Shown here: piece by piece, positions 1 through 64,000 of the stretch | How the letters are laid out: the number at the start of each line of letters is the position of its first letter | Position numbering within the stretch: position 1 is the stretch's first letter | DNA from: Pseudomonadota bacterium | Lineage (GTDB): Bacteria > Pseudomonadota > Alphaproteobacteria > Caulobacterales > Parvularculaceae | Length of the DNA: 64,000 nt | Assembly: GCA_049324555.1 (NCBI GenBank) | Contig: JBMOOR010000157.1 | Coordinates: 23,563-87,562 of the forward strand | Direction: 5' to 3' | Translations under genes and position numbers: made by a program | The notes under the pieces: model-generated | Told to the model about the DNA's origin: nothing | What the model saw: the letters and a program-made list of their open reading frames with translations, nothing else | Databases searched by the model: none

Positions 1-846
1 CCTAAAATGATATTCGGGAACAAGGTAGTCGATGGCGGCCATCTGAGAATGAACCATGATGATTTAGACAGGCTTGGCATTTCCAGCGAGACAAAGCAAA
101 AAATCATCAGGCGGATTTACGGATCGGCGGATTTTATCCGAGGAGAGATCGTATATTGCCTATGGATTGAGGATGAAAATCTACCTGAAGCCGTAAGCTA
201 TCCAGCGGTCTCCGATCGCATAGACGCTGTGAGGGCACTCCGGCTCGCGAGCCCGGACAAGAGTGCCAACCAGATGGCTCATCGCGCCCATCAGTTTCGT
301 GAGATGAGACATTCTCAAAATTACACCATTGTTCTCCCGAGAATTACATCGGAGAATCGTGAGTTTCTGCCTGTTGGGATTATCGACTCTGACGGCGTGG
401 TCAGTAGTCAAAGTTTTGCTCTTTACGATGAGCCGATCTGGCTGTTGTCAATCATCTCGTCACGCTTGCATATAACGTGGATCGCGACTGTGTGCGGAAG
501 AACACGGACCGATTTTGCGTACTCCAACACCCTTGGCTGGAACACGTTTCCCGTTCCAACGCTCACCGAAAAGAATAAGGCCGACATGGCCCGCTGCGCC
601 GAGGACATCCTGTTGGCGCGCGAGGCGCACTTCCCGGCGACCATCGCCGACCTCTACGATCCCGACAAAATGCCCGTCGATCTGCGCGACGCCCACGAGC
701 GCAACGACGAGGTTCTTGAGCGCATCTACATCGGCCGACGGTTCCGCAATGACACCGAGCGGCTGGAAAAGCTGTTCGAGCTTTACACCAAGATGACCGC
801 CGGACAGGGCGCAACGAAGAAACGCAAGGCGGAGGCGCGCGCATGA
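1..846 (+). CDS. MmeI-like (type IIL/IIG) DNA methyltransferase/RM protein, YeeA/DnmA-like, C-terminal part (5' truncated by window)
   Basis: Frame open from base 1. Motifs PRITSENREFLPVG, YSNTLGWNTFPVP and HFPATIADLYDPDKMP..L..AH..ND resemble the MmeI target-recognition and C-terminal domains; ATGA overlap with next gene. Confidence 0.8.
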   Translation, partial: PKMIFGNKVVDGGHLRMNHDDLDRLGISSETKQKIIRRIYGSADFIRGEIVYCLWIEDENLPEAVSYPAVSDRIDAVRALRLASPDKSANQMAHRAHQFREMRHSQNYTIVLPRITSENREFLPVGIIDSDGVVSSQSFALYDEPIWLLSIISSRLHITWIATVCGRTRTDFAYSNTLGWNTFPVPTLTEKNKADMARCAEDILLAREAHFPATIADLYDPDKMPVDLRDAHERNDEVLERIYIGRRFRNDTERLEKLFELYTKMTAGQGATKKRKAEARA

Positions 847-2906
847 CCGACGAGAAGAAGGCCATCCCCTCCGTCTCCGTTACCTACGCCCGCAACGGCA
901 GTTCGACCAAGGCCAATGCTCTCGGCATGAGGCCGATGCAGGAGCGCGCCTACGAGAAGCGGGGCGAGCAATATCTTCTCATCAAGTCGCCGCCAGCGTC
1001 GGGCAAGAGCCGCGCGCTCATGTTCGTCGCCCTCGACAAGCTCCACAATCAGGGGCTCAAACAGGCGATCATCGTGGTGCCGGAAAAGTCCATCGGCGCG
1101 AGCTTCAATGACGAGCCGTTGTCTCGCTTCGGCTTCTGGACCGACTGGATCGTCGCGCCGAAATGGAACCTCTGCAACGCCCCCGGCTCGGACAACGGCG
1201 GCAAGGTCAATTCGGTCGAGGCGTTCCTGAAGAGCGACGACAAGGTGCTGGTCTGCACCCACGCCACCTTCCGCTTCGCCGTGGACAGATTCGGCGTAGA
1301 AGCCTTCGACGACCGGCTGATCGCCGTGGACGAGTTCCATCACGTCTCCGCCAATCCCGACAACAAGCTCGGCCTGCATCTTGGGGCATTCATCGCCCGC
1401 GACCGCGTACATATCGTGGCCATGACGGGTTCCTATTTCCGGGGCGACGCCGAAGCCGTGCTCGCCCCGCAGGACGAGTCGAAGTTCGATACCGTCACTT
1501 ACACCTACTACGAGCAGCTCAACGGCTATGAATACCTGAAGCAGCTCGACATCGGCTATTTCTTCTATTCGGGTTCCTACGCCGACGACATCCTCAACGT
1601 GCTCGATCCGGCCGAGAAGACGATCATTCATATCCCTTCCGTCAATTCGCGCGAAAGCACGAAGGACAAGATCAGGGAGGTCGAGCACATCATCGAGGAG
1701 CTGGGCGAGTGGCAGGGGGCCGATCCCACCACCGGCTTCCAGCTTGTCAGGACACCGGACGGCCGCGTCCTGCGCATCGCCGACCTGGTGGATGATGATC
1801 CCGCCAAGCGCGACGGCGTTTCCGCCGCGCTGAAAGACCCGGCGCAGAAGCACAACCGCGACCATGTGGACATCATCATCGCGCTCGGCATGGCGAAGGA
1901 AGGCTTCGACTGGATTTGGTGCGAGCACGCGCTGACGGTCGGCTATCGGTCGAGCCTTACCGAGATCGTGCAGATCATCGGCCGCGCCACCCGCGACGCG
2001 CCGGGCAAGCTGCGCGCCCGCTTCACCAACCTGATCGCCGAGCCGGACGCCTCCGAGGAAGCCGTCACCGAGGCGGTCAACGACACATTGAAGGCCATTG
2101 CGGCCAGCCTTCTCATGGAGCAGGTGCTTGCGCCACGCTTCGAGTTCAAGCCGAAGAATCCGCAGAGCGGCCCGACGCCGGGCTTCGACTATGGCGTGGA
2201 CGGCTACGACCCAAACAAGACCAATGTCGGCTTCAATGAGGAGACGGGGCAGTTCCAGATCGAGATCAAGGGTCTTGTCGCGCCGAAGAGCGAGGAAGCG
2301 CAGCGCATCTGCCAGCAGGACTTGAACGAGGTCATCGCCGCCTTCGTGCAGGATAAGACGACGATCGAACGTGGGCTCTTCGATTCCGAGCTGGTGCCGG
2401 AGGAGCTGACCCAACTTCGCATGGGCAAGATCATCAAGGACAAGTTCCCCGAGCTGGACGAGGAGGATCAGGAGGCGGTGCGCCAGCACGCTGTTGCCGC
2501 GCTCAACCTCACGCAGAAGGCCAAGGAAGTCGCCTTGGGCGGAACCGAGGGCGACGGCGAGAAGAGCCCGAACACCGCCTTCATTGAGGGGGTCCGCAAG
2601 TTCGCAATGGATGTCCGCGACTTGGACATCGACCTGATCGACCGCATCAACCCCTTCGGAGAAGCCTATGCCATCCTCGCCAAGACGATGAGCGAGGAGA
2701 GCCTGAAGCAAGTCGCCGCTGTGATCGGGGCCAAACGTGTCAACCTCACCATTGAGGAAGCGCGCGAGCTTGCCAAGCGGGCCTTGAAGTTCAAGCAGGA
2801 GCGTGGCCGGCTGCCCTCGATCACCTCGCCTGACGCCTGGGAAAAGCGCATGGCCGAGGGCGTGGCCTTCCTTCAACGCATGAAGGCGGAGGCGGAGCGT
2901 GGCTAA
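843..2906 (+). CDS. SF2 DEAD/DEAH-box helicase, YeeB-like
   Basis: Walker A SPPASGKS, motif II DEFHH, motif III TGS, motif VI QIIGRATR; 687 aa. Confidence 0.85.
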   Translation: MTDEKKAIPSVSVTYARNGSSTKANALGMRPMQERAYEKRGEQYLLIKSPPASGKSRALMFVALDKLHNQGLKQAIIVVPEKSIGASFNDEPLSRFGFWTDWIVAPKWNLCNAPGSDNGGKVNSVEAFLKSDDKVLVCTHATFRFAVDRFGVEAFDDRLIAVDEFHHVSANPDNKLGLHLGAFIARDRVHIVAMTGSYFRGDAEAVLAPQDESKFDTVTYTYYEQLNGYEYLKQLDIGYFFYSGSYADDILNVLDPAEKTIIHIPSVNSRESTKDKIREVEHIIEELGEWQGADPTTGFQLVRTPDGRVLRIADLVDDDPAKRDGVSAALKDPAQKHNRDHVDIIIALGMAKEGFDWIWCEHALTVGYRSSLTEIVQIIGRATRDAPGKLRARFTNLIAEPDASEEAVTEAVNDTLKAIAASLLMEQVLAPRFEFKPKNPQSGPTPGFDYGVDGYDPNKTNVGFNEETGQFQIEIKGLVAPKSEEAQRICQQDLNEVIAAFVQDKTTIERGLFDSELVPEELTQLRMGKIIKDKFPELDEEDQEAVRQHAVAALNLTQKAKEVALGGTEGDGEKSPNTAFIEGVRKFAMDVRDLDIDLIDRINPFGEAYAILAKTMSEESLKQVAAVIGAKRVNLTIEEARELAKRALKFKQERGRLPSITSPDAWEKRMAEGVAFLQRMKAEAERG

Positions 2907-4092
2907 AGGCTTCACCGACGAGGATGACGCACTTCTCGAAGAGCTTGGTGTCGAGGTCGAGACGAAGAAGGAGTCGAGCCGGACGCCGCGGGAAGAGCGC
3001 GTCATCGCCAACTTCGAGGAGATTCAGCGTTTCGTCGAGAAGCACGGCCGCCCTCCGCAGCACGGCGAGGACCGTGACATCTTCGAGCGCCTTTATGCCG
3101 TGCGCCTCGATCGCCTGCGCGCGCAGGCCGATTGCCACAGCTTGCTCGCTGCCCTCGATCACCAAGGGATTCTCGCCGGCGCGGAACCTGTCCCCGTCAG
3201 CGCGGCCGACGAACTCGACGATGATGAGCTACTGGCGCAGCTTGGGGTGGACGCGGAGCCGACCGACATCACGGAACTCCGACACGTCCGGTCAGCAGCG
3301 GAGAAGCGCGCGGCCGAGGAAATCGCCAATCGCCAGACATGCGAGGATTTTGACCAGTTCAAACCGCTGTTCGAGCAGGTGCAGAAGGAACTGAGCGCCG
3401 GCCTGCGGCAGACTCGGCGCTTCGAGCGCAAGTCCGAGATCGCGCCCGGCCGCTTCTATATTCTTGGCGGTCAGAAAGCCTATGTCGCGTCAATGGAGCA
3501 ACCGAGCGTTAATGAGCACGGCAATATAGACGCCCGGCTTCGCGTAATCTTCGACAATGGCACCGAGAGCAATCTTCTCATGCGGTCGCTTCAAAAGGCG
3601 CTGCAACAAGACCCGGCCGGACGGCGGATCGTCGAGCCTTCGGCCGGCCCACTCTTCGCCGATCACAATGAGGAAGGCGACGAGGCCAGCGGCATCGTCT
3701 ATGTGCTACGGAGCAAATCCGATCATCCGGCCGTCGCGGCTCACCGCGACGTGCTGCACAAAATTGGCGTGACCGGCGGCGATATTGCTCGTCGCCTGGC
3801 CAATGCGAAGCTCGATCCGACCTTTCTCATGGCAGAAGTCGAAGTCGTCGCCACCTACGAGCTGTTCAACATCAACCGCACCCGGCTGGAGAACCTGATC
3901 CATAGGATCTTCGGCGCCGCCCGTCTCGACATCGAGATCAAGGACCGTTTTGGCCAGCCGGTCATCCCGCGCGAATGGTTTCTGGTACCCCTGTTCGTGG
4001 TCGATGAGGCCATTGAGAAGATCAGGAACGGAACGATCACCGGCTACACTTACGACCCGAAAACCGCCTCGCTCACACGCGCAGCGCAATAA
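2899..4092 (+). CDS. GIY-YIG/T5orf172 domain nuclease, YeeC-like
   Basis: C-terminal GIVYVLRS...HKIGVT...RRLANA...RLENLIHRIF...PREWF pattern of T5orf172; GTG start overlaps yeeB stop. Confidence 0.8.
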   Translation: MAKGFTDEDDALLEELGVEVETKKESSRTPREERVIANFEEIQRFVEKHGRPPQHGEDRDIFERLYAVRLDRLRAQADCHSLLAALDHQGILAGAEPVPVSAADELDDDELLAQLGVDAEPTDITELRHVRSAAEKRAAEEIANRQTCEDFDQFKPLFEQVQKELSAGLRQTRRFERKSEIAPGRFYILGGQKAYVASMEQPSVNEHGNIDARLRVIFDNGTESNLLMRSLQKALQQDPAGRRIVEPSAGPLFADHNEEGDEASGIVYVLRSKSDHPAVAAHRDVLHKIGVTGGDIARRLANAKLDPTFLMAEVEVVATYELFNINRTRLENLIHRIFGAARLDIEIKDRFGQPVIPREWFLVPLFVVDEAIEKIRNGTITGYTYDPKTASLTRAAQ

Positions 4093-4166
4093 CAGCCTCA
4101 GTGTTCGCATGTCCGACAACATTGCGGCGATCAGGACGCTGACTTCAGATCTCACAGCTCCGCACA

Positions 4167-4458
4167 TCCTGATCGGCTCCTTGTGCCCGGCTCCCGCTGA
4201 CGCTCCCGCCGCGCCCGCTCGCTAAGGGCTCTGCCCTCGCGCGGGCAAGGGATCGCTGACGCTCGGCCAGGGCGGTCTCCCCGACCTTCCGCGCGGATGC
4301 GACTTTGGGCACCCAACAACTCCAGAAATCCGCTTGTGCAGGCCGGGTGATCCCCCTCCGCCCCGGCCGCCCTTGCCCTTGCTACCCCGGTCTCGCCGAC
4401 GGGCAGGGCTGCAGCGCAGCGCTGCGCTGCAACCCAAGCCCATAGGAGAAAGACCATG
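4167..4458 (+). repeat. ~290-bp structured leader repeat, copy 1 (ends at ParB-like ATG)
   Basis: Aligns with 11264-11557 from TCCTGATC through GCTAAGGGCT..., GGGTGATCCCCCTCCG..., and TGCAGCGCAGCGCTGCGCTGCAACCCAAGCCCATAGGAGAAAGACC to the ATG. Confidence 0.95.
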
Positions 4459-6519
4459 ACCACGAAAGCGAATGCCACCCCCGTCATCGAGAATGGCGCG
4501 ACGGTTTTCATCCCGCTCAACAAGCTCAAAAAGCATCCGAAGAACGCCCGGAAGACTCCGCACAGCGAGGCGTCCATCGAGGCGAAGGCGGCGAGCATCG
4601 CCGTTAAGGGTATCCTGCAAAACCTTGTGGTGGAGCCGGAGCTTGACGCCGAAGGCCAGCCGACCGGCTTCTATCTTGTCAGCATCGGTGAAGGCCGCAG
4701 ACTGGCGCAGCTTCTCCGCGCGAAGCGGAAGGAGATCAAGAAGACCGAGCCGATCCGCTGCGTCATCGACACGGAGAACGACGCCGCCGAGATCAGCCTT
4801 GACGAGAACGTGACCCGCGAAGACTTGCACCCCGCAGACCAGTTCGAGCGCTTCCGCGAGCTTGCGGAAGATCGCGGATGGGGCGCGGAGGAAATCGCGG
4901 CCCGCTTTGGCATGACCGCGCATGTGGTGAAGCAGCGGCTGCGTCTCGGCGCTGTCAGCCCCAAGCTGCTTCAGGTCTATCGCGATGGCGGCTTGACCCT
5001 CGACCAGTTGATGGCGTTCGCCATCACCGAGGATCATGCCCGGCAGGAGCAGGTCTATGAAAACCTCTCCTATAATAGAGAGCCGCGCCTCATCCGCCAC
5101 GACCTCATGAAGTCCAATGTGGCGGCGATGGATCGGCGCGCAATCTTCGTCGGCTCGGAAGCCTACGCGGAAGCTGGCGGCGTCATCCTCCGCGATCTGT
5201 TCACGGAGGATCGCGGCGGCTTCTACGAGGATGCCGCGTTGCTGGACCGGCTTGTCATCGAGAAACTGGAGCGGATCGCCGCCGAGGTTCAGGCGGAAGG
5301 CTGGAAGTGGGTTTCTGTCAATATCGACTACCCCCATGCCCACGGCCTGCGCCGCGCTTATCCGCGTCCGGTGGAGCTTTCCGAGGAAGACGCCGCCGCA
5401 TACGACGCCGCGCAGGAGGAATATGACCGCCTGTCGTCGGAATACGAAAGCGCGGAGGAACTGCCCCACGATGTGGACCAGCGCTTCGGAGAGCTTGAAG
5501 CGGAGATTGAGCGCATCGACGCCAAGCGCCATGCTTACGATCCCGACGAGCTCGCGCGCGGCGGCGCTTTCGTGGTCCTGAACCATGACGGGACCGCCCG
5601 CGTGGAGCGCGGTTTCATCCGCCCGGAGGACGAGAAGCCGGAGCCGGAGGAAGCCGAGGGCGGCGAAGCCATCATCGACGGCGTGCGCGTCAATGGCGAT
5701 GGCGGGATCATCGAGGGTGGCGACTATGACGAGGACGGGAGCCATGTTTCGGCGCTCGACACCGAGGACGAAGTAGCGGAGGACGACGGCAAGCCGCTGT
5801 CGGACCTTCTCATCCGCGACCTGACCGCTCACCGGACGCTTGGCCTTCGCCTTGCGCTTGGCGAGCAGCCGGACATGGCCTTGATCGCCGTCACGCATGC
5901 GCTCGCCGCACAGACCTTCTATCGCGGCGCGGATGCGGCCTGCCTCGAAATCCGTCCCACCAGTCCGCACCTTGGCGGACATGCGGACGGCATCGAGGAC
6001 ACGGCGGCAGGCAAGGCGCTGGCGGATCGTCACGCCGGATGGGCGGCGGACATGCCGCGCGACGTGGCGGACCTGTGGGGCTTCATCGCCGGGCTGGATC
6101 AGGCGAGCGTCATGGCGCTGTTCGCGCATTGCGCTTCGCTGACCGTCAACGCGGTGAAGCAGCCTTGGGAGCGGAAGCCTCGCGCGCACGAAACGGCGGA
6201 CAGGCTGGCGACGGCGCTCGCTCTCGACATGACGGCGCATTGGATGCCGACCGCACGGACCTATCTCGGCCGCGTGACCAAGGCGCACATTCTCGCCGCT
6301 GTACGCGAAGCCGTCAGCGACGAGGCGGCGGATCGCATCGCCAGCATGAAGAAGCAGCCGATGGCGGAAGCCGGTGAGCAGCTTCTTGCCGGGACCGGCT
6401 GGCTGCCGTCCCTCATGCGGACGCCCGAACCCGCATGGCTGACTGACGCCCACACCGCTGATGTCGAGGATGCGTCAGATGCGGAGAATGCCGACACCTT
6501 CTCCGTCGCGGCGGAATGA
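4456..6519 (+). CDS. ParB/Spo0J-like N-terminal domain protein of ICE/plasmid leading regions
   Basis: IPLNKLKKHPKNARK, GILQNLVV, GEGRRLA, ENVTREDLHPADQFERF; RBS AGGAGA; 687 aa. Confidence 0.85.
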   Translation: MTTKANATPVIENGATVFIPLNKLKKHPKNARKTPHSEASIEAKAASIAVKGILQNLVVEPELDAEGQPTGFYLVSIGEGRRLAQLLRAKRKEIKKTEPIRCVIDTENDAAEISLDENVTREDLHPADQFERFRELAEDRGWGAEEIAARFGMTAHVVKQRLRLGAVSPKLLQVYRDGGLTLDQLMAFAITEDHARQEQVYENLSYNREPRLIRHDLMKSNVAAMDRRAIFVGSEAYAEAGGVILRDLFTEDRGGFYEDAALLDRLVIEKLERIAAEVQAEGWKWVSVNIDYPHAHGLRRAYPRPVELSEEDAAAYDAAQEEYDRLSSEYESAEELPHDVDQRFGELEAEIERIDAKRHAYDPDELARGGAFVVLNHDGTARVERGFIRPEDEKPEPEEAEGGEAIIDGVRVNGDGGIIEGGDYDEDGSHVSALDTEDEVAEDDGKPLSDLLIRDLTAHRTLGLRLALGEQPDMALIAVTHALAAQTFYRGADAACLEIRPTSPHLGGHADGIEDTAAGKALADRHAGWAADMPRDVADLWGFIAGLDQASVMALFAHCASLTVNAVKQPWERKPRAHETADRLATALALDMTAHWMPTARTYLGRVTKAHILAAVREAVSDEAADRIASMKKQPMAEAGEQLLAGTGWLPSLMRTPEPAWLTDAHTADVEDASDAENADTFSVAAE

Positions 6520-6526
6520 AAGTTGA

Positions 6527-6599
6527 GCCGGGACCGCGCAAGCGGTCCCGGCCTGCCACCGGAAAAATCCGGCCGCGCGGCTTCACCGCGCGGCCGGAT
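6527..6599 (+). terminator. Two GC-rich hairpins after ParB-like gene
   Basis: 11-bp stem 6527-6537/6542-6552 with GCAA loop; 14-bp stem 6567-6580/6586-6599. Confidence 0.6.
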
Positions 6600-6722
6600 G
6601 ACCTCGACTGTCCAAGGGCCGACTGCCGTGTTTCAGGTCGACAGAGAGGCCAAGCATTGGCACGATAGGGGCGACCGAAACACGGGGGCGAAGGACAAGG
6701 AACGGTAAGTAGGAGGACGATC

Positions 6723-7145
6723 ATGATCGCCGTAATGCTTATGAGCGTGGCGCTGATCGCGATCCTCTGTGTCGTCGCCTATAGGCTTGCCGTCTATGCG
6801 CTGCCCCTCATGCTCGGATTGACTGCCGCCCAATTCGCCAATCAAACCGGCTCCGGCCTGATCGGCGCGGGGCTCGTCGGCTTGGTCGCCGCAGGTGTGG
6901 CGTTTGGTATTCTAGCGCTTCTGTTCGACACGCTGCGCCAGCCGATCCTTCGCCTGATCGTGGCGCTAATTTTCGCCGCCCCCGCCGCCGTCGCGGGCTA
7001 CGCGCTCGTTCACGGCGTCACACGCGAGGCCGTGCCCTCGGAGGTCTGGCGGCAGATTTTCTGCATAAGCGGCGGCGCGTTCGTCGGCATATCCGCACTT
7101 TTGCGATTGGCCGCGCCGGTTGATGCCAGACCAATCGGCGCATAG
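6723..7145 (+). CDS. Hydrophobic membrane protein (ICE conserved hypothetical)
   Basis: RBS AGGAGG; about four hydrophobic segments; followed by CCAATCGGC/GCCGATTGG hairpin. Confidence 0.7.
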   Translation: MIAVMLMSVALIAILCVVAYRLAVYALPLMLGLTAAQFANQTGSGLIGAGLVGLVAAGVAFGILALLFDTLRQPILRLIVALIFAAPAAVAGYALVHGVTREAVPSEVWRQIFCISGGAFVGISALLRLAAPVDARPIGA

Positions 7146-7175
7146 CCGATTGGCGCACGACCGCGTGAGTTGGTG

Positions 7176-7565
7176 TCATTTCCGATGATAGGTCAGCGCC
7201 AATGCGATGCAGTGGCGCAGCGCCGCCAGCGGCAAGCGCGAGGTGAGATCAAATAGAAGCGCGCGGTTGCCGATAAACCGAAACTTGTCTGGATAAAGGT
7301 CGCGGAACTGCTGCAGCAGATTCGTCGTGCAGATGAAATACATCGTGACCTCGTTGGGCGCTTTCACCTTCCACCCAAGCCGCACCGTGCTGCCCTTTGT
7401 TGTCCGGTAGGCCGGCTCCCCCCACTTGGGCGATTCCTCTACGTCGCCTGCGTTTGCTCGCTCGGCAGCGTCGAAAATGATCTGCCGCAGACTCAGCAAG
7501 CGCGTGCGCGCCTCCACCGGCATAGCATGCAAGACCGCAGCCACCTCTGAATTGATGGTCTTCAT
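7176..7565 (-). CDS. DUF1801 (YdhG-like) protein
   Basis: RLLSLRQIIFDAA...VEESPKWGEPAY...GSTVRLGWK pattern; 129 aa from ATG at 7565. Confidence 0.75.
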   Translation of the reverse strand: MKTINSEVAAVLHAMPVEARTRLLSLRQIIFDAAERANAGDVEESPKWGEPAYRTTKGSTVRLGWKVKAPNEVTMYFICTTNLLQQFRDLYPDKFRFIGNRALLFDLTSRLPLAALRHCIALALTYHRK

Positions 7566-8372
7566 GTTTCGCCTCCGTGCCGCGAACACATCATCCGCCG
7601 CCGTCAGTTCTTCTACCAGAGTCCTTAAACCCAAATTTGGAGCGTTGCCCTTCGGGCCGCGCTTTCGGCTTCGCCGGCACCACGCCTTCGGCGCGTTTCC
7701 GCCATTCGGCTTCAATCGCTAACGCAAGAGAGGGCGGAGGCGGCCAGCTCGCACGACGTCCCGCCATGTCGGGCTCCATCGAGATTCCGGCCTCTATCGC
7801 CGCGTCGAGATCATGAGGCAGCCTCGCCACCTCGGCCGCGACACGCTCCGGCAGCTTGAACGGGAGCGGCGGGATCGTCGTCGTGACTTAGCGGATCGCA
7901 CCGCATCCCTCATGCCGGCTTCATCGGCGGCGCAACGGTCGCGCCAGTAAAGATGCGAAAGATAGCCGGCACAAATTGTCGTTGACCGGATCATTCCAGC
8001 GAGTCTTGTCAGTGAGGGCGATGGCTTCAACTTGACCGTCGTTGATCCCGCATCGTCGGCTTGGCGCGGAGGCCGACCGTCGCCTGTCGTGCCCATGTCG
8101 ATTTCCATGCTGGCCGCCCATCCGCGCCCTCGATTGGCAGGGGTCTGACCGAAGACCGGCGCCGCTGCGCGTCGCCTCGCTCGTCTTCCCGCAACGACCG
8201 TCGCCAGCTTTTTTCCGCCGCCTTCGGCTTTGCATCGCGAAGCAAAAAAGCCGTCGCCGGCCGCCTTCCACTGAGTTTCAGCCCTGACGGGTGCGGGGCC
8301 GATCGTCCCCGGTCGCACGACCCCCATCGAGGTCGCGATGGGCGCGGCCCGATTGGAAAAAGGAACACGACA

Positions 8373-8687
8373 ATGGCGACCATCGGCACCTTCACCAGCA
8401 CCGACAACGGCTACACCGGCACGGTCAAGACCCTCACTCTCAACGTCAAGACCGTGAAGTTCGTCCCGGCCGAGGGCGACAGCGAACGCGGCCCCGACTT
8501 TCGCATCTTTGCCGGCGCCACCGAGTTCGGCGCCGCCTGGAAGAAGACCGCCCGCGAGACGCAGCGCGAATACCTCTCCGTCAAGCTGGACGATCCGAGC
8601 TTCGCCGCCCCGATTTACACCAGCCTGGTCGCGGCCGAGGACGGCGAGAGCCACAACCTCATCTGGTCCCGCCGCAACGGCGACTGA
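8373..8687 (+). CDS. DUF736 family protein, copy 1
   Basis: MATIGTFT...GTVKTLTL...[16 protein letters not shown]...[16 protein letters not shown]; RBS AAGGAA. Confidence 0.9.
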
Positions 8688-8701
8688 GGCCGGAACCCCA
8701 A

Positions 8702-8729
8702 GAAGCCCCGCTCACCCGAGCGGGGCTTC
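8702..8729 (+). terminator. Hairpin after DUF736
   Basis: 12-bp perfect stem GAAGCCCCGCTC/GAGCGGGGCTTC. Confidence 0.6.
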
Positions 8730-8886
8730 GCCATGCTCATGGCCGCCACCGCCTGTCAGGAAACAAGTCGATAAGAATATCGCGTATTCCATTCAACCGC
8801 TCAGACGGCCGATTCAGGATAACATAGTCGTTGGTTAGAATGCGGCGAGTCGGGCCAGATTGGCCCGAAGCGGACATCGCGGACGG

Positions 8887-9483
8887 TTATATGTTCGACA
8901 CGAACCAGACAATGAACGACGCGACGCCGAGAAGCGCGATCGCGAGCAAAATTCTCACGGACAATGAGTCTCTCGCTGCCACTTGCTTCGGCCATGGCAG
9001 CGTCAAAGCGCGCAGCGCCGCGACGAAGGCCGCCGTCCCTCCAGCAACGCGTATCCAATCCAGCTGCACCCACCGAGACGCCATGCTCGTGGCTTCCGCG
9101 TTCGTCAGCGTCTGCCCTGGTGCACCGCTTGCGTGGCCCCAGAGCGCTGCGTTCATCGGCCAAAAGACGAGGACGGTCAGGACGAGCATGGCAAAGATGC
9201 CGAGCGCTGGAATGCACAAGAGCCACCGATAGGACCACGGCGTGCGCCAACCAGAGAGTAGTGCCCCAAACGATGCGATCAGCAAGGCCGCCGAGGAAGG
9301 AATGAAGAACACGCCGGTATCGACAGGCCAGGCCGTTCCATAAGGTAGCAATGCTAATGATCGGGGTGGGTCAGCGCTCCAAGCGCCGGCGAGGACGATG
9401 AGATCGAAGAGTTTGGCCCCAACAAGCGGCCCCGCAGCGAGGACCGCGAGCCAAAGAAACGCCTTCGTCGCACGCTCCCGCAT
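8887..9483 (-). CDS. DUF1772 (anthrone oxygenase-like) membrane protein
   Basis: Several TM helices; FWPMNAALW and RWVQLDWIRVA pattern; probable start ATG 9483. Confidence 0.65.
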   Translation of the reverse strand: MRERATKAFLWLAVLAAGPLVGAKLFDLIVLAGAWSADPPRSLALLPYGTAWPVDTGVFFIPSSAALLIASFGALLSGWRTPWSYRWLLCIPALGIFAMLVLTVLVFWPMNAALWGHASGAPGQTLTNAEATSMASRWVQLDWIRVAGGTAAFVAALRALTLPWPKQVAARDSLSVRILLAIALLGVASFIVWFVSNI

Positions 9484-9606
9484 CGTCGCGCCAAGCCTCC
9501 TCGAATGAGCCATCCTACAAGCCTCAAGTGTGGCCGTGAAGGGACGAGCGGAAGGTCGCACACAGCGGCCACCGCTTTTTGGTCCCCGTCCGCTATCGGC
9601 GAATGC

Positions 9607-11155
9607 TGTTGCAAAAGTCGGTGATTTCGGCGGTTTCCTCTCGTCGAGGTGCGGCTTGGTCGAGTTTGGCGACCGGCGGTTCCAACGCCGGGCTGCCTTC
9701 GCTGGGTCTATGCGGCGGCCGTTGCGGGGCTTGGCGGGGCGACAAGCTTGGCGAGTTTTCTAAGGTTCTGAGCAGCCGCGGCGAGAGTGAATTCGTCGTG
9801 TGCGCCCGACGGCCCGCGCAGCCGCAGCCGATCGAGCTTCAAGATGCGCTTCAGGTGCGCGAACAGCATCTCGACCTTCTTCCGCTCGCGGCGCGATTGC
9901 TCGTAGTCCGGCCCAGCGTTGATCGCGCGGGCGACATCGCGCGCGGCTTCGTGGACGCTGCGTGTGACCTTGCGCATGGGTTGGCCGGGACAGCAGCGCT
10001 GCTTGAGCGGGCAAGCGCCGCAATCTGATTGCCGTGCGCGATAGCGTTTCTGGCCATCTTTGTTGACGCCGGATCGCGATGTTTCGTAGGCGCGCCGATA
10101 TTGCACCAGGGTTTTGCCGCCCGGGCATGTGTAGGCGTTGGCGTCGGCGTCAAACACAAAATCGGAGCGGCTGAAGGTCCCGTCGTCGCGCTCGCCTTTG
10201 TCCCACACCGGCACGTGTGGCGCGATGTTCTTCTCGTCGACCATCCAGGCCAGCATTTCCGCTGTCCCGTAAGCAGTGTCGCCGATCAGCCGCTTGGGCC
10301 TCATGCCGAAACGGTCCTCAACGCGATCGATCATCGCCTTCGTCGCCGCGACTTCCGCCGTGCGCAGCGCAGGCGTGGCCGCGACATCCATGATCACCGC
10401 GTGCTTCACATCGATCAAGTAATTCGTGCACCAGCCGAAGAAAGCTGGACGTCCCACTGCCGCTGTCAGCCGTGATGCGGGATCCGAGAGCGAAATCTCC
10501 TTCGGCGGCGCAGCTTCGCGATCAAGGCCGTCGAGATATTCGCGCACTGCGCGGCTGGGGCCGCCTCCGCCCGCACCGCCACTCCAATCGTGGTCGTCGC
10601 CGCCGTCGATGTGATTTTGGCGGTTGGCGTCAGCGCGAATGATGCTGGCATCCGTCGCGAAGCCTTCGCCGCCGACCAGACCCTTCTCGATGCAGGACCT
10701 GACCGTCGTCTCGAACACGTGGCGCAGAACCTCGGCGTCGCGAAAGCGGCCATGACGGGCTCTCGAGAACGCCGAATGGTCCGGGATTGCGTCTTCAAGG
10801 CCCAGTCGGCAAAACCAACGATAAGCCAGGTTGAGGCGGACCTCCTCACACAGGCGCCGTTCAGAGCGGATGCCGTAGCAATAGCCGATCAAGAGCATCC
10901 GGATCATCAGCTCGGGATCGATCGAAGGCCGCCCGGTGTGCGAATAGTAGGGCGCGAGCTGCGTCCTCAGACCGGAGAGATCGAGCACCGCGTCGATCCT
11001 GCGCAACAGATGATCGCCCGGAACCGCCTCATCCAGATTGAACTGATAGAAAAACTGGCCCTGCGCGCCGGCTTTCTCTCCCATCATCGTCGCCTCCCTC
11101 GCTCGCAGCACAAGGGAATCAGCGTTCGCCTAACAACGCATGGAGTTTTGCAACA
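9607..11155 (-). mobile_element. IS1182-family insertion sequence
   Basis: Terminal inverted repeats TGTTGCAAAAGTC (9607-9619) and GAGTTTTGCAACA (11143-11155) enclosing a transposase. Confidence 0.85.
9708..11087 (-). CDS. IS1182-family DDE transposase
   Basis: HLLRRID, GRPSIDPELMIRMLLIGYCYGIRSERRL, IPDHSAFSRARHGRF, DASII, GDTAYG, RKKVEMLFAHLK. Confidence 0.95.
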   Translation of the reverse strand: MMGEKAGAQGQFFYQFNLDEAVPGDHLLRRIDAVLDLSGLRTQLAPYYSHTGRPSIDPELMIRMLLIGYCYGIRSERRLCEEVRLNLAYRWFCRLGLEDAIPDHSAFSRARHGRFRDAEVLRHVFETTVRSCIEKGLVGGEGFATDASIIRADANRQNHIDGGDDHDWSGGAGGGGPSRAVREYLDGLDREAAPPKEISLSDPASRLTAAVGRPAFFGWCTNYLIDVKHAVIMDVAATPALRTAEVAATKAMIDRVEDRFGMRPKRLIGDTAYGTAEMLAWMVDEKNIAPHVPVWDKGERDDGTFSRSDFVFDADANAYTCPGGKTLVQYRRAYETSRSGVNKDGQKRYRARQSDCGACPLKQRCCPGQPMRKVTRSVHEAARDVARAINAGPDYEQSRRERKKVEMLFAHLKRILKLDRLRLRGPSGAHDEFTLAAAAQNLRKLAKLVAPPSPATAAA

Positions 11156-11263
11156 AAATTGGCGAGTTCCCGACTGGGACAGTAAGGGGCTCTGGCGTCC
11201 GCCTTAAAACTGTGACTGGCCGGCTGAATCCTTGGCCCACCATTGCTCTTCAGCAAATATATG

Positions 11264-11557
11264 TCCTGATCAGATCCTTTGCCCGGCCGCCGCTGGCGCT
11301 CTGGCCGCGCCGATCTTGCTAAGGGCTCCGCCCTCGCGCGGCGCAAGGGATCGCTGACGCTCGGCCGGGACGGTCTCCCCGACCTTCCGCGCGGATGCGT
11401 GCTGCGCACTGTCGTCATGCCTCCATCCGCTTGTGCAGGCCGGGTGATCCCCCTCCGTCCCGGCCGCCCTTGCACCTTGCTACCCCGGTCTCGCCGACGG
11501 GCAGGGCTGCAGCGCAGCGCTGCGCTGCAACCCAAGCCCATAGGAGAAAGACCAATG
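11264..11557 (+). repeat. ~290-bp structured leader repeat, copy 2 (ends at DUF932 ATG)
   Basis: Homologous to 4167-4458 except a ~28-nt central loop. Confidence 0.95.
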
Positions 11558-12745
11558 AACACCGTGACCCTGAACCCGCAGTCTGTTTCGTCCGGTTTCC
11601 GCGTGGATGTTTCGCGCGGACAGCGGATCGGCCGCGTTTCGTCGGAGTGGTTTTCGCGCCCAGATGACGAGCGCTTTCTGTCGCTCACGGAGCTTTACGA
11701 CACCGTGAAGGCGAGAGCGGAGCGCGCCACCGCCCGCACCGTGGAGAGCCGCGCCGTGCGCGTGGAGGCGAACAGGGAGGATGCGGAGCGGCTTTCGCTT
11801 ATCGTTCCCGGACAGGATGAGCCCATCGCGCCGACGCATTGGAGCTTCGGCCAGCTTTGCAGTCTTGTAGGAGCGCCCGCCAGCTATATGCGCCAGCTCC
11901 CCGCGCCACTCGCAGGCATCAATCTGCAGCATGGCTTGCTGTCGCACCGCGCCGAGCTTGTGAAGACCTTGGAGGCGGAAGACGGACGCATCGAGCTTCG
12001 CGCCGTGACCGGGCCGGACTATGGCCGCATTTGGGATCACGAGCTTGTCGCCGCCGTGATGCGGATCGCGGGGAACGGCATTGGCGATACGATGTGGAAG
12101 GTGCCGGGCGTGCTGGATTGGGCGACCATGACGCACAACCCCTTTATTGACGTGACCAAGGACACGACGACGCTTTATGCGAGCGACCGCGACGTGTTCC
12201 TGTTTCTCGTGGACGACACGCACCCCATCGAAGCCGGGCGGCTTCCGAACGGCGAGCCGGATTTGTATTTCCGGGGCTTCTATTGCTGGAATAGCGAAGT
12301 CGGTAGCAAGACCCTCGGCATCGCCTCTTTTTATCTCCGCGCGGTGTGCATGAACCGCAATCTTTGGGGCGTGGAAGGCTTCGAAGAAATCAGCATCCGG
12401 CACAGCAAGTTCGCCGCGCAACGCTTCGCCCATGAAGCGGCCCCCGCGCTGACCAGCTTTGCCAATTCGTCGCCCGCGCCTTTCGTGGCGGGGATCAGGG
12501 CGGCGCGGGAAAGGATCGTCGCCCGCACCGACGAGGACCGCGAAGGCTTCCTGCGCAAGCGCGGCTTCTCCAAGGCCGAGACGGCGAAGATCATCGAGAC
12601 CGTGTTGCAGGAGGATGGCCGTCCGCCGGAAAGCATCTTCGATTTCGCGCAAGGCATGACGGCGCATGCCCGCACCAAGGCGCATCAGGACACGCGCCTT
12701 GAACTGGAGGCGAAGGCGAAGACCTTGCTTGAGAAGGCCGCATAG
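11555..12745 (+). CDS. DUF932 domain protein (phage/plasmid-like)
   Basis: RVSSEWFSRPDDERFLSL, PTHWSFGQL, LRAVTGPDYGRIWD, LYASDRDVFLFLVD, NSEVGS; RBS AGGAGA; 396 aa. Confidence 0.85.
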   Translation: MNTVTLNPQSVSSGFRVDVSRGQRIGRVSSEWFSRPDDERFLSLTELYDTVKARAERATARTVESRAVRVEANREDAERLSLIVPGQDEPIAPTHWSFGQLCSLVGAPASYMRQLPAPLAGINLQHGLLSHRAELVKTLEAEDGRIELRAVTGPDYGRIWDHELVAAVMRIAGNGIGDTMWKVPGVLDWATMTHNPFIDVTKDTTTLYASDRDVFLFLVDDTHPIEAGRLPNGEPDLYFRGFYCWNSEVGSKTLGIASFYLRAVCMNRNLWGVEGFEEISIRHSKFAAQRFAHEAAPALTSFANSSPAPFVAGIRAARERIVARTDEDREGFLRKRGFSKAETAKIIETVLQEDGRPPESIFDFAQGMTAHARTKAHQDTRLELEAKAKTLLEKAA

Positions 12746-12750
12746 AGAGG

Positions 12751-12792
12751 AGCCGCGCAGCCGCAAATTCGGCTGAGCGGCTTTCGTTTCTT
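12751..12792 (+). terminator. Probable intrinsic terminator after DUF932
   Basis: AGCCGC-G-CAGCCG / CGGCTG-A-GCGGCT stem followed by TTCGTTTCTT. Confidence 0.6.
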
Positions 12793-13051
12793 GCAGCGCT
12801 CAAAATTTTTCGCCGATCCGGCTTTGCGGATCGGCGGCGGCCGCTCCTCCCTGCGGGCTGCCCGGCCGGCTCGCCGCGCACGCGCGGCTCGCCAAACAAC
12901 TTCGCCTATGGTAAGAAATTAGAAACCAAAATTGATCGCGTCGCACGATCAACATATCTCGCTATTGCGGCTTCAAACTCCACTGAGCATTGGCAAACTT
13001 CTCTATCCGGGCGCGCTTTGCGGCTGAGTCCCGGAAACGGGAGAAGACGCC

Positions 13052-13835
13052 ATGCAGAGTACGGATTGGCGTTCGTCCGCGGCCTATGAACATACAAGAA
13101 CGATCCCGGCCGCGGGCTTCGCTTGGGAATATCTCCGACGCGATGCGGACTATCATCGCGACTTTGACAAGATCAATCGCTTGAAAGCGCAAAGCGCGAG
13201 AGCGCTCGCCGCGTTTTCGGAGCGTTGGGGGTTACGATTTCCCGCGCGACCCGCAGCTCCCGCCAGATCGCCAATCGCTGTTTTGGATTCCAAGCCTACA
13301 GCCCGAGGCGATGTTGCTGACGCCCGCATCGTCGCCGGTCGAAGCGGCGTCATTGCCCCTGACGTTGCCGCGCCTGCGCAACCTCGATCTCAGGCAATCC
13401 GAAGACGGTTGGCACGCCATCTGGCAAGTCAACGGCGTCACACATCAGTTCTGGCTACTCGAGGCGCCGCCAGATGCAGACACCGCCTATGTCGTGACCT
13501 TGCCGCTTGACGCCTTGTTCGAGCTGCGCGTCCATTCCGCACGACGGTTCTGGCGAAACCTCAATGGCCGTTCGCCCGGCGCACCGTTTCGCGCGATGCC
13601 GGATCAGCTTCGGCAATTTCACACACTCTCTTTGCGGGCGCTTGATGCGCGTCTTGCCGGCGAAAGCTATCGCGGCATCGCTGAAGTGCTGCTCGGCTTT
13701 CATGGCGACAAGACCGATTGGGAAGGCGACCCTCGCAAGAACAAGGCCCGGCGCCTGGTCGCCGCCGGCCTGCACATGATGCACGGCGGCTATCGCGATC
13801 TGCTGCACTATCCCATCAAGCTGCGTCGCCGTTGA
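13052..13835 (+). CDS. fseA: FseA-like transcriptional activator (DUF6499-like N-part + DUF2285), produced by a +1 programmed ribosomal frameshift at 13238-13241; predicted 260 aa
   Basis: Frame 1 gives AWEYLRRD..Y...WGLRF with TGG GGG TTA CGA TTT CCC. The +1 frame is open from 13239 (FPRDPQLPPDRQSLFWIPSLQPEAMLL...) into the DUF2285 ORF 13311-13835 (LRALDARLAGESYRGIAEVL). Confidence 0.85.
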
Positions 13836-13862
13836 CCAGTTTCCCGCTTTGTAGAAGCAAGG

Positions 13863-13930
13863 GTGCCGCCAGCGCATAGGCGCAAATGCGGCACGCTACG
13901 CGCCGCCGATGCTTCGCCATGGTTCGCCAT
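13863..13930 (+). promoter_or_regulatory. Inverted and direct repeats upstream of rdfS (candidate FseA-responsive promoter)
   Basis: GTGCCGC-N18-GCGGCAC (13863-13894) and TTCGCCAT twice (13913-13920, 13923-13930). Confidence 0.55.
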
Positions 13931-13981
13931 AGCCCGCTGTCGCCACCGACAGCCGCACCCACGACGAACCAAAGGTGATCT

Positions 13982-14251
13982 ATGGCCGATCCGAAGGCGG
14001 ACCTGCCGCCGCGACTTCTGCGCACGCCTGATGCCGCGCGCTTTCTCGGAATCTCCATCCGCACGCTGGAGAAACACCGCACCTACGGCACCGGACCGAC
14101 CTATCGCAAGATCGGCGGCCGTGTCGTCTATGCCGTCGAAGACCTGCAAGCCTGGTCGGCAATCGGCGCGCGCAAATCCACCCGCGACACCAATGTCGGC
14201 CGCGTGTTCCCGGCGCGTCGTTTGACGCCGGACGAGCGCGGCGGACGCTGA
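13982..14251 (+). CDS. rdfS: RdfS/AlpA-like winged-HTH excisionase (recombination directionality factor)
   Basis: RLLRTPDAARFLGISIRTLEKHRTYGTGPTYRKIGGRVVYAVEDL; first gene of the traF-relaxase operon. Confidence 0.85.
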   Translation: MADPKADLPPRLLRTPDAARFLGISIRTLEKHRTYGTGPTYRKIGGRVVYAVEDLQAWSAIGARKSTRDTNVGRVFPARRLTPDERGGR

Positions 14252-14261
14252 GCGCCGCGCG

Positions 14262-15047
14262 ATGTTGACAGTCCTCACCGGCGACTGCCGCGACCTCATG
14301 CCGAAGCATGGCCCCTTCGACATGATCCTCGCCGACCCACCCTACGGCGACACGTCGCTGGCCTGGGATCGGCGTGTCGACGGCTGGCTGACACTGGCTC
14401 ACGACGCGCTGCGACCGACAGGCTCGCTTTGGGTGTTCGGCTCGCTGCGCAGTTTCATGGCGACCGCAGATCAGTTCGCCGGCGCTGGCTTCCGCTACGC
14501 GCAGGAGATCGTCTGGGAAAAGCAGAACGGCAGCAGCTTCCACGCCGACCGCTTCAAGCGGGTGCATGAGCTGGCCGTCCAGTTCTACCGTGCGGACGCG
14601 CGTTGGCGCGACATCTACAACGACGTTCAGACGATGCCGGACGCCACGCCGCGCACCGTGCGGCGCAAGCGCCGGCCGCCGCACACCGGCCACATCGAGG
14701 CCGGCCACTATGTCAGTCACGACGGCGGGCCGCGCCTCATGCGTTCCGTCATCCATCTGCGCAACTGTCACGGCCGCGCCATCCATCCGACCGAAAAGCC
14801 GACCGCGCTCCTCGAAATCCTGATCCGCACGAGCTGCCCCGAAGGCGGGCTCGTCGGCGACTGGTTCGCCGGATCGGGCGCCGCCGGCGAAGCTTGCCGG
14901 CTCGCCGGCCGCCGCTATCTCGGCTGCGAGATCGACGCGGACATGGCTGAACGCGCCCGCGCGCGGATCGCCGCCGTGCTCCCCTTCCGCGACGGAGGCG
15001 CCGCACAAGCACGCGAGCTCTCACCCAGCGAAGGAGACGTTCCATGA
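14262..15047 (+). CDS. Orphan N6A/N4C DNA methyltransferase (beta class)
   Basis: DPPY catalytic motif precedes HPTEKP and DWFAGSG SAM-binding motif. Confidence 0.9.
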   Translation: MLTVLTGDCRDLMPKHGPFDMILADPPYGDTSLAWDRRVDGWLTLAHDALRPTGSLWVFGSLRSFMATADQFAGAGFRYAQEIVWEKQNGSSFHADRFKRVHELAVQFYRADARWRDIYNDVQTMPDATPRTVRRKRRPPHTGHIEAGHYVSHDGGPRLMRSVIHLRNCHGRAIHPTEKPTALLEILIRTSCPEGGLVGDWFAGSGAAGEACRLAGRRYLGCEIDADMAERARARIAAVLPFRDGGAAQARELSPSEGDVP

Positions 15048-15562
15048 CCGGCAATGCGGCCCGCCGCATGCGCGGCCGTCCGCAGCCGGACGGTCCTGCA
15101 CCCTTCACCACGCTGGTCGAGCTGACCTGGCATCAGAAAAAGATCGAGAACTGGATCAGGTTCGGCCGCAAGAGCTACGAACGGATTCTCGACCGCCGTC
15201 GTAGCGTCGTCGGCTTCGCGCCCAACGCGATCTTCGCCTTCGTGCGTTGGGCGTCCAACGACTTCGGGACGATCAGCTCGCGCATCGATATCGTGCGTGC
15301 TGTCGGTCGCGGCGAACCATTCCAGACATTGCCGCTCGTACGGCCGGGCGGCGACATCCTGTTGCGCCTCGAGAGCTGGCCGAAGGTCAGCCAAGTGCTT
15401 CAGGCGATCGACGCAGTTGAAGCTCTCGGCCTCGATCCGGCGGACGTGGCGCCGGAGCACTGGCGGCACGTCCACAATCGTCTGACCGCCGGCCAGGAGC
15501 CGCGCGCCTACACGCCCGACCAGCACGCCGCCTGGCTCCAGCGCCGGAGGATCGCGCCATGA
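15044..15562 (+). CDS. DUF2840 protein
   Basis: LVELTW....IENWIRFG, FAFVRWASNDFGT..SRIDIVRAV. Confidence 0.85.
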   Translation: MTGNAARRMRGRPQPDGPAPFTTLVELTWHQKKIENWIRFGRKSYERILDRRRSVVGFAPNAIFAFVRWASNDFGTISSRIDIVRAVGRGEPFQTLPLVRPGGDILLRLESWPKVSQVLQAIDAVEALGLDPADVAPEHWRHVHNRLTAGQEPRAYTPDQHAAWLQRRRIAP

Positions 15563-16104
15563 GCCGCTTCGGCTATGTCATGGTGACGTATTTCGTGACG
15601 ATGGGCATGGCCATCGCCGCCTTCATCCCGACGCCCATCAGGCTGATCTGGAACGCCAGCGCGAGCGCGCCGATCGGCTTCTACACCATCGAGCCGGCGG
15701 AGCGCCTTCAGGCGCCGGACCTGGTCGCCGTCACGCCGCCCGAGGCGCTCGCCAGCTTCATCACGGAGCGCGGTTATGTCGGGCGCGGTGTGCCGATGTT
15801 GAAGCGCGTGCTCGGCCTGCCGGGACAGCGCGTGTGCCGTTCCGGGCTCACTATCGCCGTCGATGGAATCGAAGTCGGCGACGCGCTGGAGCGCGATCGT
15901 CTCGGCCGCGAGCTGCCTGCCTGGCGCGGCTGCCGCGTGATCGCCGATGGCGAAATCTTCCTCATGAACTGGCAGGTCCGCGACAGCCTCGACGGCCGTT
16001 ACTTCGGACCCATCCCCGCAAGTTCCGTCATCGGCCGGGCGATCCCGCTGTGGACCGATGAGGAAGGCGACGGCCGCTACCGCTGGCGCGCGCCGACGCA
16101 CTGA
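15559..16104 (+). CDS. traF: TraF-like S26 peptidase (pilin maturation)
   Basis: WNASASAPIGFY, LKRVLGLPGQ, SLDGRYFGP. Confidence 0.9.
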   Translation: MSRFGYVMVTYFVTMGMAIAAFIPTPIRLIWNASASAPIGFYTIEPAERLQAPDLVAVTPPEALASFITERGYVGRGVPMLKRVLGLPGQRVCRSGLTIAVDGIEVGDALERDRLGRELPAWRGCRVIADGEIFLMNWQVRDSLDGRYFGPIPASSVIGRAIPLWTDEEGDGRYRWRAPTH

Positions 16105-16140
16105 AACGTGCCTTCACCCCTCAACCACAGGAGATGTTCC

Positions 16141-16476
16141 ATGGCGCAGATCGGACAATTCACCCGCGAGAAATCCCGCTTCGTCGGTCGCATTCACACG
16201 CTGACTCTCTATCGCGACCTCACCATCGTTCCGGCCGAGCCGTCCGATGCCGAGAACGCGCCGGATTATCGCGTCTATCACGGCGACGAGAACGGCCCGG
16301 AGATCGGCGCCGGCTGGAAACGCACCGGCGAAAAGGCCGGCGAGTATGTCTCGCTCCAGCTCGACGACCCCAGTTTCGTGCAGCCGATCCGGGCCAACCT
16401 GTTCCAGTCGGACGACGACAAGGCTGCATGGTCGCTGCACTGGAATCGACCGCCCAAGCGCAGCGAACGGGACTGA
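16141..16476 (+). CDS. DUF736 family protein, copy 2
   Basis: MAQIGQFT...GRIHTLTL...APDYRVY...EIGAGWKR...YVSLQLDDPSF. Confidence 0.9.
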   Translation: MAQIGQFTREKSRFVGRIHTLTLYRDLTIVPAEPSDAENAPDYRVYHGDENGPEIGAGWKRTGEKAGEYVSLQLDDPSFVQPIRANLFQSDDDKAAWSLHWNRPPKRSERD

Positions 16477-16678
16477 AGCGATGCGCTATGCCGTCAAGAT
16501 CGCGCATAAACCCGCCATCCCTTTGTTCGCGGGAAAGCCGTCTCATCCCTTCGTCCCGCTCGGCGACCAGACGGCCGGCGCGCGCAGCGAAGGTCAAGGG
16601 CGGCGTTTCGCCGGCGCCCCGCGCGCACCCTTGACCGCAGCGAGCACGCTGGCAGGCTGGCGTCGTGGCGGAGACCGG

Positions 16679-17404
16679 ATGGTCTCCCGATATGCCGTTC
16701 TCTTGTTCGCCAGCGCGCTCCCGGTCGCCACGCTTGGGGGCGTGGCGACGGCGCAGCCAATTGCGGCCGAACGCATAGCCACGAGCAATCCATACGCTGA
16801 CCACATCGCCGAAGCTTCGCAACGCTTCGGCGTTCCGATTGCATGGATTATAGCCGTCATGCGCGCCGAGAGCGCGGGCGATGTGCAAGCAGTCTCGCGC
16901 AAGGGCGCGATGGGTTTGATGCAGTTGATGCCCGATACTTGGGCCGAACTGCGCGTCCGTCACGGCCTCGGTCGCGATGTCTATGATTCTCGCGACAACA
17001 TCCTCGCAGGCACGGCCTATCTGCGCGAGATGTTTGACCGCTACGGGAACATCGCTGCCATGCTCGCAGCCTACAATGCCGGTCCTGGCCGCTACGACGA
17101 ATACCTCTCGACGGATCGTCCGTTGCCGGCCGAGACACGTAACTATGTCGCGGCCATTCTTCCTCTGATCGGCGTTGGCGATAACGTCGAGCGCATCATA
17201 GTCGCGACCGCCGATCCCAATGCGTGGAGGCGCGCGCCGCTCTTTGTGGCGCGCTCGACTGACATACAATCTGCCGACTCCATGCAGTCCGATCAGCGCT
17301 CGACCAACATGCCGGCGACGCATCCGGTGCGTGATGTGTCAGCGATCGAGCCGCGATCCGACGGATTGTTCGTTGTCAGTGCAAGCGCGGGCGAACCGCA
17401 ATGA
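16679..17404 (+). CDS. Lytic transglycosylase (SLT)
   Basis: AVMRAESAG, GAMGLMQLMP, LAAYNAGPG, ETRNYV; N-terminal signal-like stretch. Confidence 0.9.
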   Translation: MVSRYAVLLFASALPVATLGGVATAQPIAAERIATSNPYADHIAEASQRFGVPIAWIIAVMRAESAGDVQAVSRKGAMGLMQLMPDTWAELRVRHGLGRDVYDSRDNILAGTAYLREMFDRYGNIAAMLAAYNAGPGRYDEYLSTDRPLPAETRNYVAAILPLIGVGDNVERIIVATADPNAWRRAPLFVARSTDIQSADSMQSDQRSTNMPATHPVRDVSAIEPRSDGLFVVSASAGEPQ

Positions 17405-17510
17405 AGACGGCGACCGGGCGCGACACGGCCACCGTTTCAGTGTGCAGGCGGATAGCGTGGACTCACGGACAGAAGCAGGCGGGAGGAGCAAAAAGGGCGG
17501 AAAGGCGTGA

Positions 17511-17551
17511 GGGCAAGATAAAACAAAGCGGCACCCTGTCGGGCCGCTTTG
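17511..17551 (-). promoter_or_regulatory. Candidate oriT: IR plus RP4-like nic site
   Basis: Minus strand TATCTTG^CCC (17520-17511) versus RP4 TATCCTG^CCC, preceded on that strand by the 9-bp IR CAAAGCGGC/GCCGCTTTG (17524-17551); lies just upstream of the relaxase. Confidence 0.6.
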
Positions 17552-17717
17552 GCAAATTGTTGTTGTCTGCACACTGGTTAGGGTCGCCTCGCACGGCACT
17601 CCATTTGCTGGCAGTGCGTGCCGTCCATTGGCTCAACCCGTTGGCTTCGCTGACTTCTCAACGGCACCATAGCTCAGAACGGTGCGTTTTCGCCCCATTG
17701 CCGCCAGGACGGCGCCC

Positions 17718-19769
17718 ATGAGCGCCGACGACGAGGATCGGTTTCGGCCGAGGCCGGGCCGCATCCGATCCGACACACGCGGCGGCGCGCGGACCAAGAG
17801 CTTCTTCACCAGGGTAAGGAAGATCACCCGGCAGCAGTGCACCGCGCCAGCTCGCCATGGCCCGCGCCGGAGCGCGAGCGCTTCGGCCAAGGGCGCCGCC
17901 CGCGCGCGCGCCGCCAGTGGACCCGGCGTCAGACGCGGGCGCGGTGCGGCCTTCATTCGGTCGCGCCAGCTCGCGGGCGGTTGGCGCCACAGCCAGCCCG
18001 GTGTGCGTCGCGTCGTCGTCAAAACGCGCTTCGTCCACAAGGCCGGAAGGAACGGCAAGGCCGCCGCCCATCTGCGCTATATCCAGCGCGACGGCACGGC
18101 GCGCGACGGCGAACGCGGCCAGCTCTATTCTGAGACGGAGGATCGCGCCGACGGACGCAGCTTTCTGGAACGTGGCAAGGAGGATCGCCACCAGTTCCGC
18201 TTCATCATCTCGCCCGAAGACGGCGCCGACCTGTCGGACCTCAAAGCTCACACCCGCGACCTTATGAACCAGATGGAAGCGGACCTCGGCACGAAGCTCG
18301 ATTGGGTCGCGGTCAATCACTACAACACCGGTCATCCGCATGTTCATGTCATCGTCAACGGGCGTGACGAGCTGGGCGGGGATCTGGTCATCAACGGCGA
18401 CTATCTCGCCAACGGCATCCGCGAGCGGGCGAGCGAGTTGGCGACGCTCGAACTCGGCCCCGTCACCGAGATCGAGCAGCGCCGCAAGTTATCGGCTGAG
18501 ATCGACCAGGACCGCTTCACTCGCATCGACCGGGCGATGACGGAAGAAGCCGAGGACCGCTTCCTCGATCTGTGCCATCAGCCGGCCGAACCGAGACGCC
18601 AGTTCAACCGTGCGCTTCGCCTGCGCCGCCTCGCCAAGCTGGAGAAGATGGGGCTCGCTGCCGAGCATGCGCCCGGCGTCTGGGAGCTAAGCGAGCGGCT
18701 GGTGCCGACCTTGCGCGCGTTGGGCGAGCGCGGCGACATCGTCCGCTCCATGCACAAGGCGCTGAAGGCCGATGGCATGGAGCGCGATCCGATGACCTTT
18801 CGCATCCACGAGGCCGCGCCCGAAACATCCATCGTCGGCCGCGTCGTCGACAAATACCTGTCCGACGAACTGGGTGAGAACCTCACTCTTGTCGTCGATG
18901 GGATCGATGGGCAGACGCACCATGTCTCCAGCATTGAGCCGGCTCGCGTGGACGACGCACGAATCGGCAGCATCGTCGAGATCGGCCCGGCCGAAGCGAC
19001 GCGGCGTCCGTCCGACCAAGCCATCGCCTCCATCGCCGAGAGCGGGGTCTATCGGCCGAGCCGACATCTGGAGCAGGCCCGCTTCGAGGGGCGTGTTCCG
19101 GGCGGCGACTATCAGGGCTTTATCGACGCCCATGTCCGCCGGCTGGAGGCGTTGCGCCGCGCTGGTATTGCCGAGCGGATCGACGCTGACCAATGGCGCA
19201 TCCCCGAAGACTTCGAGCATCGCGCCACCGCCTACGACGCCGGTCGGCGCCGGCAGGCCAATATCCGCATCCTTTCGGCCTTCGATCTGGACAAGCAGAT
19301 CGGCGCCGACGGCGCGACCTGGCTCGATCGGCGGCTGATCGTCGGCGAGGCTTCCGATCTCGCCCCCGCCGGCTTCGGGCAGCAGGTTCGCGACGCAATG
19401 GACCGCCGGCGCGATCACCTAATCGACCGGGGCGACGCCACCCGCCAACAGAACGGCCGCGTCTTCTACCGGCGCAATCTCCTCGCTACGCTGCGCGAAC
19501 GCGATGTCGCTCGCGCCGGCGCCGAACTGGCGACGAGCAAGACCATGCCGTTCCGCGCCGCAAGAGACGGCGAAACCGTCGGCGGCAAGTTCACCGGCGC
19601 CGTCCAGCTATCGAGCGGCAAGTTCGCCATCGTCGAAAAGAGTTATGAGTTCACCCTTGTCCCCTGGCGGCCGGTCATCGACCGTCAACTCGGCCGCGAA
19701 GTCATGGGCGTCGTGCAAGGGGGGTCGGTATCGTGGCAGTTGGGACGGCAAAGGGGTCTCGGGCTGTGA
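17718..19769 (+). CDS. rlxS: VirD2/MOBP-type relaxase with DUF3363 C-terminus (RlxS-like)
   Basis: AHLRYIQRDG (catalytic Tyr), RHQFRFIISPEDG, HYNTGHPHVHVIV (HUH). Confidence 0.92.
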   Translation: MSADDEDRFRPRPGRIRSDTRGGARTKSFFTRVRKITRQQCTAPARHGPRRSASASAKGAARARAASGPGVRRGRGAAFIRSRQLAGGWRHSQPGVRRVVVKTRFVHKAGRNGKAAAHLRYIQRDGTARDGERGQLYSETEDRADGRSFLERGKEDRHQFRFIISPEDGADLSDLKAHTRDLMNQMEADLGTKLDWVAVNHYNTGHPHVHVIVNGRDELGGDLVINGDYLANGIRERASELATLELGPVTEIEQRRKLSAEIDQDRFTRIDRAMTEEAEDRFLDLCHQPAEPRRQFNRALRLRRLAKLEKMGLAAEHAPGVWELSERLVPTLRALGERGDIVRSMHKALKADGMERDPMTFRIHEAAPETSIVGRVVDKYLSDELGENLTLVVDGIDGQTHHVSSIEPARVDDARIGSIVEIGPAEATRRPSDQAIASIAESGVYRPSRHLEQARFEGRVPGGDYQGFIDAHVRRLEALRRAGIAERIDADQWRIPEDFEHRATAYDAGRRRQANIRILSAFDLDKQIGADGATWLDRRLIVGEASDLAPAGFGQQVRDAMDRRRDHLIDRGDATRQQNGRVFYRRNLLATLRERDVARAGAELATSKTMPFRAARDGETVGGKFTGAVQLSSGKFAIVEKSYEFTLVPWRPVIDRQLGREVMGVVQGGSVSWQLGRQRGLGL

Positions 19770-20047
19770 AGGCAAGTCCCAAGCTCAACCGTCGCATCGA
19801 CGACACGGCAAGATGGAATCACGTCTCTGCAATGAACTCCGGCCCGTAGGAAACCGGAAGGCTTATCGAGCGCACGATGAAGCAGACCTTGTGAATGTGG
19901 TTATAGTGTCTCTGCAAGCTTGCAATATCGCGGACCTGCTCGACCGCGATGTCACGAGCATCGTACAGCGCGGGACCGCCCAGCCTGCCGTATGATTCAA
20001 CGCTGCTTGAGCGCCTCAGCCACCTCTGACGGACAATCATGTCCTTG

Positions 20048-20482
20048 TCAGACCTTGCGCGACAATATGGCGAGCAGATCAGCCAATTGATCGGCGCGAG
20101 CACCGGCCAGTTTCGCGCCAACATGCCCTTGGATTGCGGCGCCATAGACTGTCCATATTCGCGACTGCATCGCGCGGCCCGCTTCGGTGACGACCACCCA
20201 ACGGCCACGTCCATCATCCGCGAAAGCTTCGCGCCGGACCAAACCGTCCTTTTCCATGCGATCGAGGAGCCGGGAAAGGTTGTGCTGCGCGAGCAGCGTC
20301 CGCTCCTCAATCTCATAGGGGCGGAGTTTCCCGTCCTCAGCGCGCACCAGTTCCAGCAGCACATCATACCAGCCGAGTGGTGGAAGACCTGCCGCCTTCA
20401 GGTCCTGCTCGATTGCGGCCAGGACTAGGCGCTGCGCCCGCATGAGGCGCACCCAAGCGCGGATGACGGACGGAGAGGGCAT
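20048..20482 (-). CDS. MarR family regulator
   Basis: WYDVLLEL...HNLSRLLDRMEKDGLVRRE...DGRG. Confidence 0.9.
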   Translation of the reverse strand: MPSPSVIRAWVRLMRAQRLVLAAIEQDLKAAGLPPLGWYDVLLELVRAEDGKLRPYEIEERTLLAQHNLSRLLDRMEKDGLVRREAFADDGRGRWVVVTEAGRAMQSRIWTVYGAAIQGHVGAKLAGARADQLADLLAILSRKV

Positions 20483-20515
20483 CGTGTCGGCGCTCGAGGA
20501 GCAGCTGGGCATAAA

Positions 20516-20576
20516 TGCAATTACATCTATATTGACGGGCAACGCAAGCTGATATAGATGTAGTTGCATCTACATC
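20516..20576. promoter_or_regulatory. Two probable MarR operators between marR and doxX
   Basis: GATGTAGTTGCATCTACATC (20557-20576), an 18/20 palindrome; TGCAATTACATCTAT (20516-20530) is an inverted copy of 20554-20568 (14/15). Confidence 0.7.
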
Positions 20577-20594
20577 GCGAACCGGAGTTCGTCC

Positions 20595-21005
20595 GTGACC
20601 CAAGACCGCCTGACCGACTACGCCGTGGCGCTGCTGCGCATTAGCCTCGGCGTCATGTATCTCGCCCATTCCATCGCGCTCAAACTACTGACCTTCGGGC
20701 TTGTCGGCACGGCGAGCTATTTTGAATCCATAGGCCTGCCGGGATGGCTGGCCTATGTGACCTTCGCTGCGGAAACCATCGGCGGAGCAATGCTGGTTCT
20801 TGGCGTTTATGCCCGTTGGGTGGCCGTGGGGCTGATCCCGGCGTTGCTCGGTGCGATTATCTGGGCGCATGGCGGTAATGGCTGGGTATTCAACGCGCCG
20901 GGCGGCGGCTGGGAATATCCGCTCTACCTGATCGTGCTCTCCGCCGCGCAGTTCCTGCTTGGCGATGGCTCTTACGCGCTGCGTCCCTCCAAGCCGCTTC
21001 TCTGA
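20595..21005 (+). CDS. DoxX family membrane protein
   Basis: LLRISLGVMYLAH, GNGWVF...GGGWEYP. Confidence 0.9.
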   Translation: MTQDRLTDYAVALLRISLGVMYLAHSIALKLLTFGLVGTASYFESIGLPGWLAYVTFAAETIGGAMLVLGVYARWVAVGLIPALLGAIIWAHGGNGWVFNAPGGGWEYPLYLIVLSAAQFLLGDGSYALRPSKPLL

Positions 21006-21027
21006 TCCCATGACAGGAGATCCCGTC

Positions 21028-21711
21028 ATGTCCAACGCCAAGCTGACGCTGGTCAGCCATCACCTCTGCCCCTATGTCCAGCGCGCGGCCATTGCGCTTA
21101 CCGAGAAGAGTGTGCCCTTCGAGCGCCGCTATGTTGATCTCTCGGCCAAACCAGACTGGTTCCTCGCCATCTCCCCGCTCGGCAAGGTACCACTGCTGAT
21201 CGTCGCTCACAGCGAGGGCACGGAGACCGTTCTGTTCGAGAGCGCCGCGATCTGCGAATATCTTGAAGAAACGCAGGCTGGCGTTCCCCTACATCCTGCA
21301 GATCCTCTGACGCGCGCCCGGCGTCGGGCTTGGATGGAGTTCGGTTCGTCCATCCTGTCCGATCTATGGGGCTTCGAGACGGCAACGGATGCCGAAACAT
21401 ATGAAAGCAAGCTCAGGGCGCTGATCGACAAGTTCGGCCGCGTGGAGGCGGAACTGGGCGAAGGCCCGTTCTTCGCCGGCGAGCGGTTCAGCCTCGTCGA
21501 TGCGGCCTTCGCCCCGATCTTCCGCTATTTCGATGTTTTCGATGCCATCGCGGAAACAGGAGTCTTCGCCGATACAAGCAAGGTTCTGGCGTGGCGAGCG
21601 GCGCTTCGCGAGCGTCCGAGCGTGGCTGGCGCAGTGGCCGCCGACTACGCCGTCCGGCTACGCTCATTTCTTATGGACCGGGACGCCTACCTTCTCAAAA
21701 TTGCGGCGTGA
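21028..21711 (+). CDS. Glutathione S-transferase
   Basis: SHHLCPYVQRAAI, SPLGKVP, LFESAAICEYLEE, FSLVDAAFAP. Confidence 0.9.
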   Translation: MSNAKLTLVSHHLCPYVQRAAIALTEKSVPFERRYVDLSAKPDWFLAISPLGKVPLLIVAHSEGTETVLFESAAICEYLEETQAGVPLHPADPLTRARRRAWMEFGSSILSDLWGFETATDAETYESKLRALIDKFGRVEAELGEGPFFAGERFSLVDAAFAPIFRYFDVFDAIAETGVFADTSKVLAWRAALRERPSVAGAVAADYAVRLRSFLMDRDAYLLKIAA

Positions 21712-21775
21712 AGAAGCCATGACTCGGAATGTGGCATGGCTTCTGTTGCTCGCGCCGGCATAGTGCGGCTGAGCG

Positions 21776-22741
21776 ATGCGACGGCGGCGTTCACCTCTTA
21801 TAGTTGATCATCGGTTGGGGATACCGACCTCGCTGGGATCGCGCATTCCTCTCGCCTCGCTCATTCAGACGCTGGCCGTCGCTGAATATCTGAACTTCCG
21901 CCACGCAGCGAACGCGCTCGGCGTCGCGCAATCCAGTGTCAGCGCGCGCATAAAAGCTTTGGAGGAAGACCTTGGCATCCTGCTTTTCGAGCGTCACGCG
22001 CGGGGCGTTCGGCTGACGGAAGCCGGCCAGCATTTCGTCGAGAGGGTGACGACAGGCATCGGACATCTCGACCATGCCGTAAGGACAGCCGGCATGGTGG
22101 CGCGCGGCGAGAAGGGCAGCTTGCGCATCGGCATCTATGCGCTGGTCCCCGGCAGCTTCCTCGCCAACCTTCTTAAACAATTCCGGGAACAACATCCGGG
22201 CGTCGAGTTCGAAATCGTCGAAGGTACAGCCCGCGATAGCATCACGCGGCTCCGGGCAGACCGGCTAGACATGACGTTCGTGGCAGGTTCGCCTGAGTTT
22301 CCCGACTGTCATTCTCGGCGGATATGGAGCGAGCGGCTGCTTGCCGCGTTGCCGTCCCGTCACCCGCTCGCCGATGGAGCAGGCGTCACCTGGGCCGATC
22401 TGGCGGGCGACACCTTCATCGTCCGCCACGGTGGCACTGGCCCCCAGGCGCATGACCACATTGTCCTGCGCCTCGCAGGCAGATTTGCGAGGCTGTCAAT
22501 CCTGCGCTTCGATGTCGAGCGCGGCACACTGCTGTCGATGGTTGCGCAAGGCTATGGCGTCACCATCGCCGGCGAGGCGACATCGCCGATGCTCGCGCCT
22601 GGCGTGACCTTCCTACCGATTCTCGACGAGCCGGGACCACTCGCGTTCTCCGCAATCTGGTCCCCGCACAACCGTAACCCCGCGCTCGGAAGCCTTCTCG
22701 ATCTAGCAGCCAAGATGAGTCGGTCAGGCTGGACAACCTGA
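21776..22741 (+). CDS. LysR family regulator, copy 1 (TraR-like of Tn4371)
   Basis: AVAEYLNFRHAANALGVAQSSVSARIKALEEDLGILLFER...LTEAG. Confidence 0.9.
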   Translation: MRRRRSPLIVDHRLGIPTSLGSRIPLASLIQTLAVAEYLNFRHAANALGVAQSSVSARIKALEEDLGILLFERHARGVRLTEAGQHFVERVTTGIGHLDHAVRTAGMVARGEKGSLRIGIYALVPGSFLANLLKQFREQHPGVEFEIVEGTARDSITRLRADRLDMTFVAGSPEFPDCHSRRIWSERLLAALPSRHPLADGAGVTWADLAGDTFIVRHGGTGPQAHDHIVLRLAGRFARLSILRFDVERGTLLSMVAQGYGVTIAGEATSPMLAPGVTFLPILDEPGPLAFSAIWSPHNRNPALGSLLDLAAKMSRSGWTT

Positions 22742-22806
22742 CAATCCCCGCAACGCGTCGGCCTCGCGACCACCGCAACCATCCTTGCCGCCGATTGCAA
22801 CCGAGC

Positions 22807-22968
22807 GTCAGTGGCAGGCTCACCGGGACCGTGCCGCGAACGAGCGGCAAGTTCGCGATTTTGGACAAAAGCCACGAGTTCACCCTTGCCCCCTGGCGGC
22901 CGGTCAGCGACCGTCAGTTCAGACACGAGGTTATCGTGCAAGAGGGATCGGTATCGGCAGCTCGGAAA
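22807..22968 (+). pseudogene. Degenerate duplicate of the relaxase 3' tail
   Basis: Translates VSGRLTGTVPRTSGKFAILDKSHEFTLAPWRPVSDRQFRHEVIVQEGSVS versus relaxase VGGKFTGAVQLSSGKFAIVEKSYEFTLVPWRPVIDRQLGREVMGVVQGGSVS (from 19578); has deletions and a frameshift. Confidence 0.9.
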
Positions 22969-23100
22969 GCGCCGAACGACCGGAATTTGGTCCATGGTCG
23001 TTATGCTTGTCGTAGGCGGCGGCGCTCATCGTGAGGACCGAACGCCGGTTGCTTTCCCGCGTCAGAGCGAAATCTGTCCGTGCGGCCTTGGGCCCAGCTC

Positions 23101-23559
23101 TTATGGCGCCCGCATGACGCCGTCGCCGAAGGGATGGTCGATCACCATTTGCCAGGCGCCGTCCGGTTGGCGGCGCAGCACGGCCACCGAAAGGGCGCTC
23201 GTCTCCGTACCGTCCGGGCCTGGCGCGGTCCACTTCATCAAGTGCAGGGCGGTGTCGCCGGCAATGACAACCTCGTGCTCGCCGTAATTGAAGGAGACGC
23301 CGGATTCGACGAAGGCGGCGAACATCGCCCGCAGCGCCGCGTCGCCCCTCGTTGGCTGGCCCGGCTCGCCAACAACGACTGCTCCCGGCGCGTAGGTGGA
23401 CATGATCCGGTCGATGTCGCCAGCGGCGAAGGCCGACGTCATGCTTTCTATTGTGGCGAACACTTTGGTCTCGTCGGGCATCGCGGTCTCCTGTGCTTGG
23501 ACGGCGCCGGCAGTGGCGAGCAATGCGGCAGCGAGCGCCGCTGATTTCACAATCCGCAT
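23101..23559 (-). CDS. Exported SnoaL/NTF2-like (YybH/DUF4440) protein
   Basis: Signal peptide MRIVKSAALAAALLATAGAVQA; AFAAGDIDRIM...VLRRQPDGAWQMVIDHP. Confidence 0.8.
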   Translation of the reverse strand: MRIVKSAALAAALLATAGAVQAQETAMPDETKVFATIESMTSAFAAGDIDRIMSTYAPGAVVVGEPGQPTRGDAALRAMFAAFVESGVSFNYGEHEVVIAGDTALHLMKWTAPGPDGTETSALSVAVLRRQPDGAWQMVIDHPFGDGVMRAP

Positions 23560-23629
23560 GTTTGTTCCTTCTGCGTTGGATGGGCCCATGCTAAATCCCG
23601 TCAGTGTCAGAAAACGGCAGTGGCGTTCC

Positions 23630-24325
23630 ATGCGACTATTTCGTCTCTTCCAGCTTCTCGACGAGTTGCGTCTGCGCCGCACTCCAGTGACGGCGTGTGA
23701 ATTGGCGCGGGAGATGGGCGTGTCACTGCGCACACTTTATCGGGACATCGCCGATCTGCAGGCCATGGGCGCCCCCATCCGCGGCGAGGGCGGCGTCGGC
23801 TATGTCATGGAGCCTGGCTATTTCATGCCGTCATTGCGGTTCGACGAAGACGAGTTGTCGGCGGTTGCTCTTGGCTTGCGACTCGTCGCCGTGCGCACCG
23901 ACGCGCGCATGTCCGAGGCCGCCCGACGGGCGGCGGCCAAGATCGCGTCCGCCGTAAGCGACGAGACGCGCCGGGCCTTCTTGGACAGTTCGTTTGAGGC
24001 GGGGCCGAGCGATGCGGCAAAAGCGCCCCACCTGGAGACGTTGCGCGCGGCCATCCGGCGGCGAATGGTGCTGGAGATCGGCTACATGAGTCTGGCGGAG
24101 AAGCCGTCCACCCGCCGCGCCCGCCCGCTCGGCCTCACTGTATTCGACACGGTCTGGCTTCTGACGATCTGGTGCGAAGCGGCGCGCGACTTTCGACATC
24201 TGCGAGTAGACCGCATCAGCGACGTGTACGAGACCGGCAAGCATTTCCGGGATGAACGGGGAAAGCGCTTCGCCGACTGCCTTGCCCGCGAAGGAAACGA
24301 TTCCTTGATGGGAAATCAGAGGTAA
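23630..24325 (+). CDS. YafY-like HTH-WYL regulator
   Basis: LAREMGVSLRTLYRDIADL..G.GY; RARPLGL...WLLTIWCEAARDFRHLRVDRI. Confidence 0.9.
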   Translation: MRLFRLFQLLDELRLRRTPVTACELAREMGVSLRTLYRDIADLQAMGAPIRGEGGVGYVMEPGYFMPSLRFDEDELSAVALGLRLVAVRTDARMSEAARRAAAKIASAVSDETRRAFLDSSFEAGPSDAAKAPHLETLRAAIRRRMVLEIGYMSLAEKPSTRRARPLGLTVFDTVWLLTIWCEAARDFRHLRVDRISDVYETGKHFRDERGKRFADCLAREGNDSLMGNQR

Positions 24326-24497
24326 ATGGCGGGCCGCGCGGGATGGTGATGGGCGGTATTGCTACACCTTGCACCATGAAGGTTGTGAGGTTGTGAGCCT
24401 ATAATGGAAACCAGTTCAGAGCCCGGCCCACGCCCCTCCACCCAAGGGTCGCTTTCGCCGCAGGCCGTGAACATATTCTACCCAGTCTGGTCCGCAA

Positions 24498-25166
24498 CTA
24501 GTCGACACTCATGGCCAGGATTTGGCTGATCTGGGTGAGCGGTCGGTCGCTTTCGGACCGCCACTGATTGAAGGCGTCCTGAACGGCGATCATGGCGCGC
24601 TTTGACATCGCCGAGCGGTCGATGATTCCCTCCCGGGTGAGCCGCTTACAGACATCCGGCGCGAGGATATAGCCGTCGCGCCCAACCATGCGGCAAACGC
24701 GCTGGCCGGTGACGCCGCCAAGCCGCGCGCCCTTTTCGCTAATGAGCGCGAGAAGCCCGCAATGATCTTCGACGGGCCATTTCGCGAGGTGGCGCGAGGC
24801 CCCGCCGCTTTCATCATCGAGCCGCGAAAGGAACCGGGCATTGTCGATGACGGCGGCGATCTTGGCGCCGTTTCGCACGATTGCCCTGTCAGCGAGTAAA
24901 CGGTCGATATCCGCATCTTCGTAACGGGCGACGCGCCGAATGTCGAAGCTCGCAAACGCCGCATTGAACGCCGGCCACTTCGCGTCGATAACGGACCAGT
25001 TGAAACCTGCCTGAAACAGCGCCTTTGCCATCGCTTCGAGCCAGGCCGACGCGGGGACACGCGCGAGCTTCGCAGTCGGCAGCGGCGTATCGAGCAGGCG
25101 TTCTAGGGCCTTTGGGCCGCCTTTGCGTTCCGCCGCAATGGCTTCGATCTCCCGAAACTCACGCAT
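24498..25166 (-). CDS. DNA-3-methyladenine glycosylase I (Tag) family
   Basis: FQAGFNWSVIDAKWPAF..AF..FD...IVRNGAKIAAVIDNA. Confidence 0.8.
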   Translation of the reverse strand: MREFREIEAIAAERKGGPKALERLLDTPLPTAKLARVPASAWLEAMAKALFQAGFNWSVIDAKWPAFNAAFASFDIRRVARYEDADIDRLLADRAIVRNGAKIAAVIDNARFLSRLDDESGGASRHLAKWPVEDHCGLLALISEKGARLGGVTGQRVCRMVGRDGYILAPDVCKRLTREGIIDRSAMSKRAMIAVQDAFNQWRSESDRPLTQISQILAMSVD

Positions 25167-25761
25167 CTACGACTTCCCGATAGAGTCCGAGTCCCTTCAG
25201 CGTCGTAAGCGTGAGGAGCCAGAGTTCGTCTTCGCTTCTGATAACCTTGCTGAGGACATTGAGCCCAATCATCAGGTTTTGCAGCGCAAGGGCGAGGGCG
25301 TGGATGTTCGCGTCGTTCGGGATCTCGCCTGCGTCGCGCGCCATCTCCAGAAGACGCTCCAGATTCTTCGCCGAGCCAAGTACGAGATCGGCGAGTTCTG
25401 CGCCCAGGCCCTCCGTGTCGGGACAAAGTTCACACACAGCGTTGACAATGAGGCAGCCCCTCGCCTCCGGATCACCAGAGCGGGCGCGGCAGATGTCTCG
25501 GAACACCTTGCTGATCAGAGGCAGCGTCCGCGCGACATCGGGCGCATAGAGCGGCGCGTCAGGGCTCTGCGCCGCATACACCGGGATCGCCTCGCGCAGC
25601 AGCGCCTCACGCGAACCGAACGTGTTGTAGAAGCTCGATCGGGTGATGCCGAGGAGTTCGGACAGGGCCTTCACCGAGGAGGGCTCGAATCCATGCTTCC
25701 AGATCGCGTTCGTAGCCGCGATCAGCGCTTCCTTTCGATCAAACTCTATCGGCCTCGCCAC
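25159..25761 (-). CDS. TetR/AcrR family regulator
   Basis: (V)ARPIEFDRKEAL...LGITRSSFYNTFGSREAL, GCLIVN; GTG start inferred. TGGAC-N5-GTCCA IR at 25797-25811 upstream. Confidence 0.85.
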   Translation of the reverse strand: MARPIEFDRKEALIAATNAIWKHGFEPSSVKALSELLGITRSSFYNTFGSREALLREAIPVYAAQSPDAPLYAPDVARTLPLISKVFRDICRARSGDPEARGCLIVNAVCELCPDTEGLGAELADLVLGSAKNLERLLEMARDAGEIPNDANIHALALALQNLMIGLNVLSKVIRSEDELWLLTLTTLKGLGLYREVVDA

Positions 25762-25867
25762 CGCAGCCTCATCACTAGAAAAATTTTGTTCATCTATGGA
25801 CAAAACGTCCAAAGTTCATTATAGACATATGTGAACAAAACAGCGTCGTCAACCGAAAGAGCCATGG

Positions 25868-26560
25868 ATGCCAAGCCTCAACGAGAAAATACGAAATACG
25901 ATCAAAGGGTTTCGGGAGATGTTGCCACCAGAGATGACCGCGCAACTGGAGCAGGGCGCCGGGGAAATCAGTGCGCTCGATATCGTCGAGAGGGCGCTGC
26001 GTCCGGGCGATCTGGCACCCGCGTTCGATCTCGCCGCTTATGGCGGTGGCCGGCGAACCCTGCCCAGCTATCTCAATAGCGGCCCGCTGGTTCTCACCTT
26101 TTATCGCGGTGTCTGGTGCCCCTACTGCAATCTTCAACTCAAGGAGTATCACGACCGCCTGCTCGAGATCACCAACCTGGGCGCAAGCCTCGTCGCCGTC
26201 ACGCCAGAGAAGCCGGGTGCGTTCGATCGGCTAACGACCTCGGGCGCGCCGGCGGACATAGTTGCGGGCGCCGCTACGTCTGTCGGATTCGACGTGCTGC
26301 ACGACGCGGGCAACGCGCTCGCCCGCCAATACGGCTTGGTGTTCGAGTTGCCTGAAAGTCACCGGCGCGTTCTCGCGCAAATCGGCATCGACCTCGTCGC
26401 AATGACCGGTGATGCGTCTGTCACGTTCCCCGATCCGGCGACATACGTGATCACGCCGGGCGGCCGGATCGCCTGGGCCTTCGTCCCGAACAACTACCGC
26501 AAACGCGCCGAGGTCAGCGCCATCGCTGCGGCGTTGCGCGAACTCAAGTCCAAACAGTAG
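25868..26560 (+). CDS. AhpC/TSA peroxiredoxin-like protein
   Basis: FYRGVWCPYCNLQL (CxxC). Confidence 0.85.
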   Translation: MPSLNEKIRNTIKGFREMLPPEMTAQLEQGAGEISALDIVERALRPGDLAPAFDLAAYGGGRRTLPSYLNSGPLVLTFYRGVWCPYCNLQLKEYHDRLLEITNLGASLVAVTPEKPGAFDRLTTSGAPADIVAGAATSVGFDVLHDAGNALARQYGLVFELPESHRRVLAQIGIDLVAMTGDASVTFPDPATYVITPGGRIAWAFVPNNYRKRAEVSAIAAALRELKSKQ

Positions 26561-26578
26561 CAAGAGGGATAGAAGCAA

Positions 26579-26869
26579 GTGAGCGCCTTCATCATAGCGA
26601 CCGTTACGTTCAAAGATCCTGAGAAGTTCGCTGAGTATGGAAAAAGGGCTGGCGCCTCGATGGCGCCGTTCGGCGGCGAAGTGCTCCAGCGCGGCAAGCT
26701 GAACGCAGTTCTTGCCGGCAAGGCCGATCATGTTGTCGCGGCGGTCATCCGGTTTCCCGATCAGCAGTCGCTGGCGGCGTGGCACGCCTCGCCGGAGTAC
26801 CAAGCCATCATTCCGCTCAGAGATGAGGCAGCCGACATCACCTTGATCTCCTACGATGGGCTGACCTGA
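26579..26869 (+). CDS. DUF1330 protein
   Basis: FGGEVLQRG...VIRFPD...AWHASPEYQAIIPLR. Confidence 0.85.
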   Translation: MSAFIIATVTFKDPEKFAEYGKRAGASMAPFGGEVLQRGKLNAVLAGKADHVVAAVIRFPDQQSLAAWHASPEYQAIIPLRDEAADITLISYDGLT

Positions 26870-26965
26870 TCCGCCATCATCTCTGAGTTCAGCGCGTCAC
26901 GCCGCAAGACAGCCCCATCGGCGCGTCGCTCATCTCCATTCAACCAAGCTTCAGGAACCTACACC

Positions 26966-27943
26966 GTGAAACGGCTCATATCACTCGCCGCGTTGTTGAT
27001 AGCGGCTTCAGCCACCGTCCTGGGCGGCAGCGCAAACGCACACGAAGCGAAACTCCCAGCGCCTGTAATCTCCGAGGAGCTAACCATCGCTCGAAGATCG
27101 GTCGATGTTCTCGGCAGCACGATGTCTTATCTTGAGGACGGTCGGGGAAAGCCGGTTCTCTTCATTCACGGCAATCCAACCTCGGCTTATCTCTGGCGCA
27201 ACGTCATCCCTTACATCTCAGACACGAACCGCGCCATTGCGGTCGACCTGATCGGTATGGGTCATTCAGGCAAGCCAGACATCGAGTATAGTTACGCCGA
27301 CCAGTACGCTTATCTCGAGGCGTTTATCGAAGCGCTCGACCTGCGCGACATCACGCTCGTCGTGCACGACTGGGGCGCGACGCTCGGTTGGGACTACGCG
27401 CGCCAGAATCCAGATCGCGTGATCCGGATCGCCTTCATGGAAGGCGTTCTCCCACCTGCTTTTCCGATCACGGACATTTCCGCGATGGGTGAAACGGGCC
27501 AGGCGCTCGCGGCTATGCGCACGCCTGGGCAAGGCGAGCAAATGGTCCTCGAAGGAAACATGTTCGTCGAGCAGATGCTGCCAGGCTTCGTCAACCGGCC
27601 GCTCGGGGCGCAAGCTATGACGGAATATCGCGCGCCGTTCCTGAACTCAAGAAACCGCCGGCCAACATTGCAGTGGCCGCGCGAACTTCCCATCGAAGGC
27701 CAGCCCGCCGATACGACCGCAACTATGGAGGAAATCGGCCATTTCATGCAGAGCACGACGATGCCGACCCTCTTTCTCTACGCCGACCCCGGCGTCGTTG
27801 GCCCGCCCCAACTTGCTGAGTGGTATACGGCGCATCTGCGCCGCGCAGAGACCGCCTACGTTGGTCAGGGATTTCACTTTATCCAGGAAGATCAGCCAGA
27901 CGCTATTGGCCGCGCGATCAGTGATTGGCTCAGGCGGAACTGA
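26966..27943 (+). CDS. dhaA: Haloalkane dehalogenase (DhaA/LinB-type) with N-terminal signal peptide
   Basis: HGNPTS, DLIGMGHS, HDWG nucleophile, FMEG acid, GFHFIQED base; leader MKRLISLAALLIAASATVLGGSANA. Confidence 0.85.
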   Translation: MKRLISLAALLIAASATVLGGSANAHEAKLPAPVISEELTIARRSVDVLGSTMSYLEDGRGKPVLFIHGNPTSAYLWRNVIPYISDTNRAIAVDLIGMGHSGKPDIEYSYADQYAYLEAFIEALDLRDITLVVHDWGATLGWDYARQNPDRVIRIAFMEGVLPPAFPITDISAMGETGQALAAMRTPGQGEQMVLEGNMFVEQMLPGFVNRPLGAQAMTEYRAPFLNSRNRRPTLQWPRELPIEGQPADTTATMEEIGHFMQSTTMPTLFLYADPGVVGPPQLAEWYTAHLRRAETAYVGQGFHFIQEDQPDAIGRAISDWLRRN

Positions 27944-28125
27944 GGAGGCCATCGCCGGTCCGGCATCATGGCGGTGTTTCCCCCTGCAGCGTCCTTAAGG
28001 CGCGCTGGACAGTATAGTTGCCTCTTCTGTCCACGCGTCGATCGACGAACGCATGGCGGATTGGTTCGTCGCGCCAATTCGCCACCAGGTCGGGTGACAG
28101 CGGGCACAGCGACGAGATGAGACCA

Positions 28126-29088
28126 ATGCGGCGCCGAAGCCTCAAGAAAGATCGTCTGGGTCAATCCGTTCCCCCGCTGTCGGATGGACGGATTCCGATG
28201 GCATCCCTCATACAGGCTCTCGCTGTTGCCGAGTATCTGAATTTTCGTCACGCGGCGAATGCGCTCGGTGTCAGCCAGTCAAGCGTCAGCATGCGTATCA
28301 AAATGCTGGAGGAAGACCTTGGCGTGCTGCTATTCGAGCGCCGGTCTCGCGGCGTGCGGCTAACTGAGGCGGGCCGCCATTTCGTCGAGCAGGTCTCCAT
28401 TGGCATCGACCAACTCGACCACGCGGTGAAGACAGCGGGGATGCTCGCGCGCGGCGAACAGGGAGTCCTGCGGATCGGCCTGCATGCTTTCGTCTCTTCG
28501 GGCTTTGTCGCCGATCTGTTGAGCCGCTTTCGGGAGGCACATCCCGGCGTCGATGTCGAGATCGCTGAAGGAAGCCCACGCGAGATGTTGATGCAGGTGC
28601 GCGAGGCCCGGCTGGACGTGGCCTTCGTGGCGGATTCTTACTCCGTCGCCGACTGCCATTCGCGCCCCCTTTGGACTGAGGGGCTTATGGCTGCCATCCC
28701 GGCAAACCATCCGCTTGCTAGCAGCCAAGACGTGACTTGGCGTGGTCTCGCAGCGGATACCTTTTTGGTTCGCTACGGAAGCGACGGCGCCCTGCTTCAC
28801 GATCGCATCCGCTTACGACTGACGGAACGGGGGCCTTCTCCTACAATCCTGCGCGTCAACGTGGATCGGCTGACACTGATGTCGATGGTCGGACAAGGCT
28901 ATGGAGTGACGATCGCCAGCGAGGCGACCGCGAAAATATCCGTTCCCGGCGTCGTATTCCTGCCTATCCTCGACGAGCCGGAGCCAATCGTCTTCTCCGC
29001 CGTCTGGTCTCCCGGCAATCACAGCCCAGCGCTCCGCGCTTTCCTCGATCTGGCCCAAAAAGCCGCCCGCTCACCTTCGGCGGCCTGA
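28126..29088 (+). CDS. LysR family regulator, copy 2
   Basis: Paralog of 21776 (IPMASLIQALAVAEYLNFRHAANALGV); start chosen by analogy. Confidence 0.88.
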   Translation: MRRRSLKKDRLGQSVPPLSDGRIPMASLIQALAVAEYLNFRHAANALGVSQSSVSMRIKMLEEDLGVLLFERRSRGVRLTEAGRHFVEQVSIGIDQLDHAVKTAGMLARGEQGVLRIGLHAFVSSGFVADLLSRFREAHPGVDVEIAEGSPREMLMQVREARLDVAFVADSYSVADCHSRPLWTEGLMAAIPANHPLASSQDVTWRGLAADTFLVRYGSDGALLHDRIRLRLTERGPSPTILRVNVDRLTLMSMVGQGYGVTIASEATAKISVPGVVFLPILDEPEPIVFSAVWSPGNHSPALRAFLDLAQKAARSPSAA

Positions 29089-29292
29089 CCGCGCCACCAA
29101 TTCCGCGGGCTCGACTCCCAGCGCATCTGCGATCTGCCCCAATACTGTAACGCTCGCCGACACATCACCGCGCTCGACTGCGCCAAGATAACGGGCGCTT
29201 AGGCCGGCGCGTTCTGCCAGCTCCTCCTGCGTCAGCTTTTGATCGTGGCGTTTCCGACGCAGATTCTTCGCCAAGACCTCCTTGAGATCCAT
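29071..29292 (-). CDS. qseC: QseC-like XRE/C-protein HTH regulator
   Basis: MDLKEVLAKNLRRKR...LTQEELAERAGLSARYLGAVERG; divergent from the qseM-like gene. Confidence 0.8.
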   Translation of the reverse strand: MDLKEVLAKNLRRKRHDQKLTQEELAERAGLSARYLGAVERGDVSASVTVLGQIADALGVEPAELVARSGRRR

Positions 29293-29313
29293 GGCGGAAT
29301 GGGAGCCCATGCA

Positions 29314-29342
29314 GGAAGGATCGTTCCAGGAACGATCCTTCC
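29314..29342. promoter_or_regulatory. Paired operator for QseC-like protein
   Basis: Perfect 14-bp IR GGAAGGATCGTTCC-A-GGAACGATCCTTCC; each half is itself a near-palindrome of GGAACGATCGTTCC. Confidence 0.75.
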
Positions 29343-29490
29343 GATTCGTGCAAGTCCATGATATTCATGACCGTCTACCTCGCCTTTTGAACCTTTCGTG
29401 GGGCGAAATACTGTCGGAATCTGCGCAGTCGATCACGAGTGAAGGTCTCGCGAGTCGCTGATAGCGTCGGCCCGACAAGGAGGGCGTTGC

Positions 29491-29793
29491 ATGAGTGTCA
29501 GGACTGAGCTTGATCCCGACGTCGACGACGATGCTCCGAACGATCCAGACATCACCCTGTATGACGAGGCGCATTTCGTAACCTATCTGCGCCTGCTCGA
29601 TGCCGAAGCCGAAGGCGCTCGTTGGACGGAGGTGGCGCGGATCGTCCTGCATCGCGATCCGATTGCCGACGAGGCACGAACTCGCCGATGCTGGGAGAGT
29701 CATTTGGCGCGCGCTCAATGGATGACGAAGCAAGGCTATCGCCGGATTCTTGAACAGGCCGTCGAGGACGCGCGTAACACTCGTCACAATTGA
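29491..29793 (+). CDS. qseM: QseM-like stand-alone DUF2285 antiactivator
   Basis: ITLYDEAHFVTYLRLLDAEAEGARWTEVARIVL..DP...HLARAQWMT..GYR; RBS AAGGAGG. Confidence 0.85.
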   Translation: MSVRTELDPDVDDDAPNDPDITLYDEAHFVTYLRLLDAEAEGARWTEVARIVLHRDPIADEARTRRCWESHLARAQWMTKQGYRRILEQAVEDARNTRHN

Positions 29794-29919
29794 CTCAAAC
29801 AGCCCGTCCGATTTCTTCGCCATGGTATCCGGCAGTACCCGGGCCGCGCTTTTCTGTTGAGTCTCGCTGCAACCGCTATTCTCTGATCGGCTCCGTCTCT
29901 TTTGCCGATTGGAGCCATC

Positions 29920-31914
29920 ATGTCGGGAACCCGCGTCCTATGGGGTCAGATCACCGTCATCTTCACCATCATTCTGGTGATGACCTGGGCGGCGACTCAA
30001 TGGACGGCATGGCGGCTCGGCATCCAGCCGCAGCTCGGAACGCCCTGGTTCGATCTGGCTGGCTGGCCGGTCTATTATCCGCCGGCCTTCTTCTGGTGGT
30101 GGTTCTCTTTCGATGCCTACGCGCCCGGCATCTTCATCGAAGGCGCGGCCATCGCCGCGTCGGGCGGTTTGCTCGCGATCGCTGTCGCGATCCTCATGTC
30201 GATCATCCGCGCGCGAGAGGCGCGCAACATTGAGACGTATGGCTCCGCGCGTTGGGCCGAGGGTAGAGAAGTCCGCGCCGCCGGGCTGCTTGGTCCCGAT
30301 GGCGTCGTGCTCGGCAAGCATGACCACGACTATCTTCGCCACGACGGCCCAGAGCATGTTCTGTGCTTCGCCCCTACAAGGAGCGGCAAAGGCGTGGGCC
30401 TTGTGGTGCCGACGCTGCTCACCTGGCCGGGAAGCTGCATCGTTCACGACATCAAGGGCGAGAACTGGACCCTGACGGCCGGCTTTCGAGCATGCCACGG
30501 TCGCGTGCTGCTGTTCGATCCGACCAACGCGCGCTCATCCGCATACAATCCGTTGCTGGAAGTTCGGCAGGGCGAATGGGAGGTTCGTGACGTTCAGAAC
30601 ATCGCCGACATCCTTGTCGACCCTGAAGGAAGCCTCGACAAACGGAACCATTGGGAAAAGACCAGCCACAGCCTGCTTGTCGGCGCCATCCTGCACGTCC
30701 TCTACGCCGAGCCTGACAAGACGCTGGCTGGCGTCGCCAACTTTCTCTCCGATCCGCGCCGCCCGGTCGAAGCCACGCTGCGCGCCATGATGTCGGCGCC
30801 GCATCTCGGCAAAGCTGGCGTGCATCCCGTCGTCGCCTCGGCCGCGCGCGAGTTGCTGAACAAATCAGAGAACGAGCGGTCCGGCGTGCTTTCCACCGCC
30901 ATGAGCTTTCTTGGTCTCTATCGCGACCCGGTCGTGGCGAAAGTGACGGCGCGCTGCGACTGGCGCATTGCCGATCTTGTAGGAAACCGGCGGCCCACCA
31001 GCCTCTATCTCGTGGTGCCGCCGTCGGACATCAACCGCACCAAGCCACTGATCCGGCTGATCCTCAACCAGATCGGCCGGCGATTGACCGAAGAATTGAA
31101 GGCATCAGGTAAGCGTCATCGCCTGTTGCTGATGCTCGACGAGTTTCCCGCGCTGGGCCGGCTCGATTTCTTCGAGAGCGCGTTGGCGTTCATGGCCGGC
31201 TACGGGCTGAAGTCGTTTTTGATCGCACAGAGCCTCAACCAGATCGAACGTGCCTACGGCCCGAACAATTCGATCCTCGACAACTGCCATGTGCGCGTCG
31301 CGTTCGCCACCAACGACGAGCGCACCGCCAAGCGCGTGTCGGATTCTTTGGGCACGGCGACGGAGCTGCGCGACTCCACCAACTATGCAGGGCACAGGCT
31401 GGCGCCATGGCTCGGCCATCTCATGGTGTCGCGACAGGAGACGGCGCGACCGCTGCTGACGCCGGGAGAAATCATGCAACTCCCGCCAACCGACGAGATC
31501 GTCATGGTATCGGGTGCGCCACCTATCCGAGCGAAGAAGGCGCGTTACTTCGAGGATCGCCGGTTCAAGGAACGTATCCTGCCGCCGCCTGATCTGGCCG
31601 TTCCGCGATCCAGCCCTGCCGTCGCATCGGCGGATGACTGGTCGAGCCGCGAACTTGCCTTTTCTTCCGAAACGGCGACGACCGCCGGACATGGCGAAGG
31701 AGATGGCGATCCGGTCAACGCGGGTATCCGTCGCGAACCGGAATTGCCCGAGCACGAAGAGATCGTCCCGCCATCGCGCCCTCCCGAACAGGAGTTTGAC
31801 GTGCTGGAGGACGAGCCGGATGTGGACGCCGCCAAAGCGCGCGCATTACGCCAGCGCATGCGCCTAGTCGCCCGGCAGGCATCGATGAATCCCGCCGACG
31901 GCATCGAGCTATAG
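29920..31914 (+). CDS. traG: TraG/VirD4 coupling protein
   Basis: YGSARWA, APTRSGKG, LLMLDEFPALG. Confidence 0.95.
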   Translation: MSGTRVLWGQITVIFTIILVMTWAATQWTAWRLGIQPQLGTPWFDLAGWPVYYPPAFFWWWFSFDAYAPGIFIEGAAIAASGGLLAIAVAILMSIIRAREARNIETYGSARWAEGREVRAAGLLGPDGVVLGKHDHDYLRHDGPEHVLCFAPTRSGKGVGLVVPTLLTWPGSCIVHDIKGENWTLTAGFRACHGRVLLFDPTNARSSAYNPLLEVRQGEWEVRDVQNIADILVDPEGSLDKRNHWEKTSHSLLVGAILHVLYAEPDKTLAGVANFLSDPRRPVEATLRAMMSAPHLGKAGVHPVVASAARELLNKSENERSGVLSTAMSFLGLYRDPVVAKVTARCDWRIADLVGNRRPTSLYLVVPPSDINRTKPLIRLILNQIGRRLTEELKASGKRHRLLLMLDEFPALGRLDFFESALAFMAGYGLKSFLIAQSLNQIERAYGPNNSILDNCHVRVAFATNDERTAKRVSDSLGTATELRDSTNYAGHRLAPWLGHLMVSRQETARPLLTPGEIMQLPPTDEIVMVSGAPPIRAKKARYFEDRRFKERILPPPDLAVPRSSPAVASADDWSSRELAFSSETATTAGHGEGDGDPVNAGIRREPELPEHEEIVPPSRPPEQEFDVLEDEPDVDAAKARALRQRMRLVARQASMNPADGIEL

Positions 31915-31923
31915 GGCGGCGCG

Positions 31924-32385
31924 ATGCAGACCAAAACGCGCATGAACGTCTATTTCGATCCAGCGCTCTTGAAAAAGGTCGACGCGCTGGCGACGCGGCG
32001 CAATATCTCAAAGTCCGCCGTTGTGGAGGCCGCCGTAGCGTCATTCCTCTCGGCCGACGCTTCCGAGCGGATGGAGGCGGCGCTGTCCCGACGCATGGAC
32101 AAACTCAGCCGTCAGATCGACGGGCTCGACGAAGATCTCGCCATCCTGGGCGAAACCGTCTCGCTGTTCGTCCGCTTCTGGCTCACCGTCACGCCGCCAC
32201 TCACCGAAGCCGCACAAGCCTCGGCGCGCGCGAAAGGCGCCGAACGCTTCGAGGGCTTCTTGCAAACGCTCGGCCGAAGGCTGGCGACAGGCGATCGTTT
32301 CCTGAAAGAACTATCGCGCGACGTCGACTCGCTGCGCGATGACGCTGGCGGCGATGCGCTCAAGACCAACGGCCATCTGACCTGA
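31924..32385 (+). CDS. CopG/RHH-family protein between traG and trbB
   Basis: RMNVYFDPALL...SKSAVVEAAVASFLS. Confidence 0.8.
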   Translation: MQTKTRMNVYFDPALLKKVDALATRRNISKSAVVEAAVASFLSADASERMEAALSRRMDKLSRQIDGLDEDLAILGETVSLFVRFWLTVTPPLTEAAQASARAKGAERFEGFLQTLGRRLATGDRFLKELSRDVDSLRDDAGGDALKTNGHLT

Positions 32386-32530
32386 GTATTCAACCCATCC
32401 TATTTGCTACCCGTTTCCCGCCGATGGCCGCAAGCACTTAGATACTTGTTGAAGCGGTCGAATTTCCGGCTCTTTTAATCATCCCCATCCGGGGACCGCA
32501 TGCCGCGTCCCCAAGAAAAACGGGGACGAT

Positions 32531-33514
32531 ATGTCGGCTTCTCACCAGAGATCAGAGGCGATCCAGCGCGGCGCGCGCATGCTGCGCACTGCGCTCGGTC
32601 CCGCCATCGCGCAGTTTCTGGAAGACCCCGCAACCGTCGAAGTGATGCTCAACCCGGATGGTCGGCTATGGATCGACCGTCTTTCGGAAGGATTGTCCGA
32701 TACAGGCGAGCGCCTGTCCGCTGCCGACGGCGAACGCATCATTCGCCTGGTCGCGCATCATGTTGGCGCCGAAGTGCATGCCGGCAGTCCGCGCGTCTCG
32801 GCCGAATTGCCCGAAACGGGCGAGCGCTTTGAAGGTCTCTTGCCGCCGGTGGTGACGGCGCCCGCGTTCGCCATCCGCAAGCCCGCCGTCGCCGTCTTCT
32901 CCCTCGACGATTACGTGGCCGCCGGCATCATGTCAGCGGACGAAGCGGTGTCGCTACGCACTGCCGTCGCAGAACGCCGCAACATCCTTGTCGCCGGCGG
33001 CACGTCGACGGGCAAGACGACGCTTACCAACGCACTTCTCGCCGAGATCGCCAAGACTACCGATCGTATCGTCATCATCGAGGATACGCGCGAGTTGCAA
33101 TGCCGCGCGGAAAACCTCGTCGCGATGCGGACGAAGGATGGCGTCGCGACGCTTTCCGATCTGGTCCGATCATCACTCCGCTTGCGGCCCGACCGCATTC
33201 CCATCGGCGAAGTGCGCGGCGCGGAAGCGCTCGACTTGCTCAAGGCGTGGGGGACGGGACACCCCGGCGGCGTCGGCACCGTCCATGCCGGAACGGCCAT
33301 CGGCGCACTGCGCCGCCTTGAACAGCTCATCCAGGAAGCCGTCGTCACCGTCCCGCGCGCGCTGATCGCCGAGACCATCGACCTCATCGCCGTGCTCGCC
33401 GGCCGCGGCGCGTCGCGCCGGCTCGCCGAACTCGCGCGCGTCGAGGGCCTGCATGCCGACGGCGACTACCGGCTCACCTGCCTCTCACCCCCCGAACAAG
33501 GAGATCAATCATGA
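32531..33514 (+). CDS. trbB: P-type conjugative ATPase TrbB
   Basis: [31 protein letters not shown]. Confidence 0.95.
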
Positions 33515-33855
33515 CACTGAAAAACAAACTGCTGTCTGGCAGCATGTTCGACAAGCTGGGTGCGGCCGGCATTACTGCGGCTGGGCTGATCGTCATGGCG
33601 TCGCCCGCCTATGCGGCCGGCTCGGCCATGCCGTGGGAAGCGCCGCTTCAGTCGATCCTCGAATCGATCGAAGGCCCGGTCGCCAAGATCGTGGCCGTCA
33701 TCATCATCATCGTCACTGGCCTGACGCTCGCCTTCGGCGACACCAGCGGCGGCTTTCGGAGATTGGTCCAGATCGTTTTCGGTCTGTCGATCGCGTTCGC
33801 GGCCAGCTCTTTCTTCCTGTCGTTCTTCTCGTTCGGCGGCGGGGCGCTCATTTGA
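33511..33855 (+). CDS. trbC: Pilin TrbC/VirB2
   Basis: GSAMPWEAPLQSILESIEGPVAK. Confidence 0.92.
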   Translation: MTLKNKLLSGSMFDKLGAAGITAAGLIVMASPAYAAGSAMPWEAPLQSILESIEGPVAKIVAVIIIIVTGLTLAFGDTSGGFRRLVQIVFGLSIAFAASSFFLSFFSFGGGALI

Positions 33856-34136
33856 TGGCGGGCCTTCTGCAACAGGCCGAGGACGCGCCGGGCTTCGTCG
33901 TCCCGGTCCATCGGGCGCTGACCGAACACATCCTGCTTGGCGGCGCTCCGCGCGCCATCGCGATCATGAACGGCACGCTGGCGGGCGCCGTGGGCCTCGG
34001 CCTGCGGCTCTGGCTCGTTGGTCTCGCGATCTGGGCGATCGGCCATTTCGCGGCGGTGTGGGCCGCGAAGCGCGATCCGCTCTTCGTGGAAGTCGGTCGC
34101 CGACACCTGCGCATCCCCAGTCATCTAGCGGTCTGA
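33855..34136 (+). CDS. trbD: TrbD/VirB3
   Basis: PVHRALTEHILLGGAPR...AAKRDPLF. Confidence 0.9.
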   Translation: MAGLLQQAEDAPGFVVPVHRALTEHILLGGAPRAIAIMNGTLAGAVGLGLRLWLVGLAIWAIGHFAAVWAAKRDPLFVEVGRRHLRIPSHLAV

Positions 34137-34148
34137 GGGGAGCGCGAC

Positions 34149-36623
34149 ATGCTGAACCTCGCCGAATATCGCAATCGCAACACAAGGCTTGCGGACTTTC
34201 TGCCCTGGGCTGCGCTCGCCGCCGAAGGCGTGGTGCTCAACAAGGATGGCAGCTTCCAGCGCACCGCGCGTTTTCGCGGTCCTGATCTCGACAGCGCTGT
34301 GGCGGCCGAACTTGTGGCCGTCTCCAGCCGTCTCAACAACGCTTTCCGTCGTCTCGGCTCGGGCTGGGCTATCTTCGTCGAAGCGCAGCGCCATGAAGCG
34401 GCAACATATCCGGCGAGCCGTTTTGGCGACGCCGCGTCCGCGCTGGTCGATGCCGAGCGCAAAGCGGACTTCGAGGAAGCCGGCGCGCACTACGAGTCCA
34501 GCTACTTCCTGACGTTCCTCTATCTGCCTCCGGCTGAGGACGCCGCGCGCGCCGAGAGTTGGCTCTATGAGGGCCGCGAGCATGGCGGCGTCGATCCGCA
34601 CGAGATTCTTTCAGCCTTCGTCGATCGTACCGACCGCGTGCTCCAACTCGTTGAAGGCTTCATGCCGGAATGCCGCTGGCTTGATGACAGCGAGACGCTG
34701 ACCTTCCTGCATTCGACCGTCTCGACGAAGCGCCATCGCGTGCGCGTGCCCGAGACGCCGATCTATCTCGACGCGCTGCTTGCCGATCAGCCGCTCACCG
34801 GCGGGTTGGAGCCGCGTCTTGGCGACGAGCATCTGCGCATCCTCACCATCGTCGGTTTCCCGACCGCGACCACGCCCGGAATCCTCGACGAGTTGAACCG
34901 CCTGGCGTTCCCGTATCGCTGGAGCACGCGGGCGATCTTGCTCGACAAGACGGACGCGACAAAGCTCCTGACGAAGATCAGGCGACAATGGTTCGCCAAG
35001 CGCAAATCCATCGCTGCGATCTTGAAAGAGGTGATGACCAACGAGCAATCGGTGTTGGTCGACACCGACGCTGCGAACAAGGCCGCCGATGCGGACCTGG
35101 CCCTTCAAGAACTCGGCGCCGACTATGCCGGGCAAGCCTATGTGACCGCGAGCGTCACCGTTTGGGACGCCGATCCACGCACCGCCGACGAGAAGCTGCG
35201 GCTGGTGGAGAAGGTCATCCAGGGCCGCGACTTCACCTGCATGGCGGAAAGCATCAACGCCGCCGACGCCTGGCTCGGCGGCTTGCCCGGCCATGCCTAT
35301 GCGAACGTCAGACAGCCACCCATCAGCACACTGAATCTCGCCCACATGATCCCCTTGAGCGCCGTGTGGGCGGGGCCGGAACGGGACGAACACTTCGGCG
35401 CACCCCCGCTGCTCTACGGCAGGACCGAAGGCTCGACCCCGTTCCGGTTTTCTCTTCACGTCGGCGATGTCGGGCACACGCTCGTCGTCGGGCCAACGGG
35501 CAGTGGCAAGTCGGTGCTGCTCGCCTGCATGGCCTTGCAATTCCGACGCTACGCGCAATCGCAAGTGTTCGCCTTCGACTTCGGCGGCTCAATCCGCGCC
35601 GCCGCGCTCGCTATGGGTGGCGACTGGCATGACCTCGGCGGCGGACTGACCGAGGGGGCGGAAACATCCGTTTCGCTTCAGCCGCTCGCCCGCATCCATG
35701 AGACGCATGAGCGCGCTTGGGCGGCCGACTGGATCGTCGCCATCCTCATGCGCGAAGGCGTCGCGATCACGCCGGAGGTGAAAGAGCATCTTTGGACCGC
35801 GCTGACTTCGCTCGCGTCGGCGCCGGCGGAAGAGCGCACCATCACCGGCCTTGCGGTGCTGTTGCAGTCGAACGATCTCAAGCAAGCGCTGCGGCCTTAT
35901 TGCGTTGGCGGTCCCTATGGTCGGCTGCTCGACGCCGAATCCGAACATCTAGGGCACGCCACCGTGCAAACCTTCGAAACCGAAGGGTTGATCGGCTCCG
36001 GCGCGGCGCCGGCCGTGCTCGCCTATCTCTTCCATCGCATTGGCGACCGGCTCGACGGCCGGCCGACGTTGCTGATCGTGGACGAAGGCTGGCTCGCGCT
36101 CGACGACGAAGGCTTTTCCGGCCAGCTCCGCGAATGGCTGAAGACGCTGCGCAAAAAGAACGCTTCCGTCATTTTCGCCACGCAATCGCTTTCCGACATC
36201 GACGGCAGTTCGATCGCGCCTGCGATCATCGAAAGCTGCCCGACGCGGCTGCTACTTCCGAACGAACGCGCCATCGAGCCGCAGATCACCGCGATCTACC
36301 GGCGCTTCGGTCTCAACGACCGTCAGATCGAAATCCTCGCGCGCGCCACGCCCAAACGTGACTACTACTGCCAATCGCGGCGCGGCAATCGCCTGTTCGA
36401 TCTGGGCCTGTCTGAAGTCGCGCTGGCGCTCTGCGCGGTGTCGTCGAAAGCCGATCAAACCGCCATCTACACCATCTTCGCCGAGCACGGCCGCGACGGT
36501 TTCCTGACGGCCTGGCTGCGCGCCCGCGATGTCGGCTGGGCCGCCGACCTTATTCCCGACCTCACCAATCTCGCTGCGCCCACAGCAGCGCTCAACCAAC
36601 CCACCAAGGAGGTTTCGTCATGA
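34149..36623 (+). CDS. trbE: TrbE/VirB4 ATPase
   Basis: LADFLPWA, VGPTGSGKS, LIVDEGW. Confidence 0.95.
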   Translation: MLNLAEYRNRNTRLADFLPWAALAAEGVVLNKDGSFQRTARFRGPDLDSAVAAELVAVSSRLNNAFRRLGSGWAIFVEAQRHEAATYPASRFGDAASALVDAERKADFEEAGAHYESSYFLTFLYLPPAEDAARAESWLYEGREHGGVDPHEILSAFVDRTDRVLQLVEGFMPECRWLDDSETLTFLHSTVSTKRHRVRVPETPIYLDALLADQPLTGGLEPRLGDEHLRILTIVGFPTATTPGILDELNRLAFPYRWSTRAILLDKTDATKLLTKIRRQWFAKRKSIAAILKEVMTNEQSVLVDTDAANKAADADLALQELGADYAGQAYVTASVTVWDADPRTADEKLRLVEKVIQGRDFTCMAESINAADAWLGGLPGHAYANVRQPPISTLNLAHMIPLSAVWAGPERDEHFGAPPLLYGRTEGSTPFRFSLHVGDVGHTLVVGPTGSGKSVLLACMALQFRRYAQSQVFAFDFGGSIRAAALAMGGDWHDLGGGLTEGAETSVSLQPLARIHETHERAWAADWIVAILMREGVAITPEVKEHLWTALTSLASAPAEERTITGLAVLLQSNDLKQALRPYCVGGPYGRLLDAESEHLGHATVQTFETEGLIGSGAAPAVLAYLFHRIGDRLDGRPTLLIVDEGWLALDDEGFSGQLREWLKTLRKKNASVIFATQSLSDIDGSSIAPAIIESCPTRLLLPNERAIEPQITAIYRRFGLNDRQIEILARATPKRDYYCQSRRGNRLFDLGLSEVALALCAVSSKADQTAIYTIFAEHGRDGFLTAWLRARDVGWAADLIPDLTNLAAPTAALNQPTKEVSS

Positions 36624-37399
36624 CCCGTTCTCATTCCCGTACCCGCGCCTTGCTCCTCAGCACGACCATGCTGACGGCGCCCGTCCTCCTTTCAACCACG
36701 ATGGTAACGCCAGCCTACGCACTATTCGGCGTCGGCGACATCGTGTTCGACCCCTCCAACTATGCCGAGAACGTGCTGTCGGCGGCTCGCGCGCTGGAGC
36801 AGATCAACAATCAGATTCAGAGTCTCCAGAACGAAGCGCAGGTGCTCATCAATCAGGCGCGCAATCTCGCGAGCCTGCCTTATTCCTCGCTTCAGCAGCT
36901 CCAGCAATCGGTGCAGCGGACGCAGCAGCTTCTGGCGCAGGCGCAACGCATCGCCTTCGACGTCCAGCAGATCGACCAGGCGTTTCAGCAGCAATATCGC
37001 AACATCTCTCTATCGACGAGCGATCAGCAGCTTGTCGCCGACGCCCGGTCGCGCTGGCAGAACACGGTTGGCGGCCTTCAGGACGCCTTGCGCGTGCAGG
37101 CTGGCGTCGTCGGCAACATCGACACGAACCGCGCCGAGATGGCTGCGCTGGTCGGGCAGAGCCAGGGCGCGACCGGCGCGCTTCAGGCGACCCAGGCCGG
37201 CAATCAGCTTCTCGCGCTCCAGGCGCAGCAGCTCGCCGATCTCACAGCCGTCGTGGCGGCGAACGGTCGAGCGCAGGCGCTGGCGGAAGCAGAACGCGCG
37301 GCGGCAGCCGAACAAGGCCGCGAACAGCGCCGACGGTTCCTGACGCCCGGCGCCGGATACCAGCCCGGCAACGCCCGCATGTTCCCCGGTAGCAACTGA
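36620..37399 (+). CDS. trbJ: TrbJ/VirB5
   Basis: IVFDPSNYAENVL, GALQATQAGNQLLA. Confidence 0.92.
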   Translation: MTRSHSRTRALLLSTTMLTAPVLLSTTMVTPAYALFGVGDIVFDPSNYAENVLSAARALEQINNQIQSLQNEAQVLINQARNLASLPYSSLQQLQQSVQRTQQLLAQAQRIAFDVQQIDQAFQQQYRNISLSTSDQQLVADARSRWQNTVGGLQDALRVQAGVVGNIDTNRAEMAALVGQSQGATGALQATQAGNQLLALQAQQLADLTAVVAANGRAQALAEAERAAAAEQGREQRRRFLTPGAGYQPGNARMFPGSN

Positions 37400-37408
37400 G
37401 GACACGCC

Positions 37409-37687
37409 ATGGACGGCAAGATACTGGCTAGATTGGGCGCCGTCGTCTTCGTCGCCTTCGCCATCACCGCGACGGCGATCGAGATGACGCGAAAAGACGA
37501 TGCGCCGACGCGGCGACCGGCCCCCGTTCTTGAACCTTCGCGCGATCCGCTGCGCGAAGGCCAGCGCCGATGCCAGCAACTCGGCGAGGCGGCGGCGAAT
37601 GACGCCGATTGCCTGCGCGTTTGGGCAGAGACGCGCGATCGTTTCCTCGGCCGCACCCCGCCGCCCGCTTCAAACGAGAGGCGGTGA
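37409..37687 (+). CDS. trbK: TrbK-alt (putative entry exclusion)
   Basis: MDGKILARLGAVVFVAFAITA...RRCQQLG..AA.DA.C...WAE.R.RFLG. Confidence 0.8.
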   Translation: MDGKILARLGAVVFVAFAITATAIEMTRKDDAPTRRPAPVLEPSRDPLREGQRRCQQLGEAAANDADCLRVWAETRDRFLGRTPPPASNERR

Positions 37688-37690
37688 TCC

Positions 37691-39031
37691 GTGGGTGGCT
37701 CAGGCGTCATCGACAATTTCCTGGCGGTCTTCACCAGCTACATCGACTCCGGTTTCGGCCTGCTCAGCGGCGAGGTGGCGTTCATCGCGACGACGCTGAT
37801 CGTCATCGACGTGACGCTCGCTGCGCTGTTCTGGAGCTGGGGCGCCGATGACGACATCATCGCGCGCCTCGTCAAGAAGACGCTGTTCGTCGGCGTGTTC
37901 GCCTACATCATCGGCAACTGGAATAGTCTCGCTCAAATCGTGTTCGAGAGCTTCGCCGGCCTCGGCCTGCAAGCCTCCGGCACCAGCTTCTCGGCACAGG
38001 ATCTGATGCGCCCCGGCCGCGTCGCGCAGACTGGACTCGACGCGGCCCGGCCGCTGCTCGAATCCATCTCCGACCTCATGGGATGGATCGCGTTCTTCGA
38101 GAACTTCATCCAGATCGCGTGCCTGTTGTTCGCCTGGGCGCTTGTGCTGCTCGCATTCTTCATCCTCGCCATCCAGCTCTTCATCACGCTTATCGAGTTC
38201 AAGCTGACGACCCTCGCGGGCTTCGTGCTCATCCCGTTCGGCCTTTTCGGCAAGACCGCCTTCATGGCCGAACGGGTGCTCGGCAACGTCATCTCGTCCG
38301 GCATCAAAGTGCTGGTGCTCGCGGTCATCATCGGCATCGGCTCAACGCTGTTCGGCCAGTTCACCGCTGGTTTCGGCGGTCAGACACCGACCATCGACGA
38401 CGCCATGGCGATCGTGCTGGCGGCGCTGTCGCTCCTTGGACTCGGCATCTTCGGCCCCGGCATCGCCAACGGGCTGGTGAGCGGCGGCCCGCAACTCGGC
38501 GCGGGTTCGGCCGTCGGCACCGGCCTTGTAGCGGGCGGCATGGTCCTCGCGGGCGGCGCTGCCGCCGGTCTCGCAGCTCGCGGCGGAGCCGCAGCGCTTT
38601 CCGGTGGCGCCGCCGCTGTGCGGGGAGGCGCTTCTGCGGTTGGCGCCGCTTCCGCTGCTTACAGCATGGGCTCTCTCGGCCAATCTGGCGCGGCTGGTGT
38701 CGCCTCCGGTCTCGGCGGCGTCGCACGCGCCGCAGGAGGCGCGGCGGCGTCGCCCCTTCGTCGCGCGGCCGCAGGCGTCAAATCCAGCTTCTCCGCCGGC
38801 GTGAAACAAGGCTTCAGCGCCACTGGCGGTTCTTCAACCATGGGCACAATCGGCGGCGGCGAAGCGGCCTCGACAACATCCGCGGCTGACGGCTCGCCGG
38901 CGTGGGCGCGGCGCATGAAGCGCGGTCAGGCCATGAGCCACAGCGTCACCGTCGCTGCGCATGCGATCCGCTCCGGCGACAGCCATGGCGGCGGCTCTTC
39001 CGTCAATCTCTCCGAAGGCGACAAAACATGA
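37691..39031 (+). CDS. trbL: TrbL/VirB6
   Basis: YIDSGFGLL, IEFKLTTLAG, Gly/Ala-rich tail. Confidence 0.93.
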   Translation: MGGSGVIDNFLAVFTSYIDSGFGLLSGEVAFIATTLIVIDVTLAALFWSWGADDDIIARLVKKTLFVGVFAYIIGNWNSLAQIVFESFAGLGLQASGTSFSAQDLMRPGRVAQTGLDAARPLLESISDLMGWIAFFENFIQIACLLFAWALVLLAFFILAIQLFITLIEFKLTTLAGFVLIPFGLFGKTAFMAERVLGNVISSGIKVLVLAVIIGIGSTLFGQFTAGFGGQTPTIDDAMAIVLAALSLLGLGIFGPGIANGLVSGGPQLGAGSAVGTGLVAGGMVLAGGAAAGLAARGGAAALSGGAAAVRGGASAVGAASAAYSMGSLGQSGAAGVASGLGGVARAAGGAAASPLRRAAAGVKSSFSAGVKQGFSATGGSSTMGTIGGGEAASTTSAADGSPAWARRMKRGQAMSHSVTVAAHAIRSGDSHGGGSSVNLSEGDKT

Positions 39032-39717
39032 GCTTCTTCAAACGACCCGCGACTCACTATGGCAAGTCGCCGGAACCCGAAACGCCCTATCAGAAGGCCG
39101 CGCAGGTCTGGGATGAGCGCATCGGCTCCGCCCGCGTGCAGGCGAAGAACTGGCGCCTTATGGCCTTCGGCTGCCTGTTCCTCTCCGCCGGCTTCGCCGC
39201 TGCGCTGGTTTGGCAATCGGCGCGAGGGACGATCGTTCCCTGGGTGGTGCAAGTTGACAATCTCGGCCAAGCGCAAGCCGTTGCGCCGGCCACGGCCGAC
39301 TATCGGCCAACCGATCCGCAAGTGGCGTGGCATCTCGCGCGCTTCATCGAGCAGGTCAGGAGCATTCCGGCCGACGCGATCGTCGTGCGCCAGAACTGGC
39401 TTCGCGCCTACGAGTTCACGACCGATCGCGGTGCCGCTGCGCTCAACGACTACGCTCGCGCCAACGACCCGTTCACTCGCGTCGGCCGGCAACAGATCGC
39501 CGTCGAGGTGTCGAGCGTCATCCGCGCATCGCCTGACAGCTTCCGCGTCGCCTGGATCGAGCGTCGCTACGAGAACGGCCAGCTTGCCGCCACCGAACGC
39601 TGGACCGCGATCCTCACCATTGTCGTGCAGCAACCGCGCGACGCCGAACGGCTGAGAGCCAATCCGCTCGGCATCTACGTCAACGCCATCAACTGGTCGA
39701 AGGAGCTAGGACAATGA
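39028..39717 (+). CDS. trbF: TrbF/VirB8
   Basis: PETPYQKAAQVWDERIGSARVQAKNWR, NPLGIYV. Confidence 0.93.
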   Translation: MSFFKRPATHYGKSPEPETPYQKAAQVWDERIGSARVQAKNWRLMAFGCLFLSAGFAAALVWQSARGTIVPWVVQVDNLGQAQAVAPATADYRPTDPQVAWHLARFIEQVRSIPADAIVVRQNWLRAYEFTTDRGAAALNDYARANDPFTRVGRQQIAVEVSSVIRASPDSFRVAWIERRYENGQLAATERWTAILTIVVQQPRDAERLRANPLGIYVNAINWSKELGQ

Positions 39718-40751
39718 CACCTGCCTTCCGCAAAGCCGGGAGGCCGGCTTTTCTCCTCCATGAATCGAAAGCCTCATTCGCGGCTTTGCTGCTTGCCGCA
39801 TCCGCCCTTGGCGGCTGCGCGACGATGCAGAAACCGCCGGAGATCAGCTACGACAACGCTATCCCGGCGACGCTTCAGGCCGACCCGCCATCGCCGGTGC
39901 GCATCGTCGAGCTGCCGCGACCCTTGCCGCTTCCCGGACAGTTGCAGCCGGTCGAGGAAACGCGCAGCACGCCCGAACCCACCGATCCCACGGCGCGCGT
40001 GAACGAGGCCAACGCCTCCGCGCGGGTGCAGCCGGTGCGCGATGGCTTCATCAATTCGATGCAGGTCTATCCGTTCACGCAGGGCGCGCTCTATCAAGTC
40101 TATACGGCCGTCGGCCAGATCACCGATATCGCGCTTCAGCCGGGCGAAAACCTTGTCGGCGCAGGCCCGGTCGCCGCTGGCGATACCGTGCGCTGGATCA
40201 TCGGCGACACCGAGAGCGGAACGGGCGCGACACGGCAAATCCATATTCTCGTCAAGCCGACGCGGCCGGGCCTCACCACCAATCTCGTCATCAATACAGA
40301 CCGGCGCACCTATCACATGGAGCTGCGTTCGACCGAACGCACCTACATGGCGTCCGTCTCGTGGCAGTATCCGCAAGATCAACTTATCGCGCTCCGCCGT
40401 CAGAACACGGAAGCGGAAACACAGCGGCCCGTCGCCACCGGCGTCGATCTCGCCAACGTGAATTTCCGCTACGCGATCGAAGGCGACCGCGCGCCGTGGC
40501 GGCCACAGCGCGCCTTCGATGACGGCCGACAGGTCTTCATCGAGTTTCCACGCGGCATCGGCCAGGGCGAAATGCCGCCGCTCTTCATCGTCGGTCCCGA
40601 GGGCGACACGTCGGAGCTGGTCAACTACCGCGTCAGCGGTCGGTACATGATCGTCGACCGCCTGTTCGCCGCCGCCGAACTGCGCCTTGGCGCCGATCGC
40701 AATCAGCGGCGCGTGCGCATCGTGCGGACCGACGGGAGCCCGTCGTCATGA
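39714..40751 (+). CDS. trbG: TrbG/VirB9
   Basis: Lipobox LGGC; GDTVRWII, NLVINTDRRTY, ELVNYRV. Confidence 0.93.
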   Translation: MTPAFRKAGRPAFLLHESKASFAALLLAASALGGCATMQKPPEISYDNAIPATLQADPPSPVRIVELPRPLPLPGQLQPVEETRSTPEPTDPTARVNEANASARVQPVRDGFINSMQVYPFTQGALYQVYTAVGQITDIALQPGENLVGAGPVAAGDTVRWIIGDTESGTGATRQIHILVKPTRPGLTTNLVINTDRRTYHMELRSTERTYMASVSWQYPQDQLIALRRQNTEAETQRPVATGVDLANVNFRYAIEGDRAPWRPQRAFDDGRQVFIEFPRGIGQGEMPPLFIVGPEGDTSELVNYRVSGRYMIVDRLFAAAELRLGADRNQRRVRIVRTDGSPSS

Positions 40752-41956
40752 GTGAAGACGAGCGCCGTGAAGAAGATGAAGGCGCCCCGCTGACAGGCTC
40801 GCCGACCGACACGGCGGCGCCCATGCGGCTACGCGCCGAAACGCCGCGCGTCACGCGCCTGTCGCGCAAGGTGCTAGGCGGCCTCGGCGTGGTCGTCTGC
40901 CTCGGCATCGGCGGCGCGCTGATCTACGCGCTCCAGACACGCGACGCCGGCACTAGAAACGAGGAGCTTTACTCCACGGAAAACCGCGCCGCGGCTGACG
41001 GTCTAGCGAGGATGCCGCGTGACTATACAGGACCGATCCTTGGCCCCGCTCTTCCTGGCGACCTCGGCCGTCCGATCCTCGACGCTCAAAACCGGGGACA
41101 GCCAGTCGCGCCACCTGCCATCGCAGCGCCCGCCGCAAACCCCGAAGAACAACGCAGGCTTCAGGAGCTTGAGGCGGCGCGCACCGCGCGGCTGTTCGCG
41201 TCCGTGGAAACGCGGACCACACAGCCGCTTGCGACCTCGCCGGAGACGCTGGCGCCGGCGCAACCGTCGCTCGCGAGTCTTGGCCTGGCGCCGCAGCCCG
41301 CGCAGCCCACCGCGCAAGAACGGCAGGTCGCGTTTCTCAAGGGCGCGGTCGACCGTCGCACGGTCGCGCTCGATCGCGTCGTTGCGCCAGCATCTCCCTA
41401 TGTGCTGCAGGCGGGCTCCATCATCGCCGCCGCGCTCATTACCGGCATTCGCTCCGATCTTCCGGGCCAGATCACGGCGCAGGTGACGGAGAACATCTAT
41501 GACAGCCCGACCGGCCGCATCCTGGTCGTGCCCCAGGGCACGCGCATCATCGGCGAATACAGCAACGATGTCGGCTTCGGGCAGCGCCGCGTATTGCTCG
41601 TGTGGAACAGGCTGATTTTCCCGAACGGCCGCTCGATCGTTCTGGAACGCCAGCCCGGCGCCGACACGCAGGGTTATGCCGGTCTCGAGGACGGCGTCGA
41701 TTATCATTGGCTCGATCTCGCCAAGGCAGCCGGTCTCTCGACGCTGCTCGCCGTTGGCGCGGAACTCGCCGTTGATGACGACGATCGCTTGTTGCGCGCG
41801 ATCCGCAACGGCGCTCAGGACACCATCAACGACGCCGGCCAGCAGATAGTTCGCCGCCAGCTCAACATCGCGCCGACACTGACCATTCGTCCGGGCTTCC
41901 CCGTCCGCGTCATCGTCACCCGCGATCTCGTCCTTGAACCCTACGGAGCATCCTGA
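40748..41956 (+). CDS. trbI: TrbI/VirB10
   Basis: GSIIAAALITGIRSDLPGQI, WNRLIFPNG, PTLTIRPG. Confidence 0.95.
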   Translation: MSEDERREEDEGAPLTGSPTDTAAPMRLRAETPRVTRLSRKVLGGLGVVVCLGIGGALIYALQTRDAGTRNEELYSTENRAAADGLARMPRDYTGPILGPALPGDLGRPILDAQNRGQPVAPPAIAAPAANPEEQRRLQELEAARTARLFASVETRTTQPLATSPETLAPAQPSLASLGLAPQPAQPTAQERQVAFLKGAVDRRTVALDRVVAPASPYVLQAGSIIAAALITGIRSDLPGQITAQVTENIYDSPTGRILVVPQGTRIIGEYSNDVGFGQRRVLLVWNRLIFPNGRSIVLERQPGADTQGYAGLEDGVDYHWLDLAKAAGLSTLLAVGAELAVDDDDRLLRAIRNGAQDTINDAGQQIVRRQLNIAPTLTIRPGFPVRVIVTRDLVLEPYGAS

Positions 41957-42186
41957 TGAGCAAGCTCAAGCTCGGCCCGCTCGCCGACGACAAGCCCGTC
42001 AAGGTCTCGCTGGAGCTACCTGCCGCGCTTCACCGCGATCTTGTCGCCTACGCCGAAGCGCTGGCGCGGGAAACCGGCCAGCCCGCCGCCGATCCTGTCC
42101 GCCTGATCGCGCCTATGCTGGAGCGCTTCATCACGACGGATCGCGGATTCGCGAAGGCGCGGCGCGCGGCGGCGAACACGAAATAG
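41956..42186 (+). CDS. DUF2274 protein
   Basis: KLKLGPLADDKPVKVSLELPA.LHRDL..YA. Confidence 0.85.
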   Translation: MSKLKLGPLADDKPVKVSLELPAALHRDLVAYAEALARETGQPAADPVRLIAPMLERFITTDRGFAKARRAAANTK

Positions 42187-42188
42187 CG

Positions 42189-42443
42189 ATGCCACGCTCG
42201 CGCGCTCATCGCCGCAACGGCCGACCGCGCCGTCCAATCCCCGGCGCCCTGCCGGACGATCTCTATGACTACTACACTCAGGAGCCGACGCCGAAGCGCG
42301 GTCATCCGCCAAATGTTGCGGTCGAAACCTGGCGCGTCGTCGACGACTGGCCCGAGCGCGTACCCGTCACGGAAGCCGAAGTGGACGTGTTCGAGGCGTG
42401 GTTTGGCGACCTGTTCGACGAACTGTTCGGGCCGTCCAGATAG
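42189..42443 (+). CDS. Small hypothetical protein, basic N-terminus and acidic/aromatic C-terminus (84 aa)
   Basis: ATG 3 nt after the DUF2274 stop; ends WRVVDDWPERVPVTEAEVDVFEAWFGDLFDELFGPSR. Confidence 0.55.
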   Translation: MPRSRAHRRNGRPRRPIPGALPDDLYDYYTQEPTPKRGHPPNVAVETWRVVDDWPERVPVTEAEVDVFEAWFGDLFDELFGPSR

Positions 42444-42478
42444 GGGCTGTCCTGACAAAGACATGGGGACGGTGGAGC

Positions 42479-42507
42479 TTGCATTGTGAGGCCAAATGAC
42501 GTACATT
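42479..42507 (+). promoter_or_regulatory. sigma70-type promoter of the TA-recombinase operon
   Basis: TTGCAT-N17-TACATT, overlapped by imperfect IR CCAAATG..CATTGG. Confidence 0.6.
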
Positions 42508-42543
42508 GGAGGAGAAATGGAAATTCGGTTTGGAAGCCCCCCA

Positions 42544-42852
42544 ATGCCACGCAAGCAAGCAAAGACCGAACATCGGGACGCCCTGGGCCGGGTCGAACGG
42601 CTCGGATTCCGGATCGACGAGGAGACGAAGGATCTCATCGAGCGCGCCGCGCATCTATCACGGCGCAAGGTGAGCGACTTCTGCGTCACCGCGCTCGCCG
42701 AGACCGCGCGCAGGACCATCGCCGAGCACGAGACGCTCATCCTTTCCGACCGCGACCGCAAGGCCTTCTTCGACGCGCTCACCAATCCGCCCGAGCCAAG
42801 CGAACGGCTGAAGCGCGCGCTCGCCGAACACAAGCGCCGCGTCGCCTCCTAA
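42544..42852 (+). CDS. DUF1778 RHH antitoxin (TacA/AtaR-like); alternative start 42517
   Basis: RLGFRIDEETKDLIERAA...VSDF...LILSDRDRKAFFDALTNPPEPSERLKRA. Confidence 0.9.
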   Translation: MPRKQAKTEHRDALGRVERLGFRIDEETKDLIERAAHLSRRKVSDFCVTALAETARRTIAEHETLILSDRDRKAFFDALTNPPEPSERLKRALAEHKRRVAS

Positions 42853-42875
42853 GAAGCGGACCGCACAAGAAGGGC

Positions 42876-43601
42876 ATGCAAGACCAAATGCCGAAACCTG
42901 TCACCCAGCCGATTGAGGTTTACTGCGCACTCATGGAAGAGGTGAAGCGCCGCATCGCGGTTGTGCGGCAGTTCACCCATGGAAAGATTACGCTCGGACG
43001 CGACGATTTCGACGCCGAGACCTTATGCGTACACCTCAGAAAGATTCTTGAGACGATTGCCTTCGGGTCGCTCGTCGCGCATCGCGATGCTTATGAGTCC
43101 GTACATAAGGACCTCGAAAGCCGCTGGCGCGCGAAGGAAATACTCACGCGCATCGGGAATGTTCACGCCAACTTCTATCCGAAGCCCGTGACGCCCGGCC
43201 AAATTCACGGCAAATGGCACATGGAAGAGGTCTCGACCGGCTTCCTGACGCAAACCGAGTTCGAGACGCTTTACGACAAGTGCGGCGACATGCTGCACTT
43301 CTGGAATCCATATCGCGCAGGCCCGCGGATGATGGATTTCGGGCGCAGCCTCGACGAATGGTGCGATCTGATCGAGAACCTGCTGCGCCATCACATTGTA
43401 TGGATACGCACTGGAGCCGAGCCGCGTGTCTGCGTGGATGGTGTGCCAGAGTCGGGCGAAGGCTGGCTGATCTATTTGAGCCATCCCAAGGACGGCAAGA
43501 CGCATGCGTTCCGGTTCGAGCCATCGCCGTCAGAACCCGCAACTCGTGATGATGCCGGAGTCGCTCGCGACGCCGAGACATTCAGCGCAACGCGGGTCTA
43601 G
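42876..43601 (+). CDS. Hypothetical helical protein, HEPN-like (241 aa)
   Basis: Clean ORF between antitoxin and toxin; LCVHLRKILETIA and LYDKCGDMLH resemble the N- and C-terminal HEPN/DUF4145 helices. Confidence 0.6.
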   Translation: MQDQMPKPVTQPIEVYCALMEEVKRRIAVVRQFTHGKITLGRDDFDAETLCVHLRKILETIAFGSLVAHRDAYESVHKDLESRWRAKEILTRIGNVHANFYPKPVTPGQIHGKWHMEEVSTGFLTQTEFETLYDKCGDMLHFWNPYRAGPRMMDFGRSLDEWCDLIENLLRHHIVWIRTGAEPRVCVDGVPESGEGWLIYLSHPKDGKTHAFRFEPSPSEPATRDDAGVARDAETFSATRV

Positions 43602-43606
43602 TTTGC

Positions 43607-44128
43607 ATGGCGCCGCCGCGGCCGGACCTGAAGATCGAGCCGCTCGGGTCCCATCACGATCGCGAGGGATTCGCCTGTGGCGTGGACAGCCTCGACCGCT
43701 ACCTGCGGACGCAGGCGAGCCAGGACGTGCGCCGCAAGGCGAACGGCGTTTTCATCCTCGTCGAGCCCGAAAGGCCGAAGACCGTGCTTGGCTACTACAC
43801 GCTCTGCGCCACGGGGCTGGCGCAGGGCGATGTCCCCGCCGCCGCGCGCAAGCATGTGCCGCGCTATCCGCTGGTCAGCGCCACGCTGATTGGCCGCCTT
43901 GCGGTCTCCGAAGCACGGCAAGGGGAGCGGCTGGGCGCGATGCTGCTCGCCGACGCCGTGCGCCGCGCCCATGCGAGCGCCTCGACCGTCGGCTCGTCGA
44001 TGCTGGTGGTGGATGCGATCAATGAGCGCGCCGCCGCCTTCTATGAGGGCAACGGTTTCGTCCGTCTGCCGGAGTCATCGCGGCTCATCCTGCCCATGCA
44101 CGTTATCGAGAAGATGCTGAAGCCATGA
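43607..44128 (+). CDS. GNAT acetyltransferase toxin (TacT/AtaT-like)
   Basis: HDREGFACGVDSLDRYL, LGYYTL, LIGRLAVS...QGERLGAMLLADA, LVVDAINERAAAFY. Confidence 0.9.
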   Translation: MAPPRPDLKIEPLGSHHDREGFACGVDSLDRYLRTQASQDVRRKANGVFILVEPERPKTVLGYYTLCATGLAQGDVPAAARKHVPRYPLVSATLIGRLAVSEARQGERLGAMLLADAVRRAHASASTVGSSMLVVDAINERAAAFYEGNGFVRLPESSRLILPMHVIEKMLKP

Positions 44129-45807
44129 CAGATGCTACACCAATACGAAGCAACGCCGCGACGGCCGGCGCGCCGCTGAAAGCGGCGCTCTATCTGCGCG
44201 TCTCGACCGTGCGGCAGGCCGAGCATGACGTGTCGATCCCCGACCAGCGCAACCAGGGCGAGGCATATTGCGCTTCGCGCGGCTATCAGCTCGTTGAAAC
44301 TTTTGTCGAAGCCGGCGCTTCGGCCACCAACGACCGCCGGCCCGAGTTCCAGCGAATGATCGAAGCCGGCACGTCGAAACCTGCGCCCTTCGATGTCGTT
44401 GTGGTTCACAGCTTCTCGCGCTTCTTCCGCGATCACTTCGAGTTGGAGTTCTACGTCCGCAAGCTCGCTAAGAACGGTATCAAGCTCGTCTCCATCACGC
44501 AGGAGATGGGCGACGATCCGATGCACGTCATGATGCGACAGATCATGGCGCTGTTCGACGAGTATCAATCCAAGGAAAACGCCAAGCACGTCTTGCGCGC
44601 GATGAACGAGAACGCCCGGCAGGGCTTCTGGAACGGCGCGCTGCCGCCGATCGGCTATCGCATAGTCGCCGCCGAGCAGCGGGGATCGAAGACCAAGAAG
44701 AAGCTGGAAATCGACCCGTTGCACGCCGACACGGTGCGGTTGATCTATCGACTGTTCATTGAAGGCGATGGCGTATCCGGGCCGATGGGCGTCAAGGCCA
44801 TTACATGCTATCTCAACGAACGTCGCATCTTCACCCGTGACGGCGGGCGCTGGGGCCTCGCACAGATCCATGCCGTCCTGACTCGCACGACCTATATCGG
44901 CGAGCACAGGTTCAACGCCCGCTCGCACAAGGACCGGGAGAGGAAGCCCGAGAGCGAGGTCGCGATCATGGCTGTGCCGCCGCTGATCGACCGCGAGACC
45001 TTTGATGCCGTGCAGGCTCGCCTCAAGTCACGCCAACCCATGGTGACACCCTCGCGTGTCTCAAGTGGCCCCACGCTACTCACGGGCATCTGCTTCTGCG
45101 CCAAATGCGGGGGCGCGATGACGCTTCGGACTGGCAAGGGCAGCGCGGGCGGCATGTATCGCTACTACACCTGCTCGACGAAAGCGCGGCAGGGCAAGAC
45201 CGGTTGCAAGGGCCGTTCGATTCCGATGACCAAGCTCGACCATCTTGTCGCCGATCACATCGGGGATCGCTTGCTTCAGCCCGAGCGGTTGGAGACCATC
45301 CTTGCCAGTGTTCTCGACCGCCGCCAGGAGCGCACCGAGCGGCGCCGCGAGCACCTTGCCGAACTCAACAGACGGATCACCGAAACAGATCAACGGCTCA
45401 ATCGGCTTTACGACGCCATTGAGGCCGGCGTGGCCGATCTTGATGACCCCGCTTTGAAAGAGCGCATCGCCGGCCTCAAGGCGCTTCGGGACCAGGCTAA
45501 CGCTGATGCTGAGCGCACGCAGGCATCACTGGACAATGACGGCAACCAAGCCGTCGGTGTCGACATGATCCGAACTTTTGCCCACACCGCCCGCGAACGG
45601 CTGCGACTGGAAAACGGCGGCTATCGGCGGGATCACCTGCGCGCGTTGGCGCAGCGCGTCGAGGTGGCCGACAAGGAGGTTCGCATCATGGGAACGAAGT
45701 CGGAACTGCTCCGCACCCTGGTCGCCGCTTCAAGCGGGAAATCGGCGGCTGTTGGCGTTCGCAGTTCTGTACTGAAATGGCGCACCCAACAGGATTCGAA
45801 CCTGTGA
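44125..45807 (+). CDS. Large serine recombinase (ICE integrase)
   Basis: ALYLRVST catalytic Ser, [16 protein letters not shown], recombinase domain, Zn ribbon CAKCG...YYTC. Confidence 0.95.
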
Positions 45808-45854
45808 CCTCCACCTTCGGAGGGTGGCGCTCTATCCAGCTGAGCTATGGGTGC
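45778..45854 (-). tRNA. tRNA-Arg (anticodon CCG), ICE integration site
   Basis: Minus strand GCACCCATAGCTCAGCTGGATAGAGCGCCACCCTCCGAAGGTGGAGGTCACAGGTTCGAATCCTGTTGGGTGCGCCA; stem CCACC/GGTGG, loop CT-CCG-AA, CCA end; 77 nt. Confidence 0.97.
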
Positions 45855-45865
45855 ATCGCCGTTGC

Positions 45866-45894
45866 GCCTAGCCCGAGTGACGGACGACGGTCAA
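45866..45894 (-). promoter_or_regulatory. Promoter of tRNA-Arg
   Basis: Minus strand TTGACC-N17-CTAGGC. Confidence 0.6.
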
Positions 45895-46255
45895 CGGATT
45901 CGGCTGTTTTCTAACTTACTCCCGGATCGAGGGCGCTTCAATGCGCCAGCCTATGCATCCGCCTTCGTTCGTACGCTTCGCGTCGCTTACGCGAGATTCA
46001 TTCAGCTTGCAGCGGCCTATCTTACAAACTGACAACCGCTTGTTTTTCTGTTCCCTTTCTGACTCACCCCTCACCGAAAACTGCTTGACACATCCCTTCG
46101 GAGGGCAACTCTCTATCCTGCTGAGCTCCGGATGCTGCAGGATATCCCTTAGCCGAATGAGGGTGAGCGGCCAACGCTGGCAAAGCGATGCCGATTTCAC
46201 GCCTCGTTGGCGGCCCACAAGCTCGGTCATGCTTAGCCGAAGGGAGATCTTCGCC

Positions 46256-47176
46256 ATGTCGCTTCTACGCTTCGCCGCAGCCATCGCCCTTTTTGCCGCC
46301 GCTTTCGCCGCCTGCCCTTCCCTTGCGAAAGAGGCGGACGCCGCTGCGAAAATCGCGGCTCCGCCGCTTTGGCGCATATCGGACGGAAAAAGCACGGTCT
46401 ATCTATTTGGCGAGATTGGCCTTGCGCCGGAGAAGGCGGACGCTGGCGCGCGCTGGCGCACGCTCGCAGTCGTCAAAGCGATCGATGAATCCGAAACCGT
46501 ATGGCTCGAAGCGCCTGTCAGGGAGCCGGAAACGCAAGCGGCCGCCAACCGCATCTTCTCTGAGGAGGGCATGCTCCCTAAAGGCCAGCGCCTGTCCTCC
46601 AACATGCCGCCAGAAACGGCGATCGCGCTCAGCGGCGTCGCCGCGAAGGCGGGCCTTGCGGCAGGCGCGCTCGAACCGCTGAAACCCTGGGCTGCCTTTG
46701 TCGTTCTTTCTTCTCGGGTCAATGCGGAGAGAGAGGGCGGCGAGACGATTGAGGAAGCGATCCTCAAAGAGGCGCGCGGGCGGGGGCGCAACTTGCGTTA
46801 TTTCGATACGGTCGAAAATTCGCTCCGTATTCTGACGGATATGCCTCACGAGACGCAGACGCAAATGCTGGCGCAGCTCGTCGCCGATTTTGACCGCCAG
46901 CGCTCCGGCGCGGAGGCCGGCTTCGAGGCGTGGCGAACCGGAGACCTCGCCGCGCTCGACGCCTATCTCATCGCGAGGATGCGCGCCGATGCGCCGGAGG
47001 CTTATGAGCTGCTGGTCGTGCGCCGCATAAAGTCGCTGGCGAACGGCGTTGGCGCGGCGCTCAAAGATGGCCGGACGGCGTTCATATCGCTGAGCGCCAG
47101 CTATCTTGTCGGACCGGACGCCCTGCCCGTTCGCCTTCAGGAAATGGGCCTGTCGGTCGAGCGCCTTGGCGAATAG
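46256..47176 (+). CDS. TraB/GumN family protein
   Basis: Signal peptide; PPLWRISDGKSTVYLFG, LKPWAAFVVL, WRTGDL, ASYLVGPD. Confidence 0.8.
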   Translation: MSLLRFAAAIALFAAAFAACPSLAKEADAAAKIAAPPLWRISDGKSTVYLFGEIGLAPEKADAGARWRTLAVVKAIDESETVWLEAPVREPETQAAANRIFSEEGMLPKGQRLSSNMPPETAIALSGVAAKAGLAAGALEPLKPWAAFVVLSSRVNAEREGGETIEEAILKEARGRGRNLRYFDTVENSLRILTDMPHETQTQMLAQLVADFDRQRSGAEAGFEAWRTGDLAALDAYLIARMRADAPEAYELLVVRRIKSLANGVGAALKDGRTAFISLSASYLVGPDALPVRLQEMGLSVERLGE

Positions 47177-47277
47177 AGAACCGCCGCTGACGCCGGGTTC
47201 AGAAAAGCTGACAGGGCGCCCGCTTGACAGGGCGCAGGTTTGCGCCTTTCTCGCCCTGTCCAGTCAGGAACCGCATT

Positions 47278-48303
47278 ATGGAATTCAAGGTCGCAGTCGT
47301 CGGCGCAACAGGCAATGTCGGGCAGGAAATGCTCGCGATTCTTGATGAGCGTCAGTTCCCGGTCAGCGAAGCCTTCGCCATCGCCTCGCGCCAGTCGATC
47401 GGCCGCGAGATTTCCTTCGGCGACCGGACCTTGAAATGCCGCGATCTTGAGACGTTCGACTTCTCGAAAGTCGATATCGCCCTGTTCGCCGCCGGCGGCG
47501 TTGTCGCCAGGGAATGGGCGCCGAAGGCGGCGCGCGCCGGCGCTGTCGTCATCGACAATTCGTCGCATTTCCGCATGGACCCGGACGTGCCGCTGATCGT
47601 GCCGGAAGTGAACGCCGACGCCGTGCGCGGGTTTTCGAAGAAGAACATCATCGCCAATCCGAACTGCTCGACCGCGCAGCTTGTCGTTGCGCTGAAACCC
47701 CTGCACGACGCCGCGACGATCAAGCGCGTCGTCGTTTCGACCTATCAGTCGACCTCCGGCAAGGGCAAGGCGGCGATGGATGAACTCTTTACGCAGACGA
47801 AAGGCATCTACGTCAACGACGCGCCGACGCCGGACGCGTTCACCAAGCAGATCGCTTTCAACGTCATTCCGCATATCGACGTCTTCATGGAGGACGGCTA
47901 CACCAAAGAGGAATGGAAGATGGTGGTCGAGACGAAGAAGATTCTCGACCCGAAAATCAAGCTGACGGCGACCTGCGTGCGCGTTCCCGTGTTCGTCGGC
48001 CATTCAGAAGCGGTGAATGTCGAATTTGAGCGGCCGATTTCCGACGATGAAGCGCGGGAAATCCTGCGTGAGGCGCCGGGAATCCTCGTCGTCGACAAGC
48101 GCGAGGACGGCGGCTACGTGACGCCGGTCGAATGCGTCGGCGAATTCGCAACCTATGTGAGCCGCATTCGCGTCGATCCGACCGTCGATAACGGCCTTTC
48201 CTTCTGGTGCGTCTCCGACAACCTTCGCAAGGGTGCCGCATTGAACGCCGTGCAGATCGCCGAAACGCTGATCAATCGCGGGTTGCTGAAGAAGGCCGCG
48301 TAA
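47278..48303 (+). CDS. asd: Aspartate-semialdehyde dehydrogenase
   Basis: VVGATGNVG, IANPNCST, TCVRVPV, SDNLRKGAA. Confidence 0.97.
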   Translation: MEFKVAVVGATGNVGQEMLAILDERQFPVSEAFAIASRQSIGREISFGDRTLKCRDLETFDFSKVDIALFAAGGVVAREWAPKAARAGAVVIDNSSHFRMDPDVPLIVPEVNADAVRGFSKKNIIANPNCSTAQLVVALKPLHDAATIKRVVVSTYQSTSGKGKAAMDELFTQTKGIYVNDAPTPDAFTKQIAFNVIPHIDVFMEDGYTKEEWKMVVETKKILDPKIKLTATCVRVPVFVGHSEAVNVEFERPISDDEAREILREAPGILVVDKREDGGYVTPVECVGEFATYVSRIRVDPTVDNGLSFWCVSDNLRKGAALNAVQIAETLINRGLLKKAA

Positions 48304-48339
48304 AAGGGCGCGTCGGCGGCGGCGCAGACGGAGTTAGCC

Positions 48340-49104
48340 ATGCGCGTTTTCGCGGGCCTCGCCACTCTCGCCTTCCCGGCCGCCGCCCTTGCCGCGCCGC
48401 CCGCCGGATATGAGGCGATCTACGACGCGCCGACCCGCGTCAATATGGGCGGCCGCCCCGTCACCGCCGATATCGCACTTTATACGGATCGCACGGCGGC
48501 GAAAAAAGGCGATCTCAAACTCGTTCTCGTGACCGACGTCACCGACTTCATCATCGACGTCGAAAAGGATCTCGAAAAATGGGTGGCGACGCATCAAGAC
48601 CGATGCGGCCAGCAATGGAACGCCGGCAAACCGCTGATCGATTTTCCGAAGGGCGCCATCCGCTTCGCCCTCGATATTGAACTCGAGGTCTGGAATTGCG
48701 GCTGGGACGGCAAGGGCGAGCCGGGGCGCATGATGCTTGAGACCGGACGGGTCGATGTGACGCTTATTCCCGCCGCTGTCGACGGCAAGCTTCAGGCGAG
48801 CCTTGGAGACTTGACGATCGACAACCGCAGCGGGGTTTCGAAATATCTCCCGCTTGAGTTTGTGACGCGCTCGATCATCGAGCAAGAATTGAAGAAGCTC
48901 AATCAGAATCCGAAATTCTACAAGGCGCCGAAACCCTTCATCGACGAAGGCTTCGCTTATGAAGCGATCGCCGGCGATACGGGCGCCGACAAGCGCGTTC
49001 TCATCACGGCGCGTTATCGCGCCAAAGGGCCCGAAAGCGCGCTCAAAAGGGTCGCCGACCGCGTGCGCGCCGAAGGGATCAGCGCGGAAGGCGTCAAGAA
49101 ATGA
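48340..49104 (+). CDS. Exported hypothetical protein
   Basis: Signal peptide MRVFAGLATLAFPAAALA; ATG, codon style and operon position consistent. Confidence 0.7.
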   Translation: MRVFAGLATLAFPAAALAAPPAGYEAIYDAPTRVNMGGRPVTADIALYTDRTAAKKGDLKLVLVTDVTDFIIDVEKDLEKWVATHQDRCGQQWNAGKPLIDFPKGAIRFALDIELEVWNCGWDGKGEPGRMMLETGRVDVTLIPAAVDGKLQASLGDLTIDNRSGVSKYLPLEFVTRSIIEQELKKLNQNPKFYKAPKPFIDEGFAYEAIAGDTGADKRVLITARYRAKGPESALKRVADRVRAEGISAEGVKK

Positions 49105-50027
49105 GTCAAGCGACGGCGAACGCCGAAGCCGCGCACGCGGAGCTGAAACTCGGCCTTCTCTGCGGCGTCATCGCCTATGCGCTGTGGGGCCTGTTTCCGC
49201 TTTATCTGAAACAGCTCGCCCCGGCGACGCCCACCGAGATCGTCGCCCAGCGCATCCTGTGGTCGGTGCCGTTCGGCGCATTCATCCTCAGTCTGCGCGG
49301 ACAATGGCGCGAAACGCTCGCTGCCGTGAAATCCCCGCGCGTCGTCGCCCTATTGGCGCTCGCCGCCGTGTTCATCGCCGGCAACTGGCTCGTTTATGTT
49401 TGGGCGGTCGCCAATGACCGTGTGCTGCAGGCGAGCCTCGGCTACTATATCAACCCGCTGATTTTCATCGCGACAGGCGTCGTCGTCCTCAAAGAGAAGC
49501 TTAGCCATCCGCAAATCGCCGCGGTCGCGCTTGCGGCGATCGGCGTCAGCGTACTGACGTTTGGCGCCGGCGTCTTTCCCTGGCCGTCTTTTGTTCTCGC
49601 CTTCAGTTTCACCGCCTACGGCTATGTCAGAAAGACGACGCCCGTCGGCGCGATGCCAGGCCTTTTTATCGAGACGGCGCTCCTTTCGCCGTTCGCGCTC
49701 CTCTTCCTCATGAACCTCCAATCGCAGGGGACGCTGGCGCTCGGCCATCACAGCCTTGAACTCGACATTCTGCTGTTCCTCGCCGGGCCCGCCACAGTCG
49801 TGCCGCTTGTGCTCTTTGCTCTCGCCGCGCGGCGCTTGTCGCTCACCGTCATCGGATTCCTTCAATATATCGGACCGACGGGGCAGTTTTTTCTCGGGCT
49901 CTATTACGGCGAGAAATTCACGCTCGCCCATGCGATCTGCTTCGGCCTGATCTGGACCGCGCTGGCGCTCATTAGCATCGACGCGATCCGGCGCAATCGC
50001 AAACCCATGCCGACGCGCGAGGCGTGA
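49101..50027 (+). CDS. rarD: EamA family transporter RarD
   Basis: YALWGLFPLY, LQASLGYYINPL, YGYVRK, IGFLQYIGPT. Confidence 0.93.
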   Translation: MSQATANAEAAHAELKLGLLCGVIAYALWGLFPLYLKQLAPATPTEIVAQRILWSVPFGAFILSLRGQWRETLAAVKSPRVVALLALAAVFIAGNWLVYVWAVANDRVLQASLGYYINPLIFIATGVVVLKEKLSHPQIAAVALAAIGVSVLTFGAGVFPWPSFVLAFSFTAYGYVRKTTPVGAMPGLFIETALLSPFALLFLMNLQSQGTLALGHHSLELDILLFLAGPATVVPLVLFALAARRLSLTVIGFLQYIGPTGQFFLGLYYGEKFTLAHAICFGLIWTALALISIDAIRRNRKPMPTREA

Positions 50028-50436
50028 TAGCCTATCGCCCGCCTTGGCCCTGCTTTTTTTGCGCGCGTTGCTGTTTTTTCGGCCTTCCATGCGGGTCGCA
50101 GCCTGAAAAGGCGCCCCTTTGTCGCTCGAAAGGGCATCCCAATTAACCAGAGCGCAATGCGGGGCGCGCTTCGGACGACTTGCTGTCCGCCGCTTGCGTA
50201 TTCTTTTTGCGTTTGCAGCCGCCAACAGCCGCCTCCGCAACACCCAACTTGTCAAAGAGCCGCGAGCGAGGCTCGCGCCTCTCTCGCACATTTAATGGAT
50301 GAGATGGAAAATTCCGTCGCACTTTCAAGCATCGGTTTGATTGTATTTTTCATGCGCCCGACTCGCCTCCGTGGCGAAAACGCCCGGAGCTCAGGCGCTT
50401 AATCGGGATCGCTTTGGGCGACGCTATTCAGACATT

Positions 50437-50868
50437 TCACCCGGCGCTCTGATTGATCCGTTTCAGCGTTCCAGAAAAAGCGAGCAACGGCTCGCCCTCG
50501 CAGGTGACGAGCCCGCGTGCGAAAAGCAATGATTTTCCGATTTTTGTCGGCTCGCCCGTCGCAATGATGAATTTGCCGACCCGCCCCGGACCGATAAACT
50601 CCGCATTCACCGTAACCGTCACTGCGCGGAACGGGCCAATGACGCGCCTGCAAATATCCCACAGCGACATGTCCGCGAGCGTCAGAAGCGCGCCGCCATG
50701 GACGATGCCGCCGGCGTTCGCGTGATGCGGCTGCGATAGAAATCCGCAGCCCGGCTCCTTTTGCGAATAGTCGCGAAAATAGAACGGTCCCGCATGGGCG
50801 CTGAACGTGTCGGGAAAGGACTGCAGCTTCCAGCCATCCGGAATCGCATCGGAGTTATTCTCTGTCAT
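50437..50868 (-). CDS. PaaI family thioesterase
   Basis: GPFY...HANAGGIVHGGALLTLAD. Confidence 0.9.
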   Translation of the reverse strand: MTENNSDAIPDGWKLQSFPDTFSAHAGPFYFRDYSQKEPGCGFLSQPHHANAGGIVHGGALLTLADMSLWDICRRVIGPFRAVTVTVNAEFIGPGRVGKFIIATGEPTKIGKSLLFARGLVTCEGEPLLAFSGTLKRINQSAG

Positions 50869-50958
50869 GGCGCGGCTTTAGCCGAACGGCGCGCCGAGGC
50901 AAGCGCAAGCTGCAGCGAAATGTTGCGAAAACCGCCGCCGCCGGCGCATGGTCGCAGA

Positions 50959-51957
50959 ATGAACGGCTTTCCTGATCCGCAATTTGTCGATGCCGGCGGC
51001 GTGAGGCTCGCGACCTATTCCGCTGGCGACGGCCCGTCGGCGAAGGCCGGCAACGCGAACGATCCGCCCATCATCCTCATCCACGGCTGGCCGGAAATCG
51101 CCTATTCCTGGAAGAACCAGCTCGGTCCCCTCGCCGCCGCCGGCTATCGTGCGATCGCGCTTGATCTCAAAGGTTTCGGCCGGTCGGATGCTCCGAAGGA
51201 GAAGGCGCTTTACGACATTCGTCATATGACGGACGATCTTGCGCGTCTGCTCAATGCGCTGTCGATCGACAAGGCGGTCTTTTGCGGACACGACTGGGGC
51301 GGCGCGATCGTGTGGCCAATGGCTCAGCTTCATCCCGATCGCGTCCTCGGCGTCATCGGCGTCTCAACGCCGCATCGCCCGCCCCCGCCGACGCCGCCGC
51401 TTTCCATCATCGAAAAGCGTTTCGGCCTGAAGCATTATTTCATGCAGTTCCAGGAGCCGGACGCGCCCGAGGCTTTATTCGCGACAAACATCGACCGCTT
51501 CTTCCGTTTGATGTTCAGGCGTCCGCCTGCGATGGCCGAGGTCGAAAAGCCCGGCGTCAGGATTTTCGATCTTCCTGGAAGGTTTCGCGACGGGCCGGCG
51601 CCCGATCCCGCTGACGCCATCCTCGACGAGAAGGATCTCGCCGTTTATGTCGACGCCTATCGCCGTTCTGGATTCACAGGCGGGATCAATCTTTACCGCA
51701 ACATTGACCGCAATTGGGAGATCATGCGCGAATTCGATCCTGTCATCCGGAAACCGGCGCTGATGATCAGCGCGGAAAGAGATCCGTTCCTGCCGCCGTC
51801 GTCAGCCGATGGGATGGAGGCGCTCATTCCTGATCTGGAAAAGGCGCTCATCAAGAATTGCGGGCACTGGGTGATGTGGGAGAAGCCCACGGAACTCAAC
51901 AAATTGATGATCGGATGGCTCAACCGACGATTCAAATCTCATTCGTCGAAAATTTGA
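50959..51957 (+). CDS. Epoxide hydrolase-like alpha/beta hydrolase
   Basis: HGWPE, GHDWGG, GINLYRN, CGHW. Confidence 0.88.
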   Translation: MNGFPDPQFVDAGGVRLATYSAGDGPSAKAGNANDPPIILIHGWPEIAYSWKNQLGPLAAAGYRAIALDLKGFGRSDAPKEKALYDIRHMTDDLARLLNALSIDKAVFCGHDWGGAIVWPMAQLHPDRVLGVIGVSTPHRPPPPTPPLSIIEKRFGLKHYFMQFQEPDAPEALFATNIDRFFRLMFRRPPAMAEVEKPGVRIFDLPGRFRDGPAPDPADAILDEKDLAVYVDAYRRSGFTGGINLYRNIDRNWEIMREFDPVIRKPALMISAERDPFLPPSSADGMEALIPDLEKALIKNCGHWVMWEKPTELNKLMIGWLNRRFKSHSSKI

Positions 51958-52059
51958 CGAAAAGCGCGCGCCTTCTTTTCGACAAATCTCCGACGCGCGC
52001 GTAAAACTTTCGCGACGGATTGCGCCGAGGCTTTCTCTGAAGGGAAGGGAGAGGGCGCA

Positions 52060-52365
52060 ATGAGATTGATTGCATTCATTGCCGGCGCAGGACTCATGAT
52101 TGCGGCGGCGCCCGCCGGGGCGCAGGATCGCGAAGCTGAATATACGCTCTTTGGCGTGACGCGGACTGAGATTCGGCGCGGCCATGAGATCACAAGCTTT
52201 GAGCTCGCGGGCGCTCCTATTTCGGTCACCGCCTACGGACGAAAAGCCCGCGCGCGCCTCTTTGATTCGCGGGAAGCGCTCCGCGAAGCGCGCGTGATGA
52301 GCCGCGTCTACGAGGGTGCGCCTCGCCCGGCGCTGATCACTGTCGAGATGCGCCTCAGTTTCTGA
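52060..52365 (+). CDS. Small exported hypothetical protein
   Basis: RBS GAGGG; signal peptide ending PAGA-Q. Confidence 0.6.
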   Translation: MRLIAFIAGAGLMIAAAPAGAQDREAEYTLFGVTRTEIRRGHEITSFELAGAPISVTAYGRKARARLFDSREALREARVMSRVYEGAPRPALITVEMRLSF

Positions 52366-52374
52366 ACGGGCCGA

Positions 52375-53001
52375 TCAGTGCTTGCGCAGCGCTTGCGCGC
52401 GGCGGGCGTTCGCCTCAATCCCCGCCCAGTCGCCGGCGGCGATCATCGAACGGGTCGCGATCCAGGAACCGCCGACGCACGCGACATTCGCGAGCGCCAG
52501 ATATTCAAGCGCCTTCTCTGCGCTGATGCCGCCGGTCGGGCAGAACCGGATGTTCGGCAACGGCCCAGCGATCGCCTTGAGATATGGGATGCCGCCCGCC
52601 GGTTCCGCTGGAAAGAATTTCATGGCTATAAAGCCCGCCTCTGCGGCGCTCATCGCCTCGCTTGGCGTTGCAACACCCGGCAGCGATGGCGCTCCGCTCA
52701 TTGCGAGCGCATCAAGAAGCGCCCGGCTTGCGCCGGGACTGACGAGAAACTCAGCGCCGGCGGCGAACGATCGCTCGACGTCGCCGGGTGAGCGCAGCGA
52801 CCCCATGCCGATGATGAGCGAAGGGGCCGCCTTCTTCATCGCGGCGACGGCGTCGAGCGCCGCTTCTGTACGCAGCGTCAGTTCGACGACGCGCAGTCCG
52901 CCGTCAGCTAACGCCCGCGCAAGCGGCGCGGCGTCGGCGAGCCGGTCGAGTTCGAGGACCGGAATGACGCTCGCTTCACTGAGAATATCACGAATGCTCA
53001 T
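52375..53001 (-). CDS. eda: KDPG/KHG aldolase
   Basis: VVELTLRT, FLVSPG, MKFFPA, FCPTGGI. Confidence 0.95.
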   Translation of the reverse strand: MSIRDILSEASVIPVLELDRLADAAPLARALADGGLRVVELTLRTEAALDAVAAMKKAAPSLIIGMGSLRSPGDVERSFAAGAEFLVSPGASRALLDALAMSGAPSLPGVATPSEAMSAAEAGFIAMKFFPAEPAGGIPYLKAIAGPLPNIRFCPTGGISAEKALEYLALANVACVGGSWIATRSMIAAGDWAGIEANARRAQALRKH

Positions 53002-53953
53002 GGCCGCTTTCCTGCAACGCAACTGCGGCTCCGATCAGCGCCGCGCCTTCCTTGACAATCATCCGGATTGGAACGTCGTCGACATAGTCGCGCATGCGCC
53101 CCTTATCGAGGAAACGGTCGACAAACTCGCTCTTCAAGAAGAGATCGCTGATCTTCGGCAAAATGCCGCCCCCAAGAACGACCCCGCCCCGCGCGCCGGT
53201 TGCAAGCACAGCATCGCCGGCGACACGACCGAGAACCGCGCAGAACATGTGAACGGCCTTGATTGCGATCGGATAGGCGCCGGCAAGCGCCGCGGCCGTG
53301 ATTTCATCGGCGCGCAGCGAAACGCGATGCGTGTCGGAAATGGCGCAAAGGGCGCGATGCAGGTTGACGAGGCCGCGCCCGGAAAGAAGCCGCTCGACCG
53401 AAACGCGGGGATGCTCGCGAGCGATGAATTTCATGACGGCGATTTCTTCTTCGGTCCGCGGCGCAAACGAAACATGCCCCCCTTCCGTCGCCACGATCCG
53501 GCGCGTTGAATCGAATGGGACAATGAGCGCCTGACCAAGCCCAGTCCCCGGTCCGATGACGAGCGTCGGCGCAGTCGGATCACCAGGCGCTTCTTTGACG
53601 GGCAAGAAAAAATCGCCAGGAAGGTGAGCAACGCTCGCGGCCAATGCATAAAAGTCATTGACCACGAGAAACCTTTCGAGCCGCAGCGCCGCGCGAATCT
53701 CGTCCGTCCGGAATTTCCAGTGGGAATTCGTAAAGGTGATCTCCTCGTTCCCAACCGGCCCTGCTATCGCGAAACAAGCCTGTTTCGGCTTTGCGACGAT
53801 CGATTCGAGATAGGCGCTTGCGGCATCGCGAATGGTCTCGAAGTCCTCCGCGCGAAAATTCTGCACTTCCGCGATGGCGTGCGTTGCGCAGTCGGCGAGA
53901 GCAAAACGCGCGTTGGTGCCGCCGATATCCGCGACGAGTATCTGTTCACTCAT
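52988..53953 (-). CDS. glk: Glucokinase
   Basis: [35 protein letters not shown]. Confidence 0.95.
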
Positions 53954-55781
53954 TGAATTCCTCCAGGGCGAATGTCATGGTGCCCTCTTCCGCGCTGCTG
54001 ACGCTCACGCGCATCGCAGCGAAAAGCTCGCGGCCGGATCCCCATCTCTCTCTGTCGAGATCTGGGGCGGCGAGCGACCGCTCTGCGAGCGTCGCAGGAT
54101 CGACGCACACTTCGAGCACGCCCCTTTCCGCATCGAGCAGAATGACGTCGCCGTCGCGGACACGCGCGATAGCGCCGCCGTCGAGCGCCTCCGGCGATAG
54201 ATGGATCGCAGCCGGAACCTTTCCGGATGCGCCCGACATGCGTCCGTCCGTCAACAGCGCCACCCTGAATCCTTTGTCCTGCAGAACGCCAAGCGGCGGC
54301 GTCAGCCGGTGCAGCTCAGGCATGCCATTGGCCTTCGGTCCCTGAAAAGGAATGACAGCCACGAAATCGCGATTGAGTTCGCCCGCCTTGAATCGGTCAA
54401 CAAGGTCCTGTTGCCCCGTGAAGACGATGGCTGGCGCTTCGATGACGCGCCGGTCAGGCTTCACTGCCGAAATCTTGATCACCGCCCGGCCGATATTGCC
54501 GTCGAGAACGACAAGGCCGCCGGTCGGCGCAGCCGGCGCCACCGCCGTCGTCAGAATACTGTCATTTCCGGATTTCGCTGGCGCTGGCCGCCACGTAAGC
54601 GCGCCCTTTTCGAGCGCCGGCGACTGCGCGTATCGACGAAGGCCTTCGCCAGCAACCGTCTTGACGCCTTCGTGCAGGAGCCCGGCGTCAAGCAGTTCGC
54701 GAATGACAAAGGCGAGCCCGCCCGCCGCGTGGAACTGATTCACATCCGCCGACCCATTTGGATAAATCCGCGCGAGCAGCGGGGTCACAGCGGAAAGGTC
54801 GCTGAAGTCAGTCCAGTCGATAACAATCCCGGCCGAACGAGCCATCGCGATGAGGTGGATCGTATGATTGGTCGACCCGCCCGTCGCGTGAAGGCCAACG
54901 ATCGCATTGGCGATCGCCCGTTCGTCGATGACATCATAAAATGGAATGTATTCATCGCCGAGCGCTGTCGTTCGAGCAGCGCGGCGCGCGGTCTCTTCAA
55001 CAATTGCATCGCGCAGCAGCGTACCTGAATTGACGAAGGCCGATCCTGGAAGGTGGAGGCCCATCACCTCCATCATCATCTGATTGGAATTCGCCGTCCC
55101 GTAGAAGGTGCAAGTTCCCGGCGAATGGTAGCTTGCGCTCTCCGCCGCTAGCAACTCGTCCCGGCCGACTTTGCCTTCCGCATGCAACTGGCGCACACGC
55201 GACTTTTCGTCATTGGTAATGCCGGACGTCATCGGACCCGCCGGCAGGAACAAAACGGGCAAATAACCGAAGCGCGCCGCGCCGATAAACAGTCCGGGCA
55301 CGATCTTGTCGCAAACGCCGAGCATGATCGCCGCGTCAAACACATTGTGCGAGAGCGACACTGCTGCAGCCAGCGCGATCACGTCGCGGGAGAAGAGGGA
55401 GAGATCCATGCCGGGCTGACCTTGGGTGACGCCATCGCACATCGCCGGAACGCCGCCCGCGATCTGCGCCGTTGCGCCAAGGCCTGAAAGAGTCCGCTTG
55501 ATGATATCGGGATAAGCGCCAAGCGGCTGGTGCGCCGATAGCATGTCGTTATATGCGGTGACGATCCCGATATTGGGGCCGTCGCCTTTTGCGATGCGCC
55601 GCTTGTCGTCAATCGAGCAGGCGGCCGCCGCATGCGCCAGGTTTCCGCACGAAACCTCCGCCCGATGCGGTCCCTTGGAAGCTGCGGCGCGCATCTGGCG
55701 AAGATACGCTTCACGACGTCCGCGACTGCGCTCGCGGATGCGATCGGTGACGCGCAATAATATGTCGTTCAATCTGGCCAC
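53946..55781 (-). CDS. edd: Phosphogluconate dehydratase
   Basis: [45 protein letters not shown]. Confidence 0.97.
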
Positions 55782-55791
55782 TTAGAGCCTC

Positions 55792-56505
55792 CTACGGCGC
55801 CCAGCAGGCCCAAAGGTCCGGACGCATTCTCAGAATTGCGCGAACAGGCATGTCCGCGACATTGCCGCCGGCGCTCGCATGTTCAAACGCTGCGCGCTTG
55901 TCTTCGCCGGCAATGACAAGACAGATCGCGCGTGCGGATGCAACTGCGCCGAGCGTCAATGTCATCCGATCGAGATGATCGCCGGTGACGCTGCTTTTTT
56001 TGGCGCGCACGGCGGCGAGGCGCGATCCCGCAATCGAAAGCGCATCGTCAAGGCCCTCGCAATCCGGAAACCACGACGCCGTGTGACCGTCATTTCCCAT
56101 GCCGAGCACGACTGCATCAAACGGCCCCTCGATTTGCTCCAACCGTGTTTCAGCGGCGCGCAATCCCTCGCCCGGCGAGGGCGCCGGCGACCACAGGCCG
56201 ATGAGTTTGAGGCTCCCGGCTTTCCCGCTTTGAAGCGTTCTGCGGACGAAAGTCTCATTCGACCCGGCCTCGCCCGGCGAGACCCAGCGTTCATCGACAA
56301 GGATCGCCGTCACTCTGGCCCAGTCAAGCGATCGCCCCGCGAGCTTCCGGTAAAGCGCTTCGGGAGTTGAACCGCCCGAAACCGCAATGCTTGCGGACCC
56401 GCGTTCTGCGATGGCGCGTCCAAGCTGCGCTTCGAGATAATCAGCGAGACGCTCAGCGGCTGCAGTGCGCGAGGCGAAGGCGATCAAAGACGGGTCAAAG
56501 CCCAT
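55792..56505 (-). CDS. pgl: 6-phosphogluconolactonase
   Basis: SGGSTP, DERWV, LGMGNDGHTASWF. Confidence 0.93.
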   Translation of the reverse strand: MGFDPSLIAFASRTAAAERLADYLEAQLGRAIAERGSASIAVSGGSTPEALYRKLAGRSLDWARVTAILVDERWVSPGEAGSNETFVRRTLQSGKAGSLKLIGLWSPAPSPGEGLRAAETRLEQIEGPFDAVVLGMGNDGHTASWFPDCEGLDDALSIAGSRLAAVRAKKSSVTGDHLDRMTLTLGAVASARAICLVIAGEDKRAAFEHASAGGNVADMPVRAILRMRPDLWACWAP

Positions 56506-57985
56506 CCGACCACTCCCGACCGTCGCGGTCGAGCATCATTGCGGACTGAACCGGCCCATCTGTGCCCGCCGCATAAGGATAGGCGGGCGTTCTGTCCGCA
56601 GCCCACGCATCAAGGATGCCGTCGACCCAGCGCCACGCCGCCTCGACCTCATCGCGCCGCATGAAAAGCGCAAGATCGCCGCGCACGACCGCCATCAGGA
56701 GCCGTTCATAGGCATCCGGATAACGCGCCGAAAACGCGTTGGCGTAGGAAAGGTTGAGCGGCACGTATCTGAGGCGCATCCCGCCGGGCCCCGGCTCCTT
56801 GGTCATCAGCATCAGCCGCATGCCTTCGTCGGGTTGCAAGCGTATGACGAGGCGCGCGGGTTGCAACTCGTCTCGTCCGGTATGGATCAGCGGATGCGCG
56901 ACGTCCTTGAAGCGGACGATAATCTCCGATCGGCGCGCGGACATGCGCTTGCCGGTGCGCAGATAGAACGGCGTTCCGCGCCAACGCCAATTGTCGATAT
57001 TGGCCTTGATGGCCACAAAGGTCTCAGTCGCCGACGGCATTCCCAATTCCTCGGCGTAAGCGGGCGCGACTTCGCCTCCGCTGGCGCCGGCGCCGTATTG
57101 TCCGCGAACAGTCATCTGGCGGACGGTGTCGGCTGTTATAGGGCGAAGCGCGCGCAGCACCTTGATCTTTTCATCGCGCACCGTGTCCGGCTCGAGATCG
57201 AGCGGCGGCTCCATCGCAACGAGACACAAGAGCTGCAACAAGTGATTCTGCACCATATCGCGCAGCGCGCCCGCCTTGTCGTAATAGCTGGCGCGGCCGC
57301 CGGCGCCGATCGACTCGGCGACGGTGATCTCGACATGATCGATGACGTTCGCGTTCCAGACCGGCTCGAATAGCGAATTCATGAACCGCAGGACGATGAG
57401 ATTCTGCACTGTCTCCTTGCCGAGATAGTGATCGATCCGGAAGATCGATCCCTCGTCAAATACGGCGCCAACCGCTTCGTTGACTTCACGCGCGCTTTTC
57501 AAATCGTTGCCGATCGGCTTTTCGAGCACAATGCGGGCGCCCGGAATATTGAGCCCGGACCTCGCGATATTGCGCGATACGTCGCCATAGAGCGATGGCG
57601 GCAAAGCGAGGTAAAACACCCGCTGCTTGCCGGCCGGATCGCCGAGCTTGTCAGCCAGCGTCGCCCAATTCGATTCGGCGCTTGCTCCGTCGAGCTCCAC
57701 ATAGAAAAGCTGTCGAGCAAAGCGCGCCCACTCTTCGTCGGCGATCTTTTCGCTCGCATGGAACTTGCGAAAACTCTCGAGAGCTAACGCCCGAAACGCC
57801 TCATCATCCATTTCGGTCCGCGAAACGCCGACAATTTTTGAGCGCTCCGGGATCTGCAGGTCTCGCCAGCGATGGAACAGGGAGGGTATCAGCTTTCTTA
57901 AAGAAAGATCGCCAGCAGCGCCAAATACGACGATATCGAACGGAGCCACGGGCAGAAGTTGAGGAGACGAACTCGCTTCGATCAT
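56495..57985 (-). CDS. zwf: Glucose-6-phosphate dehydrogenase
   Basis: GAAGDL, EKPIG, FRIDHYLGKE, DMVQNHL, YLRTGKR. Confidence 0.97.
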   Translation of the reverse strand: MIEASSSPQLLPVAPFDIVVFGAAGDLSLRKLIPSLFHRWRDLQIPERSKIVGVSRTEMDDEAFRALALESFRKFHASEKIADEEWARFARQLFYVELDGASAESNWATLADKLGDPAGKQRVFYLALPPSLYGDVSRNIARSGLNIPGARIVLEKPIGNDLKSAREVNEAVGAVFDEGSIFRIDHYLGKETVQNLIVLRFMNSLFEPVWNANVIDHVEITVAESIGAGGRASYYDKAGALRDMVQNHLLQLLCLVAMEPPLDLEPDTVRDEKIKVLRALRPITADTVRQMTVRGQYGAGASGGEVAPAYAEELGMPSATETFVAIKANIDNWRWRGTPFYLRTGKRMSARRSEIIVRFKDVAHPLIHTGRDELQPARLVIRLQPDEGMRLMLMTKEPGPGGMRLRYVPLNLSYANAFSARYPDAYERLLMAVVRGDLALFMRRDEVEAAWRWVDGILDAWAADRTPAYPYAAGTDGPVQSAMMLDRDGREWSDGL

Positions 57986-58025
57986 GATACCCTTCAATCG
58001 CGGCTGTTACGCAGCCGCGCACTGA

Positions 58026-59588
58026 TTACCAGTAAATGCCGTAAAGGAAAATCAGGATGGCGGCGACGACAGCCGAGGCGATGTTGAACCCTGCGCCAGT
58101 CCTGAACGAGATGCCCTTGAGATCGACCGCCCGGCCTTCTCCCGGCGGCGCCTGAAGGTAGGAGAGCGCAACGCCCGCCGCGAGACACGCGAGGAAGACG
58201 ACGCCGACCCGATCCATGAATGGCATCTCCGGCAAATACGCCTTGAAGCCGAGAGACATCGCGAACGATCCGATCACCGCTGCAATAGCGCCGAGTTCGG
58301 TCGCGCGCGGCCAGAACATGCCGAGGACAAAAATCGCGACAATGCCGGGCGTAAAGAAGCCAGTGTATTCCTGAATTATCTGAAAGACCTGATCGGCGCC
58401 GGCGAGCAGCGGTCTCGCCGCGAAGAGGGCGATCAGCAACGAGACAAAGCTTGTGATCCGCCCGACGCCGACCAGCTGGCGTTCGGTTTTCCCGGCGCCA
58501 AGGATCGGCCTGTAGAGATCCATCGTGAAGATCGTCGAGATCGAGTTCATCATGGACCCGAGCGAGGAGACGATAGCCGCAATGAGCGCCGCGAAGATCA
58601 CGCCCTTTGCTCCGGCGGGAACGAGCTTCATCATTTCAGGATAGGCCTGATCCGGCTTGGCGAGGTCAGGCGCCAGCGCAACCGCCGCAATGCCCGGAAC
58701 CACAATGATGAACGGCATGATGACTTTCAGAAACGCAGCGAAGATGATTCCCTTCTGCGCCTCCCGAATGTCCTTGGCGCCGAGCGCGCGCTGGATGATG
58801 TACTGGTTGAAACCCCAATAGGAGAAGTGCATCACCCACATTCCGCCGAGAATGACGCTGAGCCCCGGCAGGTTCTTGTACTGCGGATTGTCCCGCGACA
58901 GGATCATGTCGAACCGCTCAGGAAAGTCGTTCGCGAGGCGGAGGAATCCGGCCATGGGATTTCCATCGCCGACTTGCGACAGCGTAATGTGCGTAATCAG
59001 CACGCCGCCAATGATCAGCATGATCACCTGAATGATGTCGGTCAGCGCTACAGCCTTCAGGCCGCCGTAAAGAGAATAGGCGGCGGCGAACATCGCCAAC
59101 AAGACCATCCCGACCATCATGTCGGCGCCGGTCAGCGTCGAGATCGCCGTCGCGCCGAGCCACAGCACGGTCGTCAGGTTCACGAAAACATAGATGCCGA
59201 GCCAAAAAACGGACATCACATATTTGACGCCGGTTCCAAACCGCTGCTCGAGAAATTGCGGCATCGTGTAGATGCCGCGCTTCAGAAAGATCGGCAGGAA
59301 GAATTTGCCGACGACGATGAGCGTAATCGCCGCCAGCCACTCATAGGAAGCAATCGCAAGGCCGATCGCATACCCCGACCCCGACATGCCGATGACCTGT
59401 TCAGCCGAAATGTTCGCCGCAATCAGCGAGGCGCCGATCGCCCACCAGGGGAGCGCCTTGCTCGCGAGGAAGTAATCGGCGGTGTCTTTCTTGTGGCCGC
59501 CCTTTTCCTGCGAGACCAAGGTCCCGACGGCCACAAGCCCGAGCGCATAGGCGATGACGATGACGATATCGATTGATTCCAGCGACAT
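58026..59588 (-). CDS. Sodium/sugar symporter (SSS/SGLT)
   Basis: DYFLASKALPWWAIGASLIAANISAEQ, YWGFNQYIIQRAL. Confidence 0.93.
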   Translation of the reverse strand: MSLESIDIVIVIAYALGLVAVGTLVSQEKGGHKKDTADYFLASKALPWWAIGASLIAANISAEQVIGMSGSGYAIGLAIASYEWLAAITLIVVGKFFLPIFLKRGIYTMPQFLEQRFGTGVKYVMSVFWLGIYVFVNLTTVLWLGATAISTLTGADMMVGMVLLAMFAAAYSLYGGLKAVALTDIIQVIMLIIGGVLITHITLSQVGDGNPMAGFLRLANDFPERFDMILSRDNPQYKNLPGLSVILGGMWVMHFSYWGFNQYIIQRALGAKDIREAQKGIIFAAFLKVIMPFIIVVPGIAAVALAPDLAKPDQAYPEMMKLVPAGAKGVIFAALIAAIVSSLGSMMNSISTIFTMDLYRPILGAGKTERQLVGVGRITSFVSLLIALFAARPLLAGADQVFQIIQEYTGFFTPGIVAIFVLGMFWPRATELGAIAAVIGSFAMSLGFKAYLPEMPFMDRVGVVFLACLAAGVALSYLQAPPGEGRAVDLKGISFRTGAGFNIASAVVAAILIFLYGIYW

Positions 59589-59595
59589 GATGCCC

Positions 59596-61680
59596 CTATT
59601 CGGCTATTGCATGCAGACGAACGGCCGCGCCGCCGCCCGGCGCAAGGCGGAACTTCAACGTATCGGCGCGAGTGACGTTGCGTTTTTCTATCACGATGTC
59701 ATAGGGATTGGTTTTCCAGTCCGCCTTCTTTCCGTCCCGATAAATTTCAGCGACATATTTCTTTTCACCATCAAGAAAATCGAGCGAAATCGAGATCTCG
59801 CGCGCGCTTTCATCGGTGATTGATCCGACGAACCAGTCATCGCCGCCGCGCGCCTTTCGCGCCAAGGTGACAAAGTCGCCAACCTCGCCATTAACGCCGA
59901 TGCTTTCTTCCCAATCTGTCGGCACGTCCTCGATGAACTGAAACGCGTCGAGGCGCTTCTCGTAATTCTCGGGGAGGTCGGCCGCCATCTGGATCGGCGA
60001 GTAAAGGACCACATAAAGCGCGAGCTGCTTGGCGAGCGTCGTCTGCACCCGGCTCGCCGGATCGGAACGCTGCATATCCTCGCGGACCGGCGCGCGCTTG
60101 TTCGGCTCAAGATCGAAAATGCCCGGCGTGAAATCCATCGGCCCCGCCAGCATGCGCGTGAAGGCGAGCATCGCCTCATGCTCCGGCGGATTGGGCGGCT
60201 GCCCCCATGCGTTGTATTCCTGGCCGCGCGCGCCTTCCCGCGCGATCCAGTTCGGATAAGTGCGCCTGAGGCCGGTATCCTTGATCGGTTCATGCGGATT
60301 TATCGCGATTTTGTGACGCGCTGCGGCTTTGACGACATTCAGATGGTGATTGGCCATGAACTGGCCGTCATGCCACTCGAAGCGCTCGATTCCATCCCTG
60401 TCGATGCGCTGAATGAGGCCGCCATCGGCGACATATCCCGTTTTCACGACTCGGACGCCGTTGGCCTCATAAAGCTTGAAGGCGTCTTCCATCTGTTTTT
60501 CGTAATGGCTGGCGGCGCCGCCGGTCTCATGGTGGCCGATGATGCGGACGCCTTTCTCTTGCGCGTAGGCGGCGAGCGCCGGCAGATCGAAATCCGGATA
60601 TGCTTTGGCGAAGTCGAACACCTTGCCGTCGCCGAACCAGTTTTCGTCCCAGCCGACATTCCATCCCTCCACCAGGACGCCCTTGAATCCGTATTTCGCT
60701 GCGAAATCGATGTATCGCTTCACATTCTCCGTCGTCGCGCCATGCAGCGGCTGCACGCCCCAGCTCGAGTCGTTGATGTGCATCTCCCACCACACGCCGA
60801 CATACTTTGCGGGCTCGAACCACGAAACGTCGCCAAGTTTGTTCGGCTCGTTGAGATTGAGGACGAGGCTCGAATTGAGAAGGCCTTTCGCGTCGGGCGA
60901 AATCTGGATCGTGCGCCATGGGCTAACGAACGGCGCGCTCACCTTGACAAGTTCGCCGTCCGACCACGGCGCAAGGTCCGCCTTGAACCGGCCTGGCCGA
61001 TTCACTCTGAGGGACATCGACGCATAGTCGACGAGCCCGGCTTCGTGAACGCTGAGATGAACTCCCGACGGCGTTCGCAGCGTCATCGGCGTATGCGCCG
61101 TGAAGTCCTCCGAGGCGCTCGTTTTGCGATACAGTTTTTCGTAGCGGTTCCAGTAGCGCGCCGGAATCCACCAGACGTCAGACCGCTCATCGAATGTGAA
61201 TTCCGTCAGTTCGTCGACGATCGCATCCGATTTGAGACCCTTCTGACGCGCAAATTCATAACGAAACCCGACGCCGTCATCGAACGCCCGGAGGCGCACG
61301 CCAAGCCTCCGCTCAGGCCCCTTTGTCGATGCGAATTCGACAAAGAGTTCGTTGTACTTGTTGCGGACGAGACGCCGCTCTCCCCAAGGCTGCTCCCACG
61401 TCTCGTCGTGAGCAGCGGTCGCGGTCGCCGCGATCTTCAGATCAGCATCAAAACCGGCGACCCCGCTGAACCGCATCCCGAGACGAGACGGCGCGATCAC
61501 CTGCTCGCCGCGAAAGGCGACCGAATAGGTCGCGCGCCCGTCGATATCGTCCACAATAATGACGATCTCCGAATTCGGCGAAGCAACCTCAACCGCCGCC
61601 TTCGCACTCTCGACAGACAGTAGCGTCAGGGCGATCAGCGTCGCGCTGAGGCGCGCAAGAGTTTTTAGCGTCGTCATCAT
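59596..61680 (-). CDS. GH97 alpha-glucosidase (SusB-like), exported
   Basis: YVGVWWEMH, VLVEGWN, GHHETGG, VKTGYV, HEPIK, EGARGQEY, GPMDFTPG. Confidence 0.93.
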   Translation of the reverse strand: MMTTLKTLARLSATLIALTLLSVESAKAAVEVASPNSEIVIIVDDIDGRATYSVAFRGEQVIAPSRLGMRFSGVAGFDADLKIAATATAAHDETWEQPWGERRLVRNKYNELFVEFASTKGPERRLGVRLRAFDDGVGFRYEFARQKGLKSDAIVDELTEFTFDERSDVWWIPARYWNRYEKLYRKTSASEDFTAHTPMTLRTPSGVHLSVHEAGLVDYASMSLRVNRPGRFKADLAPWSDGELVKVSAPFVSPWRTIQISPDAKGLLNSSLVLNLNEPNKLGDVSWFEPAKYVGVWWEMHINDSSWGVQPLHGATTENVKRYIDFAAKYGFKGVLVEGWNVGWDENWFGDGKVFDFAKAYPDFDLPALAAYAQEKGVRIIGHHETGGAASHYEKQMEDAFKLYEANGVRVVKTGYVADGGLIQRIDRDGIERFEWHDGQFMANHHLNVVKAAARHKIAINPHEPIKDTGLRRTYPNWIAREGARGQEYNAWGQPPNPPEHEAMLAFTRMLAGPMDFTPGIFDLEPNKRAPVREDMQRSDPASRVQTTLAKQLALYVVLYSPIQMAADLPENYEKRLDAFQFIEDVPTDWEESIGVNGEVGDFVTLARKARGGDDWFVGSITDESAREISISLDFLDGEKKYVAEIYRDGKKADWKTNPYDIVIEKRNVTRADTLKFRLAPGGGAAVRLHAIAE

Positions 61681-61944
61681 GAGTTGCGCCTTATCTGATT
61701 TTTCTGCGGGAACGCAATTCGCTTTCAGCGCGAACGCGCTTGTGAAGCGCCCGGCCTCTTCCAACGCTCGGCGGCCTGCAGCGGAAAACACCCTAGTTTG
61801 GAATGTAAATTCCTGCAACTTTTAGAAATGATCAGCATTCGTCGTTTTGCGCTGCAGCATCGAATTGCGGCTCCTTGCGAGGCTATGAGCTTGGTTTTGC
61901 GAAAATTTCCTGCAATGTCAATTTGCATAACTTTTTCCGGATCT

Positions 61945-61962
61945 ATTGCAGTCGGCTGTAAT
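61945..61962. promoter_or_regulatory. Possible LacI-type operator in the divergent GH97/GH13 promoter
   Basis: ATTGCAGT-CG-GCTGTAAT, imperfect palindrome with central CG. Confidence 0.4.
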
Positions 61963-62019
61963 TTTTTGCATTCGCAGTCGATTATGCTAATTTGGCGCAG
62001 ATGCACTACGGAGGGCGCA

Positions 62020-63444
62020 GTGGGCAGAAAAAAACTCGCAATTTTAGCGCTGATCGCAACCGCGGCCTGTTCACGAAGCGCTCCGCAAAACGTCCATCGG
62101 GATGTTGCGGACACCTCGCACGCAACGATGGCGGAGGCTTCCGCCAAGCCCTATGAACCGGCGCCCTATGTCAAGCTGACGCACGCAGATTGGACGCGCA
62201 ACGCCGTCCTTTACCAGCTCAATACCCGTCAGTTTACGGACGAAGGGACATTTTCCGCCGCAGAGGGCGAATTGCCGCGGCTAAAGAAACTTGGCGCAGA
62301 CATCATCTGGCTGATGCCGATCCATCCGATCGGCGAGAAGAATCGCAAAGGCTCCCTCGGAAGCCCCTATTCCGTGAAGGATTATTATGGCGTCAATCCG
62401 GAATTCGGAACGCTCGACGATCTCAAGTCCTTTGTCGAAACGGCGCATTCGCTCGGCATGCATGTCATCCTCGACTGGGTCGCGAACCATACGTCATGGG
62501 ACAATGCGCTCGTCGCCGAACACCCGGATTGGTACGAGCGCAACTGGAAAGGCGAATTTCATCCGACGCCGTGGTGGGACTGGTCCGACATCATCGACCT
62601 CGACTACGCCCACCCCGGCGTTCGGGAATACATGACAAACGCCATGAATTATTGGGTCAAGGAAGCCGGCGTCGATGGGTTCCGGTGCGATGTCGCCGGC
62701 TATGTTCCGCTTGATTTCTGGGAAAACGCGCGCCGCGAACTCGACGAGATCAAGCCGGTCTTCATGCTTGCCGAATTCGAGCAGCGCGACGTTCATGCGC
62801 GCGCCTTCGACGCGACCTACGCGTGGGGGCTCTCAAACGCCATTCAGGCGATTGCAAAAGGCAAGGCGGATGTCGGCGCGTTGTTCGGCTTTTACTCCGA
62901 AAACGAGAGCGCGTGGCCCAAGGACGCCTATCGCATGGCCTTTACGAGCAACCATGACTACAATTCGTGGCATGGGACGGACCGGGATCTTTATCGCGAC
63001 GCGCTCGGGGCGGCGATTGTCCTGACCTTCGTCGGCGAAGGCGTTCCGCTCATTTATAATGGGCAGGAGGCTGGAAATGAGCGGCGGCTCGCATTTTTCG
63101 AAAAAGATCCGATCGAATGGCGTGATCATCCGAACAGGGAGCTTCTGACGAAACTGTCGGCGCTCAAGCACGAAACAAAAGCGTTGTGGAATGGCGCCGC
63201 CGGTGCGCAAATGGTTTCCGTCGTCAATTCCGCGCCGATGAAAGTGCTGAGCTTCGTTCGCTTCGGCGAGGAAGACGGCGTCTTCGCCGTCATCAACTTC
63301 ACCGCCGAAGAACAGACGATCGCTTTCAGGGAAGCGCTGCACCATGGCGATTATGTCGACTATTTTTCGGGCGAGCCCGCGAAATTCGACGCAACGAGCG
63401 AATTGACGCTCGCTCCATGGAGCTACCGCGTCTATTTGAAATGA
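62020..63444 (+). CDS. GH13 alpha-amylase family lipoprotein
   Basis: GTG start after GGAGGG; lipobox TAAC; DWVANH, GFRCDVA, LAEF, SNHD. Confidence 0.92.
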
Positions 63445-63469
63445 TCGAAGCGGCGCAGGGAAAGGCGTG

Positions 63470-64000
63470 ATGATGAAGACCGCTCAGCGCGAGGAGAATG
63501 ACAGGAAAATCCGACGCATCGTCATCGCTGGCGGCGGCTCTGCAGGGTGGATGACCGCGGCCGCGCTCGCCAACGCGCTTCAAGGCGGCGCGCAGATCGA
63601 TCTTATCGAGTCCGACGAGATTGGAATTGTCGGCGTCGGCGAGGCGACGATCCCGCCGATCAAGATCTTCAACCAATCGCTTGGGCTCGACGAAAACGCA
63701 TTCCTCTCCGCGACGCGAGGAACGATGAAGCTCGGCATCGAGTTCGTCAATTGGACGCGCCTCGGCAATCGGTATTTTCATCCCTTCGGCCAGTTCGGCG
63801 CAGATTTCGACGTCGTGACGCTGCATCATTATTGGGTGAAATTGAGGAAACTCGGCGACCAAACGCCATTTGAGGAATATTCAATGGCGTGGGCTGCGGC
63901 AAAGCGTGCGCGTTTCGACAGACCCGCGCAGGATCGCCGGCGCATTCAGTCGACATTCGACTACGCCTACCATTTCGACGCCTCGCTCTATGCGCGATAT
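63470..64000 (+). CDS. Tryptophan halogenase-family flavin-dependent protein (3' truncated)
   Basis: Manually read frame (absent from ORF track): [48 protein letters not shown]. Confidence 0.9.

Follow-up and report, generated by a model that had tools for sequence, protein, structure and literature searches.

By expressing genes early from the single strand that comes in, F- and I-type plasmids overcome restriction and the SOS response, and to our knowledge such expression has so far been described only for enterobacterial hairpins that mimic sigma-70 promoters. At the minus-strand origin of the filamentous phages f1 and M13, a hairpin of single-stranded DNA that mimics -35 and -10 boxes is recognised by the host RNA polymerase for a replication primer, with no gene downstream. 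For mobile elements, conserved RNA structures before anti-restriction, radC, integrase and methylase genes, the radC and STAXI motifs, were reportedly described by Weinberg in 2010. Single-strand hairpins of IncF and IncI plasmids are represented by Frpo/ssi and by ssp2/ssp3 (PMC11541004, PMC12672017, 10.64898/2026.01.09.698686).

The element described here was found as two leader copies in the window (the whole stretch of 64,000 nucleotides that was analysed). It resembles Frpo and ssi1-3 (ssp1) of IncF and IncI1 plasmids in being a long imperfect hairpin of approximately 300 nt that is repeated within one element, in being GC-rich compared with its surroundings, in lying directly before leading-region genes (ssb, psiB and ardA there; ParB-like, ArdC, ArdA and DUF932 genes here), and in a gene orientation that makes the transferred strand the template, as is presumed for the present case. 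It differs from Frpo/ssi, which are GC-poor and enterobacterial, in that no sequence similarity was apparent by eye, conserved sigma-70 -35, -10 and UP boxes are missing, the hosts are chiefly Alphaproteobacteria with many ICEs among the carriers, and a hairpin P1, a 3′ part like a pseudoknot and a bulge of 7 invariant nucleotides are added; its activity as single-stranded DNA is a prediction. The ssp2-type hairpins (2025; Fraikin et al. 2026) likewise precede anti-restriction genes (ardB/klcA and methylase genes in their case) and are homology-independent, so that several unrelated hairpin classes can serve this role; ssp2 is very GC-rich. For those hairpins, start sites have been mapped and boxes can be recognised, whereas the present element is known from sequence. 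A hairpin on single-stranded DNA is also the form of the f1/M13 origin, although the present element precedes a gene. In gene context the element is like the radC and STAXI motifs, but no Rfam model fits either leader at E values up to 10. The establishment promoters of p576 and pLS20 (Reg576) also have several conserved upstream copies before ardC and establishment genes, one of them before a regulator gene; unlike the present element, the Reg576 sites are duplex operators with TTATCCC heptamers and without intrastrand covariation (PMC6294495).

Results

Leader copies and adjacent genes

The two leaders were approximately 88-90% identical, with a mean column identity of 90% in their alignment (repeat families D4-D6). 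Their shared sequence begins with TCCTGATC at 4167 in copy 1 and 11264 in copy 2 and continues up to the start codons (ATG at 4456-4458 and 11555-11557, respectively), each of which is preceded by AGGAG, so that the preliminary description of repeats ending at the RBS and ATG of two genes was borne out. In copy 1, the Shine-Dalgarno sequence (4444-4448) and the ATG together occupy 4444-4458 of the plus strand. The repeat boundaries at 4167 and 11264 also stood, but copy 1 reaches upstream to approximately 4127 and includes an extra hairpin. The full extent of copy 1 is 4127-4455 (leader alignment, covariance model (CM) match and minus-strand DNA fold) and that of copy 2, which is without the far-upstream hairpin arm, is 11264-11554 (alignment and CM match), both on the minus strand, the strand proposed to fold. 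The CM matches covered 4221-4407 with 119.9 bits in copy 1 and 11318-11505 with 126.5 bits in copy 2.

Copy 1 stands upstream of a ParB-like gene (4456-6519, plus strand, 687 aa) that was assigned by its HTH_ParB domain, as proposed before, and that is the commonest cargo of the element by the family count. The gene behind copy 2 (11555-12745, plus strand, 396 aa) had been called DUF932, for which the likeness was weak (PF06067, E 0.023, below cut-off); its protein type also stands after the element in two other loci (L009 and L043).

Helices and covariation

The element is a multi-helix structure composed of P1, P2, P3, P4, an apical stem, a 3′ mini-hairpin or pseudoknot and a proximal hairpin. 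Both leaders folded into the long rod of the preliminary description, but this rod is only one part of the larger structure. At the upstream end of copy 1, a hairpin of GATCAGGACG (4129-4138) and CATCCTGATC (4165-4174) with a loop of 26 nt (4129-4174, minus strand) was recognised from the fold and from 12 relatives; it is kept in related ICEs (ICE subfamily), and its left arm is missing from copy 2. P1, helix 1 of the family alignment, is the small hairpin AGGGC-TCT-GCCCT (4225-4237, minus strand), with 95.8% pairing in the alignment and GC, AU and CG exchanges. The rod (4245-4376, minus strand; folds and family covariation) comprises P2, P3, P4, the bulge and the apical stem, and the stems named earlier were recovered by folding of both leaders: P2, GCAAGGG/CCCTTGC, at 4245-4251/4370-4376 in copy 1 and 11343-11349/11467-11473 in copy 2; P3, a 12-bp stem, at 4264-4275/4358-4369 and 11362-11373/11455-11466, respectively; and the apical stem GCGGAT/ATCCGC at 4293-4298/4328-4333. 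The compensatory change reported for P3 was likewise seen, as a double change from G-C to A-T between the copies, copy 1 having in addition one mismatch (A4269·C4364). P4 lies at 4278-4287/4340-4350 in copy 1, followed by the invariant bulge TCCCCCT at 4351-4357, which reads as purine-rich AGGGGGA on the minus strand.

Closer to the gene, the 3′ module CCCCGGTCTCGCCGACGGGCAG (4385-4406) contains two crossing mini-helices, GTC/GAC (4390-4392/4398-4400) and GCC/GGC (4395-4397/4402-4404). Both covary in the family alignment, and the second pair of the GCC/GGC mini-helix is CG in 66 and GC in 31 members. The proximal palindromic hairpin TGCAGCGCAG/CGCTGCGCTGCA (4410-4431) was found in the folds, and some hairpin of variable sequence is always present at this place in relatives.

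The minus-strand DNA folds of the leaders had energies of -80 to -91 kcal/mol (-90.7 kcal/mol with z = -2.85 for copy 1), and the plus strand folded as well. Because single leaders folded with only a modest advantage over shuffles (z = -0.8 to -3.2 over both copies), the family alignment was decisive for a structure beyond chance. Among 114 members, 92.2% of 3727 stem cells were paired, compared with 72.5% in shuffles and 34-56% when the partners were slid, and 654 stem cells were changed on both sides, compared with 165 in shuffles. In P3, 11 of the 12 pairs vary on both sides with complementarity kept, as do most other pairs. The covariation claimed from two copies thus persisted in the larger alignment that had been proposed as its check.

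Distribution of the family

Both leaders belong to a very widespread, strongly covarying hairpin family that was previously undescribed. A search with one 24-nt core pattern matched at least 120 genome stretches, as compared with 1 match in 2.9 million viral contigs. Among the matches listed, 145 elements were located in 127 loci plus the window, and the carriers were mostly Alphaproteobacteria, the element occurring on both plasmids and ICEs in several classes of proteobacteria, a range far wider than the single ICE family originally considered. The start codon followed the core at a median distance of 122 nt (IQR 119-127.5) and at 105-135 nt in 105 of 131 copies, and every copy, including those before MerR genes, lay on the strand of its gene. 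The downstream genes, among the matches listed, encoded ParB-like (45), ArdC (23), DUF932 (16), DUF3768 (10), ArdA (5), methylase (2) and RadC (1) proteins; they are of the classic leading-region and anti-defence kind. A REP- or MITE-like mobile repeat was rejected on the fixed start-codon spacing, the constant strand and the confinement of the cargo to few families.

The expected absence from Rfam was upheld. At the gathering score the sole match in the window was a tRNA (45781-45854), with none on the leaders; at E values up to 10 either leader gave just chance miRNA-like matches on the palindrome, and a member from another locus (L014) gave no match. No paper describing the element was found, and the motif text was absent from papers in a relevant context.

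Promoter and terminator signals

The preliminary description had proposed a Frpo-type promoter, but -35 and -10 boxes of the sigma-70 type were missing from both strands of both window leaders and are unconserved in the family: with the relaxed pattern TTGNNN-N16-18-NANNNT on either strand, no position was common to more than 22 of 110 members. In approximately 10-15 members (e.g., L014, L048, L052, L090 and L116), a terminator-like GC hairpin and its T-run stop 9-15 nt ahead of P1, too close for a conventional promoter to fit in between, and a terminator-like hairpin was present within 60 nt upstream in 31 of 107 members. Contigs from some runs labelled 'RNA?' covered both arms, at a flat, low, DNA-like depth.

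Folding strand and orientation

In P4, pair 136:229 was GC in 62, A·C in 39 and G·U in 0 members, and pair 137:228 in 40, 37 and 3 members, respectively. The upstream hairpin contained 130 Watson-Crick, 15 A·C and 2 G·T cells in its 12 relatives. Since A·C on the plus strand corresponds to G·T on the minus strand, A·C without G·U favours folding of the minus strand. Over all helices, 130 A·C and 43 G·U were counted, of which the two P4 pairs contributed 76 and 3, with a balance elsewhere; with near-duplicates left out, these two positions accounted for the entire bias between A·C and G·T, the counts elsewhere being 43 vs 36, 30 vs 33 and 14 vs 18. Pyrimidine-pyrimidine mismatches exceeded purine-purine mismatches by approximately 3:1 on the plus strand, and the minus strand was the stabler one in 94-97% of members, with a slightly better z (-2.46 vs -1.99). 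The proposed minus-strand structure thus agrees with the mismatch types at P4 and the upstream hairpin, but the strand bias disappears outside the two hot P4 positions. In the helices of a generic 5′-UTR RNA, the sense strand should accept G·U more readily than A·C, which was not seen, the bias being local to P4 and the upstream hairpin. On these grounds, together with the terminator-like hairpins next to the 5′ end in a subset and the orientation described below, the template strand, presumably the transferred one, is favoured as the folding strand over RNA.

The relaxase gene of the window (MobA/VirD2 nuclease and DUF3363; 17682-19769, plus strand) lies downstream of both elements and is co-oriented with them, and the intergenic region upstream of it (17405-17681), with an inverted repeat at 17524-17532/17543-17551, is a candidate oriT in which no nick site was identified. 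Where a relaxase or mob cluster was present in the same record, 21 of 21 non-MerR copies were co-oriented with it, and ICE-type copies sit upstream of the relaxase operon. According to the RP4 rule, the relaxase gene enters the recipient last; if so, genes co-oriented with the relaxase would have the minus strand as their template, and the same strand would be the one transferred. The earlier assignment of the minus strand as the entering template is consistent with these copies, and those of four Caulobacterales plasmids count against it; in each of these plasmids, a copy beside mobC precedes a MerR gene and faces away from the relaxase, three further element copies being present.

Discussion

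Structure, covariation, gene association, co-orientation with the relaxase and a local strand bias are established here for the family. We consider the chances about even that the two leaders represent a conserved single-strand initiation element of a new class; judged from sequence, its most likely site of action is the DNA strand that enters a new host in single-stranded form. We infer the folding of single-stranded DNA, the recruitment of polymerase and the timing as follows. During conjugation, the minus strand, the template of these genes, would enter the recipient as single-stranded DNA, on which the element of approximately 160-330 nt would fold into the long imperfect rod P2-P3-P4 with the invariant bulge AGGGGGA and flanking hairpins. 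The folded DNA would recruit the host transcription or priming machinery, and RNA synthesis would proceed into the adjacent gene ahead of complementary-strand synthesis, so that ParB-like, DUF932-like, ArdC, ArdA and related proteins would be made in a burst; once the region is double-stranded, the genes, having no recognisable promoter, would remain quiet. The gene-proximal part (mini-pseudoknot, variable hairpin and fixed Shine-Dalgarno spacing) probably belongs to the transcript. The MerR copies stand against this explanation because their strand should not be the template in the recipient. Further points against it are the lack of a conserved -35/-10 architecture by which a polymerase would recognise the hairpin and the restriction of the A·C bias to two P4 positions among members freed of near-duplicates.

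All copies, those before MerR genes included, keep to the strand of their gene and to the fixed distance from the Shine-Dalgarno sequence and ATG, as would be expected from the main rival explanation, a cis-regulatory 5′-UTR RNA, in which the whole element would be transcribed with the gene and its plus-sense fold would control how the message is translated, how stable it is or where transcription terminates, with unpaired C-rich tracts (CCUUCC, CCCCCUCC) or a protein bound to it as possible mediators. The complex multi-helix build of the element, in which two covarying helices cross near the RBS, the folding of the plus strand, the even mismatch types outside the two hot P4 positions and the contigs spanning both arms in 'RNA?' runs, though of DNA-like depth, point in the same direction. 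We nevertheless regard it as unlikely, since P4 and the upstream hairpin are rich in A·C and nearly devoid of G·U, the opposite of RNA helices, the conserved unpaired plus-strand tracts are C/U-rich, terminator-like hairpins stand right against P1 in a subset with no upstream promoter seen, and no Rfam family matches. An antisense RNA that is read off the minus strand over the length of the leader and silences the gene would share the RNA-like pairing logic of that strand and its purine-rich loops; we give it the slightest chance of all, as the minus strand has neither a conserved promoter near the RBS nor a terminator after P1, and the downstream coding regions, where the promoter would lie, are unrelated to each other.

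The evidence for minus-strand folding at P4 and the upstream hairpin applies equally to a fold of the transferred strand without a promoter role, that is, a complementary-strand priming site or a roadblock that times the conversion of the downstream gene to duplex. Such a function fits the missing promoter boxes and has precedents in F ssp2, a roadblock, and in Frpo transcripts, which prime DNA synthesis (10.64898/2026.01.09.698686), and a primer at the element would presumably extend through the adjacent gene. It is improbable in our estimation, for it needs neither the fixed 122-nt start-codon spacing nor the strict pairing with one gene, and no double-stranded promoter is visible that could take over afterwards. 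Very improbable is an ordinary double-stranded promoter or operator bound by an element-encoded repressor (e.g., an autoregulated MerR) and transiently derepressed after entry, as in Reg576/p576 (PMC6294495): the MerR gene carries its own copy in four plasmids with three more copies, and palindromic parts such as CTGATCAG and GCAGCGCAGCGCTGCGCTGC are conserved, but the double changes that keep complementarity in P3 and most other pairs are not needed for protein binding to a duplex, a MerR gene is absent nearby in most element-bearing ICEs, and promoter boxes are unconserved.

A more specific form of the favoured single-strand explanation is offered tentatively, at somewhat less than an even chance: a single-strand-activated class without sigma-70 boxes, common to ICEs and plasmids of Alphaproteobacteria with spill-over to Beta- and Gammaproteobacteria, would switch on anti-restriction and establishment genes by a recognition unlike that of Frpo, and the reverse copy of Caulobacterales would fire on the strand retained in the donor. 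Recognition could then proceed, for example, via the purine bulge, which is invariant, or via the P4 helix with its G·T pairs, and the oriT-side copy of Caulobacterales would report the initiation of transfer in the donor to the MerR regulator.

If the single-strand explanation is true, the principle of early expression extends to ICEs as well as to GC-rich bacteria associated with soil, water or plants, symbiosis-island-type elements included, and the question is raised of what reads a hairpin without -35 and -10 boxes. Conserved ahead of ArdC, ArdA, ParB-like, DUF932, DUF3768 and RadC genes, and easily searched for in alphaproteobacterial ICEs and plasmids that would number in the hundreds, the element would then also serve as a marker for leading regions and uncharacterised anti-defence cargo, with the covariance model (R1) usable for annotation. 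Were it an RNA leader instead, it would still be a large new structured-RNA family linked to conjugation.

Two leaders in the window

The two leaders of the preliminary description were recovered as near-identical sequences, copy 1 at 4167-4455 and copy 2 at 11264-11554 (mean column identity, 90%), whose divergence in the pairwise alignment is confined to the apical loop, and each was found to end at a gene start with AGGAG-N7-8-ATG (ATG at 4456 for copy 1 and at 11555 for copy 2). The nested arms were located at their described coordinates in both copies, and the compensatory change in the 12-bp stem was confirmed as a G-C to A-T double change between the copies; the stem of copy 1 carries an additional A·C mismatch. 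The downstream genes had been called ParB-like and DUF932: a ParB-like protein of 687 aa is encoded after copy 1, and the DUF932 match of the 396-aa protein after copy 2 is sub-threshold. Over dinucleotide shuffles, the folds of single leader sequences had only a moderate advantage (z -0.8 to -3.2); the two copies are by themselves no proof of structure.

The ICE subfamily including copy 1 has an extra upstream hairpin (GATCAGGAYG...CATCCTGATC) and a stem CCCGGC...GCCGGG, and copy 1 therefore really extends over about 4127-4455. The left arm of this hairpin is lost in copy 2. The right arm of the hairpin (hairpin at 4129-4174 in copy 1; 11264-11275 in copy 2) reads CATCCTGATC in copy 1 and GTCCTGATCAG in copy 2; it contains an ATCCTG core as in MOBP nick regions and T-DNA borders, which may be coincidence. 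An insertion sequence (9582-11180, minus strand; imperfect terminal inverted repeats at 9582-9619 and 11143-11180) with a transposase gene (9708-11111, minus strand; DUF772 and DDE_Tnp_1_6 domains) precedes copy 2, the copy without the far-upstream hairpin arm, by about 80 nt.

Anatomy and covariation of the element

Global MAFFT alignment of 265-nt windows gave 659 columns and was too gappy, and a curated seed of 26 sequences (A2, a MAFFT-only alignment) and a covariance model (R1; 159 positions, 36 pairs) were used instead. R1 recovered 114 elements (alignment A3), both window copies among them at 120-127 bits. On the gene strand, the 5' end is formed by a small hairpin (P1), followed by P2 (CAAGGG/CCCTTG), an optional inserted hairpin, P3 (12 bp, free in sequence), P4 (TCCCCNNCCT / AGGNNGGG-T-GA, with an invariant unpaired GATCCCCCT opposite) and a variable apex. 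On the 3' side of the apex come the segment CTTGCTACCCC, a mini-module of two crossing 3-bp helices, both covarying (GTC/GAC with TA, CG and GC exchanges; GCC/GGC with CG in 66 versus GC in 31), a perfect proximal hairpin of variable sequence, and the gene-proximal end with AACCCAAGCCCA, the SD sequence and ATG.

Covariation was strong in the larger alignment: both sides had changed in 654 cells versus 165 expected, double changes occurred in 29 of the 36 pairs, and standard pairs filled 92.2% of 3727 cells, compared with 72.5% when columns were shuffled and 34-56% when partners were slid. Having been fitted to the model, A3 leans towards structure, but the MAFFT-only seed gives the same pattern. 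Neither the leaders nor L014, another locus carrying the element, had a relevant match in Rfam, whether at the gathering score or with E values up to 10, in agreement with the novelty proposed earlier.

Upstream of the element, another conserved block, non-coding and about 130 nt long, was observed at L014:5380-5510, and also at L052, L090, L048, L116, L042, L033 and L104 and partly at L002, L119 and L063. Its plan is GCGCACC-hairpin-GGGCTGTC-GTGAACCGAG-hairpin-CTCGGCCATCCGGCTTCCATCCCTTGCGCA, with covarying stems, and a terminator-like GC hairpin with a T-run lies 3' of it, ending 9-15 nt before P1. A protein-coding nature of the block was rejected, and it had no match in Rfam.

Distribution and downstream genes

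By blastn, the leader core was matched in plasmids of Rhizobium, Bradyrhizobium, Caulobacter, Defluviicoccus, Paracoccus, Shinella and Acuticoccus, and also of Nitrosospira (Beta) and Thiothrix (Gamma), immediately 5' of ArdC-like, ParB, DUF3768 and RadC genes; the Caulobacter plasmids have four copies each. Nitrosospira multiformis ATCC 25196 (plasmid 2) and Caulobacter henricii CB4 are cultured carriers. A pattern of 24 nt from the right arm (GTGCANNNNGGGNGATCCCCCTCC) matched at least 120 stretches of species-representative genomes and one among 2.9 million viral contigs. This contig (IMGVR_UViG_3300013374_000008, 44.7 kb; match at L129:2219-2242, minus strand) may be a misclassified conjugative element, and a phage origin was rejected on the basis of the single match in the viral collection.

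Among the matches listed, an SD-preceded ORF follows 131 of 145 elements, with a median distance from pattern to start of 122 nt (interquartile range, 119-127.5 nt; 105-135 nt in 105 of the 131). The ORF clusters among these matches were ParB-like (45), ArdC (23), DUF932 (16), DUF3768 (10), ArdA (5), MerR (4), the 396-aa type (3), N6/N4 methylase (2), DUF6876 (2), and RadC and singletons. Leading regions of plasmids are known for the same gene repertoire (PMC11541004). Truncated copies were seen at L011:751-943 and L112:78-243 and in contigs from the sequencing runs X37, X40 and X42 (at L118:5595-5642); unrelated sequence replaces the left arm, the right half, proximal hairpin and SD sequence are retained, and one such copy still lies 5' of a ParB-like ORF.

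Genetic surroundings and orientation

The ICE in the window is of the DUF2840 / TraF(S26) / SLT / relaxase(DUF3363) / TraG / Trb type. It has an HTH_17 (RdfS-like) gene at 13982. Its relevant genes across 843-19769 are all on the plus strand, and the relaxase gene (17682-19769) is downstream of both leaders. The gap of 278 bp before the relaxase gene contains inverted repeats and is a plausible candidate oriT; no nick site was identified in it. In RP4 the relaxase gene enters last; if the same holds here, the minus strand would be transferred, which is the template of both leader genes.

The two genes immediately before copy 1 share the orientation of the ParB-like gene and may be further leading-region cargo; one, at 843-2906, is DEAD/ResIII helicase-like and has a PMBR repeat, and the other, at 2899-4092, is of the T5orf172/MUG113 (GIY-YIG-like) type. 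Elsewhere in the window, two diverged direct repeats (21842-22141 / 28189-28488 and 22497-22707 / 28844-29054; 72-74% identity, 6347 nt apart) flank a LysR-type regulator gene, which suggests a duplicated cargo module. The Trb region is followed by a tRNA gene (45781-45854, minus strand), where the ICE may have its boundary or attachment site, and this gene adjoins a TraB/PrgY/GumN-family gene (45941-47176, plus strand).

Thirteen copies in 12 ICE-type sequences (11 loci and the window) precede the DUF2840-TraF-SLT-relaxase block and are co-oriented with it. Co-orientation also holds for the copies of Nitrosospira plasmid 2 and the Acuticoccus plasmid and for three of the four copies per Caulobacter plasmid, giving 21 of 21, MerR-linked copies apart. 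The four exceptions (L006:19474-19635, minus strand; L003:11908-12068, plus strand; L025:7563-7724; L081:3894-4057), in Caulobacter and Phenylobacterium plasmids, adjoin mobC, face away from mobC/relaxase and precede a gene of the MerR family; in these plasmids, the remaining three copies face mobC. Being reversed, MerR-linked copies would, on the usual polarity, not be transcribable from the incoming strand, and they count against a strict Frpo-like model. Speculatively, these copies could function in the donor, on the strand retained there; alternatively, the element may work in another form as well. One element copy before a regulator gene resembles the Reg576 regulon (PMC6294495), but duplex operators of that kind leave the covariation unexplained.

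Strand of folding and proposed mode of action

The evidence best supports a single-strand initiation element on the strand that is transferred, and the main alternative is a 5'-UTR RNA. Several features favour folding of the minus (template) strand. Two adjacent P4 pairs occur as GC, AU and A·C (39 and 37 cases) with G·U almost absent (0 and 3), which is wobble logic as read on the minus strand; in the upstream hairpin, A·C outnumbers G·T by 15 to 2. Mismatches on the plus strand are about 3:1 pyrimidine-pyrimidine, corresponding to G-containing mismatches on the minus strand. A GC hairpin with a T-run ending 9-15 nt before P1, found in about 10-15 members, leaves no space for a promoter from which the rod (P2-P3-P4) would be transcribed into an mRNA, and no sigma-70-like promoter was found in either leader. 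Outside the two P4 pairs the A·C excess disappears on thinning to below 90, 80 and 70% identity (43/36, 30/33 and 14/18), and the proximal hairpin, with mostly perfect stems, is uninformative for strand. Raw folding energies favour the minus strand in 94-97% of members, but this difference is largely a composition effect, and the z-scores differ only slightly (-2.46 versus -1.99). Antisense RNA from the minus strand would equally give the minus-strand pairing signal, but has no conserved promoter or terminator. Public RNA data gave no usable evidence for a transcription start: a search for RNA runs of the window organism found none, a metatranscriptome depth peak over 4332-4439 was rejected because contigs of many relatives stack on this most conserved stretch, as were isolate 'RNA?' runs with flat, DNA-like depth (3-9x) and contig ends matching repeat borders.

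For a single-strand initiation element, the folded transferred strand would start RNA synthesis toward the adjacent gene, and the gene-proximal module would belong to the transcript. Invariant features that could serve for recognition are GGAAGG, the purine bulge (AGGGGGATC on the minus strand) and the P4 helix with its tendency to G·T pairs. No -35/-10 architecture (relaxed TTGNNN-N16-18-NANNNT, either strand) was conserved, the maximum being 22 of 110 members per position. Hand-read boxes CTTGCG-N17-CTTAGC (minus strand) and hand-picked sigma-32, sigma-54 and ECF-like candidates were rejected as not conserved across subfamilies.

The precedents are the ssDNA promoters Frpo/ssi and ssp2/ssp3 of IncF/IncI plasmids (PMC11541004, PMC12672017, PMC13478746, 10.64898/2026.01.09.698686). 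The Frpo-type interpretation of the preliminary description held for position, repetition, cargo and hairpin form, which the element shares with them, but not for the defining promoter boxes of Frpo/ssi, which it lacks, nor for the four reversed MerR copies; having no such boxes and an ssDNA activity that is so far only proposed, it is not classed as a Frpo/ssi member. Among the papers searched, whether by topic or by motif text, no description of the element was found, the motif-text matches being unrelated primers, and it is apparently new to the literature. The structured element, tied to genes for anti-defence and establishment in conjugative elements, is genuine and widespread; most likely it represents a new variant of the ssDNA-promoter principle, with chances of about even.

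Follow-up and report, generated by a model that had tools for sequence, protein, structure and literature searches.

To our knowledge, demonstrations of single-stranded DNA (ssDNA) promoters are confined to the IncF and IncI plasmids of enterobacteria, where those of the Frpo/ssi type were reportedly described by Masai and Arai in 1997. Other strand-specific and highly structured ssDNA signals, namely ssoA and ssoU of rolling-circle plasmids and the ssi of the G4/phiX type, bring in RNA polymerase or primase so that synthesis of the complementary strand can begin, and they work after conjugative mobilisation too. The radC and STAXI motifs are conserved, structured non-coding elements that neighbour genes for integrase, anti-restriction proteins, SSB and methylases in mobile elements, and Weinberg et al. 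(2010) are said to have left open whether they act as RNA or as ssDNA. Among regulatory RNAs, the FinP alleles of F-like plasmids differ by variable loops within a conserved stem. The Frpo/ssi promoters of the IncF and IncI1 leading regions have been divided into classes 1-3 (PMC12672017) and surveyed (PMC11541004), and Frpo-type induction fails in Sinorhizobium, for which host restriction has been suggested (PMC12672017).

The stretch of DNA analysed here (the window, 64,000 nucleotides from an alphaproteobacterium of the family Parvularculaceae) carries two near-identical non-coding leaders of ~285 nt each, leader A at ~4170-4455 and leader B at ~11265-11554. Both belong to a conserved cassette of ~230-290 nt that stands directly ahead of establishment and anti-restriction genes in conjugative elements, that is, integrative and conjugative elements (ICEs) and plasmids. 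With moderate confidence, we propose that this cassette combines a fold-back promoter or priming signal on the transferred strand with an mRNA leader that masks the Shine-Dalgarno (SD) sequence, and that the variable tip of the fold-back is gauged by length and tolerant of sequence.

The likeness to Frpo/ssi is one of form and placement. Both groups are dispersed, homologous non-coding repeats of ~200-330 nt that directly precede leading-region genes or putative leading-region genes (ssb, psiB, ardA and methylase genes for Frpo/ssi; ArdA, ArdC, ParB-like, DUF932 and methylase genes for the cassette). The Frpo/ssi genes have the transferred strand as their template and are directed toward oriT, as the genes behind the cassette would be with respect to the predicted transferred strand and a candidate oriT; on the strand in question, both repeats fold into a long imperfect hairpin with mismatches. 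Unlike Frpo/ssi, the cassette is GC-rich, shares no sequence similarity with them, carries no recognisable -35/-10 hexamers in its stem, resides mainly in alphaproteobacterial hosts and has a second, mRNA-level module fused to it, its ssDNA activity being putative. A blastn search of every complete E. coli genome together with its plasmids (28 Gb) gave no match to the leader, and a literature search turned up no description of elements of this kind from Alphaproteobacteria. The radC and STAXI motifs are alike in being conserved, structured, non-coding and adjacent to mobile-element genes, but their Rfam models gave no match to the leader at E <= 10 and their architecture differs. The ssoA, ssoU and G4/phiX-type signals hold no register to a start codon, whereas the core of the cassette is locked at 114-125 nt from it (46 long-tip leaders with a called gene, among the matches listed).

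A conserved two-module leader and the genes behind it

The features of the two leaders and of the genes that they precede are as follows.

4226..4236: P1 hairpin of leader A, GGGC-TCT-GCCC, within the conserved block CTAAGGGC...GCCCTCGCGCGG, with covarying pairs
4243..4378, pairs best on the minus strand: module 1 of leader A, the central imperfect fold-back (P2-P5)
4243-4251/4370-4378: P2, GGGCAAGGG/CCCTTGCCC, with covariation in 8 of 9 pairs
4252-4264: P2a, a variable side hairpin
4265-4275/4358-4368: P3, 12 bp, with covariation in 10 of 12 pairs
within 4276-4290/4339-4351: P4
4293-4298/4328-4333: P5, GCGGAT/ATCCGC, followed by the tip
4299..4327: tip of the central hairpin of leader A, 29 nt, divergent '...GAA' type
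4379..4455, plus strand: module 2 of leader A, the invariant TTGCTACCCC and a long SD-pairing hairpin
4406-4435: P7 of leader A, a palindromic hairpin enclosed by the SD pairing
4456..6519, plus strand: ParB-like gene behind leader A, 687 aa, ATG at 4456
11340..11476 (ends approximate), minus strand: module 1 of leader B, the central fold-back
11397..11424: tip of the central hairpin of leader B, 28 nt, '...YCC' type
11477..11554, plus strand: module 2 of leader B, the SD-pairing hairpin with P7
11555..12745, plus strand: 396-aa gene (u396) behind leader B, ATG at 11555

The original prediction had picked out a variable segment held between GCGGAT and ATCCGC in an otherwise conserved repeat, and its coordinates and lengths are confirmed: the two motifs enclose 29 nt in leader A and 28 nt in leader B, while the scaffold outside the tip matches at 96-98% in gap-free blocks. 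These are the only two copies in the organism's own genome (3.67 Mb, 310 contigs). Chance similarity does not account for the repeat, as leaders homologous to it are present in many further genomes and plasmids. A pattern scan for the most conserved block, GTGCAG..GGGYGATCCCCCTC, collected at least 120 genome contigs, and addition of loci found earlier brought the family to at least 152 elements in at least 146 loci. Relatives lie in other alphaproteobacterial genomes, and plasmids from Rhizobium, Defluviicoccus, Bradyrhizobium, Caulobacter, Paracoccus, Nitrosospira and Thiothrix carry them as well. Most hosts are Alphaproteobacteria, the remaining copies being scattered over Thiothrix, Nitrosospira, Pseudoxanthomonas and other lineages.

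Among the matches listed, the first downstream open reading frame could be called in 135 elements. ParB-like genes are the commonest family in this set (56 of 135), followed by DUF932 and ArdC (17 each), DUF3768 (8), ArdA (5), the 396-aa family of leader B, which forms a cluster of its own with five members, MerR (4) and N6/N4 DNA methylases (2), the remainder being singleton genes. An IS110-type transposase follows a single element in these matches, L054. In the window, the 687-aa protein matches the Pfam HTH_ParB and NCBIfam ParB-family models below their cut-offs; the 396-aa protein has no Pfam or NCBIfam match, and its similarity to a DUF932 protein is weak (E = 0.17).

Across the family, invariant blocks follow one another in the order CTAAGGGGC-n-GCCCCTCGCGCG, GGTnTCCCCGACCTTCC, GTGCAGGCCGGGTGATCCCCCTCC and CCTTGCTACCCCGGTCTCGCCGACGGGCAGGG, with covarying helices between them. 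Module 1 contains an asymmetric internal loop with invariant bases between P3 and P4, and 15 of 30 predicted pairs show compensatory changes; one such change in P3, from G-C to A-T, separates leaders A and B. In module 2, GGTCTCGCC / GGUCUCGCC pairs with the SD and spacer region (AGGAGA at 4444-4449 and AGACC at 4451-4455), and in element L042 the pairing GGUCU/AGACC is replaced by the compensated AUUCU/AGAAU. An Rfam 15 scan of the window at the gathering score found nothing but one tRNA, and over positions 4100-4480 at E <= 10 the Rfam models gave only chance-level matches of the miRNA type.

Length, sequence types and history of the tip

Measured family-wide as the distance from the CCTTCC block to GTGCAG, tip length ranges from 4 to 54 nt, with modes at 11-21 nt (most elements) and 40-47 nt among the matches listed. 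The commonest form is a plain hairpin end of 11-21 nt, such as GCGCCTTCGGCTT. On a tree of the scaffold built without the tip, the long and short states interchange only about five times, so the extension is a trait of a lineage and not a requirement of the family. The class to which the window belongs behaves differently from the family as a whole: a scan of metagenome contigs for CCTTCCGCGCGGAT-N(20-40)-ATCCGCTTGTGCAGG, together with the genome loci listed, yielded 96 instances of GCGGAT...ATCCGC with 77 unique tips, all of 28-31 nt (7, 31, 37 and 2 unique tips, respectively) although the pattern allowed 20-40. The broad spread of lengths across the family is one of the outcomes that had been named as refuting the original idea of a guide-like segment; within the window's own class the spread is narrow.

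The 77 unique tips follow a degenerate consensus, gCGtg.t.T.cgCACt.tCGtcA...C.tcg, and fall into types linked to the gene behind them. Among the instances found, all 17 tips of the ...YCC type stand ahead of u396 or DUF932 genes and 22 of 24 of the ...GAA/GAC type ahead of ParB-like genes; those of the ...TCG type mostly precede ParB-like genes. Tips A and B agree in about 10 columns (GCG, TG, GCAC, T, C). The description of the two sequences as unrelated was right in that they align poorly, but it was too strong, both being members of one homologous tip family with a shared consensus. The term apical loop likewise holds for the position, at the apex of the central hairpin, and not for the structure, as many relatives carry small covarying hairpins within the tip (GTGC/GCAC, ATGC/GCAT, GTGA/TCAC) and it is no plain loop. 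Strongly folded extensions were considered and rejected, the 77 unique tips being close to their shuffles (z about +0.3 with RNA and -0.35 with DNA parameters).

A small open reading frame through the tip, on either strand, encoding a hydrophobic peptide, a type-I-toxin-like product or an upstream ORF, was also rejected, because tip lengths differ by non-multiples of three and no start codon or SD is conserved; the frames differ between classes and, downstream, within a class. At this GC content, either strand would be expected to contain long open frames. The idea had come from a codon-like periodicity in Brevundimonas tips.

Each tip has close or alignable relatives elsewhere. Tip B is one nucleotide different from a tip at another locus and 89% identical to those of elements L091 and L111, whose 5' scaffolds are 64% identical to that of leader B. 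Tip A can be aligned with, for example, the tip ACGTCTTTCAGCACTTCCGCAACTCCGGAA; it belongs to the ...GAA type as a divergent member and no longer has the small 3' inverted repeat seen in its relatives. In the clade of the window copies, the 3' halves of the scaffold are 81-96% identical to them. Leaders A and B share derived states on either side of the tip, in the P2a hairpin and in a paired change in P7, a pattern suggestive of gene conversion or of patch recombination by way of the invariant flanks. In element L205, moreover, both leaders carry an identical tip, and this rules out the idea that tips must differ within one element.

The rate of change was gauged against the coding sequence. 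Tip A is 0.39-0.64 identical to the tips ahead of related ParB-like genes, compared with 0.54-0.77 at third positions of identical residues (19 comparisons; 0.70-0.77 for the closest relatives), a divergence no smaller than that of synonymous sites. The contrast between A and B reflects a strongly constrained scaffold around a relaxed, length-limited and drifting centre. The strict length of 28-31 nt and the conserved bases show that the tip is not mere filler. Of the two readings offered originally, a neutral loop under length constraint thus fares better, as the 77 unique tips keep to 28-31 nt; the consensus and the gene-linked types show that it is not fully neutral.

The other reading, a programmable guide or specificity segment that pairs with a nucleic-acid target from within a scaffold RNA or ssDNA, now keeps only a trace of probability. 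What commends it is the layout, a variable centre of fixed length in a conserved scaffold, and the partly different histories of tip and scaffold. Yet no target, identical or complementary, rises above chance: in the own genome (3.67 Mb), the best matches of the two window tips are 12-13 nt long and score 24-26 bits, against means of 26-27 bits for shuffled tips (100 shuffles per tip); phage records (2.3 Gb) contain no match to either tip; and plasmid records (7.3 Gb) match only at E >= 0.7. The BLAST test that had been suggested against host, phage and plasmid sequences consequently gave a second refuting outcome and speaks against targeting, as do the shared consensus and gene-linked types in place of free sequence and the identical pair in L205. 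The long segment is also missing from most family members, and the partner genes are those of anti-restriction and establishment, with no guide-using effector of the nuclease or recombinase type associated. The tip does not act as a guide, nor does it bear an address. The variable tip is in itself of mostly negative value, in that an identical scaffold with a different centre does not here arise from programmability.

A further possibility is that the tip acts in double-stranded form, as an operator or a parS-like site co-evolving with the ParB-like protein or another regulator of the element. The fixed tip length fits such a site, as does the finding that 42 of 49 long tips (the 40-47-nt form) precede ParB-like genes among the matches listed, and short palindromes with symmetrical changes are present in many tips, examples being GTCATGAC, GCCATGGC and, within one tip, the 14-nt TCCGTCATGACGGA. 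The palindrome is nevertheless lost in copy A, similar tips stand ahead of DUF932 and u396 genes, and 14 of 56 ParB-like leaders have no long tip (11 short, 3 unmeasurable) among the matches listed. The ParB comparison does not support co-evolution of tip and protein: the closest ParB relatives (80-82% identity) carry other tip types, with an identity to tip A of 0.39-0.55, a random level. The tip type does not track the ParB tree, evidence against an operator that co-evolves with the protein, and we consider this explanation quite improbable.

The folding strand and RNA-level alternatives

The strands were compared with RNAalifold on 30 representatives. The consensus energy of the central hairpin is -37.8 kcal/mol on the minus strand against -21.9 kcal/mol on the plus strand, and this hairpin is the more stable on the minus strand in 47-49 of 53 representatives and on the plus strand in 1-4. 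The difference is concrete in P4, where the first column reads GC in 19 and GU in 9 sequences on the minus strand, the same 9 being mismatched on the plus strand, and the second reads GU in 15, GC in 11 and AU in 3, with C.A in half of the sequences on the plus strand. Over P3 and P4a, the plus sense shows 67 A.C against 11 G.U. Part of the advantage of the minus strand is due to base composition (G-richness): with shuffled controls, z is -2.76 for the minus and -2.32 for the plus strand, and the minus strand is the lower in just 26 of 40. P1 and P7 have the bias opposite to that of the central hairpin, G.U outnumbering A.C on the plus strand, so not all helices favour the minus strand. We read this as selection of module 1 on the minus strand and of module 2 on the mRNA, and the G.U-rich helices would fit a minus-sense RNA at least as well as DNA.

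The main rival explanation assigns the whole cassette to the plus strand, as an mRNA 5' leader in which a cis-regulatory RNA would govern translation or stability, the tip would be a variable expansion segment and no ssDNA step would take place. It draws on the fixed register of the cassette to the SD and the start codon, on the pairing of module 2 with the SD and spacer, with its compensatory changes, and on the plus-strand bias of P1 and P7. Leader relatives also occur in four RNA libraries, where DNA carry-over is possible; the metatranscriptome contigs, which break at the tip where variants co-occur, come without strand or 5' ends and their depth reflects conservation, and they are for these reasons silent on transcription. 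Against a plus-strand leader throughout stand the loss of P4 in that sense, with C.A at one column in half of the representatives, and a consensus energy ~16 kcal/mol weaker; moreover, no promoter is recognisable upstream of P1 and no Rfam family matches. Such an mRNA leader is possible, albeit doubtful, as an account of the entire cassette.

The minus-sense fold could alternatively belong to an RNA. Module 1 would then be a cis-antisense RNA that represses the leader, as in FinP/traJ and CopA/CopT, and its tip a kissing loop that sets specificity. These systems and the cassette are alike in their conserved stem and in a loop sequence that varies between relatives, and the best fold in the minus sense, with abundant G.U pairs as in RNA, agrees with the idea; in that sense, the invariant GGGGTAGCAAGG just upstream could be a weak -10 and the GC-rich P1 downstream a terminator-like stem. 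Unlike FinP and CopA, however, the minus strand of the cassette shows no sigma-70-like promoter or T-run terminator, and most family members have hairpin ends of only 3-5 nt. The identical tips on the two leaders of L205 mean that orthogonality is not needed, and the tips are structured no more than shuffles. A repressing antisense RNA is, on these grounds, improbable.

Predicted transfer polarity and a possible action on incoming DNA

Two further features of the window bear on the direction in which the element would be transferred.

17511..17552, minus strand: candidate oriT, with an inverted repeat at 17526-17552 followed by TATCTTG/CCC at 17511-17520
17682..19769, plus strand: relaxase, with a MobA/VirD2-like nuclease domain and DUF3363

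The candidate oriT motif, upstream of the relaxase on the minus strand, is one that we take to resemble the RP4 nic region, and from this resemblance we infer transfer of the minus strand. With a candidate nic on this strand, the minus strand would enter the recipient 5'-first and both leaders would enter early; if it is nicked at the candidate oriT, ~6 kb would precede leader B and ~13 kb leader A. The minus strand is the template of both genes served by the leaders, and both leaders and their genes are directed toward the relaxase and the candidate oriT. With the minus strand transferred, this layout would be the geometry of Frpo/ssi (PMC11541004, PMC12672017). Five other loci among the matches listed combine a leader with a homologous relaxase, and in all five the leader lies upstream of it in the same orientation. 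Caulobacter plasmid pCB4 has four copies of the cassette, three of which precede ArdC-like, ParB-like and DUF3768 genes directed toward the mobC region, a putative oriT site; the fourth, ahead of merR, is directed away from the presumed oriT.

In the proposed combination of a transferred-strand signal and an mRNA leader, module 1 (P1 and P2-P5 with their invariant internal loops) would be adapted to folding on the strand which templates the gene and, by prediction, is the one transferred. On this single strand as it comes in, the folded module would present a duplex at which RNA polymerase or a priming enzyme could enter, and the gene would be read before the complementary strand is made, in the manner of the Frpo/ssi of F and IncI plasmids. 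Module 2 belongs to the mRNA level, a hairpin whose pairing partner is the ribosome-binding region. The tip lies beyond the conserved recognition parts and is, in most members, only a short hairpin end. One lineage, mostly of leaders ahead of ParB-like genes, has gained an extension of ~30 nt, which keeps its length and a few bases while the rest drifts and is probably at times exchanged or made uniform by recombination across the invariant flanks.

The promoter or priming activity of module 1 is putative. A search for sigma-70-type -35/-10 pairs found no site in either leader on either strand, with the E. coli consensus, which may not suit an alphaproteobacterial RNA polymerase, and no -35/-10 boxes could be placed by eye in the hairpin arms; for want of such a pair, a defining feature of Frpo is missing. 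Sigma-54, sigma-32 and ECF-type motifs and bubble initiation were also considered by eye for module 1, and nothing came of it.

The cassette is widespread in Alphaproteobacteria and unrelated in sequence to Frpo/ssi, with the same placement and a strand-specific fold. If the proposal is true, it would show how ICEs and plasmids of these bacteria switch on ArdA, ArdC, ParB-like and DUF932 genes right after entry, and it would provide a sequence handle for leading regions and for new anti-defence genes within them.

SSB stimulates Frpo, and SSB is one candidate in a further, unlikely reading of the extension itself. The ~30-nt tip would here be a functional add-on, a weakly structured single-stranded platform gauged by length and recognised by its size and a few bases, the candidate recogniser being either an ssDNA-binding factor of the host or the element or RNA polymerase itself. 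In that event, the extension would tune the firing of ParB-type leaders on incoming ssDNA and represent a new design principle for ssDNA promoters. Many tips read in the minus sense contain (A/T)TG(A/G)CG, which we take to resemble the alphaproteobacterial -35 box.

A palindromic stem before the ribosome-binding site

In leaders A and B, the two near-identical leaders that precede the ParB-like gene and the 396-aa gene, respectively, a near-perfect palindrome lies directly before the RBS and constitutes helix P7 of the leader family.

4406-4435 (leader A) and 11504-11533 (leader B): palindrome GGGCTGCAGCGCAGCGCTGCGCTGCAACCC, helix P7

The sequence of P7 differs among relatives, with compensatory changes, and the helix is enclosed by a longer hairpin, which base-pairs with the SD region. 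This compensatory variation, together with the position inside the SD-pairing hairpin, makes P7 look like an RNA or DNA stem rather than a fixed protein site.

Motifs in the variable tips

Most tips of the GGAT class, in which the variable end of the central hairpin is enclosed by GCGGAT and ATCCGC, contain a conserved plus-sense CGTCA/CGCCA that reads (A/T)TG(A/G)CG on the minus strand.

11409-11415, minus-strand reading: (A/T)TG(A/G)CG in the tip of leader B

This motif resembles TTGACG, the -35 box of Alphaproteobacteria; we could not assign a -10 element to go with it.

A different pattern is found in relatives only, outside the window, in a set of 12 tips of 42 nt, mostly from Brevundimonas (loci L006, L049, L052, L057, L063, L074, L075, L083, L093, L127, L130 and L132). 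With a mean pairwise identity of 0.49 their sequence is almost random, yet one strict periodicity of three bases, identical in phase, runs through all 12: a purine at position 1 (90%), a pyrimidine at position 2 (78%) and G or C at position 3 (88%). On either strand this periodicity resembles coding sequence, with codons for hydrophobic residues, and no conserved ORF, start or frame accounts for it. The degree of structure in these tips tends to fall below that of shuffled sequences.

Genes and mobile elements around the leaders

The original upstream neighbour of leader B has been displaced by an IS element, which ends about 85 nt upstream of the leader.

9582-11180: IS element
9708-11111, minus strand: its DUF772/DDE transposase gene
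9582-9619 and 11143-11180: its imperfect 38-nt terminal inverted repeats

The gene behind leader B (11555-12745) was assigned to DUF932 in the original prediction, but it has no Pfam or NCBIfam match, and its product aligns only weakly with a true DUF932 protein (E = 0.17), around an NS..G...LR.VC.N motif. It belongs to a separate family of 396-398 aa, members of which are preceded by the same leader in four other genomes.

Caulobacter henricii plasmid pCB4 (L011) carries four leader copies, one of which, oriented opposite to the other three, precedes a MerR-family gene; three other loci have similar MerR-linked copies.

L011, 11908-12077: leader copy in the mobC-merR intergenic region

We place a putative oriT of pCB4 in this intergenic region. 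At another locus, L054, the gene that follows the leader encodes an IS110-family transposase (6675-7715) rather than an establishment protein, and it probably inserted there.

Between leaders A and B, a non-coding stretch noted as structured precedes a DUF736 gene; labelled a second leader family from sequence alone, it differs from both leaders.

8030-8372: non-coding stretch
8061-8687: ORF with a Pfam DUF736 match

Follow-up and report, generated by a model that had tools for sequence, protein, structure and literature searches.

The cargo hotspot between the relaxase gene and traG of an integrated conjugative element (ICE), found in the 64,000-nucleotide stretch analysed here (the window), holds two complete accessory regions in tandem. 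The two regions come from different ICE lineages, and we consider it probable that a single homology-anchored illegitimate recombination joined them, which as a whole best explains the arrangement. The structure is a recombination fossil and a variant of already known ICE mosaicism. The gene order given by a sequence-only reading, namely relaxase, MarR/DoxX/GST, LysR1, relaxase remnant, seven cargo genes and LysR2, agrees with the Pfam and NCBIfam assignments (Table 1), by one or other of which every gene call was confirmed, those of the seven-gene second cargo (cargo 2, 23101-27943) included.

Table 1. Features of the element, by position in the window
Feature	Position	Strand	Support or remark
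TraF (S26 peptidase)	15559-16104		PF10502; precedes DUF3363/RlxS-type relaxase
RlxS-type relaxase, intact, 695 aa	17682-19769	+	PF11843 (DUF3363) 3e-148, PF03432
Relaxase part repeated in remnant	19577-19740	+	Repeat family D3 and pairwise alignment
Candidate second relaxase-tail remnant, 40 nt	19935-19974	+	nhmmer, tail profile 279-318
MarR-family repressor	20048-20569	-	PF12802 8e-15; divergent from DoxX-GST-LysR1
DoxX	20595-21005	+	PF07681 1.5e-16; reads towards LysR1
Glutathione S-transferase (GST)	20959-21711	+	GST_N and GST_C families; reads towards LysR1
LysR1, intact	21776-22741	+	PF00126 and PF03466
LysR-traG spacer and first 20-25 nt of donor's traG-upstream element	22742-22795	+	
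Junction microhomology GCCGCCGAT, 9 nt	22786-22795	+	Common to traG-upstream element and relaxase codons ~619-621
Decayed relaxase 3' remnant, ~65 codons	22787-22973	+	nhmmer, codon-position test
SnoaL/DUF4440	23101-23733	-	Pfam
HTH-WYL	within 23396-24325	+	Pfam
Methyladenine glycosylase (Adenine_glyco), partial	24498-25166	-	Pfam
TetR	25159-25812	-	Pfam
AhpC/Prx	25868-26560		Pfam
DUF1330	26579-26869		Pfam
Alpha/beta hydrolase	26966-27943		Pfam
LysR2	28123-29088	+	PF00126 and PF03466
HTH_3 gene	29071-29310	-	Pfam
Small RovC_DNA-bd gene (RovC-like)	29491-29793	+	Pfam
Conserved traG-upstream element	29793-29901	+	nhmmer profile of 55 traG-upstream regions, E = 2e-98
IncP-type TraG coupling protein	29902-31914	+	PF02534 1e-100; NF010450 1235 bits
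Large serine recombinase	44125-45807		Resolvase, Recombinase and Zn_ribbon_recom domains

The conjugative element and its cargo hotspot

The ICE is Tn4371-related and of the alphaproteobacterial type. The left part of its backbone leads from a ParB-like gene to HTH_17, a methylase, DUF2840, TraF, SLT and the RlxS-type relaxase, and to the right of the accessory region follow a TraR-like LysR, TraG, TrbB-TrbI, a toxin-antitoxin pair and a serine recombinase at tRNA-Arg; the mating-pair genes TrbB (PF00437), TrbE and TrbI thus accompany an IncP/Ti-like TraG. Tn4371-family ICEs and their alpha-type relatives have the same succession of TraF, DUF3363 relaxase, variable region, LysR (TraR), TraG and Trb (PMC11448139, PMC2789088). 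Unlike the Tn4371 family proper of the beta/gamma type, which is defined by a tyrosine integrase with short att repeats, the window ICE has a large serine recombinase adjoining tRNA-Arg (45778-45854), and we therefore place it among the related alpha-type elements, outside the family in the strict sense. The relaxase, which closes the traI block, aligns over its full length with the NCBIfam model relax_RlxS (NF041267) at 661.7 bits, below the curated cut-off of 850 bits, and is by this comparison a relative of RlxS and not an equivalog.

The interval from the relaxase stop codon to traG is the main cargo hotspot of this ICE family. In 17 of 80 relatives traG begins 103-172 nt past the relaxase stop, some hotspots being empty (~161 nt), and filled hotspots nearly always close with a TraR-like LysR ~60 nt before the conserved traG-upstream element. 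Such a LysR lies directly before traG in 36 of the 39 cargo-bearing alphaproteobacterial loci in which traG was reached, in contrast to the published statement that alpha I/II types have no traR at this place (PMC11448139). LysR2 likewise occupies the TraR position of Tn4371-type ICEs, upstream of traG and on the same strand. Both LysR genes of the window are TraR-like regulators and not ordinary cargo. TraR of Tn4371-type ICEs is transcribed together with cargo genes and acts as an activator of xis and of transfer (PMC11448139), and in accessory region 3 of the Tn4371 family (traI/rlxS to traR-traG; Ohtsubo/Matsumoto) the LysR-adjacent cargo genes also read towards LysR.

The relative L100 is 88% identical at the nucleotide level to both arms of the ICE (window 13431-19756 and 28107-39134) and, unlike the window, has one cargo block only between them, with other contents. 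L109, of the same lineage, has another cargo set and an inner truncated LysR, and the variable region is wholly different among these three close relatives. Both L100 and L109 have the order LysR-HTH-RovC-traG, and L098 has LysR-RovC-traG; the HTH_3 and RovC-like genes are the lineage-specific right end of the hotspot.

Two regulators from two lineages

The two LysR genes, described as paralogous in the sequence-only reading, share 62% amino acid identity, and their homology ends at the borders of the coding regions. LysR1 is 84% identical in amino acids to the traG-adjacent LysR of L073 and groups in the LysR tree with the traG-adjacent LysRs of L073, L070 and L108, which belong to other ICEs (support 100/99). 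LysR2 shares 90% and 83% of its amino acids with the LysRs of L100 and L109, both located just upstream of RovC-traG, and clusters with these members of the ICE's own lineage (support 100/100). The tree thus places LysR1 as a TraR-like regulator from a foreign ICE lineage and LysR2 as native, with the series cargo 2-LysR2-HTH-RovC belonging to its own backbone. Downstream of LysR1, window 22681-22794 matches the LysR 3' end, the spacer and the start of the traG-upstream element of L073 at 100 of 117 positions, and by these alignments the first cargo (cargo 1, MarR / DoxX-GST-LysR1) comes from a different, L073-like ICE lineage. The foreign origin suggested by the sequence-only reading is thus borne out by the LysR1 clade and the L073-like spacer. 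A profile search for duplicated traG-upstream elements inside the cargo found none beyond the piece of 20-25 nt.

Next to marR, the intergenic region of cargo 1 contains a 21-nt palindrome at 20512-20572 and a promoter-like site at 20506-20533. Some 170 nt past the relaxase stop, a 40-nt segment matches the relaxase-tail profile at 31 of 40 positions (E = 0.0015 in the 10-kb cargo region) and might be a further tail remnant, a weak lead. Searched against plasmids with megablast, 19770-29900 returned nothing, and a DNA search of 400 same-order genomes returned distant pieces only, at 66-72% identity. Neither these genomes nor the plasmid collection held a close relative of cargo 2 or a parent ICE with cargo 1 alone or cargo 2 alone.

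The relaxase scar

A tail profile built from 81 functional tails (363 positions) matches the remnant over positions 154-346 with E = 4e-38 in the 10-kb cargo region. The decayed tail copy that had been noticed at 22807-22968 is therefore real, but longer than the ~55 codons assigned to it. It is ~78% identical in nucleotides and 63% in amino acids to the corresponding part of the intact relaxase, and it carries two deletions, one of 6 nt that keeps the reading frame and one of 2 nt that shifts it. Relative to the consensus, its changes are distributed over codon positions 1:2:3 as 6:7:12, against 231:109:841 in functional tails; the remnant has decayed since joining. The scar shares no exact match longer than 17 nt with the resident tail and can therefore no longer support recombination; it is an inert recombination fossil, not an active mechanism. 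At the junction, the LysR-side homology stops at 22794 and the relaxase homology, measured against L039, starts at 22786. A tblastn search had presented the tail as a stand-alone gene with a common left end near residue 600, and this candidate was rejected, as on inspection the extensions proved false and the true boundaries are not the same.

Surveying ICEs for repeated DUF3363 tails, as had been suggested, revealed a recurring pattern rather than a rare one-off, with about eight comparable scars in relatives. Independent LysR/tail junctions occur in L012, in L101 (as a LysR::DUF3363 fusion ORF, P0036) and in the L111 / L063 family, and further tail remnants in L040 (two), after floR in the L063 family and in G512. 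Every remnant has the orientation of the relaxase gene and follows an intact copy of it, all eight are shorter than ~305 nt, and the four independent LysR/tail junctions fall about -40 to +54 nt from the LysR stop. The left ends of the remnants, by profile position in the independent cases, are 61, 99, 136, 154, 189, 246, 264 and ~283. A PF11843 census of 401 genomes of the class also found C-terminal-only fragments, and as it missed the window's own remnant it is an undercount.

Origin of the stack

We propose that two related ICEs met in one cell and that a single homology-anchored illegitimate recombination joined their accessory regions. One end would have paired in the conserved backbone, in the relaxase gene or in traG, and the other, whose homology in the backbone did not suffice for a legitimate crossover, would have been joined at a microhomology. 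In the window, the piece of the donor's traG-upstream element is attached to relaxase codon ~620 at GCCGCCGAT, which is present in both parental sequences, and the ~65 codons after it have decayed since. A legitimate double crossover would replace the resident cargo, whereas the illegitimate event would add to it. Such a one-anchor model explains both the shortness of the remnants and the clustering of donor ends just past the LysR stop, although the clustering, seen at four junctions only, could also reflect selection for keeping LysR and losing a duplicated traG promoter.

Whether the resident tail was itself imported and displaced an older one, as the sequence-only reading proposed, was addressed by comparison with relatives. 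The resident relaxase is 82-91% identical in nucleotides to those of L100 and L109, uniformly along its whole length, and in this comparison no homologous crossover inside it was demonstrable. An apparent mosaic, seen as a sharp drop against L008 past nt ~1500, was discarded when a four-way comparison put the foreign patch in L008, and informative sites on the native tail (against L008, L100 and a variant from metagenome run X3) gave mixed signals. The X3 contig has at most one difference from the window over 19133-19636 and 14 over 19637-19756, followed by 177 nt and then a traG start of 78% identity. This one assembler contig points to an ICE with an empty hotspot whose left arm is that of the window as far as a breakpoint in the relaxase tail, and suggests that the tail can be a crossover site.

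A tandem accretion of two related ICEs at the same att site, followed by a deletion from just past LysR1 of the first to relaxase codon ~620 of the second, predicts the same junction, in which a traG-upstream element is joined at a microhomology to the other ICE's relaxase tail. Tandem arrays and hybrids are, moreover, established in other ICE families such as SXT/R391. We nevertheless find this course of events unlikely, for the ends of such deletions should be spread over tens of kilobases, unlike the narrow range of the four junctions and the short remnants. In addition, both arms are equally close to L100, so that the first ICE would have to combine a left arm of this lineage with a foreign LysR and spacer.

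An integron-like mobility, in which circles of tail, cargo and LysR excise and insert by recombination in the relaxase 3' end, appears improbable. A circle closed at GCCGCCGAT and a single tail crossover would yield exactly the window structure, the X3 contig hints at tail crossovers, and the block of relaxase tail, cargo and LysR is transferable in the ISCR2-borne floR module (PMC6885840). However, the mobility of the floR unit is accounted for by ISCR2 and IS26 and not by the unit itself, four metagenome runs contained no joint that skips from one tail to the other or from one LysR to the other, and the two tails are too diverged to share more than 17 identical nucleotides in a row. The remnant left ends and the LysR-side ends differ in each case and the window junction is a 9-nt microhomology with no recombination site; as the scar positions are all different, a site-specific mechanism of accumulation is ruled out, and with it the integron-like analogy. 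Integrase-free, as the sequence-only reading had described the stack, it is: no recombinase domain was found by Pfam in 19770-29900, and hence none in either module.

Still less probable is a local tandem duplication of tail, cargo and LysR within one ICE, with later divergence and cargo replacement in one copy. The direct-repeat architecture, the two rare states common to remnant and resident tail, and the sister LysRs of L012 speak for it, and at least one stack, that of L012, may have come from near-identical elements or a local duplication. In the window ICE, the LysR phylogeny largely refutes it: LysR1 and LysR2 belong to separate clades, each with strong support, the LysR1 spacer is L073-like, and a LysR identity of 62% contrasts with a backbone only 12% different from L100. 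The remnant also comes 21st among 81 when ordered by identity to the resident tail, rather than first, and lacks most of that tail's private changes, so that a simple local duplication of the tail is disfavoured on this comparison.

An assembly chimera of two ICE variants, conceivable in a 310-contig draft genome and with related ICEs that co-occur in the same metagenomes, can practically be dismissed, since the repeats have at most 17 identical bases in common, the same architecture is present in isolate genomes (L012, L063) and a plasmid (L111), all sampled words of the junction stretch were found in 20 metagenome runs from 12 studies, and single contigs from two different studies span both modules (10.5 kb in run X11, 19607-30113; 11 kb in run X19, 19128-30103) with 8-9 differences from the window.

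Relation to known systems

The proposed joining of two accessory regions resembles homology-facilitated illegitimate recombination, a process known from naturally transformed Acinetobacter and Streptococcus, in its junction at a short GC-rich microhomology and, with an anchor crossover that in the window is presumed, in one homologous anchor beside which foreign DNA is added. That process was shown for transforming DNA and not between ICEs. In SXT/R391, hybrids arise by homologous recombination in the shared backbone and hotspot contents are replaced. In those hybrid and tandem ICEs, as in our model, relatives that meet in one cell recombine and their variable regions are reshuffled, whereas the illegitimate junction of the window stacked two hotspot contents and left scars of the backbone edge. 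Like integrons, the stack has serial cargo beside a fixed point, to which the newest unit is presumably closest, but it has no integrase, attI or attC, its junctions vary, and its units comprise several genes including regulators.

The likeness to the ISCR2-virD2-floR-lysR-ISCR2 module (PMC6885840) is closer, with a DUF3363 3' fragment upstream and a TraR-clade LysR downstream. On the E. coli plasmid pEC31-3, 'virD2' is a 3' fragment of a DUF3363 relaxase (aa 450-693, 69-96% identical to the window relaxase) and 'lysR' a TraR-like gene cut down to aa 1-105, with 67% identity to LysR1 and LysR2, which identifies the floR module as a unit of relaxase tail, cargo and LysR. The second module of the window, from the remnant to LysR2, has both borders as in this canonical unit, and the floR-tetR-tet(G)-lysR cluster, ordered tail-floR-tail-tetR-tet(G)-LysR/tail-...-traG in pKPC_CAV1176, has tail and LysR borders as in the window stack. 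The floR modules have genes for drug resistance as their cargo and left the ICE through ISCR2 or IS26. The window stack, by contrast, has genes for stress response and detoxification and is still part of a complete ICE, without a transposase in this interval. The Tn4371-family literature cited here (PMC11448139, PMC2789088) does not describe a region that combines two TraR-like genes with a relaxase remnant.

Implications for cargo gain

According to a 2024 study of this ICE family, the route by which new cargo is gained 'remains totally unknown' (PMC11448139). The scars provide a concrete, testable answer for one such route, namely recombination between related ICEs at the edges of the accessory region, in which an incoming block with insufficient homology at one end is added to the resident one and does not replace it. 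They also explain the presence of two TraR-like regulators in one ICE, each downstream of a different stress-responsive operon, as well as the 'virD2' fragment and the 'lysR' that flank floR in a module present in 952 of 5426 complete E. coli genomes. The ICE now likely carries two units of a local repressor, a stress operon and a TraR-like regulator. Here we speculate, while leaning against it, that backbone-anchored illegitimate recombination at the hotspot is a general additive cargo route of Tn4371-type ICEs and also gave rise to the progenitor of the virD2-floR-lysR resistance module now found worldwide. If so, each event would add a complete 'sensor-operon-TraR' unit, several signals unrelated to one another would come to induce transfer, and the scars of relaxase tail and TraR would constitute an ordered record of successive acquisitions.

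The accessory region of the element

The window carries a conjugative element which, according to the gene order obtained with Pfam and NCBIfam from a source genome of 310 contigs, follows the layout of Tn4371-related ICEs. Every gene that the sequence-only reading had named in the cargo was recovered, and these accessory genes occupy the counterpart of accessory region 3, the literature name for the interval from traI/rlxS to traR-traG (PMC11448139). The same genome holds further DUF3363 relaxases on contigs C271, C307 and C167, namely one intact copy with 43% identity, another on C307 that is broken up over three frames, and a C-terminal part lying at the end of a contig.

Features of the conjugative element and its accessory region (window coordinates)
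Feature	Coordinates	Remarks
Left part		in order: ParB-like, DUF736, IS5-family transposase, RovC-domain gene, HTH_17, DNA methylase, DUF2840, TraF (S26 peptidase), SLT transglycosylase
IS5/DDE_Tnp_1 transposase	9708-11111 (-)	insertion in the ICE leading region, between DUF736 and an unassigned 488-aa gene
Relaxase	17682-19769	695 aa; DUF3363 at 3e-148; RlxS model 662 bits, under the 850-bit cut-off
Accessory genes		~10 kb between relaxase and TraG
Tail-like match	19935-19974	40 nt, ~170 nt past the relaxase stop
Inverted repeat	20512-20572	between divergent MarR and DoxX
LysR1	21776-22741	last gene of module 1
Relaxase-tail remnant	22787-22973	past LysR1
Methyladenine glycosylase	24498-25166 (-)	matches profile positions 29-112 of 177 only; may be truncated or divergent
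LysR2	28123-29088	last gene of module 2
IncP-type TraG	29902-31914	followed by CopG, TrbB, TrbE ... TrbI
GNAT toxin gene		3' of TrbI in element order
Large serine recombinase	44125-45807	abuts tRNA-Arg
tRNA-Arg	45778-45854

LysR genes as the right-hand edge

LysR1 and LysR2 share 62% protein identity, and their similarity ends where the coding regions end. We compared the region with 80 relatives of the relaxase (of 317 DUF3363 loci found), which are 73-84% identical at the amino acid level and come mostly from Alphaproteobacteria. The space between relaxase and traG is empty in 17 of them, with traG beginning 103-172 nt past the relaxase stop. In 39 cargo-bearing loci traG was reached, and in 36 of these the series of genes ends in a homologue of LysR1 and LysR2 (50-84% aa). 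In these 36 loci, ~60 nt of spacer separate the terminal LysR from a conserved traG-upstream element, which is ~100 nt long and starts with CAACCCGTCCTATTTGCCGCCGATAGTATCCGGCAGC. The LysR genes match TraR in position and orientation and thus represent the right-hand edge of the accessory region rather than arbitrary cargo. While traR has been reported to be absent from the position before traG in the alpha types (PMC11448139), its presence there is the rule among the relatives sampled here. In seven loci (L024, L060, L068, L071, L076, L080 and L081), the traG-upstream element (~110 nt) recurs once more behind traG, 2.6-4.4 kb downstream of the first copy, where it probably stands before the next transfer operon, which suggests a common operator or promoter.

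A relaxase-tail remnant behind LysR1

The 3' end of the relaxase is repeated past LysR1, with 22806-22934 matching 19577-19705 at 78% nucleotide identity and 63% at the protein level. A nucleotide profile of 81 functional relaxase tails was run against the 10-kb cargo region, where the remnant aligned with profile positions 154-346 of 363 (E = 4e-38). The decayed copy of the relaxase end proposed from the sequence alone is thus real, its size of ~65 codons being slightly above the ~55 first estimated. It is a pseudogene fragment, carrying a 6-nt in-frame deletion and a frame-shifting 2-nt deletion, and its differences from the family consensus are distributed 6:7:12 over codon positions 1:2:3, compared with 231:109:841 in functional tails. 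Its longest exact match to the tail of the intact (resident) relaxase is 17 bases, and with so few identical bases in common the stack is frozen. A second match to the profile spans 40 nt (31/40 identical over positions 279-318; E = 0.0015 in 10 kb) and may be a scar of even greater age that has nearly been erased.

The junction itself could be placed by comparison with related ICEs. The 54 nt past the LysR1 stop track the LysR-traG spacer of the related locus L073 and take in the first bases of the traG-upstream element (...GCAACC-ATCC---TTGCCGCCGA), and 100 of 117 positions match L073 over 22681-22794. Homology to the relaxase begins at 22786 (GCCGCCGATTGCAACCGAGCGTCAG, compared with GCTGCCGATGGCGA--GAACGTCAG in the related locus L039), and the parental sequences therefore overlap in a 9-nt microhomology, GCCGCCGAT. 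Module 1 (MarR and DoxX-GST-LysR1) formerly stood right before the traG of another ICE, and was joined illegitimately to relaxase codon ~620. An assembly artefact was ruled out: the complete junction stretch is present in 20 metagenome runs, which belong to 12 studies on biofilm, biofilter, drinking water, sludge and similar samples, and both modules lie on single metagenome contigs of 10.5 kb and 11 kb, with 8-9 differences, in runs of two different studies.

Module 1 as the foreign part

The metagenome locus L100 is 88% identical to the window at the nucleotide level on both arms (13431-19756 and, in two pieces, 28107-39134) and has a single, different cargo block between relaxase and LysR, consisting of OYE, TetR, a small ORF, Adenine_glyco and DoxX, followed past LysR by HTH, RovC and traG as in the window. 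The methyladenine glycosylase of L100 is a 140-aa version. The locus L109 belongs to the same lineage as the window (relaxase 87% aa, TraG 93% aa) and carries another cargo set together with an inner, truncated LysR2-like gene (aa 1-154). In a maximum-likelihood tree, LysR2 falls into one clade with its counterparts in L100 and L109 (support 100/100). LysR1 falls into another (support 100/99), together with the LysRs next to traG in L073 and L070 and with the inner copy of L108, and a starred branch separates the two clades. Tree and locus comparison together indicate that the backbone and module 2 (SnoaL to LysR2) belong together, and that MarR-DoxX-GST-LysR1 and its spacer were added from another lineage. 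A local duplication as the source of both modules is disfavoured by these separate origins of LysR1 and LysR2. Nor does the remnant, as such a duplication would have it, lie specially near the resident tail, to which it is 79.7% identical (rank 21 of 81; the best match, at 82.5%, is the tail of the related locus L008), and most private substitutions of the resident tail are missing from it.

It had further been proposed that the incoming module rebuilt the 3' end of the relaxase and displaced the old tail, which is unproven. No crossover inside the window relaxase was demonstrated by a four-way comparison, in which it is 82-91% identical to L100 and L109 over its full length, tail included, and site-by-site comparisons gave no polarity as to whether the resident tail or the remnant is native. 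Identity to L008 does fall after nt ~1500, but the four-way comparison located the odd patch in L008, where ~350 nt (window 19239-19595) are 72-78% identical to the window, L100 and L109, with flanks at 85-94%; the 3' third of the L008 relaxase thus contains a short recombination patch. On a contig of the metagenome run X3, 19133-19636 is matched with no more than one difference, and 14 differences fall within 19637-19756 (12% over the last 120 nt of the relaxase). Past the relaxase come 177 nt and then the beginning of a traG with only 78% identity (window 29880-30103). This one assembler contig looks like an ICE with an empty accessory space and the left arm of the window up to a breakpoint in the relaxase tail; if this reading is true, the relaxase tail is a natural crossover point.

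Recurrence in related elements

Repeated DUF3363 tails, whose recurrence the sequence-only reading had proposed to survey, were found in several further elements. The tail lies right behind the inner LysR in L012, and two remnants are present in L040. The L063 family represents one event after floR in seven loci (Brevundimonas, Rhizobium, Aquamicrobium, Paracoccus, Sphingomonas, Shinella and a Burkholderiaceae MAG). In L101, the LysR ORF reads into the remnant and is called as a 404-aa LysR::DUF3363 protein (P0036); in genome G512, the relaxase is only 42% identical. Genome G363 (L099, G363:C1:150000-155000) has a degraded copy of the L063-type (floR-type) element, of which only the C-terminal 111 codons of the relaxase, the second tail remnant and the first 70 LysR codons are left, and plasmid pKPC_CAV1176 has three tails, one beginning at the LysR stop. 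All extra tails lie on the relaxase strand, 3' of an intact relaxase except in G363 and pKPC_CAV1176, where the upstream relaxase is truncated. Remnant left ends fall at profile positions 61, 99, 136, 154, 189, 246, 264 and about 283, no remnant exceeds ~305 nt, and four independent LysR/tail junctions lie about -40 to +54 nt from the LysR stop. In the L062 family, L108 and L109 there are two LysRs but no visible tail, and the inner LysRs have at least three or four origins in the LysR tree.

Origin of the stack

Taken together, the core of the initial proposal holds: recombination brought modules of different ICEs together in a stack, and no integrase was involved. As its origin we favour a single event of illegitimate recombination, anchored by homology, between two related ICEs present in the same cell. 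Where both ends have enough backbone homology (the relaxase on the left, the traG-upstream element and traG on the right), a double crossover would swap the resident cargo without trace; where one end has only a few backbone bases, it would be joined by microhomology near the anchor and the resident cargo would be retained. Such a model accounts for the short remnants, for donor ends that lie at the border of the traG-upstream element or slightly within it, and for the constant polarity. Ranked second is a tandem array of two ICEs in which a deletion took place; this yields the same junction, but it would be expected to leave scattered end points and long backbone remnants, none of which were seen. 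Possible but unlikely is a circle of tail, cargo and LysR that closed at the microhomology and entered through one crossover in the tail, for which there is no specific support. The suggested analogy to integrons is wrong: a site-specific system of that kind is excluded by the variable boundaries, the microhomology junction and the lack of a recombinase gene in the region. What the window shows is a fossil scar, and the event is a variant of known ICE mosaicism whose signature was previously unremarked.

Implications for resistance and transfer

The MFS gene past the relaxase in the L063 family is FloR (NF000219, 828 bits). On E. coli plasmid pEC31-3 (NZ_CP060989.1 10820-14903), the canonical floR module lies between IS26 and ISCR2 and consists of a DUF3363 fragment with a frameshift (aa 450-693; identity to the window relaxase 69-96%), floR and a LysR truncated to aa 1-105 (67% identical to LysR1 and LysR2). 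The module, published as ISCR2-virD2-floR-lysR-ISCR2 (PMC6885840), has the unit relaxase tail - cargo - LysR as in the window, and 952 of the 5426 complete E. coli genomes carry it; it is an accessory region from an ICE of this type, removed together with the backbone edges on its two sides. A larger ICE piece is found in pKPC_CAV1176, in the order tail-floR-tail-tetR-tet(G)-LysR|tail-fabF-HTH-traG.

Each module in the window can be read as a divergent local repressor and an operon reading into a TraR-like gene, with MarR and DoxX-GST-LysR1 in module 1 and TetR and AhpC-DUF1330-hydrolase-LysR2 in module 2; no terminator-like site was found between operon and TraR-like gene in either. The 21-nt inverted repeat between MarR and DoxX (90% complementary, 19-nt spacer) overlaps a promoter-like site and is likely a MarR operator. 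By analogy with the regulation described for related elements (PMC11448139), transfer of the ICE may thus be coupled to two distinct stress signals, provided that the operators of this lineage are still recognised by LysR1.

Follow-up and report, generated by a model that had tools for sequence, protein, structure and literature searches.

The large serine recombinase (LSR) gene of this element probably has two alternative 3′ ends. In the integrated state, the gene runs into the antisense strand of a tRNA gene at its CCA end; in the circular form, it would run into the left end of the element and encode a conserved peptide, for which we propose a role. We place the probability of this reading, in which the LSR is the integrase of an ICEMlSym-like conjugative element, at about 0.8, a joint figure for the whole in silico map and its explanation. 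The analyzed window comprises 64,000 nt (C157:23563-87562) of a 117 kb contig from a 310-contig assembly (G000).

The integrated form of the LSR gene (44125-45807, forward strand) encodes 560 aa with three recombinase Pfam domains: Resolvase (PF00239, 1.4e-30, residues 20-167), Recombinase (PF07508, 6.2e-18) and Zn_ribbon_recom (PF13408, 1.1e-15). The YLRVST motif of the resolvase domain was invariant in an alignment of 46 sequences. The AF2 model consisted of a confident core with long coiled-coil helices at residues 386-433 and 442-471, and residues 523-560 had pLDDT values below 50; either LSR tail is predicted to hang on a flexible linker. The protein shows the features of the LSR class, namely a resolvase domain, recombinase and zinc ribbon domains with a coiled coil, and short identity between att sites. 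It is the only Recombinase-domain protein on the 117 kb contig. Its domains are those of a serine recombinase and offer no sign of tyrosine-recombinase chemistry; no Phage_integrase match, and no tyrosine integrase, was found across the contig.

A tRNA-Arg(CCG) gene was predicted by ARAGORN on the reverse strand at 45778-45854. This is the sole tRNA in the window and the sole CCG isoacceptor across the G000 assembly. It overlaps the LSR gene by 30 nt (45778-45807), so that the end of the LSR frame is the antisense of the CCA end, the acceptor 3′ strand and the T arm. The TGG codon of the LSR corresponds to the antisense of CCA, and its TGA stop to the antisense of TCA at the border of the variable loop and T stem. 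The integrated protein ends in WR-TQQDSNL, where the codons for T Q Q D S N L and the TGA stop (45805-45807) occupy 45784-45807 on the forward strand, the attB (B′) side. The preliminary description had proposed that the LSR C-terminus and stop codon are encoded by the antisense of the tRNA, and the ARAGORN, ORF and Pfam results agreed with it in both coordinates and frame.

The same arrangement was found in related genomes. The LSRs of three congeners (G002, G017 and G018), 38-42% identical to the G000 protein, adjoin the same gumN-asd-linked tRNA and read through its antisense strand in the same frame. The ORFs of G000 and G018 end 30 nt into the tRNA (...DSNL*), and those of G002 and G017 extend for 66 nt (...DSN(P/L)WPLPSEGNALSS*), since a single tRNA base turns TGA to TGG. 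A scan of public genomes, with one genome per species, yielded 80 loci with LSRs 75-89% identical in Alphaproteobacteria, with genera including Nitrobacter, Bradyrhizobium, Rhizobium, Mesorhizobium, Paracoccus, Sphingomonas and Brevundimonas. The target genes were tRNA-Arg (five anticodons), tRNA-Ser (four) and tRNA-Glu (two). In at least 47 of the 80 loci an intact tRNA starts exactly at the W codon and is read in the same frame, and most of the remaining loci have a tRNA 3′ fragment at the W codon. Because the frame is kept both in these loci and in congeners whose LSRs are only about 40% identical, the overlap is, by sequence comparison, far beyond chance.

A protein homology search returned 4382 LSR relatives at E ≤ 1e-50. 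Of the 120 best, 112 have tails of the ...DSN... type, which differ widely in length; the integrated tails in these 120 proteins amount to dozens of tRNA-derived sequences of 4 to ~45 residues. Across these surveys of homologues, of the kind that the preliminary description had suggested for other tRNAs, tails were derived from tRNA and varied in length.

The whole element spans C157:16990-69345, about 52.4 kb. Its in-window part (1-45783, forward strand) was delimited by Pfam matches, the order of the trb operon and the mapped left boundary. Window positions 1-42186 hold a conjugative backbone with Pfam matches to ParB-like, DUF736, DNA methylase (MTase), DUF2840 and S26/TraF proteins, a DUF3363 relaxase, TraG, TrbB and TrbE. 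TrbJ-TrbI and DUF2274 were named from operon order, from 76% identical TrbI/DUF2274 homologues in G007 and from reading of the sequence. The backbone is followed on the forward strand by a DUF1778 antitoxin (42496-42852), named from its translation, an inserted gene (ORF, 42876-43601) and a GNAT toxin (ORF and Pfam, 43607-44128). The stop codon of the GNAT gene overlaps the start codon of the LSR gene (ATGA at 44125-44128).

The left end of the element, attL, lies at C157:16990, 6.5 kb ahead of window base 1. It was located through the left end of a related element in Allorhizobium sp. Av2 and reads ...gaccggtttgcagttttatacgggaa-TGGCGC-gccgcgccgggtgaagatgagaactacacctacacgatagccctccaaaatccctcctaa; this motif matched once in G000, at C157:16990, and was absent in 25 relatives. 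Other candidates for the borders were rejected. Congener synteny did not give the left border, as the downstream flank of the tRNA is not conserved; G007, considered as an empty site, contains another conjugative element; and G002:C116, considered as attL of the G002 island, holds a tRNA 3′ fragment that has diverged and whose surroundings are unrelated.

Comparison of attL and attR identified the crossover core as TGGCGC (45778-45783, unstranded), which forms codons W552-R553 and is the antisense of the tRNA 3′ end GCGCCA. In G000, it is the sole sequence common to attL and attR. The Av2 genome carries two 59.5-kb copies of its element, 99.97% identical, at tRNA-Arg(CCG) and tRNA-Arg(ACG). 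The identity of these copies stops on the right at ...CTGAAATGGCGCACCCGA (also given as TGGCGCACCCGA) and starts on the left at GAAAATGGCGCGCCGTC..., and the common core of their attL and attR sites is AAATGGCGC; the overall core size was 6-9 bp. One further element, 99.7-99.9% identical over 4.6 kb, was found in Paracoccus, Mesorhizobium, Kaistia and Stakelama; its tail differs in all four and corresponds in each to the tRNA at that site. When the flanks of Av2 copy B were joined, they matched one contiguous stretch of about 304-306 nt in a relative (92%), where the tRNA is directly followed by its own trailer, as in an empty site. Host flanks were variable right up to TGG in 24 attL sites, and the base next to TGGCGC was that of the tRNA at attR and that of the element at attL.

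A direct repeat of the tRNA 3′ end was sought as attL, but the window, the whole G000 assembly and the complete Av2 genome (G041) contained none. Since the tRNA 3′ end is not duplicated, the tails are host-specific, the Av2 copies share defined identity limits and the joined flanks match an empty site, the crossover is placed by sequence comparison within TGGCGC, at W552-R553. The earlier suggestion that the att crossover lies inside the integrase gene is thereby upheld. Three of the five possible crossover dinucleotides in TGGCGC are palindromic (GC, CG, GC); a palindromic crossover dinucleotide is unusual for an LSR. Placement of the crossover by dyad symmetry, compared by hand, was abandoned, as AGTTCT in the P arm, AGAACT in the P′ arm and CGAAC in the T loop are equidistant from no single center.

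The P arm of attP lies inside the ORF, directly before the core (45757-45777, forward strand), and reads GTT CGC AGT TCT GTA CTG AAA, encoding V R S S V L K. It was delimited by its frozen third codon positions. Across the family, the seven codons before TGG (GTT NNN AGT TCT GTN CTG AAA) are almost invariant even synonymously, and the mean entropy of their third positions was 0.53 versus 0.97 in the 40 codons upstream (33 distinct family members). Such a synonymous freeze is expected if the same codons double as the P half-site; the P-arm sequence serves both as codons and as a recombinase half-site.

These data also bear on a classical tDNA island, in which the tRNA 3′ half would belong to the element, recombination would take place in the T loop or the anticodon loop, and the element would contain the stop codon, which gives a constant tail. 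This organization is the rule for tyrosine-integrase islands (PMC4383910). It would also fit several LSR loci where only the 3′ half of a tRNA, up to the anticodon loop, follows the gene, as well as a remnant of the tRNA-Arg(CCG) 5′ half, with upstream similarity, at 46095-46135 (reverse strand). We nevertheless consider it very improbable here. The tRNA 3′ end is single-copy both in G000 and in the complete Av2 genome, neither of which holds a displaced tDNA fragment of the kind sought by Islander; attL holds only TGGCGC. Elements that are 99.6-99.9% identical yet have host-specific tails and the match of joined flanks to an empty site argue against it as well. At six of the fragment-only loci, and by a weak match at one more, the fragment is immediately followed by the start of a P4-like tyrosine integrase gene, a sign that another, independent island is present.

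The 5′-half remnant sits where the tRNA is located in relatives, 281 bp from the intact tRNA-Arg(CCG). In the congener G003, the tRNA is interrupted at the anticodon loop by a P4-like tyrosine-integrase island, which has a full tRNA-Arg(CCG) of its own ~240 bp inside, a layout the same as that of the window. Given the G003 and fragment-only layouts, the 46095-46135 remnant fits an older tyrosine-integrase island and appears to be what remained of the ancestral tRNA once that island had split it in the anticodon loop. The alternative that the LSR element itself carries a full replacement tRNA and inserted at the 46095 remnant was discarded, as the G002 and G017 LSRs abut the tRNA without such a remnant. 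In view of the remnant, the tRNA beside the LSR may be a replacement borne by the older island and not the ancestral copy that the wording ‘host tRNA’ of the preliminary description implies.

To obtain the excised form of the gene and its protein, both of which are in silico reconstructions, the ends of the element were joined at the core. The predicted attP junction is ...CTGAAA-TGGCGC-GCCGCGCC... in G000 and ...CTGTACTGAAA-TGGCGC-GCCGTCTCAGGCGATGATGAG... in Av2, and the G000 ORF then ends in ...SSVLKWR-AAPGEDENYTYTIALQNPS*. The preliminary description had held that excision swaps the tRNA-encoded tail for left-end sequence. With attL found and the ends joined, a different tail was indeed translated; the excised tail is not identical to the integrated one and is conserved.

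Conservation of the tail was examined with the pattern TGGCGC-N9-GGN GAN GAY GAR AAY TAY, using the reversed pattern as a control. Of the 28 genomes with an Arg-type LSR, 21 contained the motif, with 0 matches for the control, against only 1 of the 24 whose LSRs are of the Ser/Glu type. In the 13 genomes with a known LSR contig, it lay on that contig and on the LSR strand, 11-61 kb upstream. The family consensus is AAPGDDENYVYAIAL, a 15-residue acidic/aromatic peptide, and the translated tails follow WR-A-x-x-G-[DE]-[DE]-[DE]-N-Y-[VITF]-Y-[AST]-I-[ATP]-L. About half of them stop after ...IAL and the others run 1-4 residues further; G000 adds QNPS. The circular-form tail was absent among the 120 best of the 4382 homologues, and no natural attP-form protein was found in PLSDB plasmids or among proteins reading into 26 attL sites.

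In tail codons 12-17, which were left free in the search pattern, entropy was far lower at the second codon position than at the first, and highest at the third. Synonymous changes were seen among these tail codons (CTC/CTA/TTA, ATA/ATC/ATT). Conservation spanned 51 nt from TGG and collapsed after codon 17. From these patterns, the circular-form tail appears to be conserved as coding sequence while the integrated tails are variable, and only the circular-form tail, not the integrated one, appears to be under purifying selection.

A serious rival, to which we assign a lesser but real probability, is that the two tails are a neutral by-product: the P arm happens to fall in the last codons, the isoforms are equivalent, and the left end is kept as the P′ DNA half-site. 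The first ~25 bp of conserved tail DNA could be this P′ half-site and not reflect coding constraint. The usual LSR half-site, however, is about half of 51 nt, so that conservation extends roughly twice as far as this explanation needs, and it leaves aside the codon-like pattern in the unfixed codons, their synonymous changes and the collapse directly past codon 17. Neutrality is consistent with the free variation of integrated tails in length and sequence in elements that persist, with the position of the tail on a linker predicted by AF2 to be disordered, and with a stop after ...IAL that is not fixed. It is also in line with the judgment of McMurdie et al. that the ssrA-encoded end of DsiB, a comparable recombinase, is unlikely to be functional (PMC3146451).

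In the two-ended gene that we favor, the LSR would insert the 52.4-kb element at the very 3′ end of the tRNA gene by a short-core serine-recombinase crossover. The right half-site of attB would consist of the acceptor 3′ strand and T arm, and the left half of whatever trails the tRNA; the left half-site of attP (the P arm) would be the last seven integrase codons before TGGCGC. Integration would duplicate no tRNA fragment and would keep the tRNA sequence. Because the crossover lies upstream of the stop codon, the gene would have two 3′ ends: when integrated, the ORF would enter the antisense tRNA until the first chance stop, and on the circle it would continue into the left end and the conserved peptide.

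Because selection appears to act on the tail of the circular form but not on that of the integrated form, we expect the former to be relevant to enzyme expressed from the circle. The tail could target this enzyme for fast SsrA-like turnover, or it could aid integration by attP x attB recombination. In functional terms, the integrated enzyme would be ‘tail-less’ and would excise together with a directionality factor. The tail cannot be essential for catalysis, since the integrated enzyme must still excise. A difference between the isoforms in stability or directionality, as put forward in the preliminary description, is a hypothesis.

The turnover variant was considered because the host SsrA tag, ANDNYSEEFALAV, resembles the tail end ..DENYVYAIAL. 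By this analogy, the circular-form tail (..G-D-D-E-N-Y-V-Y-A-I-A-L) might be an SsrA-mimicking degron on a flexible tether, a tentative and rather unlikely proposal. Integrase made from the circle would then be short-lived, leaving a narrow window for integration; integration would delete the degron from the gene and yield a stable, tail-less enzyme with the directionality factor as the sole remaining control. A strictly C-terminal degron is made less plausible by the roughly half of the tails, including that of G000, that run beyond ...IAL.

The orientation of the two genes allows for a mainly transcriptional effect, in which the integrase transcript continues across the tRNA in antisense, integrase expression is damped by the convergent tRNA promoter or the reverse, and the protein tail is irrelevant. 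The convergent geometry is kept across the family. Such an effect would leave the codon-level conservation of the left-end tail unexplained, and the stretch 45300-46400 showed no site resembling a promoter or a terminator. We consider such an effect improbable, and the additional repression by convergent transcription raised in the preliminary description received no support.

Three known systems offer partial parallels to the two-ended integrase gene. According to a secondary account of the Mx8 integrase (IntP/IntX), attP lies in the integrase coding sequence, and integration at a tRNA locus creates a new 3′ end, a changed C-terminus and changed integrase behavior (PMC6070905, citing Tojo 1996 and Magrini 1999). 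As far as that account goes, the LSR resembles Mx8 in having the crossover inside the integrase ORF and a C-terminus altered by integration. Mx8 is a phage with a tyrosine recombinase, whereas the present enzyme is the LSR of a conjugative element with a 6-bp core at the CCA end.

In Dehalococcoides, dsiB encodes a CcrB-like serine recombinase; it overlaps att in every case and continues into the antisense strand of the tRNA-like ssrA end. The C-terminus of DsiB is variable, and McMurdie et al. proposed that full function of the gene may be confined to the circle (PMC3146451). The common feature is a serine recombinase gene that overlaps att at its 3′ end. The Dehalococcoides module differs in its tmRNA target, 20-bp direct repeat, inferred T-loop crossover and second small recombinase, DsiA; it belongs to a different family and different hosts, and no conserved circular-form tail is reported for it. 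The hallmarks of the ssrA-GI module are absent here: the core in G000 and Av2 is 6-9 bp, and the genes ahead of the G000 LSR are a toxin-antitoxin pair, not a second recombinase.

In mycobacteriophage BPs (clusters G, I, N and P), attP lies in the repressor ORF and integration removes an ssrA-like degradation tag; the BPs integrase also has a C-terminal tag (PMC4557955). BPs has a split repressor and a tyrosine integrase, whereas here it is the integrase gene that is split, and its tail bears only a resemblance to a degron.

The integrases of phiC31, Bxb1 and A118/LI and SprA of SPbeta share the domains of the LSR (resolvase, recombinase, zinc ribbon and coiled coil), the short identity of attP and attB and the position of attP beside int. 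To our knowledge, model phage-type large serine integrases neither target tRNA genes nor span their own attP. A literature search returned no description of this alphaproteobacterial LSR family or of its conserved circular-form tail. Serine recombinases were stated in the 2014 Islander paper not to be known to target tRNA genes (PMC4383910), and that statement needs an update.

The LSRs described here form a large, apparently undescribed family; the elements that use them, conjugative or otherwise integrative, insert at the CCA ends of tRNA-Arg, tRNA-Ser and tRNA-Glu genes. Since no tRNA fragment is duplicated, island finders that seek a displaced tDNA fragment would miss these elements. Two alternative integrase 3′ ends set by the recombination state, one of them conserved, would offer a testable case in which to ask how rearrangement of its own DNA can regulate a serine integrase. 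Should the circular-form tail prove to be a degron, the structure of the gene would tell the element whether it is integrated, and the switch would be a serine-integrase, conjugative-element counterpart of that in BPs, spread across thousands of alphaproteobacterial elements. The family may also be of use in genome engineering, as these integrases would depend mostly on a single half-site, formed by the acceptor and T arm that all tRNAs conserve, and work across many genera.

Left of attL, we observed 120 nt left over from the 3′ end of an LSR gene resembling that of G017 (60% identity over 40 aa, E 4e-10), which now reads into the same left-end tail. This remnant stems from an older element that had used the tRNA before, and it shows tandem stacking of these elements.

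The left end of the conjugative element lies beyond the window and adjoins a trace of another recombinase. Approximately 6.6 kb to the left of window base 1 (contig JBMOOR010000157.1, positions 16879-16989), 120 nt survive from the 3' end of a further serine recombinase gene, which resembles that of congener G017; this remnant is joined in frame to the element's left-end tail. We count this fusion of remnant and tail as evidence for tandem stacking of elements at the tRNA CCA end. Separately, a comparable junction of a recombinase remnant with a tail was observed on Agrobacterium plasmid pAtCG920 (L149). Directly inside the same left end, a putative HigB/HigA-like toxin-antitoxin pair was recognized from the translated sequence (17196-17788 of the contig); if this reading is right, both ends of the element would carry a toxin-antitoxin module.

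The sequence ..cggcggttat..gagggnaatcggcggtatt recurs directly left of the crossover core TGGCGC at several attL sites, which come from several genera (loci L128, L133, L135, L143, L144 and L146). It may represent the terminus of elements from a further family for which this tRNA end is also the target.

Beside the integrase, a remnant of the 5' half of tRNA-Arg(CCG), together with approximately 45 nt of upstream similarity, occupies window positions 46095-46181 on the minus strand. The remnant ends directly past the anticodon loop, and its site corresponds to the tRNA position in relatives; the intact tRNA-Arg(CCG) is displaced from it by 281 bp. The intact gene may thus be a replacement copy borne by an island. 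In congener G003, tRNA-Arg(CCG) is interrupted at the anticodon loop by a 48-kb island that encodes a P4-like tyrosine integrase (L019 6893-7244 and L020 5554-7126), and the interrupted gene is not reconstituted by the insertion; a second, complete and divergent tRNA-Arg(CCG) is carried on this island approximately 240 bp inside its other end. Another congener, G002, has an array of 21 tRNA genes, including several for tRNA-Arg and tRNA-Ser, within approximately 3 kb (contig C113, L026 149-3170), which could be a tRNA cluster of phage or island type.

Copies of the integrase were also found on resistance plasmids, IncR-type and other: Enterobacter hormaechei pCAV1668-85 (L148) and Brevundimonas pBH3a (L147). 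They share approximately 87% identity with the window integrase over the 53 C-terminal residues compared, are accompanied by the same upstream DUF6516 and HTH genes, and have IS and mer/aph genes as neighbours. On both plasmids the tail is truncated past the WR codons of the core; the two read WRAIC and WRTTMASKPTAAR, each followed by a stop.
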